Notes under the pieces: generated by a model | Database searches by the model: none | Told to the model about the DNA's origin: nothing | Seen by the model: only the letters and a program-made list of their open reading frames with translations | Assembly: GCA_965285935.1 (NCBI GenBank) | Contig: OZ260664.1 | Coordinates: 65,038,001 to 65,102,000, forward strand | Source of the DNA: Ophelia neglecta | Lineage: Eukaryota | Direction of reading: 5' to 3' | Length of the DNA: 64,000 nucleotides | In this document: piece after piece, positions 1 through 64,000 of the stretch | How the letters are laid out: each line of letters begins with the position of its first letter | Position numbering within the stretch: the stretch's first letter is position 1 | Program-made: the position numbers and the translations under genes

Positions 1-998
1 CTGCAGGCACTAGTTGCCTTTACTCACTCCAACAAGACAGAAGAGGGGGAATGAAATTTCTTGACTTGCTGGATGCATGCAAAGGCATGGAACAGAATAA
101 TTATCTAAGTGTGGAAGTTCCAGACTCAAACAAAAAAAAGAGAGACCTAGGGAGAAAAATTAAGAAGCCAATGGAAAAACTGCCAAGAGAATAATTCAAA
201 GGTTGATTTCTCATTTGAACACGGACACACTCATCCAGTTACTGTGGGTTTACTGGCCACACGCTATTCCCAGATGTAGGCAATGTACATGTACACCAAC
301 GTGCTCATGTAGCTCAAGGCATCTCAAGACCACTCCTTCACAGTCATTGCAGTATCACTACATAGTGAATAAACTTTATGACAATACAAATTTTGCACTT
401 AATTATTTTAAAAGTGGGTTCCCACTTTCTTATTTCATGTGTTCTGAGAGGGTATGTAAGTCATAGTCCTATATACCAAGACTACATCAGAAGATCTAGC
501 TTATGCTTTTACTGCATCAGTAAAAAAAACATGCAAAAATCAGGCAGCTTGAAATAATAAGTGAAAATAGTATAATTTAATTGTGAAAAATCATGGTTTC
601 TTAAGGTCTATGCTCTGGGCTAGGCCCATTTAGCTGTGCTGCTTGGGTCTACATGGATCCTAGAGGTTTATTAAACTGCCAAATAGACCTCAAGTCTTTG
701 CTGACAAGAAGCAATCAAGATTCACTGGCCAAATAGACTAACTACTCTCCATTTCTCTCAATTGACTTCTTAATGGACTGACCTGACTTGACTTTTCAAA
801 GGCTAAGATAGCTGGATTTATTACCTAGACAAACTCTTCACTGCAAGATTCATGAGATTTATTGCCTGAAAACATCCCAAAGTGAAACATCTCCATGGCT
901 TTTATGATACACTTGTTGTATACTGATTGAAATGTAGGGCTCTGAGTGAAGAAAGACACCGCTGCTACAGATGGTGGCAGTTAATAGGTTGGCTAACA

Positions 999-1618
999 GC
1001 TGCAGTTGAAGGCAGTGAATAAGCCAAAAGATGCAGTTGAAGGCAGTGAATAAGCCAAAAGCTACAGTTGAAGGCAGTGAACGAGCCAAACGATGCAGTT
1101 GAAGGCAGTGAATAAGCCAAAAGCTGCAGTTGAAGGCAGTGAATAAGCCAAACGATGCAGTTGATGGCAGTGAATAAGCCAAAAGCTACAGTTGAAGGCA
1201 GTGAATGAGCCAAACGATGCAGTTGAAGGCAGTGAATAAGCCAAAAGCTGCAGTTGAAGGCAGTGAATAAGCCAAACGATGCAGTTGATGGCAGTGAATA
1301 AGCCAAAAGCTGCAGTTGAAGGCAGTGAATAAGCCAAACGATGCAGTTGAAGGCAGTGAATAAGCCAAAAGCTGCAGTTGGAAGGCAGTGAATAAGCCAA
1401 ACAATGCAGTTGAAGGCAGTGAATAAGCCAAAAGCTGCAGTTGAAGGTAGTGAATAAGCCAAACAATGCAGTTGAAGGCAGTGAATAAGCCAAAAGCTGC
1501 AGTTGAAGGTAGTGAATAAGCCAAAAGCTGCAGTTGAAGGCAGTGAATAAGCCAAAAACTGCAGTTGAAGGCAGTGAAGAAGCCAAAAGCTGCAATTGAA
1601 GGCAGTGAATAAGCCAAT
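999..1618. repeat. Minisatellite, 31-bp unit (gctgcagttgaaggcagtgaataagccaaaa), about 20 highly similar copies
   Basis: Unit starts at 999, 1030, 1061 and onward, head to tail with no unique spacers. Confidence 0.97.
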
Positions 1619-1912
1619 TGAAAGCTATGCTTAAAGCATGACTAAGCCAGTTGCAGTTGGAGGCAGTGCATAGGTTATTAACAGCTGAAATTGAACTTAG
1701 TGAATAGGCTGGTTAACTGCTGCAGTTTTTAGGCAGTGAGTAGGCCAGTTAACAGCTGTAGTTGGAGGCAGGGAATAGGCCAATTAAAAGCAGCAGTTGG
1801 AAGCAGTGACTGGGTCGGTTAACAACTGCTGTTGGAGGCAGTGAATAGGCCAGTTAACAAATGCAGTTGGAGGCATTAAATAGGCCAGTTAACAGCTGCA
1901 GTTCGGGGCAAT
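1619..1912. repeat. Degenerate 35-bp relatives of the 31-bp minisatellite (aacagctgcagttggaggcagtgaataggccagtt)
   Basis: Unit starts at about 1680, 1715, 1751, 1786, 1821, 1856 and 1891. Confidence 0.88.
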
Positions 1913-3423
1913 AAAAAGGCAGCATGTTGGTATATTAATGGTAGAAAGCAGCCTCATCTGGTTTATGTTTTTTTTATTTTGGCAAAACTAGTTACATGTC
2001 TAAGATCCAAACAACTCAAAAATTTAATCAGGTCTTTCATCAGTCTATTAGCAAGGCCTGCTTGAAGTAGTCTCCATCAACAACCTGATGGAGTAGAAGT
2101 CCCTGCTCTGGGCCTCTTGTATACTTATACACTCTATGTTTTCACTGCACAAGTAAAATTATTAAACTAGGAAACTGTCATTGGCACAAATACATATGTG
2201 TTTCTGTGTACACATATCAAAATACACAAAACTTGGCTTGACTAGGAAATACCTGACAACTGAATGTTAGAATATTAACCATATTCCATACATCATTACA
2301 ATTATCACTAAGAATTAATTCATTTCAAACCTAGTTATATTCAGAGCAATTGGATGATTTGGTTTATATCAACGGAAAGTTCTCATGATGAAAACATTTG
2401 TTAACTCATTCAGTCATAACTAAGGATGATCAGCCTTAGGTAATAATCAATTTATCAGGGAACAACCCCACCTGAATTCAAACCCACAGAGACACTACCA
2501 CCACAGTTAAGGAAACTTATATAGCGGTATGGTATATTACAAAGCAAAGTACCTGATCTCTCCTAGCTTTATATCATAATTGTATAACATAGTACCTGTC
2601 TGTTGTGTTTGTACACAGAGAGAGGAGAGAGTGGTTAGCCACAGAACCACACACAAAGTCTTGTCTCAGGTGGGCTGCTAATAACTTAAACTATTTTATT
2701 TGATGTTTGGGGCCCTTTCCAGTACATGTGTATTTACATGTATATGCCCATCATAGGCATTTTTAACAAAATTTACTTTTTTTATCTTTATGATAGCCAT
2801 CTAATAAGCTCGAAGGTGAGACTCCACACAACAGGAGGTGTATTCTGAATGAGAATGTCTACTCACAACTGAAGAGTTCCAGTAGAAAACAAATTTTGTA
2901 AGAAAGCATTCCACCTAATTAAATTGTCACATTGGCAAGAAATTAAAGTCGAGTGTAGAAATAAATGTCTATATTTCCTACCACCTACACAACACTCACA
3001 AAATCTCAGTTGATTAAATGTGATTAATGTGATCATTATGATAAGAGAACAAAAGGCACACAATTCTAGGGCAAAAATTGCCAGATGCACACCACTTTGT
3101 ACATTGAATGTCGAAATATAAACCCTAGTTTTTAATCAACATATATATAATATGATTTTAAGACAGCTGTATTTATTCTAGAGCCAAAGATCATTTATTA
3201 ACATCAAATAGCCAGAAATCATAACTCATAAATGAGCAAGCATACAACATGCAGTGAACAAGGGTAATTTTAAAAACTGTCCAGTATAAAGGCAGTATAA
3301 ATCCCAGCCTGATGCTTCTCAGTGGCGTTTGTGCCCGAGGGCACCTGTCATTGTTGTACATTATAGCAAGGTGCCTCAGGTTAGCAACCTCTGAACTCAA
3401 TGAAAACAAAAGTGAAAACTTAC

Positions 3424-3487
3424 CACTGTGTTTCAGCTTTGATCTGTGCCGAAATGCACCTCTTGTAGTACATAGTAAGTTGCCCAT
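3424..3487 (-). CDS. Candidate alternative first coding exon with an N-myristoylation/palmitoylation-like start (MGNLLCTTRGAFRHRSKLKHS + G)
   Basis: Kozak accATGG, 21 codons, donor GTG|GTAAGT, phase 1. Gly2, Cys6 and a basic patch. Confidence 0.65.
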
Positions 3488-5614
3488 GGTGTTGCCGCTG
3501 GTTGTATAGAGTACATATAATGACGACTGCTTCACAGCACCAAACTTCCATCAATAGTCAAACCTTAGAAAGATGTATCCTATATGGTCTAAAACCCTAC
3601 CATATTTGTTATAGCACACACTATTTGCACAGACTTTTTATCCAAATATAGAAAAATAATTGGCTGCTATTAGCTGGTTTTCCCTGGCAGTGATGAGCTT
3701 CGGCACACAAAGACAAAAGTCACCTAAATCCATCAGGTCTGTATTTTATAGGGTATTATTTACCAAACTATTAATTTCTGTCCAACTTCCCAAAATTCCA
3801 TCTGGTCAGCCCTGGAAACTTTGCTGAAAGTTGTTCAGTAATAACATGTTTATATTCACAGCTCAGTGTAGTCCATCAGTGTATAGATATGTTTTATAGC
3901 ATTTCTGTGAAGATATCTGAATAAAATTTTGGTGTGAGCTATAATTCCCAAATTTCAACCTCTATACACTGAGATATATTCTTAGACACTGGGGTTCTGA
4001 CTGGTCCATAGGCCACAGTGTGATAGCTGGTAGGAACCATGGGGAGATGAGGGCCTAGAGGTGACTATTATTTTGATAAAACAGCTGGCAGGAGGGCACT
4101 CCACAGCTAGTGGATATCCTAGCTTGGGCCTGAGGGTACACTCCCTGGGACACTCCAATACCTCCAAACATAAATGTTCATCAAGAACCTCGCCAGCTAA
4201 CGTCCTTGCTCTCCTCCCAGCTCTGAGTGGCTGCTGGTCTATTTACACATAAACATCACGATGCTGACCACTTTACAACTGATGGTGTTAATTAGACCTC
4301 AATTACTAATAAGAAATAACCACAACAAAGTCACCATCATCATCATATCAGCATGAATAATGAAGAAATATGACTTGGAGAAACATTTTTTTGTGGCCAC
4401 CATCATCTGATTCAGGAAGCACAGGAAAGATGAGCACTGTGTTAGGGACACTGACTTAAGGTGTACATCATCATTTAATATCAAGATGCTGAGTTCAGAA
4501 GTGAACCACCAGTAGGTGCTGATGAAGTGAACTATTTATGGTTTGAAAGCCATAATTACATATTATATGATGTAATTATATGACTGTCCAGTTGCTCTCC
4601 ATCAACCAGTGACTGATAGCAGACAGGCTGGTGAAATATCTAGAAAATAGTATACAATATCTCCAGGACAAAGAAACATCAGGTCAAATTGAATCCAGAC
4701 ACACCCATGAGGAAATAATGTTGATCCATTTGTCCCACGACATGCAATCCATTAACATCTGATATCTCGAATATAACAACTCAGTCACAGCCTAATTTCC
4801 TACACACCTTACTCCATGTACACTTATAGTGACTCCAACAGAAACTATCATAAAGTATGACATTGACTGATGTGAAGTTTTAACTACTTGGGGGAAACTG
4901 CACCAATCTGTGTGCCTTCTGGCAGGCTGGGTCATTGTGGACCTACTACATCCCTGCCTAGATAGGCTTCATTTAGCTCTACACTGATAACATGAGTTCA
5001 TGTTCATTCCAGTATTGTGTAAAGGTGAGCAGTAAATACTGATCAACAGATTCACTATCTACTCTACAGCATGGACAAAGCTGTTCAATCCTTGGTTACA
5101 TGTCTCTTGTTAACTAATTCACACCTAGGAGGGCTAGGTATGTGAAAGTTACAACAAACATTGGCAGTGCAAAAACCCCAGCTAAAGAAGAAATCATGCC
5201 GAATGTACCTGGGACTTTGTAGAAAATGTGGTAAGCCCATAATGACTAGGTAAAAATTAGGAAGGATGGTTATGCTGCTACATGTAGGCCCAAACCTATC
5301 GGGTAAATCATGTTGAGCAATGATAATTAATGACAAGTTGGGTATGTTGCTTAGTTAAACCGAGGCATATGGCCTGTCATCTACATCTCATCATCAAAGC
5401 AGCAGCTGAACCCCAAGCTGAACCCTTGACAAGATCTACCAATAGTCAAACTTCAACTTTAATGTGTATTAATGGCATTCATTAAAATCCAATTATCAGC
5501 ATCTCAGCTGAAAATGTTTGAACGAAATTCCTTGTTACACAAACTCTCCATCTTGGAGCAACAACACATGATCCTTGTCAAAACTGTGATGAGGTGTGTA
5601 TTTTACCATGCTAC

Positions 5615-5732
5615 GCTTACTTGTGTATTACCAATAAGTCCCTGCCAGTCATGTCTTATTGTGTATTGCCACTAAGTCTCTGCCATTCACTTATTATTTT
5701 GTTTTGCCATCAAGTCCCTGCTAGTCATGACT
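5615..5732. repeat. Degenerate tandem repeat of about 38 bp, 3 copies
   Basis: A ttgtgtattgccaataagtccctgccagtca-like core recurs three times. Confidence 0.7.
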
Positions 5733-6196
5733 GCTCAGATTAATTCTAATATTCAATACAGGGCTAAGTCCTGCTCAGAAGACTTGTACCTAAATATCAT
5801 TTTCCTAATCCTTGAACCTTGCCGAAGTCACACATGTTGATGACATAAAACTATTTTATCTGAAATGGAACAACTTTTTGTTTTGTTATGGCCTGATGGA
5901 ATTCTCATCTATCATGTTTAGGTATGAGGATCAGATTTCTTCATTTTCATTTTCATCATGAAGTAAATTAAAGCCATCTGGCATCCATTTAGGATCAATC
6001 ACCATTGTTTCATTATAGTTTACATGTGTTTACAGATTGTGGTCAGTGATTGGCTGTGATAAGAGGGAATTCTCTCATTCTGTTGGTTGAGTTGAGTTCT
6101 GGCCTGTTGCTGGTATTCTCAACTTGGTGGACACCCTAAGGTGATCATATGGCTGGGTGCTGAGAGAGATCTTGCTGGACACCCTCAGATGACCAT

Positions 6197-6306
6197 ATTC
6201 CTGTTATAGGCCTCAATTTACACCAGTCCTTATTCCTGTTAAAAGCCTCAATGTTCACTATTCAATATTTCAGTTGAAGGGCTTAATGTACACCAGTCCA
6301 TATTTC
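6197..6306. repeat. Degenerate tandem repeat of about 35 bp, 3 copies
   Basis: A tattcctgttaNaggcctcaatgtacaccagtcc-like unit recurs three times. Confidence 0.7.
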
Positions 6307-8003
6307 TCACAGTAACTGAGTTTATAGCCTGATGCCTTAGTACAGAGGTGGTCAGTAAGTAGTATTGGCCGGTACAGGAGGGTTCAAGTGGCCGTTTAAT
6401 AGTAGCAATAAGTCAGTAGCATAGGTAGAAGTGTGCCACAAAGGGGCTTGCTGCATTCACATGTACCAAGGTATGTATTGGTGTGTATGCATCAAACTGA
6501 CCAATATGTGAATTTTCAATATGAATACAACAGAAGATAACCACTTAAACAGTATATGATATTGAAGGATTGTTTTGAATAGCAAATTTAAAAAAAAGAA
6601 ACATTTTAATGCTTCACAAAAAGGAAATCTAGTTGCCGTACATGCATGTAAATTGAAGAGAGAACCAGTAGCCAGTATAGGGGAACAAGGAAAACCAGAA
6701 AATATACTGGGCCTCATACGAAATTCATTCCGCGATGAAAATCAACTTCAGAGTCCATGTAAAACAATATTATGTTATGGGAACCCATCCTGGGTGACTC
6801 AATTTACACAGACTGGCATTCCAATGACTTCCAAAGCATCCGACCCGATAAATAATATTCTATCTTTCAAAAATTTGTTACAGATCAGTTCATTTCAACT
6901 TGGATAGTTAAAACAACTCAAAAGATATTCTCAATTCAAACAAATTCAGAATAAACCTATTACTATTGTATTCCCCAATTATAACAATCCAAATATAACA
7001 GAAATAGATTTGATTACCGTATATGATGCACAGAATGTGTATCAGTTTATTAGCATTATTTTATAACTTTAAAAAAAAATCATTATACATAATGAACAGG
7101 AAGTTAATATTTGACTTACATTTAGTGAAATTAACAGTGTTACTCAATTTGCCACTCCTACAAAGCTTACAGAGATAAGCAGTCACATCTGAATGGAGAA
7201 TATCAACAGCTATATCATTTTGTAGTGCACTATTCAACCTGATTCAAATCTGAGCACTCCTTCTATCCCAGCTTTGTACTCAAGTGTGATAGGGTTATCA
7301 TTGAACAAACATGCTTTAAACCAATATTTACCACGGACAACTTATACTTTCTATAGGTGATAAAAATGCAGAAGAGATTTTGAAGTATCCAGGCTCAGTA
7401 AGTCATAAGACATCCATGCCCAACAACGGTAAATATTGTAAGTGGACAAGTTTGGAAGTGGTACGAGCACTCTCAAACTACTGTTGACCTGCTATCATTG
7501 GTTATAAAACATTGAGCTAATTTGGTTATAATATCTGGGTACTTATCCTCTGGGTCAACTACATTTTGTCGGCAGTTAACAAACATGAGGGAGTGGTAAA
7601 ATTGGCTTACAGACGAGGCTTGCTCACTGTACGTGTGACACGACTGCCTTATCTTATGCTGAAAAGTGGTGAAAAAACACAATATGTTTCCTCTCAGAAA
7701 GAAGGTTATGTATTGATGTGTGCTGGCCATACCCCCAGTTAACCATGGACACAGCCTGTGACTGATTGGGCTGACAGGTCACTATTCACATACATGTACT
7801 TGTACCACAGTACATGAGCTGTGTCAGGTACGGCTGGTTAGCTACACAACATTTACTCCACTATCTCACGGCAGAACCCAAAACATTTATGTAACATGAA
7901 TAATCTAGTCATAATCCAGTCAATCAGCAGCAGTTTTTCTTTGCACATCTCTTTGATTTCCTCCGCTACCAGGATGCAGGCCTTGCACAACAGTATAACT
8001 TAC

Positions 8004-8076
8004 CCCAGAAAATTGAGACTTCATTCAGCAAATCCTCAAGGGCCACAAATTCAGATGGTCTTAAATAATGAGCCAT
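8004..8076 (-). CDS. Candidate alternative first coding exon (MAHYLRPSEFVALEDLLNEVSIFW + G)
   Basis: Kozak aacATGG, 24 open codons with an amphipathic helix pattern, donor GGG|GTAAGT, phase 1. Confidence 0.65.
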
Positions 8077-9482
8077 GTTAGATTTCTATTGGATGACTCA
8101 GTATTCAGTAGAAATATTTGTGTGTTTTAAGGAGTTTATTTCCAAGTGATTTTGCCTGGGATCCCATGTATCAATGTGGGTGATCACACAAGCCAGGCCA
8201 GCCTATGAAGGTGACAAAGTCAAGTTGTCAGTCAGTGAACCCATCTTTAGTTATCTCCCAGTCATGGACATCTGCCAGTTCAATCCCCTCTGATATAATA
8301 CATCTTATCCTCCTGATGCTCCCTATCTCCTCAGCTGGTCCTTGTACACACTTTCTCTGTTTGGTATGACAAACCAGAACTGGTTCCTCAATGCCGTGTT
8401 CCTCTGATTGATTGAATACCACTATTACAACAATAAAGTGAAGCAAAACTCAATGCAACTAGAGACATCGGTGAAAGAACTGAGAGTATCTAGTGGTCAT
8501 ACCAGGTATGTACTTTATAATCATGGTCCAGGCTATGTTAAAATCCCTGTATAGCCCATGTACATGTGTATTCCTTGTTTGTGAACTATGAGCTAGCTAT
8601 TTTTGCTTATCGTTTTTTGAACTTTCACACCTGGAGCTGATCAAAAACACTCACAAATTGGTCATACCAGCCAAGGTTCTCTGACATCTGACCAATTTGT
8701 TGCTGACTTGGGTTATCTGCTTCATAAATCATGTTCACAGGCCAATCCTAGTCTACCTTTAACCTATATTTACCATCATAAATCATGCACAACTTGTCCC
8801 ACAGATACACATTGAAGTTTGTACATTTCCATCAAAGCCAGCTTATTAGCTTTCTTTTATTTAACTACCCCCTAAGAATTACACAGCAGTACAATATATA
8901 ACAAGCTGGGTCGTAGCACATGTTTATGTCTACCTACTGCATTTCAAAAGCATAGCATGGCAAACAGCAATTGTAACAAAAAAGGAAACAAATTCCCCCT
9001 AAATATTGGAAATAATCTGAAATGCATAAAAAAACAAGAACTTTGCTCATTTTATTTACCACTTTTTTTTCTGTTCAGACCTCAAGACAAACGTCTTGGG
9101 TAAATCATGGCAGGGCTCAGTTACCTTCTATATAACATTTTACATGGAAATACATTTTGAAAGCCTAGAAAATTGAGGAAAACATGGAATTGTTTTATTT
9201 ATTTTTTGCTGTTACTGAGGCAACCTAATATATATCCACTACGTTCATCAGTTCTTGCATAAGCGTATAGACATTTCAACACTGAAATTTTCCAACTCAG
9301 TAGAATATGCCAAGTCTTAACCATTTGTAAGGAAAAACCCTAGATACAAATCTGTGGGGAAATGGTTTCTGTAGTTTTAGTTGTTGTCATGTTACATGTA
9401 CTACAATTATAAATGGTGTAAGAGATGCTTTCTGATATTACAAATGATGAAATGGGACACAGGCTGTTATACATAAGTAGAC

Positions 9483-9727
9483 TTTTCTCTGAAAAAGGTG
9501 GAGAGCAGTAATATGTACTAACAGCATGGCAGCATGAACCAGGTACATGTTATATTAAAACTGATTGTTTGCTTCAATCCTTGGCATAAAAAAGGCCATC
9601 GTTTTTATTTTCTCTGAAAAGGTGGGGTGCAATAATATGTAACAATATCTGGACATGAAGCCACCTGGTTAATGTGTATTATTACCAAAATCATTTTTCA
9701 AAGTGGTTTGCTACAGTCCTTGCTATG
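9483..9727. repeat. Old diverged tandem duplication, about 125-bp period
   Basis: Both halves start ttttctctgaaaa(a)ggtgg..gca.taatatgta and end gtttgct.ca.tccttg. Confidence 0.65.
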
Positions 9728-10181
9728 ACCTGGTATCTCAGCCCAAGCTGTCACAACCCTCCACCTGATATGATACAGCTTGAACAGAGTCTGACATTAT
9801 ACATGAACATGTTGTGAGCAGTCAGATATGTACAAGTTAGTAAGCTGGCAAGATAGGAATGTTAAACAGTATAGGTTCTACCGATATATGCCAATGTTCA
9901 AAAGGATTAAAGAGAATTTTATAAATAAGTATGTGTACTGATGTTATAAGCAGTCAAGTACAGTGTCAAACAATTGAAGAGCTTGTAATTAAGCCATCTC
10001 ATCTCACTAAGAGCTGGGAGTCATATTCATGAAAAATACTTCACAAGTTTTAGGGCAAAATTAGCCCTACATTTCGAGTGCCAAAATGGTAGAAAGGCAT
10101 CATTGTTTACACAGATGTTGAGTACCTTGTACCCAATCATATAACAAACTCAATCTTCAATATAAAGAAAATTCTACTTAC

Positions 10182-10218
10182 CAACAAATTTGTCTAACAC
10201 AATTGATGTGAGAGCCAT
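10182..10218 (-). CDS. Candidate alternative first coding exon (MALTSIVLDKFV + G)
   Basis: Kozak agcATGG, 12 codons, donor TTG|GTAAGT, phase 1. Confidence 0.55.
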
Positions 10219-11432
10219 GCTCCTGATTTAGTTTTTGAGGGATTTTTACTCAAAAGGAAATTCCTGTGATCCCCGACCGTTTCCAGCTCTAAAGGAAGCT
10301 GCAGCAAGTGTGTCATACCAACACTAGTAAGCTGTCTGGGCTGGGGGCTGGAACGCCCAGAGATCTTGTAGAAATGTTTCTAGTCAAAAATCAAGAATCT
10401 GATTAACAAACCTTCCATTTAGCCTGAGTGGGCTGAAGGTCAGGAGTTCAGTGTATGCCTCTGAATTACATGTGCTGAGAAGTGTACTTCTCCATGACAG
10501 AGTAGGAGTCTGCTTACCACACTAACCTCTGCCTTAATGCAGGGTTACAGAGGGAGGGATGCCCAGGCATTAGCAGGGAGAGAGTTCCACCATCTGTATC
10601 CCTACTGCAACTAATGCAGCTTTTTATACGTAAACCTACTCAGGTAACTTTTTTTCAATCAACAAAGGCATTGAGTTACATGATACTTGAGCCAGAATAA
10701 ACTTTCAAGAGAATTCACATTAATAAAAATTGGCTGTTTGTAGTGAAGTTGGCAGCAACTAATTCCCCCTTTCTAGTACGGCTCAAACAAGATGGAAAGG
10801 GACATTCTTTCATCTTGTTCAGAATGTCAACTATACAAGTGCATTTCTGCACATTTTCCCCTGAGGTCGCAAGGAGCAGACTCCACAGCACTCTAAACTG
10901 TCTCCAGATTGTATCATACCAATAAAACCATTAACATATACCTTACGATCTAGGCTTGTTTCTCTTTGGTGAGCCAACACAAAGCTGGCATCTATTACTT
11001 TACACAGGCCCAGGAGAAGTGCTTACCCAAACATATCTGAACCTTTAACATTAAATAACCAATGATGGCCTGCCTTTCAGCTCAGTCTGGGGTTTAAAGG
11101 CACACTAGATCACACCAGATCTGACTGTTAGACCTCTTTGTCAAATGTAAAAAGTGAATGGACAGAAGAAGGCATAAAAGCTATGAAGGAAATTGAAGTA
11201 CAAAGCTGAAACAAATGATCTGAGAGTGAGTAGAGTGTGGTGTAAGAAGTAGGAGTTGTCCTGATCCTAGTGCCAGCCTGCTGGTATGGTACTAATTACA
11301 GGGTCTGTGATGTCTGCTATTCTGTCTGTCCAGTCCATTAATCCCAAGGCCTTCCAAATAAACACCCTGTCTGCCAGAATGCTTGGCTATCAAGTCATTA
11401 GATAACAACATGACACTGCTAAATTTCTATGT

Positions 11433-11830
11433 CACAACCCTATCATAGAGGGTATTTCAAACACAACCCTATCATAGCGGGTCTTTCTAACACAGGCATA
11501 TCATAGAGGGTCTCTCTAACACATGCATATCATAGATGGTCTCTTAGATATCAGCATATCATAGAGGGTCTCTCAAACACCAGCATATCATAGAGGGTCT
11601 TTTAAATACAACCATATATCATAGAGGGTCTCTCAAACACAAGCATATCATAGGGAATCTCTCAAACACAAGTCAATCATAGAGGGTCCCTTCAACACAA
11701 GCCTGTCATCTCAAACACAAGTCTATTATAGAGGGTCTCTTAAACACAAGCCTGTGATCTCAAACACAAGCCTATTATAGAGGGTCTCTTAAACACAAGC
11801 CTCCCGTGCAGTCTCTCAAACACAGCCCTC
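11433..11830. repeat. Degenerate minisatellite of about 29-30 bp (tcaaacacaagcatatcatagagggtctc), about 13 copies, some truncated
   Basis: tatcatag cores recur at 29-30 bp spacing from 11441. Confidence 0.9.
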
Positions 11831-14800
11831 TCAAAGAATGACTCTTTATTATGCACATTAACCAGTATTTCCAAATACATATACATACATATTTGTTTAG
11901 TGTTTTCAATAACTATACACTCTTTGTTACAACTCCACTAAGCAATGCAGGGAGATTAATTCTTTATTAGTTATTTCAATTTATAAATGATGCTTTAACA
12001 TTAAAATGTACATAATATTCACGGCATGCCCTCATGGAACCAACAACCTCTTACATAAAAATACATAGCCAGAAACTTGAGCAGTGTTTGTTCCTAATAT
12101 TATAAGCTTACACATTAAATTTCAAACAGTATAAATGACCAGTTATTTCAGACTGCATAGACTGTCATGATGATGGTCTAAAGTTATCTCAAAGAATATT
12201 TAATGTTGTCCAAAATAATCTTGCGGGTGTGTGTGTGGTTTGCATTTAATGCAGACCAAAGTAGTATTTTCATTTCATTTACTGAAGCACCTCATCACAG
12301 TTAGTAGTAACACACATAAGGGCTTGTCTACTGGTGCGAGCAGACATTTCCATTTAATGAGCTTAGGACATTGAATTTTAACTTCACTTAGCCATCAGAA
12401 GTTGGAATTTTACTTCAATATATTTACTGTAAAAATCAAAATATGTGTATTTACTATGGGGTGAAATTTTATCAGTGTCAAGTTTATCCAAAGTATTCGG
12501 AAACAATCATCTTGGTTTGTTTTGGAAACAGTAAACCACAAGATGCCTTTAGGGACACAAATATTTATTCAACAGGGGCAATGTGGTATATGGGTGTCTT
12601 CACCACAATAAAAATGGACATGATGATGTCCTGTTTACAATATCCCCTAAATGTACCCAATATCTAACCTTAGTGTTATCAGTGAAAAATCCCACTGACA
12701 GAAAACAGAAAAAGTGTAAATTGGTTCAATTTCATCAGACCTTCCTCTATTTTCTACCATAAAAATCTCATGTCTGTGCTATTTGTTTAAAAACATATTC
12801 TGCTAACACACTATAGCTTCCTCTTATAGTTTCATTCTTTTTAAAGTTTCATCCACTTTGTGCCATATTACATTTTCAGAAAAAAGGAAAACTTGATTTT
12901 TTTTTCATGGCAAAATATACAGTATTTTGACCTTTATTTCCATCCCCTATGTTATAGCCATTTCCACAGAAATTACCTTTGAACTACATGTATATAAAAC
13001 AAATATGTATCCTGCACTGTTCTCCTCCCAGAGCAAGAATCCCCATTAAACTTCATTGAGATTAGAAAATAATGTGCCAAAAAGGTACAACAGAGCACCC
13101 AAGATCAATGCCTAAGACTGAATTATTTATTTGCTTGGATTCTGGGATGCATGTTTTTACCTTTATATGATCAAGGAAGATGTTAATATCTGAAGTGTCA
13201 GAATGGTGGAGGTAATGTTGAAAGGAATAATATTTTCCTTTTAATGGTTCACACTCCCACAAAATAAAAAACTTTCTACCTCAATTCACATGAAATAAGT
13301 TTGTCTCTTCACATTTCACAAGAGATTCTGGATACAGTTTACAGACTTGTAACTATTCCTTGCCATCTTAATTGATAAAGTAAGAGTGTTGTGGAGTGAT
13401 AACAGGGGACCTGATCTGTAGCTACCACCTCAAAGACTGCTGGAAAAAGTCAGACTCTGTAATTAAGTTGGCAGGATATAGGAAAACATTTTAGAGATGT
13501 TGCTAGTCAAACATACTCCCCTGGTAAGAACATCTGGCCAGTGTAACCCATACCAACTAAAACTACTACTCTCAATGAGCAGGTGCATCAATACTGTTCA
13601 TGAAATCAGCCAGGTTTTAATGCTGCACAACAATAGGCATGTGAACAATATCCAGTGGTATTCCACAAGAATGTCTGTTATCAGGAACTGGAGGTGATGA
13701 AGACCTGAATGTTAATACATGGCAGCACTCTGGATGGACATGAATTGTAGAAAGGGGAGAAATGTATCCACAAGTCTTGATACACAGATAAACTATCTTG
13801 TTTACACCAGACAAACACTGTCAGAGGCATCATGTTTACCACACACATTTACCAAAAGCTAAAGGAGGGGCAGATGATCCAAGAAATATTTGTGAAATGT
13901 TAAAGATACACTGTCAACAAATGGCCCTCACACAGTTTGTCTAGTTTTCTATCCTAAGCCAGGACTTTGAAGGACCCACTTGCAAATAAATTCACAAACT
14001 CAACTATTTTCAGCGGTTGATACAGTTCACATTCCTAACTAAATCCAGAGTCTCAGGCTCCTATTTTCTTGCATTAGCCACAATTTATGAGGAGTTTAAT
14101 GGCTTAATTGCCATGAAGCAGGTATCCAAATTGGTTAGAATTTTGCCTCCTTGGTGTTAGCCAGTAACTCACTATTTCTTTCTAGGCTAAATATGAAATA
14201 AGAAATACCATGCAGGACATATAATAAAGAGTTCTGAACACAAGTCTGTGTATCAACAGACTCCTAACTACCTGGCCAGACTCAGCAGCTCTTAAAACTT
14301 AAATTTATTACACAAAATCACCTGTCATGGGATGTAATTTTACTCTCATAACACTTAGTTCCAAAACCATTTCTAACACAAGGGCAGCTTATTTTAGTCA
14401 TAATTAAATTAGTCGCACAAAGTTTACTGAGTATTACGATTCTTGAAAACAGGGACAAAAATACTACCATTGAAAGTGGCACTCTTCTGAAATATTTCTT
14501 GATTGTCATAGACACTCAAGTTCTTAGGGTTGAAATGTAAATTACCTGATACTTCACTTAAAATTTGTATTATAGATGTGAGTTTAAGAGATGTTGTTTG
14601 GCAGACATGGTGCCCTCCTTAAGGGGAGGATGGTAGATGAGATAAAATATTCATGGCCACCCGCAGTCCTGAAAACATGTTCAATCTAGGTTCATAATCT
14701 TTAATCCTGACCTGTAGGTCACACTGAGGTAGACAACTATCAGGTGTTACATGTGCTAAGGATGCTGAAAAACTGAGTAGTTTCTCTAATGAGAAAAGTG

Positions 14801-15996
14801 GTGAAAACTATGAGTATCAAAAGCAGTACTTTTACTTAAAATGAAGAAATTCTTGGTCTATTTAAAAGAATTTTCCAGACTAGAATTCATTACACAAACA
14901 AAACACATAAAAAATAAGTTACAAAAGTTTATAAACACAGAACTCCTGTGGTCATCTTTACTGTACCCAGTGACTGGGAAGCTCCACTGAATAAATGTGC
15001 TGTTTCATTTAGTTCTCCTTTCAGTGTTACTCAAGAAACAGTTGTCTGTTTGTGTTGGAAGCTGGGTTGTTTGGATCACCTATAGATGGACCAAATGCTA
15101 ACATTTCATCTTCTGGCCATCCTAACCATTGGATAGAATGCACACTGCTGGCCTACCATCTGACTGCACTGTACTGTACAACCTCTTACAATCCAAGGCT
15201 AGCAGGCGTTTTGGTAGCTAGAATTTGGACACTGACAATGTACATTGTAAAAGAACATGAACAATCCATAAAGGAGTAACACAATGTTAAAGGCCTTATC
15301 TTTTTAGACCTGGAAACATAGACTGGGGAATCAAGTAGCCTGGAAGCTGTTATCATACATGTACAAGTACATGATGATTCTTTCTAAAGACAAACATGAT
15401 GATACTTCAAGCCAGTAGGTTTGGATGGATGGACTGATTGCTTACATCTGACTACATCATTTTTGGTGCAACTCATATTTCAGGTTATAATCTACCACAT
15501 TTGAAAACACAAGTAGGGAGACTTGAAATATATTGCCAGTGTGAAGGCATTTTTATCTAGTGTAGTGCAGATTTAATGAACATCAGAAGCATATCAGACA
15601 GATTGTGTTTTTTATGCAGCTTGGCATTACCCTGTTCTTTGTCTAAGGGCATAAAAACTTAGGGTGTTCCCTAAAAACAATGATAAGTGAAGATAGGTGG
15701 TCCACTCGGATCCTGTACATAAATTCTCATCATTGGTGCTTTTGTGATAAAATCATGTGAATTTTCTTGCTGTTAATTGCTGTATGGGCATAATCACTTA
15801 AACCGGCTGTCTTGGGTTATAAGAATCACTGAAAACATGAGATCTTGCCAAAGGGAAAGCTTTCTCAATAAAAAAGGTCCATTCTCAGACCTAGCAACTC
15901 TGGGTAATTGGCTCCAGTGACATCCCATTGTAAACTGTTTACATACAGCTCTAGGCTCATGCTCAACATGAGATAAGTTTAGAGAGGCGGGGTTAC

Positions 15997-16147
15997 CTGC
16001 TAATTTCTGCTCTCTGTATTTCTTCCACACTTTGCTGAGGGCACCTTCTTTTATGCCCCTCATCCGGTCACTCACACTTCTACTCCATTTGAAGTCCGGC
16101 TGCCAGCGGAAATCTCGAGGTTCCTTTTTCTCTGCCATGGTGGTCAT
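15997..16147 (-). CDS. Alternative first coding exon (MTTMAEKKEPRDFRWQPDFKWSRSVSDRMRGIKEGALSKVWKKYREQKLA + G)
   Basis: 50 open codons, strong Kozak accATGG at the second Met, donor CAG|GTAACC in phase 1. Protein-like composition with retained CpGs. The end REQKLA parallels REQA of the 21682 exon. Confidence 0.75.
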
Positions 16148-19100
16148 TCACATTAATATTTTAAATTTAGTCAGAACTATCCTCAAGAAATCTGTGTAAT
16201 GAATTCCTTTATCATTTTTGATAACATCATTTTCAATTCATTCAATCCACAGCTTACTCAATGTTTCACTTGGGGTAAGCATGCCGAAAGATGAGGAGAG
16301 GAGACTAATTTCCAAATGGCACTTGCAATAACATAATGTCAAAACATCCTGTGAAGACTGTCAGCTCTCCTAAATCAGAGGACAATTAAACATACAAGCA
16401 CAGCATTTGATAGCTTCACCTTGGGACTCAATGAGTACCTTGGCTAAGACACTGGAAGCTGTAAAGGCAGCTTACATACATTCACAGAAGCATCTGGATG
16501 TTTAAAGCATATACCATTAATATCCTAAGGTGTAACTTCACTCAGCACTTGCCTATTAGGCACTTACTCCCCACAGGTGTGTATGTGGACTCCCTGTGGA
16601 ACATGTCACCACAATGCTGCATCTTGCTCACAGAGGTTTGCACAAGTGGTGGTCTCAATAAGTAGGCTGGGATTTGTGCTTCTCAAAAAAACTGCACAAA
16701 AAGCCAGAAGCAGGAACCAGCGCTACTTGCAGTTTTTCGGCTCACTCCACACCAGTAGCCTTCTCCTATCAAAGCTCACAACGACATGTTTACATGCCTG
16801 CCACAGATGACCTGTGCCCCTCCAGCATTGAAGAAACTTTCTCTCTAAAGAGCTGGCTTTTATCGCTGTAGATAACCCTAGAGTGAGTGCTGTGAGTGGG
16901 CCTCAAATGCTCAACTCCTGGCCAAATGAGCCTGGCACAAGGCAGATTTGAGGTGATTTAGACAGGCCCATGGAGCTGTCATACCTAGCCCCTTCCTTGC
17001 TACAGTAACTATGTGAACCTGCTCACACAGGGGGCTCCACCCGCCTCTCACTGCCAGCCTGCTCCTGGCTCCTGCCCAATACCCACAGCCTCTTGGCCAG
17101 GGGGATTACTCAATGTCCTTTATCTGAGCTAAAAACTCTAGGGATTATCCTCCCACATTACTATTGCACTGTGTCCAGTTTTGTCTTACATCACAGGTCA
17201 ATGAGTAGATAATTTATTGAGAAAAATCTATACCCTGAAGCTTTTCATTTTTTTTAACAAAACCTATGATTACTGCAACATTGTTTTGCCATAATGAAAT
17301 ATTAACTAATCAGGTGCATACCAATTTGCCATCAGCCTCATTGTGTATGAAGTGTGAAGGATATATTACATCAACTGATTAATTGGATCAATCCATTGTC
17401 CTTGTAGTCACAAGCTAATCATCCCATGGGGTGATCAGCCTTTGACATGGTTCATTTAGGAGTTCCCCTCCCTTTGTCCTACTTGTCTACCATTACATAA
17501 GGACCTGACAATCCCATCATCTGATCTGACCTGGCAGTTACATGACCTCTGCTACAGTGAGGATTCAGTAGCAGTGTGAGGGACTAGAAGGCTGATTGGG
17601 CAGACCAGCAGTTGAGGAGCTGTAGTGTTGAGTCTTTGAGATGGGCTGTAAGTAGCCGCCAGCCTAAATACCAGAGTACCAGGCTAACTGGGAGACTCCA
17701 TAATATTAGTGTTCAAATGTACAGTTTATTTCCCTCATTCCTGTTTTCTTGTGACATTTACAAGCCATTCTAAACAGCAACTTAAATGTCTTGCTAAAGG
17801 GGAAATTTGCGCTGGGAGTATCCCTCTGTGTATATTAGCATTTGAAATGTCATCTCTATTTATAAAGCCAGTTTGTTTTAAGTATAGACAAGCAATAGCC
17901 AGATGCTGTTTCTAGTTGAAAATCACCCTGTGACTTCTGGGTAATCTCAAGGATCTGGATCATATCCAGGTAACACAACATACAGGCCTACTTAAATCAA
18001 GTGAACATGTTGTAAATTAAAACACGCTTTATTCTTTCTCTTTAATATGATTTAGCACAGAGTAACTTACTCGCAAGTTTAAGCACACCATTTTTTCATT
18101 AATTCCAACAACAAGAACAGTAAAAATAAAGCACCAGATGATCCACTGGGTCCTGCAGCATCTCCAATGTGCGTCCTGGGAGAGCCAGCAGTACATAGCC
18201 ATGATCTATACCACACACAACAAATTGGACTTGTGAAAATAACAAACAGCCCTCGGCAAATCTACAACAGCAGTCTCATTAAAATAATTAATCAGCTCCT
18301 AATGAAGCAGACAAGACTTGAGCTGTCCTTAGACAGGGCACGGGTGTGATCAGAAACTAAGGTTTGGTATGAAGTGTTAGGGCAAGTCAATCAAGTACAA
18401 GTGTATAAAGTAGCAGGAGACAGAACCTAAGTGGAGAACCCTTGTGGTCAATACCAAATCAATCACACTGGAGGAGAGAGGGGATACCCATAAACCTTTC
18501 AATAGTTTGCCCAGTCACCAGGCATAGACTCCAGGCCCAGTCCATAGATCATATGTAACAAGTCAAGATCACAGCAAGGATGGAAAGCTCTGTAGACTGC
18601 TTCACAAGTCTACAGTGTTATCATGATAACTGGTGATTTATTCATTACACATAAAAATTTATCAACATTTCACTTAAGCTTTAAGGCAGTGGTGGAGGTG
18701 GGTGTGCCCTGAGTAGTGAGACAGAAGGGCACATTCAGGACTGTCAAACTCTATCACTACTTTGATTGAAGACACGTCACAATAAAATTAAAATCAATGA
18801 AAAAAAGTATACTTGCACAGTAATTTCATTTTGTTAATTCTCACCGAAATGCATTTTGAAACTAAACAAAAAGGGACAATAAACTTTTGGTAGGTGATGC
18901 AAACCAGATGAAGATGAAGGACTTCCAAGCATGGGTAACCCCAGTAAATAGAGGACTCAAACCCTGGCTACAGAGGTGATGACATTCCCATTAAATCTGA
19001 CAATCCAGAATATACTGTGGTAAATGCCATCAAAATCCCAGATGAAGAAATATATGCCTGAATAACCTCAGAAAAATGTGTAGAACCTTGAGAAAGCAGC

Positions 19101-19506
19101 AGGGGGCAAGAAGGTTAGTTGAAAAATGTCCTTGAATTTTGTCAATCAGTGCCAGCTGAATGGGCAATGGCTGAGCCCTGTTTTATGTCCATGACACAAG
19201 GCTCTTCACCTCAGCTTGTTACAATACCCATTTATTACCAGTGTGCCCCCAGCTGACCCTTATATTAGCAGGCACCCAAACTTGACTTTTGTCTGGCTCA
19301 TTCATTTATAATTATAAGTCAGCCAATTTAAACAAGAAGGTTCAAGAGTACAAATTGCCATAAAGCTATGTTGCAAGTTATTTTCATTAGAAGCAACATC
19401 ATATCTCTCCCTAATGATCAATGTCAGTTGATGAAACAACATGTTACCAATTACACTTATGATATAAATCCAATAAAGTCCTGGCAAATGAATAGGAACA
19501 ACTTAC

Positions 19507-19582
19507 CTTTCAGCATGGCCTGTGTTACAGGCTGAAGGGGTGAATGAAATACTGTGGTAAAACTGAGACTGTCTACAGACAT
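19507..19582 (-). CDS. Candidate alternative first coding exon (MSVDSLSFTTVFHSPLQPVTQAMLK + G)
   Basis: 25 open codons from ATG, with a second in-frame gccATG, to a consensus donor AAG|GTAAGT in phase 1. Confidence 0.55.
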
Positions 19583-21681
19583 TACCCTATCAAGGCTGGC
19601 AAAACAAAACACCGGCTCTCTTGTCAAGCACCTGCAGTTCTCCCACGAAAAGTAATCAGTAGATTTGTTTGAAAACCTTCTTGGAATGCCTACTTTTTAG
19701 GAAACCTTTGTTAACCTGTAATGAGCTGATAGCCCTGTGCCAAATAGTCACTATCAACCTCCTCTCACATGGAGCTTACACTATAAAACCACACTGAGTA
19801 ATTATCAGGATGTACTGTTGAAGATTATTCCAAGAAATGCTAGAAGAACAGCTGTACAATCATTGGAAAGGGCCCTGTTTGAGGGAACACAGGAAAGGAT
19901 TTTAGAGAGGAAAGCAAGATTAACAACTACAGCCAATGTAAACTATGATCTGATAATCAGATTATGACAAACTAACAAACTGATCAGGCTGAATGCATGT
20001 TAAATACTTAGTAAGTCAGGACATGTATACACCAGGGCTTAGGAACATTTGTCTGGAACAATCTTTACCTTTGATAACCTTAACACAGACTAAGCACTTT
20101 CCTGTGCTATATCTTCAGATATCTGAATGAATAGTTAACTTAACATTTAAAAAAAAAAAAAAATATATTATTTTTTATGATTGATGAACATGATTGTCAA
20201 AATTTGAACACATTATAAAAAGGAGGAGGCTTTTTATAAATATAACTTGTTGTCCATAACATCCTCTGCCATAAATATGTTTTATTTAACATTAATAACA
20301 GTTGACAATAATTTCATGCAGGAATAGCAGAAACCATAACTGGATACCATACAGGCACAAAAACAACTGGCTTTTATCTCGTATGTTTTGCCCATGAAAA
20401 CCTGAGACTAGAAATTAAGACAAAGCACAATGAAGTTTATTCCCTTAAAAGCACAATTTTAAAAGGTTAAAACCATCAGCTGTCAACTATAATTGTAAAT
20501 ATTTTGGTGAATGGGACACTTAATTTATTTTGTGACATTTTTCCATCTTAAAAGTGAAATAAAGGAATTTGATATGATAAGGCTTTGCTTTACTGTTTGG
20601 TTTATCAAGGTTTTAATAATCTTGAACTAGAAACTTGTTGACATTGTTTGTAGTAAATATTGATATGTGTAAGATGATTTCTCAATCATTTTCACAGAAA
20701 TTGGAGAAAAATAAAGACAGATGTAAATCTAAAAGTTAATTAAAGTTCCCTTTAAATATATACATATTTGAAAAAATTAAATAATTCCTACTATTTAATC
20801 GATTGGCTCTTAATCTATTTTTTCTCTTTTTATGCAAGTTTGATTACAAAAACACTAAAAAGGCTAGTTTTGGCAAGTAGGTAATGATGGAGCTACAAGT
20901 AACAGAACTATTTAGCCAATTTAAGGTACTACTTATTCTAATTTTTCAAAAGTATGCAGGTTACTACTGGTCTTTAGACCATAGCCCATACTGACAAGGG
21001 GGGGGGGGGGTGTTCAGTAGTTTCCCCAGTCATGAGCTGATCAAGCCAAGCATGGTCAAAGTAAAACTTTACTTCTTAATTGGGAAGGAGTTGCAGAATC
21101 ACAATATTTTTTTGCCCTCAATCCAACCACAATTGAGTAGACAATTTTTTGCCAAGGTTACAAATGCAGATTATCATTTATTGCCAGTAGGAGGACACAC
21201 GTAAACTGAAATTACACATTATAATACTGAGATTTTTCTCTCACAGCTTTACCATTTTGAGCTGTTTTAATTTAGTTAACTTCACTGACAAAAGATACCA
21301 ACACTTTCCACTTTCAAGATATACAAATCGATTCTTTAAATTGCCACTATTGATTGTTGAAATTGCCACTATAAGTCATATTCGATGTTCATCCCATCAC
21401 TATTTAATTCAGATGGTAGAAAGTCTACCTGCTCATAAGAAAATATGTGTACAACCTTTTCCATACACTTTACACCTGGCTGATCATCCTTTGATGAAAG
21501 TGATTGTCATTTCCATAATAGTTTCAGAAGTCTTGTTAAGTAAAATAATTAGAAACATACATATTCATGTGAATAATAATTTGTGCTATAAAGAAAAATG
21601 CATTGATTGTAACTTCATTTTTATGATAAATCATTTGTTACACAAGATATTTTAGTCAATAAAACAAATTTATGTACATAC

Positions 21682-21718
21682 CAGCTTGTTCTCTGTCAGT
21701 CCTGTATGCCTTGGCATC
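21682..21718 (-). CDS. Small coding exon (DAKAYRTDREQA + G, phase 0/1)
   Basis: Acceptor tttttatttcAG and donor CTG|GTATGT. 37 nt, in frame with the large exon. Confidence 0.78.
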
Positions 21719-24700
21719 CTGAAATAAAAATATAGACAGGTTTTAAAAGTGACAGCTTAAGTGTGCTTGTCCTAACACCTGCATTAACTTTAAATGAACA
21801 TCTGCACAACTTTTGAAGGTCTTTTTAATGATGACTCATGGTGGAAAGGAAGAGTATGGCAACATTCTTCATGATGACTAGGTCATTTTTTAAGTACAAT
21901 TAATAGCTTTTTTACCATAAATACTATATCTTAGTAATTTGCAGTTTAAATACTTTACAGATATTTATGAGAGTTTAACCTTTAAGCAGACATCACTCAT
22001 AAAGTTACTCAGTTCCTAAATCACAAGGTATGCAAAATTTAATAACCAGAGTATGTGTGTGCTCAGAGCAGGTAGATGTGGAAGGGGGTACTCTACAAAT
22101 GCAGGATGGTAATTCACAAAAGACTGAGACTCAAGCACGCCAATTAAACTGCAGCATAAACTGCGGCTTCAATAAACTGTTATCTGACACCACAGCTTTA
22201 TCAATGTTGTTGGTGAATCCTTAAATGCAGCAGTAAGTCAGGAGTTTGGTAATTTCATTTTTGGACATATTACCAAACTATCAGTATAAAACATTTAAAC
22301 TGATGCAGATTTGAGCTTGCTTGCTGGTTTAAATTGTTGGAATTGCATTACAAGCATATTGATTTTAATCCACAGGCCTGTCCATTGAAACCCATTGATG
22401 TTGACTTAATAAAGTCAGATGAAATCATGCCCCTGTTTTATAATTTGTAAGCTACATGTACATGAACATGTACATGTATACCATTGGGCATAGTATTTAA
22501 ATTGACTTGGTCCATGATGTCATTATCTTGACTTCATATCTGAACAAAAATGGTGTCTCCATAGATTGTCCAATAATCGAGCTACTCATATACTTGTACA
22601 GGTACACCAAAAAACCCATAAAGCTCTTTATGGTTACACATATGTAGGAAGCAATACCTGGTGTGATATTCATTTTAACTGATATCATTTCTCACAGGCA
22701 ACACATGCTCCTTCTCCATCCTGGACTACCTGACAATATTAAAGACTAGCCTACCTTGCTGTCACAGCTACAATCCACACATTTAGGGACCAGGCCTAGC
22801 CAGCCTTTACGGAGGGACCTCAATGACACTCTCGACAACTCTTTGGCCCTGGAAGAGACACTGTCAGTTCTCACAGGCAGCCTGACAGCCTTTCTGGGAA
22901 AAGGCTTTGAAGTCATCTTTCAAAACCACCCACTTATTCCAGAGAGCCAAATGAGAAGCCTTCTGTCAAACGGTTTGTCTCAAAATGAATGAATTTTGCG
23001 ACATAAAACATGATGGTATTTCCTTCTCCTGTAAACACCAAGTGCTCAGCAAATGAATGTGAAGCGTCCCCCGATGTAAGAAATCCTACACTGTAAAAAG
23101 TGTATAATAGAAACTTGTCCTAAGCCTGCTTGTTACCACCGGCAGCAGTTTCATTCTATCTGCAACCTCTCACGTATACACTATATATTTATATGTGTGC
23201 AAAGTTCCTTAGGGATAATATAAACATCCCATTTGTAAACGATTCATTGAAAGTTCAATTTTCATTTGAGAACCTGTTAAGAAATGCGAGACAACCACCG
23301 CTGTGAACTCAAGCCAGACAGGAGAAGGCAATTACTCTGGTTTATAATGGCAGTTACACCAGAAAACAAACTCCTGTACCCGGTGCAGCCAGCGTTAATA
23401 CATAGTCAATCTTATCACGGCTCCCAATCGGCAAATTACAGGTGCTTACCTGTACCACAAACCAGCTTAAAAGTACACGGCTTCTCAAGTACCACCTCCG
23501 TATGACGGCTGGTTTTTCTTACATGACACAAATGTGTTCCAACCGAGAAGTGTTATAATTCAATCAGAAGTGCTCCAGTTGTTTGCCAATCAAATAATAT
23601 CAGAGGGCAAGATCTGACAGAGAATCTATCACAGGGCACAGAAATCAAACACTACCATTAGAATTTATTGAGCTAGAATCAATAACAGTTCCAATCTAGC
23701 CATAACAAACTGAAAACTATTGGAAAGTAAGCTGCAAGTGCTGCACATATGACATGGCTAACCTACTGTGTTAAAAAACGTAGCATTTATGATTGTCATT
23801 TTAGTTTGATTTGTAATACTTATAAATACAAGTAGCTAAGATTGCAGGGCGGGTTCAGGACTGAACTGGTTGTTTGTAGAGTTAATGTAATACCAGGCAT
23901 TTCAGTGAGTGGAGGGGGTTGGGGGGGGAGGGGGGCTGAGGGGCAATGCACGTGTGACGAGGTCCAACTCCCAGTACTTGGGTAAACATATCTTGAAGGC
24001 TCCTGAGGCAAAGCTTTTTTAACCCTTCTCATTAGAGAATGATCACTAGCTACTACATACATGTATCACACCTAGAAAGACATATAAACAACCAGCTGCA
24101 ATAGTGACTTCCTTAACATTAGAAAAATTGAAAATAACACCATACATGTAGAGAGTTTCATATAAATTTCTAGGTTGAATGAGATACCTTAACCACTCTT
24201 AAATAAAATAAGTGATGCAATGAAAATGTAGGAAAATATAGTGAAGTTGACCAGTACACTACTTGCTACTAGTCAATGTGAGTAGCTGAAGTAGTATCAT
24301 AGAAGTATTTCCAGAAAATCCACACCACTTGCCCAATTACATGTACATACAATAAATACATGTAGACAATATTTTATTATTTTATTGTCATTCAGCAGAT
24401 GCCTGGTCGGGGTAGTAAACAGTCTGTGAACAGTTGATAAGTAGACTTCTCACAGTGTATTGTTAACTGTATAAATAAGCTGGTTGACAAGAGACCATTC
24501 ATCAGTCTACATCTGTCAATACCAATCACAGTCACGCCAGTCTCCCGACTGGCAGATACATAGCTAAGGAATTACACCGATTCTCTTATCCTTTGTATCA
24601 GATAAAAAAAGATGACAAGATATAAACAACCTGATGATAAACAATCTGATGATAACAATTTGTCTTAGGGTAACATTGCAATAGTTTCCAACTTAAAAGC

Positions 24701-25288
24701 TTTAGATTGTCTGTCTCTATCCAATAACAGAAGACTGATCTTCATTTCTTACTGAAACAAAAGTTTATATTTTTCAAATATCAAATAAGTTGGCCTTTAT
24801 ATCTACAACCATATGAAGTTTATTCTTTCCATATTCATAGAAATGTAATCCCAAAAACCTCACAAACCTTTTGGTCTGGGTTAAGTTTTTATCATCAAAC
24901 CATTTACCCTGAGGATCATGGTGAGAAAAGTGATACATTTTATGGGCATTACACTAGTATACTTGTGACACGTCATTAAACTTTATGGAAGACACACAGT
25001 CTGCCTTAGTTTTTTTGACATATTAAATATCACAGCAATGTATTGATCCACACAATTGTGCACTTGTGTTAAATTTCATTTGAAGCTACAGAAGCACTTT
25101 ATTAGAATTGAAAGATAGACAGTCAGCACTGACCTTCATTTAATTTAGATAAATTGTCTGTGGTTAACTCCTTGCGGCCAAGGGCCTCGATTCCAATCTC
25201 TGGGTATATACAAGAGATATACATTATAAAGTGCATCAAGTCAGTTTCCACAGCATGAACTACTGATGCCTGGGTCACAGTGGTGCGT

Positions 25289-25317
25289 TGGGCGGGGGGG
25301 GGGGGGGGGGGGAGAGG
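25289..25317. repeat. Poly-G run (poly-C on the sense strand) just inside the intron after the large exon
   Basis: A run of about 19 uninterrupted G within a G-rich stretch. Confidence 0.9.
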
Positions 25318-25349
25318 TCGCACACATAAAACACATAAAGCACACTCAC

Positions 25350-27668
25350 CTGTAGCCTTGTCCGATGACAGTCTGTACACTGGTGGGGTGAGGAGGGGCT
25401 GGGGAGGTCCTCTCCACGATGCTCCAGGGGTGAGGGGCTGGAGGAGGAGGCGGTCATAGGGGACACTGAAGACTCAGACTTCTGTTCTGGGCTGGTCGAT
25501 GGTAAACTTGATGAACTATAGGGGCTGGGTGTCCTGGACATGGAGTCACAGCGGTTCTTGTGACTGTCCACCTCTCCAATCACTACTCGGTCTGACAGTC
25601 TGTCAGGGGACACTCTCACTTTGAGGCTGTTCTTGTTGCCAGCAAAAGAAGCACTCTTGGCATGAGGGACTGTGGCTGACTTGACAAAGGCGTCATACTG
25701 GAAGTGATAACGTTTTTTGGCTGTGTTAGTATATCCAGTGGTTAACAGAGCCTCTGCAGACTGCACTCTATTTGGATTGCCGGCAGCTTTCTGTAGTCTT
25801 CTGCTGTACTGTTTTGGGTAGAACTTTTTGTGCATAGTGTCCAGCAAGCTGATTGATTGTGACATCTGTCCGTCCGTCTCCACCGGGTGGTGCTCTGGAC
25901 TGTGAGGAGTGTCAGACGTACTGGAGCTGCTACTCAGGCTCCTGTGATGTGATGAGTTCTGACTACATAGTGTGGAGGAGGGAGTGCTGCTCAACTCCAT
26001 GGCTTCTTCCTCCTCACTAGCTTCATCATTAGACTTGAGCACATCCTCTACAATCACAGGCATCTGGGGCTTGGCTCTGACACGGCGTGACTCCCTAGAA
26101 GGCACCAAGACAACCGGTGCTCCTTGTATGTCATTACACTTGTCATTACATGCCACACATAATGAAGTCTGGCCTCTCTCGGATGCCTCATCAGCTGACT
26201 TCATGTAGTCACACTGATTGGGCCTTTGATCATCCATTGTCACCAGACAATCCATTGGCTCTATTCCTATATTACACTGTGTAGAGTTGGCAGGATTCCT
26301 GCTTATATCACTGTCCAGTAGTTTATGCTTTTCTGCAACTGCACATTTTTGGCACTCCTCGCAAAACTCGGCAGACACAGGTCTATCACTTTGAACAAAG
26401 ATATCATTAACACTATCATTGTCTTTTAAATTGACTGCGGGCTGTGATTTACTGCCATCCTTACTTTCCTTATGAAGGCGTCTATCTAAACTAGATGTGG
26501 GGTAGTCTATGTTAGAGGGTGAAGGGTCAGTTCCCCGGCTTGGTTTCCGTCTATCTAGACTACTCTCAGAACTGCTCCTTCTGCCTCTGGCCAGTCTGGC
26601 AGTGGTACTTTTGAAGGTCTGTGTGCCTCTAGATACCTTATTGTCTGACACTTGGTCTATCATAGAGGGCACCACTAACTTAGATTCAGGGCTCTGACTC
26701 CTGCTCTTCTCCCGTGACCTGCTTCGCCGTTTACGGAGTTTCTTTTCAGGCGAGCTGGCACTGCGGCTGACTTTTAGCCTTGTTTCATGTTTGTCCAAGG
26801 CAGGAGGAGGGGGAATAGAAAGAACAGGCTGTCGTCTGCCAGCGGTGGGAGAGGTGAGCTCCACACAGGGGGAGAGGGGTGAAGTCACTGAGCCTTCTCC
26901 ACTCCCCACCTCCTTAGTGCCCATCATAGTGGGGGCCACACTCTTCAGACTCAAGGTGGTTGGAGGTGGCCAACGCTTTCGAAAGAAGTCCTTGGGAACA
27001 TCGGCTGATCCAGGGAGACTGGAGGGCTTCACAACATTCACAGGCTGAACACCATTAGTCCTAGAGTCAGAGTCGACTTTGGTAGTCTTTGATATTGAGT
27101 CCATAGATCGACTTGAAAATGTCTTGTTCCTGTTGACATCCTTTGAAAAGCTGTTTTGTTGGTCAATGTTTCTAGTATCAGTTACTTTCCTGCTCTCAGC
27201 TAGGCGACCACAACTGTTGCTAATGCATTTCAAACTGATGTTTTCCCCACTTGAAGAAGAATCACTCCTTTCCTTGTGATATCCATTTTCATTGCAATCA
27301 GAAGCATTGCTTTTCGCATTAAGGTTATTTTCACTAACAGGCCTAGACTTTCGCACATTATTACAGTTCAGCTGATCCATCTTATAGAGGTTTGAGGTTG
27401 ATTGCACATAGTAGTAATCCTTGCCTATGTTGTTTGGGGTAGAGCGGTAGTTGTAATCTCCCTTTACGTACACCTTCCAGTCCTGCTTTTTAAAGTTACA
27501 GCAGTTGGGTAGTTTGGGAGGAGGTGTCAGCGTTTTGGGCCGTTCTGCACGACGACGTAAACCTGGCAGTGTGTTATTCCAAGAATCTGTACTAGAGTTG
27601 GAACAGGCGTCATCCAGAAGGCTGTGGTCAGCTATCAGGTCATTCTGGGCAAATATGGACAGAAAGTC
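25350..27668 (-). CDS. Very large coding exon: 773 aa, Ser/Pro/Arg-rich, probably disordered (DFLSIFAQND...CTDCHRTRLQ)
   Basis: Overlaps the non-repetitive 732-aa ORF, whose frame extends 65 codons upstream to the acceptor ttttctttcAG (plus ctg 27669-71). Donor CAG|GTGAGT (plus actcac 25344-49). 2,319 nt, phase 0/0, GC higher than the flanks. Confidence 0.92.
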
Positions 27669-28434
27669 CTGAAAGAAAATGGAACAATGGGTAAAAAAAA
27701 TTGTATTAAATGTTCAGGTACAATTCACAATGAACACATGACCGTAACAACATAAAGAGCTGAAAAAGATCACTTGACTTGGCTGCTAATGTCACACAAA
27801 TGTCATTTGCATTTTTGGCTACAAAGCTTTGTCTAAGGTAATGGTAAATAAACATAACACCATTCAAGGACACCTACGTGGCACGCTACTGCAATATCAG
27901 TTCAGATAGCACCATATGAGCCAAGTGCACACTGCTAAAGAGAAACATCACTTGTAAAACAGAATTCATGAACCAATAAATGTGATATAATATTTCAAAG
28001 TGAAGGTGTTTGTTACTAGTGCTACACACTAAATCATGGAAACGTGCCAACGCAATTACAAGGTGGGAGATAACCAAGTCTACAGTATTGTATACACTGG
28101 TAGATTTAGATACTTGTAAACAACAACAAACATTCCAAAATGACTGGTATAGTGACAAAAAGGACTGTACGGCTGAGCCAAACAAGGAAATGTCACATTC
28201 ACAGTCTGTATGTGAACTGTATGCTCAGAATTTTATTAGCAAACATTGCAAATAAAATACCATCCTTTTGTTATCAGTTTGTAACAACAGTCATTTATAT
28301 GTATATGTTACAAAGCAATTTCAGTTTTTATATAATTTCCTAATTCAGGGAGATGAAAGTTGTAACGAATATAATTCACAGAGCCCTGTAGTCAATCATT
28401 TGAAGATTAATTGGATGACTAATTGAATACAAAC

Positions 28435-28466
<32 letters not shown>

Positions 28467-28480
28467 GATTATATATATTA
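28435..28480. repeat. (AT)n microsatellite, imperfect
   Basis: Read directly from the sequence. Confidence 0.9.
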
Positions 28481-29566
28481 TAAACATACACATATATACT
28501 AACATAAATATCCTAGATTGAAACATGTATGAATATATATATATATTCACAATACAAGAGATGCAAAGACCAGTGTCAATATTATTGCCAATTAACTTGC
28601 TAATCTAGTTTCTCTAAATTGACTGTCAGGAGTTGCCTTTCCACTGAAACCCAAACAACCCATATTGGTATCCGTATGACACAGGATGGCATGGTACATT
28701 TAGTCTGAAAACAGCATTTTTGAACAGTAAGTCTCTCATGCCATACATACACTGGTATGTTAGCCCAGCGGTTTAACCATCAAAAACTGTGAACTACTCA
28801 TCTGAAGTCATCTAATTAACAAATCATTTCTCAACGTTTTATTCTGAGATGATTGCCAAGTTGCTGTTTAAGGTCTGTGAAGAATTTAAACCATTTTGAA
28901 AGTAATTAGTTTCTTTTGATAATGGACTGACTTTGTCTGACAAGCATAAACAATATTTTCATTTTAACTTCAGTGGTTTTGAATTTTTTTCCAGAAAAAC
29001 TAAGAAAACTTTGTCATTTTTGTCTTCCATGTCATGACTACAAAGGTCTAGGTAAGACCCTGACTGATTTATATAAAATATAATATGCACAAGAAGAGAC
29101 AGTCAAGTTAGTATTTAATCGAAGTCATTCATGTTTACCAGATTTACAAGCCGCTAGGTCGAGATATGCTTAAGCGAGATACTCTAAAGCGAGAAATGGT
29201 AAAGCATAGCTCCCAGAGGGGCATATAATTAAACTTGATTTCAATTCTTGTTACATCCTCTTGATCTGTGTACACCAGTAAACTCAGTAACACTGAAGAA
29301 CTAAGTAGAACTGTCAAAAACCATCCTAACAAATGGTGATGTTAGCATGGCATTAGAAAGTGGTTTGTAAGAAAGCTAAAAAAAAACGAGACTGACAAAC
29401 CTTTTTGAGCTCTAGTATGGTAAAAAACGCTATCATTGAAGCACTATTTACATGACTTCTGCTGCAGTTTGTTGGCTACTGTAGATGTTTATATCCAGAG
29501 GGCACATGGTAAGACACTGTGCAGTTACTGAGACTGAGGTTTTAGGCTATTATAAGATAGGCCACA

Positions 29567-29619
29567 GAGTGAGAGTGTGTGAGACAGAGAGAGAGATAGA
29601 GACCAAGAGAGAGAGAGAG

Positions 29620-29651
<32 letters not shown>

Positions 29652-29652
29652 T
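29567..29652. repeat. Compound (GA)n/(GACA)n microsatellite
   Basis: Read directly from the sequence. Confidence 0.92.
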
Positions 29653-32600
29653 GACACTGTTGCCATGTGCTAGGTGAGCCACTAGTTTCTGGGCCATATA
29701 GCAAAAAAAGTAGCAAAAAATGGTACATATTTTCTTCTTAGTAACTTCTCTTATCATAACAAACAATTTTAAGCCATTCTAATTAATGAACATTCCTTTA
29801 AACAAGTTTTACATTTCTGGAAATGATATAATGGATGCAAGTTTGAAAATTAATGGCATTTTCTATGCTGAAATGAATGCTGCCATGGTACCATCATGAT
29901 GTGCCATAGAAATATAAAGACAGATGTTCCTCATAGGATAAAAAAGGGAATTATAACCACATGATACAATGTCTCTAGCCCTCATCTCTACATACATGTA
30001 CAATAACATGGATGGGCCTTTAAAAATTGCCAGAAACATAATTGTTGTCAAATATGTGTGCAAATTCTATTAACAGAATGGTCTGTTGCTGTTCTACAAA
30101 TTGCTGTTTACCTTTAGTGATGTGAAAGATTTGTATGTCTGAAAAAGTTAGAAACCCAACAGAGCTAAAAGGTTAAGAAAATAAAAGAAAACAAAGCAAA
30201 TCAGCATAGTTACCACACACTGGAGGTTACAGCCTGCTGTAGGTAGGAATCAGATAAATAGCAGATATCACAGGTAAACTGAGGGACATGTCAGCAGGCC
30301 TGTTAGACCCTAGTATTGATACAGGTGAGTAGTGTCACTAGTGACATAGATAAACTCCCTGTCCAGTCTAAGTCAAGGGGACATCTTTGGTTAACCACGG
30401 TTCCCTACTCCAAACCTGCCAAATGTTACCTCTCACATGTGTTTCTCACAAATATCACTAGGTCATTGGACTACAGGGAACTAAGCTGAGGCAGGGCCCA
30501 CCATTCTCCAGCAACAAATGTAACTGCTAAAGCACTTCAGGCCAATATTGAAAGAAGCTGTCTGACAAGGCCATGATGAAACATCTCTCACAGCTGAGCT
30601 GGGTGGCCAGAGTTTAAACAGAAAGGCAACACAGCGGTCTGAATTACCATACCACTGTTATCTGGCCAACTTCTTCATAGAGACACATCTTTTTCTTCTT
30701 GTTGCTCTTTTCTTCAATAGCTGAAGTGAGGCCTAATTTACAGAAAACCTTTTCTCAGAGGATAGACATTTATTTATCAGATGATATAGGTCTTTTCCCG
30801 CCCCTCCATTTGCCCTCTAAACTTCTTTCTATCAGGATCTGTGTCCTGCCCTTTGTATACATTTCTGTGTTGAGGCCTAGAGCTTCACTAGCTGGCAGAC
30901 CAACAGAAGCTATAATAATGTGGGGCATAAAACTGGTTCTGGCTACCACCAATGGTGAAGTTTACACTAGTTTCTATTTTCTCTGGAGGAGCACTAGATG
31001 ACTTGGAGACCTGGGGGTTAGAATCACAGCTAACTAGGGCTGGTGGTTGTTCCTAGACCACTGACAGATATCTCCAAGACACAACACCAAGGACTCTAAA
31101 GGGCTCATCTGCTTCTATAGAATAAACAGAAACACCAGAGCAAAATAATTCTCTGTCAGCTACCGTGAGAAAACCAAAGTTATTCTTTCTTTGAAATTGT
31201 TCTCATCCGTAAAAAAAATAAAAATATAAAAAATGTGCCTGTACATTACAGCTTAAAGAACAATATAAGATTTGACAATAAAAACATAAAACTGTGTTTA
31301 AGATAAATTACTAAATTACAAACATACATGTATAGACCTACTAATACTCAAACAAAAATAAACATACATTTATAATTTCTAACTAGACAACAGAAAATTC
31401 GGCAAACCCGCAAACCAAATCTTATCAGTTTCTTGTAAAAACTGCAGAAGATCGATAATTCCTTTACCAGCAGACAGAACACTCCATTAGGTACCATTAT
31501 TTTGATCTATCCCCTGCCAAACTAATCTGATAGGTAACAATTCAACATGGAATAACATTCTAGTCAAATGGTGTATTGCCAATCTGGTAACTGGAAGTAG
31601 AGAATCCCAGAGAGAGCAATCCAAACTGATTTTCATTTACAATCCTAATGACTTATTAAGCTGTTTACATGACCTCCATTTTCAGCCAGTTGGAAAAACA
31701 TCATTGAGAGTCAAATGTGGATTGTAACATTTTCATTTGCTGGAGAAAAGGGCACTTATCATGGTGCCATGCACATCGTATGTGTTGAATGTTCAACTCA
31801 ATCAAAGAAGCAGAACGCTGGTCAGCACGTGCTGATAATATACTGGCCTTCAGAGAAGTAACAGAGGGTCAAGTATGGCCAGGCCCCAGGCCCAGTTCTG
31901 ATACAAACCACCTATTTACTGTAGTTACACCATGGATATAAATGTCTGTGTATTTTCTCTGAGGGTTGGTCCAGTAAGATAGACCATAACTTGTCTGCAC
32001 TACATTAACACCTGGGCTAAAGTGCCAAGTACAAAGCTTGCTTTTATCTATGAATCTATTGGTCAAAGAAACCAATTTCATCCCTACTTCAAAGAATACT
32101 AGTACCTGGTCACCCACATTACTATCTGTTTACTTGAGGGTTGCAGGTGAGTCCTCTCACTACATTGTATGTAATAAAATCCTGACTTTAATTTATGACA
32201 CCATTAATGTCAGGTTAATTACCATGTTGCAATGACCATTCAAGGCTCATGACATTTTGTTTGGTGAGGTGGAATTGTGTTGCATGATACAACAATGTCT
32301 AAGTCATTAGTACATGACTTATCTGAAAGGGTGTTTAATGATTTCTGAAAAGCCCACAACGATGGGGGAGGTCCAAATGGTAGGGATACATTTCAGACAC
32401 ATACCAGCCTCCTAAATCAAGTTACGCCCCATTGCAGCTCAGTGGAGTAGAACCCCTCCTTTAGTAGACACCTCTTATCCCAAGATCACCCCAAGATCAC
32501 ACTCACCAGCATCTGGAATCTGTTAGCAATTGTTATCAGTGAAATGTGCTGAGTGCAGGGTCTAAATAAAATGGTATTGATGCTAGTTAAAAGGATTGTC

Positions 32601-35600
32601 AATCACTCAGAGCATTGTTTAGTCCAGATCTGTGCAGATCAAGACTTTGTTTGGAGACCTCCCTCCATTAATCTGAACAAGGTATTCAGAAGTAGAGCCA
32701 GGTAATACAGCTATCTGGGTTATGTGTGTTATCAGTGGCCTTGACACAACTAAACAATCTCTTCTGCTGGGAAAATCCAAGGATGCCTCCTGAACAGATC
32801 AGTAATCTGTAGAGTGGCACACCTTGCCAAGTTTTCATGTGGCTCATATATCTAGCCATGTCTTATCTTTCTCCTGCATGAAAGAATGCAGAATTTCTAC
32901 ACCTCCTATGGTCTGAGTCTTTTAAGTTAATAAAATATAGACTTTGTCAATAACTGTGACCTGTAAACCATATATTTCATAAAATTATCCTAGAAGATAG
33001 CTTGCAGGTTAATTTGTAAAAATTCTAAAGGCCCTGGAATGTTTCAAAAATCAACACTCTTGCCCTCAGGCCCAAATACGACACACTTTATTCCTTACCA
33101 ATTTTGCAGGCTTCCATTGACACTTTTAGGGCATTATTTAATGGGATCACTTAATTTGAAATGGCGGTTACTGCAGTACCACAAAAATGAACAAAGGTAT
33201 GTCTAATATATCAAACAGTCTATCCTGGTACTTAAAGAATACCACTTTGAGTCAGACAAGGAATGTCGGAGAACACCATTTGTAAGTCAAACATTTCTGG
33301 CTAATAAATGGTTGACAAAGTCAAGTCACTGGCCACTTAAATCTGACAACACCCACTATACTTGGTGGATTAAAAATGTCTCCCTATTATCCAGAAACAA
33401 GCCATGTCTTTGTGATGGGAATGCTGCCTAATAAATCTGTGAATTATCTTAAAAAAAGGATATGGTTCATCTAAGTTGAAGAAAACAATGCTATGTTGGG
33501 AATATACTAAGCTATGCAATCCAAGTATCAACTAGCTCTTTTCATTATCTTTTTTTATCATAGAAGTTTTGTAGAATGTTACACATGATAAGAACAATAA
33601 TTGATATTGTAAACTGATAATGTGGACCATTACCTACCAATAGTTACCGACTCCATTGAGGCTTGAATAAACAAGATCAGTAACATTGCTAATGACAGTT
33701 AGCTTATTACTAAGGAAATTAATAGTAAACATACAACCAAGGTAATTAATGGTAAATACGTTTTATCTTATAAGTCCAACTGATCGAAATAACCGTTTTC
33801 TTTGAAATCACTTTTTCAAGTCAATATATAGTTAATACCAGGGTCAAGTTCCCGGTGTTCTTGTACGGGAGTGACAAATGAAACAAATAAACTATGCAGA
33901 GACATACCATATCTGGCCCCAGTCCATTAGAGGCTTGTTGTACCGTATCAAAATACCACCATCTCTGGACACAAACATGCCACTCCTCAAGATCAAATAT
34001 TACAGTAAATGGCCCATGACAAACCCATGTGTCTATAAAGAGGCCCTAGGAAAACCACTCTCTCTTATCAATGGCTATCTGGGAGGGGGTTGAAGGGTGT
34101 GGGTGGCATGAGAGAGAGAGAGGGGCAGGCAGGGTTACATCAAATACTATAGTGTCTGTCTTACTAATCAGAAGTACTTCTTTATAAAGAAGTAATTAAA
34201 GTTATATCTGATGTGTTCTTTTGCTTAAATTACACACATCTCTTTTCCACAAAGTATCCCTATCCACAGTCTCTTTTCACAATTCTTGGTCACAAGCCAC
34301 TTTTTTATTATCTTTGTGTATCTAATTATAATTAAAAGGCAGGTTTTTATCCACATGATTAGTACCCTTTAACAGGAATGGGAGCAACTAGCCCCCCCCC
34401 CCTTGCATTCATAAACTTGGTGTAATGATAACAAAGAAATAGTCAAGACTTGCTGTAGATGCTACAGAGAAAACATCAAGCATATCCCATGCTCGGATGG
34501 GGTTCTTATCTGGTATAATACATTATATAAAACAGTAATACAAGCTTGGAGTGTGACTTGCTCCCTAAAGAGATATGTAATTAAATGTAACCCACAGCTG
34601 AACTCTGTAACCTCTCAGATGGGGGCTACCACCAAGGCTTCAGATGTCTACACCACAATCAACTGTTAAACCCTCACAACTCACCACTATATATCTCTCC
34701 TCAAATTTACCCTTGAATAATGGTGAATGCCAATTTTAAGCACTTTGTAACTCAAGGCAGTGCATTAATACATTCATAGAGCTGATAGCCCTTCTTGCAG
34801 GTCACTGATAATATCTGCCTTTCCAGATTTATCCAACAATGTAATAGAGGCCTTGAAGAATCTTTCACCACAAATACAAAGTTGTCATTAATTGTTGTAA
34901 TAATTCTAGTTGTGCAAATACCACATTTCAGGATTTTAAGTATTGTGCTACAATTACACCATACACGAGCTCATAATCGATGATAATAACTACTCAATAG
35001 AAACTAATGTTTTCTACTTACGCCAGAACACATGAAGGATGCTTTCCACTCTCAAGCAATCATACATATCTGCCCTAAAAAACCACCAGGAGTAAAATAT
35101 GTCAGATTTGACTTTCAGAAAGACACATATTCTTCTTTTCATCAACTGGATGACAGCTATGTACATGTATATATGTGAAGCATATCGAGGAAAAATTTCC
35201 ACATAGGCATCCACCATTGTAGATATACTCCACTGGCATATCAGGTTTGTCAACACATATCCTCTGGGAATGAGTAACCCTCAATCTGTTATTACTCAAC
35301 AACAAGGAGGAAGTTCCTACTCAGTCTAAAGCCTCTGTGGTTGTACGCAATTCATTTACTGCCAGAAGCCACTCACTCCAGACAGCGGTGCATCCTAGCT
35401 AGACACAAAGTTACCAAGCAGAGGATAATCAGAACTTTCAGGCTCCTGTGCCATAACAAATTGTTCTAAATGTAAATAGAGTATCTCTGTGGTAAAAAGT
35501 TCCATTGATGCCAACTCAGATGACTTTTATATGGGCACAAGCAAACAGATGACTGCATGTCACACAGGGGCTATGTATCACGTGCTGCGTGCTACGCTGG

Positions 35601-37205
35601 GCTCTGTTTATACCTCGCTCGCCCACAATGATGTCCACACCCTTCATGGCTGATGAGCCCTTCTTGCATTTACTAGTAACATAATATCTAGGAAAAAGAA
35701 AGGAAGGTCTTCAAATACCGGGTAGGTGTACACCAGGTTGCACTGAATCAATCGCTATGATGATTGTTTTTCTGTGTTGAGTAATAGGGTGTTCTTTTAC
35801 ATCATGAATGAGTGAAACGTGTTATTTCTCTGAAGTCAATGGTTCTATTTCCTGTCAGTCCCAATGAGAACTTGGAATAATCTCCTTTACCTGAGAAGGC
35901 TATGACCGAATTATTCCTGCACTCAGGGCACAGATGAGAATTGTACCCCTCAATCAAGTCAACTGTAATACAGCAGCCCAGTTATCATACACAGTACCCT
36001 GCTGACTGCCATGTGGGATGGCTCTATCATTTGCAACACAACATCTGAAGGTCACACTATTGGCTAATAATGCACCAAAACCTACTTAATATATGCCTTG
36101 CCTCTATACAGAGTAGACAAGTTATGTGCCGACATTAGTAATTAACAACCGACTACCAGGTACATGTATATACAGTTTTCAGACACATCAACATACGTTC
36201 CTTCGACCAGTGCAGCAGCCATTGCAGACAATCCTGTCAATCTTGTATCTATTTAACTGCCCAGCTTGCCCTAACCTTTATCAAACTTCAGCTTGGTTAA
36301 TAGAGGTATACTTAATATGCATCATAGCTGATAAAAATGTTTTTTACTTCATTCCTACAGAAGTCTAAACATCTGGGATTGCAACCAGGCTAAGTTAGTT
36401 TAACATTTTGCTGCTGAGGATTGGAATCTGGCCATTACTTCCCTGGAGCCACTAAAATTACTTCCCCATCAGCTATCCCAAATGTGAGGATGGAATTCTA
36501 AGAAATTTACACAGTTTGAAAGTCTGGAAAAAAACAACTGCCTCACAAAAAAACTCTATTACTGACTAGAAAGTTACAAGAGACAGAACTGATTTGCAGC
36601 TAGATAAAGTGCATTATTATGTGACAGTAACTAGCTAAGGTAATTAAACAGTTCTAAATAAACTGCTTTCTAAACATTTCTTTGCATGTGGAATATTTAT
36701 GAGGTAATTGTCTCTATTTATCCTGACAATTACAAGTTACATACACATTTTATAAACACCTCATATTGGTGTTAAATTTGATTCAGGTAGTACTTAAATG
36801 TGGTATGTCAAGACTGGAGGATGTACAGGTAATAATATAAGTGGGAAGACAAGTCAGAGCATTGGGAGAGGAATGCTGCTGTAAAAGTTTACTGGTATGT
36901 TTAATTTAGAGGTTTTACCAGAGTTTCTACATAACTGCAGCACATTAGAGACGGCCTTGAGGATTCCACATAAATGGGCTCCTCAATGGGACCCATCTGT
37001 GCAGGCGTTGTCAGACTGCTTCTTCACTGACCCAAAGAAGTTTTTGAATTAGAGGTCAACAAAACAATAAAGCTCCAACTGTCTGTCTGTTTTAACACTT
37101 GTCATGATCAAGTTAAAGAAATATTCAACTTAAGTAAATAATATATTGAGATAAATAAATATCAACACTCCATATTTTGGAACCTGTATAATGCAAATTT
37201 GCAGC

Positions 37206-37250
37206 AAAACATTATTGTATACAATGTAAAACATTATTGTATACAATGCA
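37206..37250. repeat. 22-bp direct duplication (aaaacattattgtatacaatg, two copies)
   Basis: Read directly from the sequence. Confidence 0.85.
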
Positions 37251-37424
37251 TATGTAATTGTATACCATTATCGGAGGACTGGGTAACATGGATTAGGTTT
37301 AGATGTGTTCATTTCACCATCTTTGTCTGCCATGGGCATATATATGAGCATATATGATATACACTGTCATTAACCAGGTACCTGTGACATACCACAGACA
37401 AGCAAGTGTACCAAGAGGGCCACA

Positions 37425-38692
37425 GAGGGCGACAAAGAGAAAGCCAGGCAAAGCTTGGGAGGAAGGCACAGAGGGAGCATGGCAGGAAGGCAGAGAGGGA
37501 GCACGACAGGAAGCCACAGGTGGATCCAAAGAGGTAGACAAAGAGGAAGCCAGAGAGGGAGCATGGCAGGAAGGCAGAGAGGGAGCAAGACAGGAAGCAA
37601 CAGGTGGATCCACAGAGGAAGACAAAGAGGAAGCCAGAGAGGGAGCATGGCAGGAAGGCAGAGAGGGAGCAAGACAGGAAGCAACAGGTGGATCCACAGA
37701 GGAAGACAAAGAGGAAGCCAGGGGGAGCTTGGCAGAAGGCAGAGAGGGAGCAAGACAGGAGCCACAGGTGGAGCAGCAGATGGAGACAAAGAGGAAGCCA
37801 GGGGGAGCATGGCAGAAGGCAGAGAGGGAGCAAGACAGGAGCCACAGGTGGAGCAGCAGATGGAGACAAAGAGGAAGCCAGGGGGAGCATGGCAGAAGGC
37901 AGAGAGGGAGCAAGACAGGAGCCACAGGTGGAGAAGCAGATGGAGACAAAGAGGAAGCCAGGGGGAGCATGGCAGAAGGCAGAGAGGGAGCAAGACAGGA
38001 GCCACAGGTGGAGCAGCAGATGGAGACAAAGAGGAAGCCAGGGGGAGCATGGCAGAAGGCAGAGAGGGAGCAAGACAGGAGCCACAGGTGGAGCAGCAGA
38101 TGGAGACAAAGAAGAAGCCAGGGGGAGCATGGCAGGAAGGCAGAGAGGGAGCAAGACAGGAAGCCACAGGTGGATCCACAGAGGGAGACAAAGAGGAAGC
38201 CAGAGAAGAGCATTACAGGAAGGCAGAGAGGGAGCAAGACAGGAAGCCACGGGTGGAGCAGCAGATGGAGACAAAGAGGAAGCCAGAGAGGGAGCATGGC
38301 AGGAAGGCAGAGAGGGAGCAAGACAGGAAGCCACAGGTGGAGCAGCTGATGGAGACAAAGAGGAAGCCAGAGAGGGAGCATGGCAGGAAGGCAGAGAGGG
38401 AGCAAGACAGGAAGCAACAGGTGGATCCACAGAGGGAGACAAAGAGGAAGCCAGGGGAGCATGGCAGGAAGGCAGAGAGGGAGCAAGACAGGAAGCCACA
38501 GGTGGAGCAGCAGATGGAGACAAAGAGGAAGCCAGAGAGGGAGCATGGCAGGAAGGCAGAGAGGGAGCAAGACAGGAAGCCACAGGTGGAGCAGCAGATG
38601 GAGACAAAGAGGAATCCAGAGAGGGAGCATGGCAGGAAGGCAGAGAGGGAGCAAGACAGGAAGCCACAGGTCGATCCACAGAGGGAGACAGA
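37425..38692. repeat. Purine-rich minisatellite, about 15 copies: 84-bp units flanking a central block of 80-bp units
   Basis: Period is 84 (37491 to 37575) at the flanks and 80 (37741, 37821, 37901, 37981, 38061) in the centre. It is the source of the overlapping ORFs in all frames. Confidence 0.97.
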
Positions 38693-41594
38693 GATGGTGG
38701 GGGAGAGAATGAGAAGTATATATACAATGTGCATGATCTCTTTGGGTGTCAACGGGGAAACAAACGACACTGAATACATTTACAGATATAATTCTGCTAT
38801 ATTGTACATCACTCAGACAAGTACACAACACTGCCTGCCCGTTCCCAAGGCTATCACATGCTGGGCTCATTCAATGGTCTATTAAATATGTAAGGGGCAG
38901 CCTCACTCAACTGTGACCACACAGTGCACTGCCCCTCATTACTCACACAAATTACTGAGACCACACAAACTTGGAAATGTATTGTCTGCAAATAAGGAGT
39001 TCTATCTATACACAGATTAAACAAACAATAAATCACTTCATTGGCCTTGGCTTGCATTATTTCAGTACATTTCACAAATGACAAGAACAAGAGAGATGAC
39101 AGCATGTACATGTAGCTCATGAATGTCTGAGATCTGATTACACCTGCAGAGGCATCATCAAAATCATGATATCACTGCTGTATCCTCAGTGATGAGATAA
39201 TTAATTGGCAAAATAAACCTTCATTTATTTCTCGTGTCATCTAATTAAGGTTTGATGTCACTCTTCTCTGCTGGGCGCCAATGCACATCTTCCAACAACA
39301 TGAAAATGCTGCCAATTGGAAATCTGTCCTCCGCAGGTGACTTTGGTTTACATTTTAAGCGATCAATTTGGTCTATCCACCCAGCAGGTTTTATCCTATC
39401 TCTGGCAACAAATTGTAGACTGTTGACACTTTCACCCTAGGTAATTTGGACCCAATGTGAGTTAATGTGGCCATGTGCTGTTGGCTTGGACAGAGATGGA
39501 TTTGGACAGTTGTCACAATGAATGAATACTTACCAGACCTCAGTGATTTACTGTTTGTAATGAACTTTCAAAAGGTCACCCAAATGGTACTTCAAATAAT
39601 CTGAAGGTGCCAGGAGTCTTCCTTTTGATAGAGCCCAGCTTGCCCTATTTCATGTAATAACACAAAGAGACAACCATGTATAATCCTAACACCTTGTATA
39701 CTGTACATGTGTCATGGGGTAACCTTCATCTTGTCAACTTAGGCGTTGTACTAGTAACAGATTGGAAACTTATAAGATGAATCACCCTTCAAGAATAGTT
39801 AACAACCGCCAGATTGCAGGTCTCCTCTGCATCCATGTGATTCTTTTTGATATGATTTTACTCCCAAAATAACATTACATTAAGATCAATAATGGACAAC
39901 CTGCTTAGCACACAAAGTTTTATGAAGTGTTTTCAATCTGAGCTGTGTTCACAGTCTGTAAAGAATTAGACCAAGCCTGTCAGAGTAGCTGTGAATCATA
40001 ACAGATAGCTATTGACCACATCAATTTGAGTAAGTGTTATTTTTCCACCTAAGTATTTCCTCTGGTAAATGTATCCAATGACTGAAACTTACAAGTCCCG
40101 AGTAGTGAACTGGGATTGAGGGCACTGGCGGTGGCGGTCAGACAAGAAAAGAGGCATTTAGATATGTATGCCCCACATTGAAGGTGAATTGTCCATGGAC
40201 ACAGGTCCCACAATAAAAAAAAAGCCTAATGGAGGGTAACCTTGAAATGTGAAAAATAATGATAATCAAATCCATCAAAATTTACTTACACACATACCAT
40301 CCTATTTTCAGTCTTGCAAAATTTAAGATTTTGTCTTAAAATTGAAAATTTTAGACATAGTTTAGCCAAGGAAACAATTGTGGGTACCACCAAATGCCCA
40401 GCATATTAAAAAAAAAGAAAGAAAAGCAATTAACAGTGGTAAGATATCATCAATCCCAATTCTGATACAAATGGTTAAATCATGGCGGAAAAAAGCCAAT
40501 GAATTTTACAGGATGGCCTTGAAAATTTGCACCCATGGTCAAGTCTGAGGATTTCATCAGATCTATTATATATGCTTAACTGGCTGGTTTTGTGTATGCC
40601 CTCAATCCATTCTATCGCCTTGCTGGTTGAAAAGAATAGAGAGCAGTAAAATCGAATTATTATTGTGAGGGGCCCAGCATGTAATTTCCTTTTAGCTCCA
40701 AATGCATTTCTATGCACAATGCTGGTAAAAGACTATAACTAGGAGTTTTGTAACTTGACTTTAAAGATATAGGTTTAGTGTTTCTGAGAAATCACCACCA
40801 GATTCATACTTTAGATTCATGTAAGTTCCCATTAATGATGCTGTTAAACTACTTTTGCCATTCACAAAGCCTAAACACATAACGATGATGTGGAAAATTA
40901 TTTCTGTTAAACATAAGGTTGGGGCAATAACAATGTGTACTGATGTACATACCTCTTTCAGCCTTTCAGCTATTCCATATTTGCAGTTCCATTTTTATAC
41001 AATTCATAAGTAATTGTATCATCTACATACATAATATCTAATCCAGAATATATCTGTACCTCCCTTTTTTCTTCAAAACAGGTGGGGGACAACAATCTTA
41101 AGGTGGTCCAATGTGAGAGCTGTTCCTGTTCCTCTCCCACCAGCCCAGTAACTAGACTGATGCGTATCTATCTTCATGCCACCAGCTCAGAATATGCCAC
41201 ATAATGTGAAGAAAATGAGCACTATAGTGCTTGTTCACTGTAGTACCGATAAACAGACTTCCAAGAGGAAGATTGTAGCTAAATTATTTTTCAAATAATC
41301 AGTGTCTTTCTTCTTCTAGGACCTATTACCACTGAAAACACTAGAACATCTTACCCTAACCAATCACATGTCAGGTAATGTTTGTGATAAATAATGCTCA
41401 ATTTCAACATTTTTTTGGCAGCACTCCAGGTAATATATTGCATACTTCAACAACTTGAAAGAAACTGTTGAGATTGATCAATAAAACAGTGGTGTTAGTA
41501 AGGTCGATAAAACAGTGCTGTTAGTAAGGACAATACTGGGGTTGAATGATGTGATTAAAAAAATGCACATCAGTAAACAAGAAAAATAGATACA

Positions 41595-41617
41595 TATATA
41601 TATATATATATATATAT
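41595..41617. repeat. (AT)n microsatellite
   Basis: Read directly from the sequence. Confidence 0.9.
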
Positions 41618-44600
41618 ACACATGAACTGTACCTTATGAAAATTCCTGGATGTGAAGTATAAACATGTACATTCAATTAAACACAAAACACTTTATATTC
41701 CTTTATATAGGTGGATTCCAATGGTCTCATTACTAAATATTGGTTAGGTCTATCCACAGTTCACAGAGAACCTTTCCAAGTAGACGTAGATTGACAGCCT
41801 TTTTTTACGGAGTTTTCCCTGTGTCAGTGTATCAGCCTGACCAGGAGATGTGTATCCACACAGCATCACACTTTCTTACAGTGATAGCCCTACTACAGTA
41901 TGATCAGTAAGTACCGTCTGTGCTGGCCACCTCACCCGTGTACTCTGGAGAGAGCCACTAGCCTTGGGCTCAGATTGATGATAGAAGCCAACACCGAAAA
42001 TACACTCCCTTCATTATGATGTTTACACAAATTGCCTTTGTGGGTTCAACTAGCTAGTTTCTCTACCTAATGAGTATGTCACAACACATTTGGGTGATGG
42101 ACTAAAGCAGGGTCTGCAAAGTGTTCGGATGATATGATCTCCTTAAATTAAAACTTTGATAGTTTTAAAATTCCAATTAGTGCATGAAACATGACAGGTT
42201 TTAAAACTGAATATTTGATATTAAATTTGAAGTCATGTTGATTATTATTTCATTATTTTCATAAAGGATGTTCCAATATGCTGTAGGGCATCTGGTTAGC
42301 AGACTTTACAGCCATTCCAGGGCATGCACACACTGGTCCCCTAGGAGGGTACATGTATGTCAATCAACAGTACAGCCATGTTCAGCCACACAGGAAGGCT
42401 TTGTTTAGTTATCTGACCACCATTATTTTCACCTGGCACATGTTGTAAGTTCAGCAAGAAGGTGTGGTTTTAGACAACTTTTGGTCAGTTAATAATTCAT
42501 TTGATACTAGTGAGTAGTCACTAGTGAAAACCTTCCTATGTCTTTAAAAAAGTACTGAACTAAGACTGGCTTGACATAAGCAATATAAAAAGTTGTGAAT
42601 ACAAATAAGCAAACTTCCCAACATGGCGATGAAGACCATAATGCATTCAATGGAATATTCTTAAAATTTCCCACATTATGCTAACTTGCATTTAGTCATC
42701 CCATCAATTTTTATAGCTCCTGTATGGGAAAAACTCTGAACAACAATGATGGTAAAAGAAAAATGTCTCCAACCTGTCATCATAGTTTATCTTATTCCAA
42801 GTTGTGAAAACTGATCAAAAGGGTTTTTAATTTGTTTCATATATATATACCACTATTTTTTCCTAAAACAATATCCTGCACTTTTATAATATCAAGCAGC
42901 ATTAGTATTCATGTGAAAGTGCCTAGCTTCTATGACCCCAGTCAGGCTGGTACATGAGTAGCATTACACAGTTATTTTATGATGCCATATAACTCCAATT
43001 TATGAATCCCATATTTGATCAGATAGCAAACATAAAATAATTATAGGCCCTTGTCAAGTTGTTCAGGGGTATTCAAGGGGCCTTTGATGTTGTATTTTAT
43101 TGAATGATGGACAGTTCACTATAAAGTCCTTTGGGCAATGGAATTTAAATTGATGGTGGAATAAAACAGGTAAAATTGGTGTTGGATTAATACCCTCCTT
43201 TAATATTGTATTTATAACTAATGGGAGGGTACAACAACAATAAAATAGAGAAGGCTAGCTATGATAGAGGACACATGCCCCCCTCGCCCACCCAACCACA
43301 CACATATATATAAACACAAAACAAACACCACTCAGGCACTTCATCCAGCCCCCTTACACATGACAGCAGACTAGGAGAATTGCAGCTTGGATGGAAACTG
43401 GACCAAAAGTATTGTCAAGTTCACACTGGAAGGATACCATTTAACTTTCTATTATTTGACTGAGTATAATTATGTTTAAAGACACAGTTCAGACTTGATA
43501 AAAATAGTTTGTATTACCTCTCAACCAGATTCAGTAGTGCATTGAACAGAACCATTTAGATAAAAAGACGGGTTAACCCCCTATAAGTTTCTGTTCTCCT
43601 AAACATGATCACTGGGGGCATTCAACCTCAGGGCAACCTGACCACATTACACATGGCAGGGGGGGGGGGGGGTCTGGATTTGAACCAATTATAGTTTATT
43701 TGTCTTTTCACTTAGGGAAATAAGTTGGAATGCTGACAATTGAAGACACAATAACAAACAAAAATGTTTGGACACAGTGCATCTGTAGACCACATGGACA
43801 ATATCCGAGTTTCTTAAAGCTTTTTAGGTTATATCAATCTTATATCAATCTTTACTAGAAAAGTCAAATTTATACTTTTCCATATAATTATGTATAATAA
43901 GAATGTAACAATAGCATCTCAACCAGTTGTTCTTGTTCTCTGTTGGCAAGTTGACCACAATTCAGGTCAATCACAGCCTCATCTCATAGCTCCTGAGACT
44001 GATCACTCCTAGTTATTTACCAATCACTGTCAGTCAATATCTTCAAGTTGAAGCTAAGGACCTGATTTTACAAACCAACTTTTTACTGCTGCTTTACAAC
44101 TGTGCTACACAATATGTAAGTGCCTATACTTTTATGGTTATGTCTTGCTCAATGTCTGTGTCACCAATTTTTGTTTTAATTGGCATTAATAGCAGTAAAT
44201 CATGGATTTTATGAAGTGTCTTATAAATGATAGTAAAATAGGGTAAAGTATTGTAAGCTTTACTTTGGGATAGTATGTATAGTATATTGCCAAGAATGCC
44301 TTGGCAGAAGGAGACCTAAACATTCACATACCTGCTGACAGTCTGGTCAGCTATCTGTCCCATCCCCCCCCCCCTCCCTCCACCCCCATCACCACCACCA
44401 CACCAGGTAGTTTGGTAGAGTCCAACAGCGATTTGCCTATTTAATGGCCCTCCCAATGCCAAAGATAACACTAATGTATGGAAATCATCAGGTGCAGCTC
44501 AAAGGATCTGAGTTCACCACCTTGGCCAGCCAGTCTCCAGGTATTGGTGACTACCACATAATGGGGAAGCCCTGGCAAGCACTGCTGAAGGAAGCTAACG

Positions 44601-46603
44601 CGACTAAGAGTGGAATCACTTCCATATGACTGACACTCAGAACACCAGGTTAGACATGCTCCCATCCCTCCTCATAAATTCTTCATTCTTCATAAATCAC
44701 AAGGCATCCTGACAAATTTATCTAAGTCCTGGAATGAAATGCTTGCGTGCAAGCGTCTGTCTGCTTAGAACATTGCTTATCTGGACAACGAGGAGCGAAC
44801 AGCACACTAGGATCCCAGTAAAACTGGAGTTAATCTGAAACTCTGCACTGGACCATCAAGTTCTTGCAGAAAAGCTCTATGGAAGGACTGGAAAAAGCTT
44901 CTCAAGTCAAGGAATATTTAAATAATAAATCATACAGCACAACACACATGTAGGTGGCAAATATTACTATCTTCTTTTATGACCTTATACCTGACCAAGC
45001 AGCTGTGTCAGGAACATACACTGGTATGTATTATGTGTTTTGAGCCAGTTTGTGATGTTTTTATTATCACAGTCAATCTCTGGCTTGTGAGAGGTAATAT
45101 CGAGGCAGGATCCATCAAGCCTAGATTTAATATCTCTTGTAAATAGATGTAAATATGGATGGTCATCCTTAGGAAAAGTGACACTCTAAAATACCCAACA
45201 TAAAAATATTAAGCTTGCCATTCATTGGTGATGCAGCTTTAGCTATCCAATTTACTACAAAATCTAGCAGCAATCATATACCATCAAATATCATAGAACA
45301 AATAGAACAAAAGATATGAAGACAGCACAATGGTTAGCATCACAGTCTTTTACATATTAAAATCTGACATCTTGAGTCTTGCCAGATAGTTATACAAATA
45401 TGGGTAGGGGTATTATATCAAGAACAGAGAGCTTTGGACTCCCCCACAGGCCGGTACTCACCCTAGGTTTAGACAGACTGGTAGTTGTATCTGTCTTCTC
45501 TATTCCTTAACACCATTACCCACCATAGCCACAAAGATGAGCACATGCCGTAATGTCAGTAAAGCCAAATGACACTATAACATGTTGTAGATATTTAGAA
45601 ATGATGAGCCAATGTGATTGAATCAACTGAATATCAAAAAAGTATTCTTAACAATGTGACATGTGGGTCTGACAATTGATATTGCTAATATAAACAGAAC
45701 AAGTTCATCATGAAAACAGCTTTACTTACTCTTTTTTTCCATAGCACACAAAAAGTTCCCTGCACTGTCCAATATCACACACATATAGAGCAATGTATTC
45801 AATAAAACTGACCTACTTTTTGCAAGCATAAGCTTTATCCACACGAACCAACCAAGCTAACCGAGCTAACGGAGAAAGTATGGAATTTCACCCTGATGGC
45901 AACTGTAAGGTTGAAGTAGTGCACACTCATGGTATTCACATGGTATTTACTTATTCCAAACCGAAGTAGTTAAAAATGGGTGTTACTGTTTAAAGATATA
46001 AAGGCACATGCAGCCAAGTTCTTAAAAAACATCAGCAGCAATTAAACCTAGGAAACTATCCTACACTATGTCTAAAATGAAAGTTCAATGAAAAACTCTT
46101 TATCAGTTGGTTTTGGTTTCTTCTGCGCTGTCACATGTATACTTATTGCCAAGATGATTGTCAAAAAATTGTGTGTGTGCCAATTACACGTAAGTTTGCA
46201 TTTGAGGGCATAATTGGAAGCTATCTTCATGTACATGTGTATGAGCTTTCATAATGTGATGTGACACACAAGAGAACACACAGGACATTGTATTCCAAGG
46301 GTATTTTAAGTGTGTAATAACCATATAATGCCATTGTGTTTCATGCATGCATAACAAATAACAAATAAAGTAGCTACATGATCAAGATGCCATTAAACAA
46401 CTGGTTTCTGCTTCCATCTGGTGAGTAAATGGAAAGTCAACTAGTATAGTGAGAGAAGAACTAGGAGCTATCAAAGATACATGACAACAGAAACAAATAC
46501 AGGCAATTATGCATACAATTAACCTCAAATGATGTCTTAAAGCGGTAAAACATCTCAATCAAAACTTATAAAAAAAAAGTGAAAAAAGTGAAATTGTACT
46601 TAC

Positions 46604-46750
46604 GACAGATTGTGTTTGTCCTTGGCCAATGCCCTTCTGACTGAGCCCATACTGACCATTGGTCAGTGAAGAGGGGTTGGTGGCCTTGTCTTTCAGGGTC
46701 CCTGCCTCTGACAGGTCTGTCAAGCTAGACAGAGCCTGGCCTATCTCATC
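46604..46750 (-). CDS. Coding exon (DEIGQALSSLTDLSEAGTLKDKATNPSSLTNGQYGLSQKGIGQGQTQSV)
   Basis: Acceptor tttacAG and donor GTC|GTAAGT. 147 nt = 49 codons, phase 0/0, no stops. It continues the helix LKQAQ-DEIGQALSSL. Confidence 0.85.
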
Positions 46751-47695
46751 CTGTAAAGTAAGTACCAGTTAGTTAGATACCAGTGTACACTACTAGTTGG
46801 TCGAGTATTTAATTTAAGTTCTAGTCAGATACCAAGCGTGATTTACATTCTTGGTGCAATAGGAATAGGAATAGGAACATTGAACTTCTGAACATGCATT
46901 GGAATCTGAGGGTGCTTGACCACTTTAATCATTACTAATAGTCAGTAATAGTGGGTGGACTGACATCAAGTGATCTTAACATCACATTATTCAACTTGAG
47001 ACTGGCTCATTGTTAGACAAGTAAACAAAGGCCAATCTTGTCCAGTTCCATTGTCTTGGATTTGGTCCGCGCCCACACATTTCTTTGGCTGCCTGAGACA
47101 CATTTAATATTACCATATATGAAACTGCCTGTTTCTGCATGATAACATCTTAACACAGGATAGAATCCCATTAAAAGGAGAATGACACTAATCTAGTCTG
47201 GAATACTGGAAGGCTGTGAGAAAACCACTCAGCCCTCCCAAGAATAAACGGTTAGGAGAGTCTGTACCTTTAAGAATCAATTCTGTACTCAGAGATGAGA
47301 CACTTGAGATGGTATCAGGGAGTTATCAGAAAATTGAATCTGTCCAGCAGTAGCAACCAGTGTCACCTCTGGACACTCCAGATGACACCCTCAGGCAGAA
47401 CAGTAGCTAAACACTCAGCTTTATAGGTGAATCTAATATCATCCAGTTCCCGGATTCAATTAAAATCACTTCAGTTTACAAAAAGCCATAAATTGGTTCT
47501 CAATTTACGGAAACATCAAATGGGCCAGGGATTCCAAAGGCACACACATTTTGCTAAGCAGTGTTGCAGGCTGATCACAGATACTGTATTTCTTATTGGA
47601 CAAAATGCACACTAGAGAGATTTAAGAATAATGTTTAAACAAATCTGATAGTACTCAAAACGTTTTATGCACTGTTAGTTTTTTCCAGGTAATTT

Positions 47696-47731
47696 TGACT
47701 ATATAGAGATATGACTATATAGAGATATGAC
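47696..47731. repeat. 16-bp direct duplication (tgactatatagagata, two copies)
   Basis: Read directly from the sequence. Confidence 0.85.
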
Positions 47732-50666
47732 CACTGGTTGACATTTGATCGCTGTGTTTAGAATCATGTGTGCTGCTTTTGTCAGGCATGTCATGTCTAA
47801 TAGGTGCAGCTATAAAAACATTATTATAGTGGATAATAGACCAGTTGACATGTGCATTGTGCCCAAACCGGCAGTGTGAAACCTTCAGCTACATGTACAT
47901 GACATCTAGCACATTTCTGAACCATTACTGGCATATAATAGACCAGGTAAGAGACCCCCTGGCGAGTAACGGCAGATCTACACAGTAGATTTGTAAATCC
48001 TAACCCCAGGCCTCTTTACAAGTATGAAAAAAGCACCATGCCAAAAGTCAATATACATCAAATACCAAATTCTGCATGATTGAAGAGACTTAAAGGGAGG
48101 TATACAAACAATAAGTTAGAATAAATCAAATCTGTATGTTTTACAATTATACATAGTTTAACATGTATACTTCAATATTTTGAACATAAGGGGGCCGATT
48201 CCCAAAAAAATATATCATTAATGTTTTAATGAATATATCATTTAGCTAGATAAAATAGTAACTTTTAGATATTATTGGTCATAATATAATCAATTGTGGA
48301 AAAATATGTGTATATATACACAGCAGGTACATGTATCTACATTCAAAGAGTGAAAGTTTATCCAAGACACATCATAAAAAACACTAATGGTATTTGGTAA
48401 ATAAAATGTCAGTAAAAGAATCTTAAGTCATTCATAGAATATGACCAGAAATTTGCTTAGGTTAAATATATACAGAGGCGCATTTGGCTGAGCGTATTTA
48501 CCTAAACACAATCCCTTTTCATTAAATAGCTTGCTTCCACTAAGTAAATCACAGTTAAAATGTTTCCTTCTTTTTCTACATTTCTGTTGGCTTACTTAGT
48601 TTGACCAATATTTATCATGGAGTAATGGTCAAAATTTGAATGATTTTGCAAATGTTTGAACTACAAATGAAATTTGTTCATTGAATCTGTGTAGTCACAA
48701 AATTTTGTAGACTCCTATCCTAAATTGGTTAATGCCAGAGGAAAAACATTCATTATATAGCATTGAGTAAGTTAATTAGTTAAAAATAAACTATAATGTG
48801 GCTATAAGATTAGGTCATCTGATTAATGAACTAATTAAAAACCACCCCGAAGTCAGAAGTTAGGCTCTACATTTAATTAGTGGTTCTTATATAAATAAAT
48901 CTCCCCACTACAAAAATTTTCAAAACAAATTGATTGCAACAAAGGACATTTTACTTTAAGTTTGAAACATCCTTGATGTAGAACTCACAGTGAGTGCCAA
49001 AAACTCAATGAATGCTTCTTAGGGAGAAGATAAAAATCTCTGTTAAAACAGGACCATTTTCTTTAACTTATGGAGCTCTATTAAACAAGAAACATAATTA
49101 TGATCTTTATATTCTTTTATCAGGTTATACCATTGATGGCAAGGTCTTCACTCCAACCAGCATTCACCACGTACCGTAATGTGGTGCATAGTGAATATAC
49201 TTAATCAAATCAACAAAGGAGATGAGACCAAATAGAATAGGAAAGTGGTCATACAGAACCTCTCTAGGCTAAAGTAAACAGGTAAAGATGGTGAAGATTA
49301 TGTGAACCTCTTGATTTCAATGACCATGGCCAATTTCTCCTTACTTATTCTAATATTAAGTATTTGCCCAGCCAATTTAGTTGTTTGTGTCTTGTCTTGC
49401 ACAGGCGAAAGGGAGCATGTAACAATTTTGCCATTTAATTTGTGATATTAAGCTCCTAGCAAAAAGTAGGAAAATAAAAGGACTGAGTCCCTTACAATGA
49501 GAAATGTGTTTCTTTACATCTCTTCAAAGCGCCTGGTTGATTCATATTGTTTCATTGAGCCCCACTCCTTTTCTCAAACTGTATTAAAACATATTACATT
49601 AAGGTACATTTTTGTGTTACACATTACAACATATACTGTGGTCAGTGTAAAGGTAATTAATTGAAACCTTCTGTACCTCCCAAGGTAGCTCAAGTTCTCT
49701 TAATGAAACATTTTTTATCATATTGGTGTGTCTCTTTTAGCAGACTATACTACAAACCACAATATCAAGATCTAATATTTGTAGATCAAGATTTTTATGC
49801 CCAAATCTATTTTCTTAGCACATTGACAACATAGAAAGGTGTAGGTTGGCATGATCTAAATTGGGAGTAATGACCAGTTTTCCACTACCCACTATCCACT
49901 ATCAATAACAACCACTCATTTTACACTCTGATTAGCTGCAAATACCACACATTATCCCATTCATCTCAAATGATAGCAGAAATAACAAAACTATTATATA
50001 TTATTACAGCAAACTGATGTCTTGGCAACGTTACACAGAGATGCTCATACTGGATGGACAGCAGATGAAATGCAGCAGTATTTGACATTCATTACAGTAG
50101 GTCCAGTTGACTCACTCCCAACTTGACCTCTTAAAACAATGTCGGCCACCACTGATTACAAAGAATGAAGGGCAGTTTCAGAGAGAAAATACAAATCTCT
50201 GGTATTCAGGCCACAGCACTACGGGATCAGGAGGCTACCCGGAATGAAGTCTGACAGCATCAATGAAGTGTCAAAATTCATGAAATTTAACCCCTCGGAC
50301 AATGACAGTGGTTGGGAGCAAGAAAGTAGGACTCGCTGATGAAAGGAGTTTGAAGCTGTGTGACCCTGTAAAAGCTTTTACGTTTAGCACCAAATTACGA
50401 GTAGAACTCGACCATTGTTATCAAGGACCAATGGGCTATTAACAGTATCCTATTGAGTGAAGGCTTGGACAATGAAATCCCTTCATTCCATACCTACTTC
50501 CACATGGTACATCATTTTGAAACTGGTCAGACTACTGTAGATGGACTACAGAATAATCCAAAAAATTGACATTTTTGCTGGATGAAATTAAACACACATT
50601 GTCAATAACATTAGGTTTTGTCCTTATTCAGTACCTAACTATAATACCAAAAAAGTAACAACTTAC

Positions 50667-50743
50667 CTGAGCTTGTTTGAGATAGAGCTCGATTTCCCGA
50701 TACTCATCATCAATGCTGAGGCAACTCATTTTGCACTCCTTTC
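50667..50743 (-). CDS. Coding exon (KECKMSCLSIDDEYREIELYLKQAQ); may contain the start codon
   Basis: Acceptor CAG (plus ctg 50744-46) and donor CAG|GTAAGT (plus acttac 50661-66). 77 nt, open frame, phase-0 end matching the next exon, helical protein-like composition. Confidence 0.8.
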
Positions 50744-51094
50744 CTGAACACTCAAATTAAAACATCATGGTAATCCAAATATGTAAATCCACACATTGTC
50801 AAGTACATCCATAAAACATTTTGAAAATCCATTTCCTTTTAGCACAGCCCAGGCAGTAGTGTTACTCCGATCACATCCATAAAATCTGTGTCATTGTTTC
50901 AACTCTGAAAGTAAAAAAATAATCTTTATAATGCAAATCAATAGCAGTACAAAAAAATCAAACTTGTGATATGTAAAAAAAAAAGGTTCATTTTTTGCTT
51001 CAGTTAATAAGGTCACAAGCTCTATGGTATTTGGCTAGAAGTTGGACTGTTGGTTCATTAAAAATTGTAACCTTTTTACTAATGAACCACTTAC

Positions 51095-51146
51095 CATCGC
51101 ATCTACAACTTAATACTCTAACAAAGAAGAAGTTTGTGCGTGACAT
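51095..51146 (-). CDS. Candidate first coding exon of the long isoform (MSRTNFFFVRVLSCRCD, phase 1)
   Basis: aggATG with an open frame to a strong donor ATG|GTAAGT. Its terminal G plus GA of the next exon gives in-frame Gly. It lies about 350 nt upstream of the 50743 acceptor. Confidence 0.4.
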
Positions 51147-54100
51147 CCTGTGTGACTTGTCCAACTACATACACATGTTAAGTGTTGCTGTCCAATAAAT
51201 CAGAAAAGTCTAAACAGGTGTGCCCTCCATATGCATAATAAGCCCGAAGGTAGCATCTATTACCTATTACATATATTTTCTACTGTCACTGAACTTATAT
51301 ATGGATGTAAATCTCACATTATATCACAACTCAGAGAAGGGATGATCATCATTATTATTTTTACTTCAATGCATCTGTGTTTGAGTTCAATATTCAAAAG
51401 AAAACACAGCTGACTCATGAAATAACATGAAAGTCATCAAAACATGCACAGACAAACTTGGGTGAGCTCTTTCCTCAGTCAGATGCCCTATGGTCATAGG
51501 TTTACCCTTACCCACACACTCCCTGACTAATCACACTAACTCACGTCAGGCAAACTGCCTGTATACATTTACATGGAACTTTACAATGTTTGCACAAAAA
51601 ATGGATCTGCAGCCCTACAGACATGAATGCATTTATCTACATTTTGCAGAAGAGCAGAAGACATCTGCTACCTCAACAAATACCCCAGGATAAATACTAG
51701 CCGTTTGCTGTAAATGGTTCAGACGGAAGTCAAGGGCTAGACAACCATGACAGCTGTGGGTGAGATTAGCCAGAGATGTCCGACACAGACAACAACTTTG
51801 TACAAGTCAAGAGAAATATCTCAGCCTGCCAGCATCAGGTTCTTTTCTAATTATGTGGCATATCTCAGACATCAATAACTCATTCCATCCAAAATAGAAA
51901 CTAAAATGATATCAAAAGATGTCACCAAAGTATAGTCAACGGCCCAAAGTACAAAGGACAAATAGACAATAAATTAATGATTGATGGAGTCCCCATGGAA
52001 TACCGAACAGAATAAAATGAGACATCCTCTATTTTCCCCGCCAGATAAAACAATATTATAATGCAGGTAAAATAACTGAATTATGCATGCATTTTTGCAT
52101 GAAAACAGTGCCATCTCTATCACTTTAAAATGAAATAGTTTGCCACTGCAACAGGATGATGGACAAAGTCACTCCGCAGAATGAAAATATAATAAAGATT
52201 ATAATACTCATTACATTACTGCATTGCTTCCCTGAGATTGTGTGCTTTTAAATATATAATAACAAAATGGTATCAACTTCTTTTAGAGCTCATTAATCCA
52301 GTGTAACTATTGACAAAATGATACTACAGACTTCCAATCTTATATCAAAGCTTGTAAGTGAGGTTAATATATGTACCACATGTACATCAATCTCCGGCAG
52401 CAGCCCATGTCAATATGAAATAAAGAATAGCCAGTGTCCATCTAATTATACCTAGATGTTCAATGTGATGAAGGAGTTGTGTAACATTGTGCTCACTTAC
52501 AAACCATCCAATGACCTCTCAAATGAAAGACAGAATTTAGGCAATCATTGTAAAATTATACTGTCATCTTCCAGACAGTCTATTGGACCCTTAGGGGACT
52601 GAACGCTACTTTTAACTTGCAAACCCCAAATTTTGGTTTTATTGGCATGTGTTCATCAGGCAAATTGTAGCTCCCTAAGGATTTATAACAATTCAACTTA
52701 AATTGGATTGAACAATGTAAAGAACTATGTGCAAATGGATAGGTATCATGTAATCTCTAATGACAAAGAAGCACACACTTTTTCGAGCTAATGCTATAAC
52801 AAATAATACAAAATAGACATCTAGACAAGACTATTCGATTGCTTACATTTTTTAATCACATAAGATATCAACAGTTTTTATATCTGACTGCTTTTTTTTT
52901 TATAAAGCAACTATTTTATTTGTGTCCATACCTTTTTGGTCATAAGTAATTGTAAAGCACCTTTGAATGCAACATCTATACATGTGCTTACAGAGCCCTA
53001 TACCAATGCTATTATTATTGTTGTTCAGACTTGAATACAATAGTATGAGTATTTTGGGTGTGCAGGTAGAAAGTCAACCGATGGGTTAGACCCTGTTTTT
53101 TTTGGAGCAGGTTATTTGTTTTATGTTTACATGTTATATCATAGTTGCACCTTTTCCATGAGTTATATTAATCACCAATAACGCCATCATACCTTCATCA
53201 CCATCAGGCTCCAAGTGGCCTTGGCCTCTAAGCACTGTCTGGTCAGCTGGACAGGTTCAGGGAGATTCCATAATAGCAATGTTTTGAAAGCACATTTAAC
53301 TGGCTCAAACCAATAATCCCCTACCTTTAACTGGAAGTTCAGTCTGAGCTAAGGTGCAAGAAAAGCGGTCTTAAAGGATTTTTACCCTTAAATTTTATAA
53401 GAAGCCCACTATAAATGCTGCTTGAAGAAGTCCTGAGAAATTAGCTGCACCTGACACTGCTTAAATGTAAAATGACTATAGGTAATAAAGAAATGGCTGC
53501 TCTTTCAACTTGCCGGTCCCTATTTTTTGGTGAAGCCTATTAATAGCAAGTTGTTGGTGAGCAGTGTACTTTGTTTACCCAGTTCAAAATAGATCACAAG
53601 GACCCTACTTACTGCTGTCAAATGCATAATGCTGTATTAAGGCTTGATATCTGAAATACATTTAGTCCTCATCACAAACATGTGCATGGTCGTGTGTTCA
53701 TCTATTTCAATACCCCAAAGAAACCTCTAAAAAGCTCCAGAGCATTCAAACTGCCACACCATGGGACATGTTTGTATCATGATTATACAGGTATTATCCG
53801 CTGTGACACCTCCAATAGCTATTGATGGTACCAAACCATAGGCTGCCATGGAAAATACAACTGACAACTCAATTTACATAATAATTAAGCACAAATGCAT
53901 GACTTGGTAACAAATCAAACAAAACAAGCAAAAATGAAAAATTACACTTTGGTGTCAAGGGTGCAGAAAAGCAAAAAATGAAGATCTGGTCCCCCATCTG
54001 TGCACATTACAATAATCTCCGAATTCCTGGGACCAGCTGGAAACACAATAAACTCACCACAAAGTCAACCTGGCCACAATTTGGGTTTTTGTATTCCTTC

Positions 54101-57100
54101 CTTGGGCTTTCCGTTCCCTGCAGGAGCAAGCCAATTGAACACCCGCATGAGGCACACACCTGTCACAGATTTAGACATTCAAAATCTCTGAAGAATACAG
54201 AAGATTGTCCTCCTTCAACAAATAACAGTTATTCTTTTAAGAACTTATAAAGTGTGCCCTGCCTGATGAAGATCACTCCCGGCAAAGACCATGGGAACCA
54301 CACAGGAGTCCTATAATGGTGCCTCGCGGCACCGCCATCAGCATGGGTCCAGATGGAAAATCAGTCACAACTAAACTATAAGGCCCAACAATAGCTAGCT
54401 TGCACTAATTATCAATTACCAACCAGAAGTTTCCTAATCATTCCCTAGTATCCACCATATATTGATAGCTGAAACACATTAAGTTTGCTTCTGACTGTTG
54501 GAAGCCAAACTATTACTCCAGGTTGCATATCAAATCAACATTGCATATTAAACAAGAAAAATAGTATTCTAAAAATCAACCTAGATTAAATAAACATTTA
54601 ATGTCATCTTAGTTTACAGCATATCAACCATTGTCAATCATTTATACGCTTAGAAGGTTTTATTAATCAAGGATAAGAATGGGAAACTTTTAAAACATCT
54701 GAAAATGCCTCATGCCTGAATAATTTACTTTTCTTTTCTAGGACAATGGCAGGAAACAGATCTACATTAATTCACATCCATTGCCTGTATATCAGAAGAG
54801 AACTTATTTCTCACCATCATCTTGTGGATGACCTAACCCATACTTTACATGTACATTACATGTTTAATGACGGGTGGGCTAGAGTAATGTTACAGCCTAT
54901 GCTTTAAGTCAGCAGACCTATAAACAAGTAACAAATATCATTATTATCACTCAGAATTTTTTAGCAAAATACCCTGATTTGCAAGGACAGCTAACAGCAC
55001 AGGATATTGTACCATGTGGATATCCGTCACCAACAAAATGCTGAACCAAAGCTACTTAACAAAACAAGGGCACGGAAATCTCGACAGACGTCTTCAATGT
55101 ATAAAATCGTCAGAGTTTATAAACTTTCCCAGGAATGTAACTGGTTATATAAGAGGCAGGTGCCGTTTGAAGCAAAACACTGAAATGGAAGGAAACCATA
55201 ATATCAGGATACAAACTTTATGTCAGCTTCAACTGAAAACTTGAAGTGTATTTCAAGTTGCGATGATATTACATTGCAGTGTTCAGCTGAATGCTTGAGC
55301 AAATGATACAATCCATCAAGACCATTGTGCTGTCTTCCAGAACAAATTTCCATGTTTCATCAATATTATTAAAAGCCTAAATAAAGCTAGGCAATGATAC
55401 TTTGGCAAGTAATAATACAGGCATCTATGAATCGTTCTATGCCCAATTAACTTTCCATAAATTTCACACCACCAGAGATCAAATTTCATGACCTGGTACG
55501 TTGAAGTGCCCAGCTGGATGCTACTGTTTAGCCTTAGGGCAGAATCTTTATGGATTTTTGCACATATTAATCTAATCTGAAATGTAAAAACCATCCTTAG
55601 AAAAAATAAAATCACCACATGTTCTAGGCCAGTAATTGTGCATGTAGTCAATTGCACATGGCACTCGACATCAAAACAAAACTCTAGGATTGGTAAAATT
55701 CATCAAATTTGACCATTCTTTGAGCAGGTAATCTCAACTTTATTTTAATGTGGACACTCTAATAGTGAAATTGTTCTACCAGGGAATTACAGTTGTGAGG
55801 AAAAAACTTTTTTCTTCTTCATAGAAACTAATAGAAAGGGCAACCATAATCAATCAGAATATTTACTGCCAGTGCAAGGATTTAGATTTTTTGACTCTCA
55901 ATCAGGAAGTGTAGCTTGACATATTCATCAAAGGACACATGCAGATTTATGAGCAGAGAACACATTTTGAAGCCAACACTACAGCTGTGTTTTTACAGAT
56001 GTTTGATGGTTGCTGTGAACGGATACCCTTTAAAATGATCTAGGATTTCTTCAATGCATGTTAGGATAATGAGCTGAGTTTTATCCATTTGTCCAGAAGT
56101 CTGCTGCTTTCTCCAATAAAAAGTTGATTGCCATCAGTCAAGTATCTGCTTCCAAGCTTCCTTTTGGTTGGTGCAGCTTTAGTAGTTCAAGTTCAACAAA
56201 CACTATTTGTAGCAAAAACTTTTATGCACAAAGTACACAAAAGTAAAAAAAAAGTGGATATGTATAGAAACTGGCAAGATGCATGTATCCATTGAGTTTC
56301 AATAACCCTTCTTAATATCAGTTGTAGCCACTTGCCTTTTACACCAAACAAAACCTTTTCTTATATATGCTACTTGATCCGTCAGAACTGATACAAAACA
56401 TGTCAGTTTTCAGTCTTTAAAACACAATTTCTGTGCTTCCTGCCAGACGGCAGCTTTTGTTATCTTATGTGTAGATAAACATTGTGCCAGACTGGTTTTC
56501 TTTTCATTATATTGCATTGCACCAACAAAAGTATGTCACATAAGCTTATTCCAAAAACATTTCAATGTAGCATTTCATCACAATAATACAAAAAAGGCGC
56601 ACATTACTGGTCCCATGCCATCTGTGCAGAGGCAGAACTGACACCAGCAGAAACATATGGCTCCCTCACTCCAAACCTGGCACAACTTTATTACAAGAAT
56701 AGATTGCTCGGAAAATTAAAAGACAAAAGTCTCTCATTTCTATTGTAGATTGGAACAGAGAGAATAGAATCACTGAAACCAAATTTGGTTAAAGGATTAA
56801 TAGATTATAGTGGCATTGTAATAATATTAGTCCAGCAGAGAACTGGACAGAAGACATATTTACTGGATAATTACAGTAGTCAAGCTACATAGTTTGATTT
56901 CACATGTAATTAAGAATTGTCCATTGAGAAAATGAAGGTTATAATATTCCAAGGTCTCATCTTTCAGAAAACAGTAAAGGCAATTTCACAAACCACTGAA
57001 TGGAGTCTTGACACCTGGTGGCTATTCGGTGATGAATGTTCCTGCAAATTCAAGTTCCATGCTGCAATTCTTTCAGACCAAATGCCAAAAATTTCTTTGT

Positions 57101-60100
57101 TCAACAAATTTGGATTTGTGCTCAATTTGAAGTTGAACAGGAATACTGAGTTCAAAATGAGAACATTTTTTTTCCACAATCAAAATGAATTCACCACATG
57201 TACTTGTGATAAATCCAGTGAAAAATTGGATGTTTGTTCTCTTATTGGACACTCCATATGTTGCTTAGTCTATTATATAGAGATAATTTTAACATAAATA
57301 TATAAATATATATATTTATTATATTAATTACAAAGCTTTACATAATTTCCTCCTTTACAGCGTGTGTATACGTATAGGCGTTATAAAGTGAATGTTAATC
57401 ATTCATACTAATAAATTGTAGTATCCCATCCAATTGGTGCGCACTTATATTAATTACAGGCTATAAGTTTTGTGGGGATATTCGGAGTGACACAGTTTAT
57501 TAGTTTTGAGGGGACAAGCTAGGCCTTATCCTGAATCATAAAGTTTATTGGTTTTTATGAGAAAATCTCAGGAGCAGAGACTTTTTTGCTTGTTTATGAT
57601 GTTTATGCTTTTTGTCCTACCTTTAACATCCAAACAAAGAAAACAAGATATTTGAGCTGTACTGCTATGATTTTAACAATACAGATGGTTGATTTTGATG
57701 CCAATGACTGAGTTGTTAATGTTTGTTAAGGTCTATAGCTGGTTTGTCTTAGTCTGCCAGGTGATATCAATTCTGACATTGATCTTCTCCAGGCATAACT
57801 TTACCCTTCAGTATCTTTCAATGACAGAATGTCACTGCCTTATCCAAAAAAACAATATCTCTTTCAAAAATTAAATGAGGCATGAGATGCCTGTTGGTAG
57901 TAGGAAGAACTTGTACAGACAGGCACAAGACACATCAAACAATCTAATAGACAGCTTCAGCAACAATGTTTACTTTCATTACTGGAGTTCAATACATTAT
58001 CACTGGATATACTGGAGTCCCTCAGCAACAGGATGTGATATTTTTTATAGGAGTTAATGAGATTAACTGGTACATGTTTTTATTTATTGAGCCATACTAT
58101 AGTTAACATTAAGTAACTTATAATAAATTAATGAGATAAATGGTATCCAGATATCCAGTACAGTCAATCATGCCCCATTATATCCATTGCCAAAAATAAT
58201 TCCTTTCATCTGCGGCATTGCATTTTTCAATGAACTGCTACACAGAGGACCACCCATGTCCTTGTTAAAAAACTGATAAAAATTAAGACAGAAGTCAAAG
58301 TCATCACAGGTTTGACAACTGGCTTGATTAAGGTTTGCATGGAGCACAGATAACAGTACCTACCTGTGATTAGACTGCTGGGTGAAGTGACTGCCTAGAT
58401 GAATTGTAGTTTCCACTGCCCAGGGGACATGGCCAGGTAACTTGGTAACCATAAACCATATTTAATTTGTCTTGGTGTTCTCTCAATTTCAATGTCAATC
58501 CAACAGGAAACAAATTGTCCATTGGCAGACCCACAGCGAAGAGGAAGACACAGCCTGCTGTTAATAAGAGGAAACTCGTGTTTCCTGCCTCCCTGGTTAA
58601 TAATGGGCTTTGATTACCTGGCAATTAGTTATCAATATGTTTAACTGATATCTGATACTTTAAGTTTATCTGATTTCCAATAAACATCACAAGAGAAATC
58701 CTGTCAACAAGACAGAAAGACCACCCGCACTGATCCCACATTAAGATTTTCATGCGCCAAATACACTTTTTGTAAAATGAAATGCTTTAGGCTAGTCAAA
58801 TTATACCATGGCATTTTGTGTTTTTAGCTGCACGCATGCAGAACAACAAGTTTTATAGGAAACTGAGGAAGGATAGAATGTAACATGAACATTAGTGTGG
58901 TGGGCCCTGGGAGGCAATCTTTTCTGTACATTTTGAGACTTCATTTTTATTACCAGCTAGGAAATATTCTAAGTTCAGATGTGATTAAAAATCCACTAAT
59001 ACCATGGCAGAACAGAGATGGAACTGGATTTGTATGGCAGGTTATTCCTGATATGGAAAATAAGGCAATTAAGAGGGATTATGATGTTGATTGAGCTTAA
59101 ATCCCAGTGATTAGAATCATATTGTTCCAACAACCTTGTGTAAATCATCAGCAATGAATTCTCCCGGACACCTTCAACCCTGCTAAGCCTCGGCATAAAG
59201 AGTTCAATTACACAGTATTCATAGGAAGCCAATGATATGGATCCCCTTACTGTCCACATTACCAACTGCCAATAAATCAATTACACTTCAGCTTCAATAG
59301 ATTGAATTCATCTTGTTGAATATGGTAAGTGTAATAAAGGGTATAAATGGACTACACTGTATAACATATAATAAAAGTAATTCCAAGTATGAAAGATAGC
59401 CCATTAGAAACTTCCACACATACAGGGCATTTCAACAATATTCTTATGATGGAAATTCAAAGTAGATAGTAAGTACACTACACAAAACATGATAAATACT
59501 ATCATGTTGGAAAACACTCAAGTTTAAAAAAACATGCCACGACATTCTACATTCAGTAGATGGAAACTATACATGTACTAGGTAGATACTTTTGTTTGCC
59601 ACTGTGCCTATTTAAGTATCAATAGAAGAACCTCTGGTTCAGTGGCAGACATGATGAGTGGAGGATCATTGCAACAGGATCCTACATGTAATGGCCCATG
59701 TCAGATTAACATGTCAAGTCCACCACCAACTTGATCAGAAGGACTGGCCTAACTACCAGGGATTAGTCCGTTTCAGTCAGAAAGAACACTCTCAATACTC
59801 TGGTGAATCTGATTACTTTCATTATGCAAACAATTCCAAATTTTTGATCCTCAGCGTAATCATATGCCCTCATCCCATCTTGCAAAAGTCCATTAAGGAG
59901 AACATTTATTTGATTTGACCATAATAAAGACTTCAGCTGCAGCACATAATACATGAAGTTTGTAAATTGGTGTGTGCACAATATCATGAATAGTAAAAGA
60001 CAGTATTGTAATTTGACCATTGGTCAATCTACATTCAATTGCCCCACATTAATTTACATCCAGATTTCATGAACCAGAGACACTGGTGCCAAGGAAATCA

Positions 60101-60779
60101 TTCATGAGCAAAAGTGTCATCAAATACCAGTAAGCTAAATAAAATTATTCTACCTAGAAGATTCATCACTAACATCGTGACCTATTCTATTCAAAGATTT
60201 AGATTCCAAATTCTTGCTTGTTGGGTAAGTAGCAAATAGATGAGTATATATTAAAAGCCCATTAAAAATATAAACTTTCTGACTACTTACTGAACCCATA
60301 CACTGCTTCCAAGTAGTCTAAGTGTTATGTAATTCCAATCTTAGATGATCACAATGAACCTTTCTTGTCTACGATTAACATAAAGAAGATGGATTGTCCA
60401 AGTCTATGATAAGTAAAACTGTCCTGTTGGCAACACTCTCACTTGGCAAATCTCATAAAAATATGATAAAGGATATGGCTTATAACAGTCAGTTTGATTC
60501 AGAAGCCAATGTCTTGTTAATATAGGTAAATGTCTCTGTAATCTCCATTGTCTCCTCCACCTTGAATTGGTGTCCTTCCTGTCACCTTCCTGTAGCCTTC
60601 CTCTCTGGAGCCATCAGTCTGGTGACACTGGTAGTCTCTCCAGTACACACTCTGTCACTCTGAGATGTTCTGTCACCAGGCACACCACAATCCAATGATA
60701 CTTTCCTCCTGTCCTAATGCTTCTGCTTATTCCACAGATTGATCCCTGCCTGGCATAGTGCACTCAAGAGCCACCTTGG

Positions 60780-60838
60780 CATGCTCATGCATGCGCCCAT
60801 TCACCCAGCGCAACATGCGGCATGCACATGCAGCATGC
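60780..60838 (-). promoter_or_regulatory. Cluster of seven GCATG motifs (three as TGCATG); candidate regulatory element
   Basis: Seven CATGC on the plus strand within 59 bp, without a simple tandem period and with retained CpGs. It includes GCGCATGC. Confidence 0.4.
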
Positions 60839-63800
60839 CTTTCAGAGAGAGCAGGCCTGTTATGTGGATCACACTGTGAAGACACAAAGGCTACTACAAG
60901 AAATGATGAGTAGAGATGTCATACAGAGACACAGTGAGGTGTTTCTAGGTCTCTGATTCTTCTCACTTGGAGATTCCAATTAACAATGGCCATTAAGGCC
61001 CACCTGTTAGGTCCTCAATAAATTATATTGAAATGCAGAAGCACTGATTGACCAAATATGCCCAATGCTACAATGGTTCTAGAGCAAGAAGCTGGACACA
61101 ATTAGTACTGAATTGGTGAAAATCACCTGCTAGAGACAATAAATAATTTAGTACAAGTCCTATTGGTTAGTGGCTGGGCAGATGTTGGGTTGACACTTCA
61201 TGCAATAATCATCAGTTTTGGTGCTTTGAAGCTATAATCATTAAAGCAGGAACAGAAATATAAAGAAAATACATTCATTATTTCAAACATTAACACAATA
61301 GTCAACAATAACAGTTTTTTTTTCCAAGAAATCAATAATCTCCCACAAAGAACTGAAACCAAATCAACATAAATCACTTTCTGCCAAGGCTAGTGACAGT
61401 CAGAAAAGTATTCAATTGAGAACTAAGCAATACACCAAGTACTGAATTATTACACTGTTTATAAAAAGCTTGGTGTGTTCTAAACCAACTACAAATCTGC
61501 ATTATGTAAGCCAAAAAGCAATTCATCATTATAATATCTCACAGTAGGGAGAGTCAGCTATCCCACAGTAAGTACAGTTGAAAGCTTTACAGCCAATAAT
61601 AATCAAGAACTGAGATTGATGTTCAAATTTAGCCTCAACAAGAAATTTTGGCTCACTTCCCTACAATTCCTCTCTGAGCATCTTGACCGGAAAGACCTCA
61701 ATTTGAAAGCATGACCCCACTTTCACAAAGCTTTAACAGACAGTAGTGGTGATAATGAAAATATAGAAAATAGGACTCTCTGCCTGTCTGCCAGTATTCA
61801 TCACTATCATTACTGAATTCCTGCTGGTTGAATGTGTATTTTTAGTGAGAAATTATTGAGGGATATTAGAAATAAAAGCCTTGTGGTCTGAGAGTTGAGG
61901 GTAAAAGGCAGACTGAGTGTTGGCTTTGACCTAACAAGTTGATGGTCAATGGAGTAGTGGAGATTGTCAACCTTGGTTTTCTGTTTGTCCAGACTCTCGC
62001 TCATTACAACAGCACCTAATACCAAATGATATTACTGCCTGAAAGAGTTGATCTTCAGATAGTTTTAAAAAACAAAATATTTCCTTGCATTCTCTAGAAC
62101 TATAAAATTAATCTAATAACATAATTTACTGCTGGAACAAGTTACAATATTCTCAATCATTTCACAGCATTGTCACACAACTTCTTCGAGACAATTTATA
62201 TTTCATAACAATTCCTGAAAACCTGCAAAGAGAAGTCATATCAATGTCCTATAGTATAAGGACTTTTTAATGCTGTACATCTTATGGGGTTACTACCTAA
62301 CACCTAATCTATCCAGGCAATGAAAAATGACATTATTTTCTCTACTAAGAACTTTGTATTAAAACTTTAGCTCTTTAGAACTGATGTAAGGCAATAACCT
62401 GATTCTATCAATGAATTACAAAAAATGCAAATCCATAAGACATAGTGCTCTTTCAATGCACTTGAACGGTATAAGAAAGAAAAGTCATTAAAGAGTAAAA
62501 AGTAAGAATCATTGGCAGGTCATACACCTTGATCAGTTTTGCTAAGTGAGCACAAAACTGCTGCCCCTCACCTATGAACTTGCGGTAGGTATCACTTAAC
62601 ACCAGCTTATTCTATCGAGCACTTTCACAGCCTATTAAACTGGGTGATAAACTTACTGGAAGGAGGCCAAGCAGTCTTCAGCAAACACAAATGTTCACTT
62701 ATCATTTCTAAATTGAATAAATTATTGCACTTTTACCTAATGGAATTATCAAGACTTAAAATATGCAGAAAGATTTACTAAAAAGGTATACACTTAAAAG
62801 ATAAAACGTAATTACTTGAATTGGAAAATCAACATTTACTTAATGCACTACAATAGTATGCTCTTCACATTCAAACTGAACTAAACCTGAATGACACATA
62901 AGAAGCACAGAGTTGGGGTATTTTTTATTCAAAAAACCTGTAGCATCTTATTTACCATCATGGGTACACGTACAGTACATGTATATACTGCTACACAAAA
63001 TCAAACTTTGCAGAGAAGCAAATCTAATTTGTAAATCTAATCAGGCATGCAAAAAGTCAAGGAAGAGTACCACCAGAGAATTCTCAGCCTCGTAAAGAGC
63101 AATCCTTAAAACCACACATCAGAGGCAAATGACAGCAACACAGACAGCAAATCAATACTAATCAAGGTGGAGATGGCAAAAGAGTGAAATCTATAGCCAC
63201 ATTTTGGAGTTTTGCACAACTCCCCAGGCTGAGTCAAGTTTTATTCCAAATAATGACAGCCTTGGGACGTTTGAGTTTTCTAGAGACACCAGATACCAAG
63301 TTGATGCCTAGTTTACATCCCACCCATAATAAATCCACTGCCATGTCTATAATTATGTTTTATAGCAGTATATTGTAGGCAGACCTCCGCCTTTAATATT
63401 GTACAATGTAATCTATACATGGAAAGCAGATGCTACACCAAAAACAGGTTAGCAGTAGTGACCCACACTTGTCTAGTTTTCATTGATCACATGCTATTTC
63501 ACATTTATTTCACGGTAAAGACAGGCCATTCTCAAGGCACACCTTACCTCAGCCCAGGACACAATGACAAGCATTGCCTGATACTGACTGATACCCAAGA
63601 GAGACAGCCTTCCTAATAACTGACCAGGTTTTCTCTTTTTACTGAGAGAGGACCAACTCATTTGTCGATTTGATAGAGTAATCATCATAGTCCTTATTTT
63701 TTCAATAGTATGTGTATAAATGTAAGCAGGTATTGTGCAAAACTCTTTAGTTTGGATCATTTTAGTATTCAGATTCTATAAAACAAGAGATTTTACCTGT

Positions 63801-64000
63801 GGTGCCTGACCTTGATCCAACAGTTCCAATGTACATGTATGCTCCAAAATTTCAACTCTTCTTACACTACAAGACATGTACTGTTTTCCAAGTTTACCAG
63901 ATCTGCAGCTTATTCCACAGAGTTATCCATCCACTAATCTCCACTACTCCCAGGCACTTATTGGAATGGCAAATAATGGAACCATTTTCAATTTAAGTAA

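What the first reader, a model, noticed from the sequence alone, without database searches (positions are those of the whole stretch)
3424..3487. Leader exon encoding a putative dual-acylation plus polybasic membrane anchor (MGNLLCTTRGAFRHRSKLKHS)
Seen: Kozak accATGG, Gly2, Cys6, five K/R residues and a GTAAGT donor. Established: Met-Gly-x-x-x-Ser/Thr/Cys is the N-myristoyltransferase pattern, and a nearby Cys or basic patch supplies the second membrane signal, as in Src-family SH4 domains. Inference: promoter choice would produce a membrane-tethered isoform. I know of no such lipid-anchored isoform for DLC-family RhoGAPs.
Basis: partly seen in the sequence, partly recalled or inferred. Interest (0 to 1): 0.7.

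Follow-up and report, generated by a model that had tools for sequence, protein, structure and literature searches.

The report
Likely lipid-anchored RhoGAP leader exon
This short stretch is likely one of several alternative starts of an invertebrate's DLC-type Rho-switch-off gene, and it encodes a tip predicted to receive a fatty-acid membrane anchor, which would be new for this family but has no RNA or related-species support yet.

Summary
The 64-nt segment is phase 1 and joins in frame to the SAM exon of an intact DLC/ARHGAP7 gene 19.4 kb downstream, giving a 1183-aa SAM-RhoGAP-START model. It lies among three other phase-1 Kozak-plus-donor segments; one is homologous to a vertebrate DLC1 first exon. 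Chance gives about 0.2 strong-Kozak segments in this interval against 3 seen. The peptide fits a published NMT motif at positions 2-6 but not 7. Myristoyl, Cys and basic signals occur together in 0.04% of simulated leaders. Against: no RNA evidence; no homologue among 329 DLC N-terminal segments; 0 of 264 distinct DLC starts fit the motif, though no close relative was available. Palmitoylation of a lone Cys6 is doubtful. Estimates: real exon about 0.8, myristoylated membrane-tethered isoform about 0.5, dual acylation about 0.3. Promoter-switched lipid anchors are known in other genes; my searches found none for DLC. The scan noted a similar unproven case in SHP2 in another genome, nothing on this gene.

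The parts
3424..3487 (-). Coding part of candidate alternative first exon, 64 nt, phase 1, 21-aa leader with Gly2, Cys6 and 5 K/R
   Evidence: Sequence; in-frame spliced model of 1183 aa; chance tests
3484..3490 (-). Start-codon context ACCATGG
3418..3423 (-). 5' splice donor GTAAGT, preceded by G; predicted intron of 19,362 nt to the SAM exon outside the window (G000:C7:65022061)
15997..16138 (-). Conserved alternative first exon, phase 1, ACCATGG; homologue of a vertebrate DLC1/STARD13 short first exon. Positive control for the architecture
   Evidence: phmmer E<0.01 to 32 of 329 pre-SAM segments
8004..8076 (-). Further candidate alternative first exon, phase 1, 24 aa, starts Met-Ala; no homologue found
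21682..21718 (-). 37-nt linking exon (phase 0 to 1) that likely joins the long isoform to the SAM exon
   Evidence: its end resembles the pre-SAM ends of Lingula and hemichordate proteins by eye; in frame
25350..27668 (-). Large exon of the long isoform; 3' end at a phase-0 donor; 5' edge approximate, read from the translation only
50667..50729 (-). Likely first coding exon of the long isoform, phase-0 donor; resembles bivalve and Lingula long-isoform starts
   Evidence: weak tblastn hits (E 0.6-4.5) from 4 independent queries

Best explanation
The segment is a phase-1 open frame that fits the SAM exon of an intact DLC RhoGAP gene; it is likely a real, probably lineage-specific alternative first exon whose product is predicted to be N-myristoylated on Gly2 and would be held at membranes by that lipid plus the basic patch, with Cys6 palmitoylation possible but less likely. 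Shown: sequence, phase, intact 1183-aa frame, sibling phase-1 segments, rarity by chance. Inferred: a promoter upstream of 3487; splicing across 19.4 kb; Met removal and myristoylation by NMT; weak lipid anchoring strengthened by R9, R13, R15, K17 and K19 on acidic lipids; delivery of the GAP domain to membrane-bound Rho without the adaptor proteins vertebrate DLCs are known to use. Promoter choice would then switch the GAP between adaptor-recruited and self-anchored forms.
For: In frame with 13 downstream exons, no stop until the end; RhoGAP and START hits at the locus. Donor stronger than 8 of 12 internal donors. Strong-Kozak phase-1 segments 3 seen vs 0.23 expected; RCCATGG 2 vs 0.007. A neighbouring segment of the same build is conserved to vertebrates. 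Several invertebrate DLC genes are annotated with different short leaders on the same SAM exon, and human DLC1-3 use alternative promoters with different N-termini and locations (PMC5118400, passages). Fits M-G-[^DEFRWY]-x-[^DEKR]-[ACGST] as quoted in PMC9018777, where a Ser6-to-Cys mutant kept membrane binding and a basic residue 7 was not obligatory. Among 40,000 simulated open frames starting ATGG: NMT pattern 3.1%; pattern + Cys + net charge >=4 0.04%. The 181-nt stretch had one match (itself) in the genome, and the linker exon found a single gene copy.
Against: No transcript evidence was obtained. No homologue: 0 of 6 candidates at E<=10; 0 of 329 pre-SAM segments at E<0.01, where the control exon hit 32. 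0 of 264 distinct Met-initiated DLC N-termini fit the NMT pattern; 12 start Met-Gly. That set is vertebrate-heavy, and the best full-length relative is only 57% identical over aligned exons. Thr7 misses the preferred K/R. A lone Cys5 after Met-Gly-Asn-Thr was poorly palmitoylated in PMC9018777, and the Cys6 result there was with Cys3 present. Two out-of-frame ATGs lie 29 and 64 nt upstream, in weak context. Any in-frame ATG + phase-1 donor arises about 1.8 times by chance here. The tests were post hoc, and a scan of many windows selects striking cases.
Confidence: 0.5

Rival explanations
1. A real alternative first exon whose peptide is incidental. The promoter serves tissue-specific expression; Gly2 follows from the G at +4 of the Kozak context; the protein is not stably membrane-anchored by the leader.
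For: 17% of ATGG-started frames begin Met-Gly. Leaders on the SAM exon vary freely between species. The other two non-conserved candidates look arbitrary. No conservation found.
Against: The full set of signals appears in 0.04% of simulated frames, and NMT pattern plus either second signal in 1.4%. NMT acts on sequence, so a matching start could be modified whether or not it was selected (inference).
Confidence: 0.25
2. Intronic sequence that resembles an exon by chance and is never spliced.
For: No transcript evidence and no homologue. About 1.8 ATG + donor segments are expected by chance. No informative promoter feature: CpG o/e 0.23 vs 0.28 gene-wide.
Against: With strong Kozak and Met-Gly the simulated chance of at least one is 0.033; with a Cys in the first 10 residues it was 0 of 150. 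Build identical to the conserved sibling exon.
Confidence: 0.2
3. A real leader that targets by another route, such as a mitochondrial presequence or a basic nuclear signal.
For: Arg/Ser/Thr-rich with no acidic residue. One human DLC1 isoform is described as a putative mitochondrial protein (PMC5118400).
Against: Only modest helical hydrophobic moment (best 0.52 over 11 residues, recalled Eisenberg scale, no control). Acidic residues follow at once in the SAM exon.
Confidence: 0.05

Closest known systems
DLC family RhoGAPs (DLC1/ARHGAP7, DLC2/STARD13, DLC3/STARD8, Drosophila Cv-c) and their alternative-promoter isoforms
   Same: SAM-linker-RhoGAP-START layout; several first exons feeding one SAM exon; one sibling exon homologous to a vertebrate DLC1 first exon; isoforms differ in N-terminus and location (PMC5118400, passages).
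   Different: Membrane binding described for DLC1 and DLC3 uses internal polybasic regions (PMC11253157, passages; 0 occurrences of myristoyl or palmitoyl in its main text). No sampled DLC start fits the NMT pattern (0 of 264).
Sperm hexokinase HK1S
   Same: An isoform-specific N-terminus from alternative 5' exons carries Gly2 and a nearby Cys and redirects the enzyme to the plasma membrane (PMC4736023, abstract and passages).
   Different: HK1S is tested and conserved across mammals, with Cys5; here nothing is tested, Cys is at 6, and no conservation was found.
NADH-cytochrome b5 reductase isoforms
   Same: One gene gives a myristoylated membrane form and non-myristoylated forms from an alternative promoter (PMC2289487, search listing only).
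   Different: Metabolic enzyme; there the myristoylated form is the general one.
Src-family SH4 domains and G-alpha-o/i N-termini
   Same: Gly2 plus Cys and/or basic residues as a two-signal anchor (G-alpha-o: PMC9018777 sections 7-8; Src family: recalled).
   Different: Those are constitutive, conserved N-termini. G-alpha-o has Cys3 and Ser6. This leader has a single Cys at 6 and a dispersed basic patch from residue 9.

Membership tests
DLC/ARHGAP7 RhoGAP gene | SAM, RhoGAP and START domains in one frame | tested here: met
   RhoGAP and START over Pfam cut-off at the locus; first SAM exon 88% identical to Lingula, Pfam SAM_2 only E=0.016 on 23 aa, below cut-off; one open 1183-aa model
DLC/ARHGAP7 RhoGAP gene | Best database matches are DLC proteins | tested here: met
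   Named top hits are ARHGAP7/DLC1/STARD13
Alternative first coding exon | ATG, open frame and donor in phase with the shared acceptor | tested here: met
Alternative first coding exon | Transcribed from its own start and spliced | not testable with these tools
   No RNA run was offered for this organism
Alternative first coding exon | Conserved in relatives | tested here: inconclusive
   No homologue, but no close relative was available
NMT substrate | Gly2; allowed residues at 3 and 5; A/C/G/S/T at 6 | tested here: met
   Gly2, Asn3, Leu5, Cys6 against the motif quoted in PMC9018777
NMT substrate | K/R at position 7 (preferred, not obligatory) | tested here: not met
   Thr7
NMT substrate | Myristate incorporation | not testable with these tools
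   No predictor or assay available
SH4-type dual-signal anchor | Second signal present (Cys or basic cluster near the N-terminus) | tested here: met
   Cys6; 5 K/R and no D/E in 21 aa
SH4-type dual-signal anchor | Cys is S-acylated and membrane binding depends on Gly2 | not testable with these tools
   Literature is mixed for a lone Cys at 5-6

The most novel reading that the evidence does not exclude
This invertebrate makes, by promoter choice, the first lipid-anchored DLC RhoGAP: an N-myristoylated, possibly also S-palmitoylated, isoform that reaches membrane Rho directly, as one of four interchangeable N-terminal address tags on a single SAM-GAP-START core.
Probability: 0.45. Interest if true: 0.55.

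Novelty: new variant of a known kind. Interest (0 to 1): 0.36.

Why it matters
Where a RhoGAP sits decides where Rho is switched off. DLC proteins are described as reaching membranes through binding partners and internal basic patches. A lipid-anchored isoform chosen at the promoter would add a third route and show how a short new first exon can re-address a conserved signalling enzyme. The principle is known from other genes and this case looks lineage-specific, so the interest is moderate unless it proves conserved across its clade.

Tried and rejected
RNA evidence: the run search listed 3 holders from one sample and study, none on record as RNA ('no RNA holder listed', not evidence either way). 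Their contigs run through introns and showed no joints, so they behave as DNA. Variation within the exon among those runs was not obtained and stays open. Direct leader search: 6 candidates, none at E<=10; a 21-residue signal is near the limit of this search. Retrocopy that might preserve the splice: the second START hit is an intronless MENTAL-START gene, not DLC, and the linker exon found one copy only. Internal-exon reading: my scan for strong internal exons with phase-0 or phase-1 entry and phase-1 exit returned 3, not this one; reading by eye, a weak AG 11 nt upstream of the ATG would be in frame only from a phase-2 donor, and none was identified. Link-exon alternative: the 37-nt linking exon lies upstream of the leader, so the leader must join the SAM exon directly. 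The bacterial promoter scan is irrelevant to an animal gene. Pfam found nothing on three leaders. Earlier-finding look-ups by place returned nothing. Literature: searches listed no paper whose title or abstract start reports a myristoylated or palmitoylated DLC. Of their listed papers I opened only PMC11253157, PMC4161385, PMC5118400, PMC13082882 and PMC4736023 (passages), so absence is not established. PMC12858966 and PMC11094379 (passages) added little. Supplementary myristoylome tables were not consulted and could bear on the novelty claim.

Full report
Observation. On the minus strand the window reads ACC ATG, 21 open codons (MGNLLCTTRGAFRHRSKLKHS), one G, then GTAAGT. The segment is 64 nt long, so it ends in phase 1. 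A 181-nt stretch around it matched only itself in the genome (that search skips common words, so this is not proof of rarity).

The gene. The window is G000:C7:65038001-65102000 of a 762-Mb animal genome. RhoGAP and START hits lie 29-32 kb past the window's left edge on the same strand. The first SAM exon starts at C7:65022061 and needs a phase-1 donor. Splicing the leader to it and to 12 further exons, all with AG acceptors, gives one open frame of 1183 aa. Named best matches are ARHGAP7/DLC1/STARD13 proteins of molluscs, Lingula, amphioxus and hemichordates. The best full-length relative is 57% identical over aligned exons, so no near relative was available. A lophotrochozoan origin is my inference. 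The linker exon found one copy in the genome.

Architecture. Upstream of the SAM exon I find a long-isoform path (50729-50667, a large exon ending at 25350, a 37-nt link at 21718-21682). Four phase-1 ATG-to-donor segments lie between that link and the SAM exon: 16138-15997, 8076-8004, 3487-3424 and one 2.4 kb left of the window. All four are in frame with the core. The first is homologous to a vertebrate DLC1/STARD13 first exon: phmmer E<0.01 to 32 of 329 pre-SAM segments. This shows that the gene has leaders of this build. Annotated DLC genes of Nematostella, Ptychodera, Lytechinus, Apostichopus and Branchiostoma each carry several unrelated short leaders. Human DLC1-3 use alternative promoters, with isoforms that differ in N-terminus and apparently location (PMC5118400, passages).

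Is it more than chance as an exon? With an approximate donor matrix (recalled frequencies) the donor scores 5.9, above 8 of the gene's 12 internal donors. In the 37.6-kb interval, 150 Markov simulations give 1.8 ATG-plus-donor segments (4 seen), 0.23 with strong Kozak (3 seen), 0.007 with RCCATGG (2 seen) and 0.08 with Met-Gly (1 seen). The conserved sibling falls below this donor threshold and is not counted. Real sequence used as background (264 kb plus strand, 162 kb minus strand outside the gene) gave 15 segments, 2 with strong Kozak and none with Met-Gly. The criteria were post hoc. I put a real exon at about 0.8.

Is the peptide a lipid anchor? The NMT motif quoted in PMC9018777 (sections 7 and 8 read; the original Castrec paper not seen) is met at positions 2, 3, 5 and 6. 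It is missed at 7, which that paper says is not obligatory. There a Ser6-to-Cys mutant kept membrane binding and appeared palmitoylated, but with Cys3 also present; a lone Cys5 after Met-Gly-Asn-Thr was a poor palmitoylation site. Myristate alone binds weakly and usually needs a Cys or basic second signal (PMC4736023, passages). The leader has 5 K/R, 2 His and no acidic residue. Among 40,000 simulated open frames starting ATGG, 17% start Met-Gly, 3.1% fit the NMT pattern, 1.4% add either second signal and 0.04% add both. That favours function, tempered by the scan's selection of striking cases. Given a real exon I put myristoylation with membrane tethering at about 0.6-0.65, and Cys6 palmitoylation at roughly half of those cases or a little more.

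Conservation, the result against. A direct search gave 0 of 6 candidates at E<=10. Of 521 proteins gathered, 352 had the SAM motif and 343 of these began with Met, giving 264 distinct starts. Twelve begin Met-Gly and none fits the NMT pattern. The leader matched 0 of 329 pre-SAM segments at E<0.01. The sample is vertebrate-heavy and shows only some isoforms per cluster. It argues against an ancient family-wide isoform but says little about the animal's own clade.

Expression. No RNA run was listed; the three holders behave as DNA. This is neither support nor refutation. Two out-of-frame ATGs in weak context lie 29 and 64 nt upstream, and no informative promoter signal was seen.

Mechanism. Likely: a separate promoter yields a transcript that splices this exon to the SAM exon; Met is removed and NMT adds myristate to Gly2; the basic patch, and possibly palmitate on Cys6, stabilises binding; the GAP domain is held beside membrane Rho. 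Only the sequence, phase and intact frame are shown.

Comparison and novelty. It is a DLC gene by the tests met. Isoform-specific acylated N-termini are known (HK1S, PMC4736023; cytochrome b5 reductase, PMC2289487, listing only). DLC membrane binding is described through internal polybasic regions (PMC11253157, passages). Six searches listed no report of an acylated DLC, judged mostly from titles and abstract starts; supplements were not consulted. The scan holds one analogous unproven note on SHP2 in another genome, not checked here and not used as support. Verdict: new variant of a known kind; interest 0.36.

Noticed in passing
window 15997-16138 (-): Alternative first exon homologous to a vertebrate DLC1/STARD13 short first exon; similar leaders appear in arthropod, priapulid, hemichordate, echinoderm and cephalopod proteins (by eye). 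This suggests a first exon conserved across bilaterians, better supported than the finding itself.
   Followed up: partly
L004, G000:C7:65035620-65035536 (-), 2.4 kb left of the window: A fourth phase-1 candidate first exon with GCCATGG and GTAAGT, 28 aa with three Cys and several Met; no homologue found.
   Followed up: partly
window 8004-8076 (-): Candidate first exon, 24 aa, acidic and hydrophobic, donor score 6.3; no homologue found.
   Followed up: partly
window 19507-19531 (-): 25-nt segment with strong acceptor and donor scores (phase 0 to 1), a possible alternative linking micro-exon.
   Followed up: no
L003:571-2079 (+), G000:C1 near 96.54 Mb: A 502-codon uninterrupted frame with MENTAL and START domains (STARD3/MLN64-like), apparently intronless, so possibly a retrogene.
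   Followed up: partly
window about 860-1900 and 37300-38900: Two tandem-repeat tracts inside introns, open in several frames; no Pfam family over cut-off for the one frame tested.
   Followed up: no
P0006, P0007, P0009 N-termini: Bivalve and octopus short DLC isoforms share a Leu-Cys-aromatic pattern within their first 5-15 residues, without Gly2, joined to the linking exon. It may be a separate Cys-based targeting leader.
   Followed up: no

What the first reader, a model, noticed from the sequence alone, without database searches (positions are those of the whole stretch)
3424..21718. Array of interchangeable N-terminal leader exons, all ending G|GT in phase 1
Seen: within 18 kb, the last exon of the long isoform (21682) and five separate ATG-initiated mini-ORFs (19507, 15997, 10182, 8004, 3424) all end with a single G before a GT donor. 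Four of the five have purine(-3)-ATG-G Kozak contexts and four have GTAAGT. Inference: this is a variable-first-exon/constant-region design, as in plectin, UGT1 or protocadherin loci. It would give one catalytic core at least six leaders: a long disordered arm, a basic/aromatic leader, an acidic helix, a lipid anchor and two short ones. Vertebrate DLC1/STARD13/STARD8 have several leaders joining just before the SAM domain, but I do not know these peptides or this number of leaders from any description. Caveat: short ATG-to-donor phase-1 hits also arise by chance, so individual short exons are uncertain. Gene predictors would miss most of them.
Basis: partly seen in the sequence, partly recalled or inferred. 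Interest (0 to 1): 0.8.

Follow-up and report, generated by a model that had tools for sequence, protein, structure and literature searches.

The report
Alternative first exons of a DLC-type RhoGAP gene
A minus-strand gene of the DLC1/STARD13 family (SAM, RhoGAP and START domains) has a row of small start exons that all splice in the same reading phase onto the first SAM-domain exon; this design is already known for the family, and here it includes a conserved leader that looks like a lipid anchor.

Summary
The predicted acceptor exists 15.9 kb left of the window: ...ttttttcag|AG ATA GAA GCA = (E)IEAVEACKWLRAAGFPQYAQMYE. It is a phase-1 SAM exon of a single-copy RhoGAP+START gene.

Conservation supports three of the six donors:
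- The 37-nt mini-exon (21682) matches mollusc mini-exons.
- The 15997 leader belongs to an old leader family (RSFS...W..RE.KLA|EIEA) found from insects to vertebrate DLC1.
- The 3424 leader (MGNLLCT...) has a collinear counterpart (MGNVICT..., G|GTGAGT, phase 1) in an unannotated relative.

I also found a further conserved leader just outside the window (MAGYPMCMC...).

Leaders 19507, 10182 and 8004 have statistical support only: four G|GTAAGT phase-1 ATG mini-ORFs in 18.5 kb against 0.23 expected.

The design is not new. Mouse and human DLC1 use alternative promoters and first exons. RefSeq lists at least five distinct N-termini in Haliotis rubra, five isoforms each in Ptychodera and Lytechinus, and five leader forms in amphioxus. 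The leaders are not duplicates of one another, so the UGT1/protocadherin analogy fails. It is a new member of a known kind.

The parts
25351..27473 (-). Large open exon of the long isoform (disordered, Ser/Pro-rich). The donor cag|GTGAGT after 25351 is in phase 0. The 5' limit of the exon was not determined.
   Evidence: ORF list, donor phase, no Pfam family, no BLASTP match to the long arms of other species.
22755..22916 (-). It could instead be a cassette exon of the long isoform.
   Evidence: Read; length and phase computed. No conservation evidence.
21682..21718 (-). 37-nt mini-exon (DAKAYRTDREQA + G), phase 0 in and phase 1 out. It is the last variable exon before the SAM exon for the long isoform.
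   Evidence: It resembles the mini-exons KLNTGLSERRQA (Haliotis) and KLNIGNHERQQA (Patella) and insect ...RSQSDRHLA, all directly before EIEA.
19507..19516 (-). Shortest leader, MLK + G, donor aag|GTAAGT. There are two other readings: a start at 19582 (a 25-aa leader), or an internal 25-nt exon 19531-19507 behind the strong acceptor ccccttcag| (phase 0 in, phase 1 out).
   Evidence: Unverified. Two- to four-residue leaders (MR, MWLS, MIII) are annotated in Haliotis, Branchiostoma and Capitella.
15997..16138 (-). Conserved basic/aromatic leader MAEKKEPRDFRWQPDFKWSRSVSDRMRGIKEGALSKVWKKYREQKLA + G, donor cag|GTAACC. The likely start is the ACCATGG at 16138; an upstream ATG at 16147 has a poor context.
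   Evidence: Local alignment scores of 60-62 against annotated leaders, with a shuffle maximum of 46. Alignment with insect, Haliotis, hemichordate, scorpion and vertebrate DLC1 leaders shows RS[FVL]S..[RK][IVM] ... W..RE.[KR]L[AT]|EIEA.
10182..10218 (-). Candidate leader MALTSIVLDKFV + G, AGCATGG start context, donor ttg|GTAAGT.
   Evidence: Statistical support only; no homologue found.
8004..8076 (-). Candidate acidic leader MAHYLRPSEFVALEDLLNEVSIFW + G, AACATGG start context, donor ggg|GTAAGT.
   Evidence: Statistical support only; no homologue found. Its expected position in the relative lay beyond the DNA I could fetch.
3424..3487 (-). Leader MGNLLCTTRGAFRHRSKLKHS + G, ACCATGG start, donor gtg|GTAAGT. 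Gly2 fits the N-myristoylation consensus, Cys6 is a candidate palmitoylation site, and a basic cluster follows.
   Evidence: A collinear counterpart, MGNVICTCGACAVIPTKFVS + G|GTGAGT in phase 1, lies in the relative at L019:15537-15477(-) = L020:13874-13934. It is the top ATG-anchored 7-mer of 2347 (score 29, next best 16). DNA identity is confined to AACCATGGGCAAC.TA.T.TGTAC.

Best explanation
This stretch is the 5' part of a single-copy DLC-family gene on the minus strand, with the domain order SAM, long linker, RhoGAP, START.

It carries several independent start exons. Each presumably has its own promoter. Each contains an ATG and ends with a G that is the first base of a split codon. All splice to one acceptor, cag|AG ATA GAA..., at G000:C7:65,022,061, which is 15.9 kb left of the window. 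Every isoform therefore reads leader-E-IEAVEACKWL... and shares the same SAM, RhoGAP and START body.

The terminal G is explained twice over: it is the consensus base before a donor, and G+AG keeps the conserved Glu of EIEA.

Shown here: the sites, the phases, the acceptor, the identity of the gene, and conservation of the mini-exon, of the 15997 leader, of the 3424 leader, and of one more leader outside the window (MAGYPMCMCMTVTTESMQSLDFPSRKLC, C7:65,035,620-65,035,536).

Inferred: that each exon has its own transcription start; that 19507, 10182 and 8004 are used; and that the leaders direct the same GAP to different places or partners. For the MGN..C leader, that would mean membrane anchoring by myristate plus palmitate and a basic patch.
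For: - Gene identity: RhoGAP in three exons and START with E = 1e-34. SAM exon found by motif, read, and weakly matched to SAM_2 on its own. The gene is single copy.
- The acceptor is in phase 1, begins AG, and encodes (E)IEAVEAC.WL.
- The density of phase-1 ATG mini-ORFs with G|GTAAGT is about 17 times the background of this genome.
- 15997 leader: significant similarity to leaders annotated from insects to mammals.
- 3424 leader and the out-of-window leader: both have counterparts in a relative (ENA ERZ26168297, contigs 342/359). They lie in the same order, with the same phase and G|GT. The flanking DNA there does not align. The out-of-window pair scores 56, against a maximum of 41 in 20 shuffled all-against-all comparisons.
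- The same design is annotated in many animals: at least 5 distinct N-termini in Haliotis rubra, 5 isoforms each in Ptychodera and Lytechinus, and 5 leader forms in Branchiostoma. It is published for mouse and human DLC1 (PMC2839985, PMC5118400).
Against: - There is no transcript evidence.
- Three leaders (19507, 10182, 8004) and the 22916 exon have no detectable homologue among 98 annotated leaders or in the roughly 75 kb upstream of the SAM exon searched in the relative. That search ended about where the homologue of 8004 would begin, so it is not informative for 8004 or the leaders beyond it.
- The statistics are post hoc.
- 19507 can equally be read as an internal 25-nt exon.
Confidence: 0.8

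Rival explanations
1. Only the conserved leaders are real (long arm with mini-exon, 15997, 3424 and the out-of-window PMCMC exon). The three unconserved mini-ORFs (19507, 10182, 8004) are chance ATG-to-donor matches.
For: No homologue was found for these three. They are short (3-24 aa). Chance sites of this kind do occur in this genome, 5 per 400 strand-kb.
Against: With 3424 set aside, three G|GTAAGT phase-1 hits remain against 0.23 expected (P about 0.002). Two of them also have A(-3)/G(+4) starts, a combination with G|GTAAGT that was seen 0 times in 400 strand-kb. Lineage-specific short leaders are common in annotated relatives.
Confidence: 0.12
2. The 19507 exon is not a first exon. It is a 25-nt internal micro-exon (19531-19507, PVTQAMLK) used in place of the 21718 mini-exon in transcripts that start further upstream.
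For: A strong acceptor (tttcattcaccccttcag|) lies 25 nt before the donor. The frame is open for 60 codons upstream. The exon would enter in phase 0 and leave in phase 1, exactly like the 21718 mini-exon. Its ATG lacks G at +4.
Against: Two- to four-residue leaders are annotated in other species. There are no transcript data either way.
Confidence: 0.3
3. The mini-ORF exons belong to other transcripts nested in the long first intron (non-coding RNAs or separate small genes) and do not join the SAM exon.
For: No junction was observed. The introns would be 19-38 kb long.
Against: All share the one phase that fits the acceptor, and all end in G, which preserves Glu. The 15997 leader is found fused to EIEA in real annotated proteins of many phyla. 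The conserved leaders keep their order and phase in the relative.
Confidence: 0.05

Closest known systems
Mammalian DLC1 (ARHGAP7) alternative promoters and first exons (Sabbir et al. 2010, PMC2839985; five isoforms from alternative promoters are stated in PMC5118400)
   Same: Distinct first exons, far apart, replace a short stretch just before the SAM domain. In mouse, 47 aa replace 13 aa from an exon 133 kb upstream. There is also a long isoform with a large N-terminal arm. The 15997 leader aligns with the vertebrate leader ...RRSFSDHIR..ALDVIWKN.R..RLA|EIEA.
   Different: Here the exons lie within about 40 kb instead of hundreds of kb. There are up to eight candidate starts. Two conserved leaders (MGN..C and PMCMC) have no vertebrate counterpart among the 98 leaders compared.
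RefSeq isoform sets of invertebrate 'rho GTPase-activating protein 7-like' genes: Haliotis rubra/rufescens/asinina, Patella vulgata, Ptychodera flava, Lytechinus variegatus, Branchiostoma lanceolatum
   Same: Many different N-termini join directly to (E/K)IEA..AC.WL. These sets include a long arm, a shared mini-exon ending ..ERRQA, the RSFSERV leader and very short leaders such as MR.
   Different: These are automatic annotations in other species. None of them carries an MGNxxCT or PMCMC leader.
Plectin-type alternative first coding exons (from general knowledge, not tested here)
   Same: Unrelated first exons, each thought to have its own promoter, give one protein body different N-terminal targeting peptides.
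   Different: A different gene family. The comparison is one of principle only.
UGT1A and clustered protocadherin variable-exon arrays (from general knowledge)
   Same: Many 5' exons, each with its own promoter, splice to common downstream exons.
   Different: There the variable exons are large paralogues made by tandem duplication. Here the leaders are tiny and share no sequence with one another, and the flanks are not repeated.

Membership tests
DLC family RhoGAPs (DLC1/STARD13/STARD8) | N-terminal SAM domain beginning (E)IEA..AC.WL..GFPQYAQ | tested here: met
   The exon at L003:4061-3990(-) reads IEAVEACKWLRAAGFPQYAQMYE. On its own it gives SAM_2 at 15.8 bits, E = 0.016, below the cut-off because it is only a third of the domain. 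The second and third SAM exons appear (QQFPIDITSVEKDHDFLDQDSIQSLFR; RRLNTLNKCATMKIEAPPRK).
DLC family RhoGAPs (DLC1/STARD13/STARD8) | RhoGAP domain (PF00620) | tested here: met
   Three consecutive exons match profile positions 1-42, 47-90 and 90-132, each above the cut-off.
DLC family RhoGAPs (DLC1/STARD13/STARD8) | C-terminal START domain (PF01852) | tested here: met
   120 bits, E = 1.2e-34. There is one copy in the genome.
DLC family RhoGAPs (DLC1/STARD13/STARD8) | GAP activity towards Rho GTPases | not testable with these tools
   Needs a biochemical assay.
Gene with alternative first exons converging on one acceptor | Several ATG-bearing exons whose donors all have the phase of one downstream acceptor | tested here: met
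   Six donors in the window and one outside it are in phase 1, and the acceptor is in phase 1.
Gene with alternative first exons converging on one acceptor | Spliced transcripts joining each donor to the common acceptor | not testable with these tools
Gene with alternative first exons converging on one acceptor | A separate transcription start upstream of each leader | not tested
   No CAGE or 5'-end data. In-frame stops 0-3 codons before the ATGs of 15997, 10182 and 8004 show only that these are not internal coding exons.
Gene with alternative first exons converging on one acceptor | Leaders conserved in other species | tested here: inconclusive
   Met for the mini-exon, for 15997, for 3424 and for the out-of-window leader. 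Not found for 19507, 10182, 8004 or 22916; the DNA of the relative that could be reached did not extend far enough.
Tandem-duplicated variable-exon arrays (UGT1A, clustered protocadherins) | Variable exons are paralogues of one another | tested here: not met
   No direct repeats link the leader exons or their flanks; only intronic minisatellites were found. The leader peptides are unrelated to one another.
N-terminal dual acylation signal (SH4-like: myristoyl-Gly2 plus palmitoyl-Cys) | Met-Gly start fitting G-{EDRKHPFYW}-x(2)-[STAGCN]-{P}, with a nearby Cys | tested here: met
   GNLLCT here and GNVICT in the relative both fit by inspection. Cys6 is kept, and the relative adds Cys8 and Cys11. 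The consensus is quoted from memory (PROSITE PS00008).
N-terminal dual acylation signal (SH4-like: myristoyl-Gly2 plus palmitoyl-Cys) | Actual lipid attachment and membrane localisation | not testable with these tools
   Needs metabolic labelling or imaging of the expressed leader.

The most novel reading that the evidence does not exclude
This lineage makes a constitutively membrane-anchored DLC-type RhoGAP from a dedicated first exon (MGN-x-x-C-T: myristoyl-Gly2, palmitoyl-Cys6, basic patch), and perhaps a second Cys-rich palmitoylated one (PMCMC leader). Both are conserved in a distant relative. No lipid-anchored isoform of the DLC family turned up in the one literature search I made or among the 98 annotated leaders compared.
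Probability: 0.45. Interest if true: 0.45.

Novelty: new member of a known kind. Interest (0 to 1): 0.3.

Why it matters
The result shows that the multi-promoter, multi-leader layout of DLC-family RhoGAP genes, studied so far in mammals because of DLC1 silencing in tumours, is ancient and is kept in an unannotated invertebrate genome.

One leader family (RSFS...KLA) is shared from insects and molluscs to vertebrates. That makes it a candidate regulatory module worth testing.

The conserved MGNxxCT leader suggests a way of targeting this GAP to membranes that has not been described for the family.

In practice, gene predictors would miss most of these exons. The coordinates given here can seed a correct annotation.

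Tried and rejected
- **Own-species proteins.** None appeared in the word searches or the representative search. The best matches to the central exon are 43-50% identical.
- **Walking upstream in a relative.** I walked through ENA ERZ26168297 in ten look-ups. This found the MGN and PMCMC leaders but ended 13.9 kb upstream of the MGN exon. Introns there are about 3 times longer, so the counterparts of 8004, 10182 and 15997 were not reached. All look-ups are now used.
- **Second relative (P0001, L008).** It has even longer introns and was dropped.
- **tblastn of the leaders against the relative's DNA.** No significant hit. The two homologues were found by listing phase-1 ATG-to-donor candidates and comparing the peptides.
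- **The 732-aa long arm.** No Pfam family and no BLASTP match to the long arms of other species.
- **Repeats and paralogues.** The leader region is not repetitive in the genome, there are no internal duplications, and there is no paralogous gene.
- **RNA genes.** Rfam and tRNA scans of the window were empty.
- **Spliced models.** The only joined string was made inside a local script: eight residues of the SAM exon were appended to the 15997 leader as an anchor for a MAFFT alignment.
- **Masked and human-like sequence.** N runs in the background loci were left as they were. No contig looked human.
Full report
**Where and what.** The window is G000:C7:65,038,001-65,102,000, and the feature lies on the minus strand. 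I fetched 60 kb to the left of the window. There I found, in order:
- three short SAM-domain exons;
- a 398-codon linker exon (ADDSDDEEQCALSDKWKYQRSSRRWSRR...);
- three exons that match consecutive parts of the RhoGAP profile;
- a START exon (E = 1e-34).

The START exon occurs once in the genome. By similarity of the linker exon, the closest annotated relatives are bivalve and gastropod molluscs at 32-39% identity. Unannotated ENA contigs reach 46-50%. The species itself was not in the protein collections.

**The observation.** All six donors are as described.

| Last exon base | Peptide before the split codon | Donor |
|---|---|---|
| 21682 (37-nt exon 21718-21682) | DAKAYRTDREQA | ctg\|GTATGT |
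| 19507 | MLK | aag\|GTAAGT |
| 15997 | MAEKKEPRDF...KKYREQKLA | cag\|GTAACC |
| 10182 | MALTSIVLDKFV | ttg\|GTAAGT |
| 8004 | MAHYLRPSEFVALEDLLNEVSIFW | ggg\|GTAAGT |
| 3424 | MGNLLCTTRGAFRHRSKLKHS | gtg\|GTAAGT |

Each exon is 3n+1 long counted from its ATG (or, for 21718, from its phase-0 acceptor). For 15997 the likely start is the second ATG at 16138 (ACCATGG), not 16147. In-frame stops lie 0-3 codons before the ATGs of 15997, 10182 and 8004, so these cannot be internal coding exons.

**Is it more than chance?** I took 20 stretches of 10 kb from three chromosomes of the same genome, 400 strand-kb in all. G|GTAAGT preceded by a phase-1 frame open from an ATG occurs 5 times in them. That gives 0.23 expected in the 18.5-kb interval against 4 observed (P about 1e-4). 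With a purine at -3 and G at +4 as well, G|GTRAGT gives 0.09 expected against 3 observed. The test is post hoc but clear.

**The predicted acceptor.** It is there, at L003:4061-3990(-), which is C7:65,022,061-65,021,990, 15.9 kb left of window position 1:
- sequence: ttctttttttcag|AG ATA GAA GCA GTC GAG GCT TGC AAA TGG CTG ... TAT GAA G|gtaggt;
- G + AG gives Glu, so every leader is followed by EIEAVEACKWLRAAGFPQYAQMYE.

This also explains why all leaders end in G. G is the consensus base before a donor, and it preserves the Glu found in nearly all family members. A few have K or Q there, from A|AG or C|AG. The introns would be 19.4 kb (from 3424) to 37.6 kb (from 21682).

**Conservation, 15997.** Annotated proteins from other animals show what precedes EIEA. 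The 15997 leader belongs to an old family:
- Nilaparvata: MAEAKEYRFFRSFSAKV...FWRRLRERKIA
- Haliotis: ...NWVRSFSERVRGF...REKKLA
- Ptychodera: ...IRSLSARDR...KSRRRKLA
- scorpion: ...FIRSFSERI...WWKKVREHRLT
- Xenopus and mammalian DLC1: ...RRSFSDHIR...DVIWKN.R..RLA

Our peptide scores 60-62 against these, with a shuffle maximum of 46, and it aligns over RS[FVL]S..R[IVM] and W..RE.KLA. This leader is therefore real, and it is not new.

**Conservation, the mini-exon.** DAKAYRTDREQA matches the 12-residue mini-exon that Haliotis (KLNTGLSERRQA) and Patella (KLNIGNHERQQA) place between upstream exons and EIEA. In those species it is shared by the long isoform and by shorter ones with their own first exon. 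Here, an ATG exon at 22916-22755 (54 codons, phase 0) fits the mini-exon in frame and may be such an extra start. It is unverified.

**Conservation, 3424, and a leader outside the window.**
- The ENA assembly ERZ26168297 holds a relative whose first SAM exon is identical in protein sequence.
- I walked upstream in 10-kb steps through contig_342 and the overlapping contig_359. At each step I listed phase-1 ATG-to-donor candidates.
- About 61 kb upstream of its SAM exon lies ACCATGGGCAACGTAATCTGTACC..., which reads MGNVICTCGACAVIPTKFVS + cag|GTGAGT. It is 20 codons long and in phase 1.
- Of 2347 ATG-anchored 7-mers on both strands of the 91 kb held, it scores 29 against MGNLLCT; the next best scores 16.
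- DNA identity is confined to the start codon and the first seven codons.
- Comparing all candidates of both species gave a second pair. MAGYPMCMCMTVTTESMQSLDFPSRKLC + gtg|GTAAGT lies at window -2380..-2464 (C7:65,035,620-65,035,536, GCCATGG start). MAQTYLPMCMCFKVHSKSVASLDLAFNIHK + aag|GTGAGT lies in the relative.
- That pair scores 56, against a maximum of 41 in 20 shuffled all-against-all runs. Again it is an island of identity in DNA that otherwise does not align.
- The order MGN exon, PMCMC exon, SAM exon is the same in both genomes.

**What remains open.**
- Leaders 19507, 10182 and 8004 (and 22916) have no homologue among 98 distinct annotated leaders.
That is roughly where a counterpart of 8004 would begin. 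The absence is therefore uninformative for these leaders.
- With 3424 set aside, three G|GTAAGT phase-1 hits against 0.23 expected still argue that most of them are real.
- 19507 is ambiguous. The frame is open 60 codons upstream, a second ATG lies at 19582, and a strong acceptor at 19531 would make a 25-nt exon with the same entry and exit phases as the 21718 mini-exon.
- Transcript evidence could not be obtained.

**Comparison with what is known.**
- Mouse Dlc1 transcripts start at alternative promoters, and their first exons replace a short stretch just before the SAM domain (PMC2839985). Five human isoforms from alternative promoters are reported (PMC5118400).
- RefSeq lists at least five distinct N-termini for Haliotis rubra, five isoforms each for Ptychodera flava and Lytechinus variegatus, and five leader forms for Branchiostoma lanceolatum.
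- The design and the order of magnitude of leaders are therefore known.
- Unlike UGT1A or protocadherin arrays, the leaders here are not copies of one another, and their flanks are not repeated.
- The new points are modest: this species' particular set (up to eight candidate starts within about 40 kb), and two conserved leaders without counterparts in annotated species.
- One of those two fits a myristoylation-plus-palmitoylation signal followed by a basic patch. One literature search found no lipid-anchored DLC isoform.

**Verdict.** Three of the six donors are validated by conservation and three remain probable. The UGT1/protocadherin analogy and the implied novelty are not upheld.

Noticed in passing
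L002:7536-7620 (-) = G000:C7:65,035,536-65,035,620, 2.4 kb left of the window: A further phase-1 leader exon (MAGYPMCMCMTVTTESMQSLDFPSRKLC, GCCATGG start, gtg|GTAAGT). It is conserved in the relative as MAQTYLPMCMCFKVHSKSVASLDLAFNIHK. The Cys-Met-Cys motif might be palmitoylated.
   Followed up: yes
window 22755-22916 (-): An ATG exon of 54 codons in phase 0 that fits the 21718 mini-exon in frame. It may be an extra start of the same gene, like the MADVCFY.../MAELC... exons that precede the mini-exon in Haliotis and Patella. No sequence similarity to them was seen.
   Followed up: partly
window 37459-38694: A minisatellite of 84-nt units (15 copies, 94% matches, 249-nt higher order) that is open in all six frames. 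It accounts for the cluster of long overlapping ORFs there. It lies in an upstream intron or flank of the gene.
   Followed up: partly
window 998-1617, 1648-1910 and 11433-11802: Intronic tandem repeats of 31-nt (20 copies), 35-nt and 29/49-nt units. The first one produces the overlapping 'ORFs' at 859-1617.
   Followed up: partly
L005:1-8000, L006 and L007 (G000:C7:64,978,001-65,006,000): Directly 3' of the START exon there is at least 28 kb of a tandemly repeated unit with recurring open frames (GSGRRQITMRRRTGKWPVPFCQVRK..., FFWTLLSFGRQKSYRRAQSA..., MIKWSNLLFCPNRLEILISNF...). It looks like a satellite or a repeated element array.
   Followed up: no
L020:3447-4382 (+), relative ERZ26168297 contig_359: A 311-codon open frame about 10 kb upstream of the relative's MGN exon, with phase-1 GTAAG donors inside it. 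It has no Pfam family and no match in our window. It could be a lineage-specific long leader or a mobile element.
   Followed up: partly
window 51095 (-): Another atg|GTAAGT donor with a 17-codon phase-1 ATG frame far upstream. It may be an upstream exon of the long isoform or a chance match.
   Followed up: no
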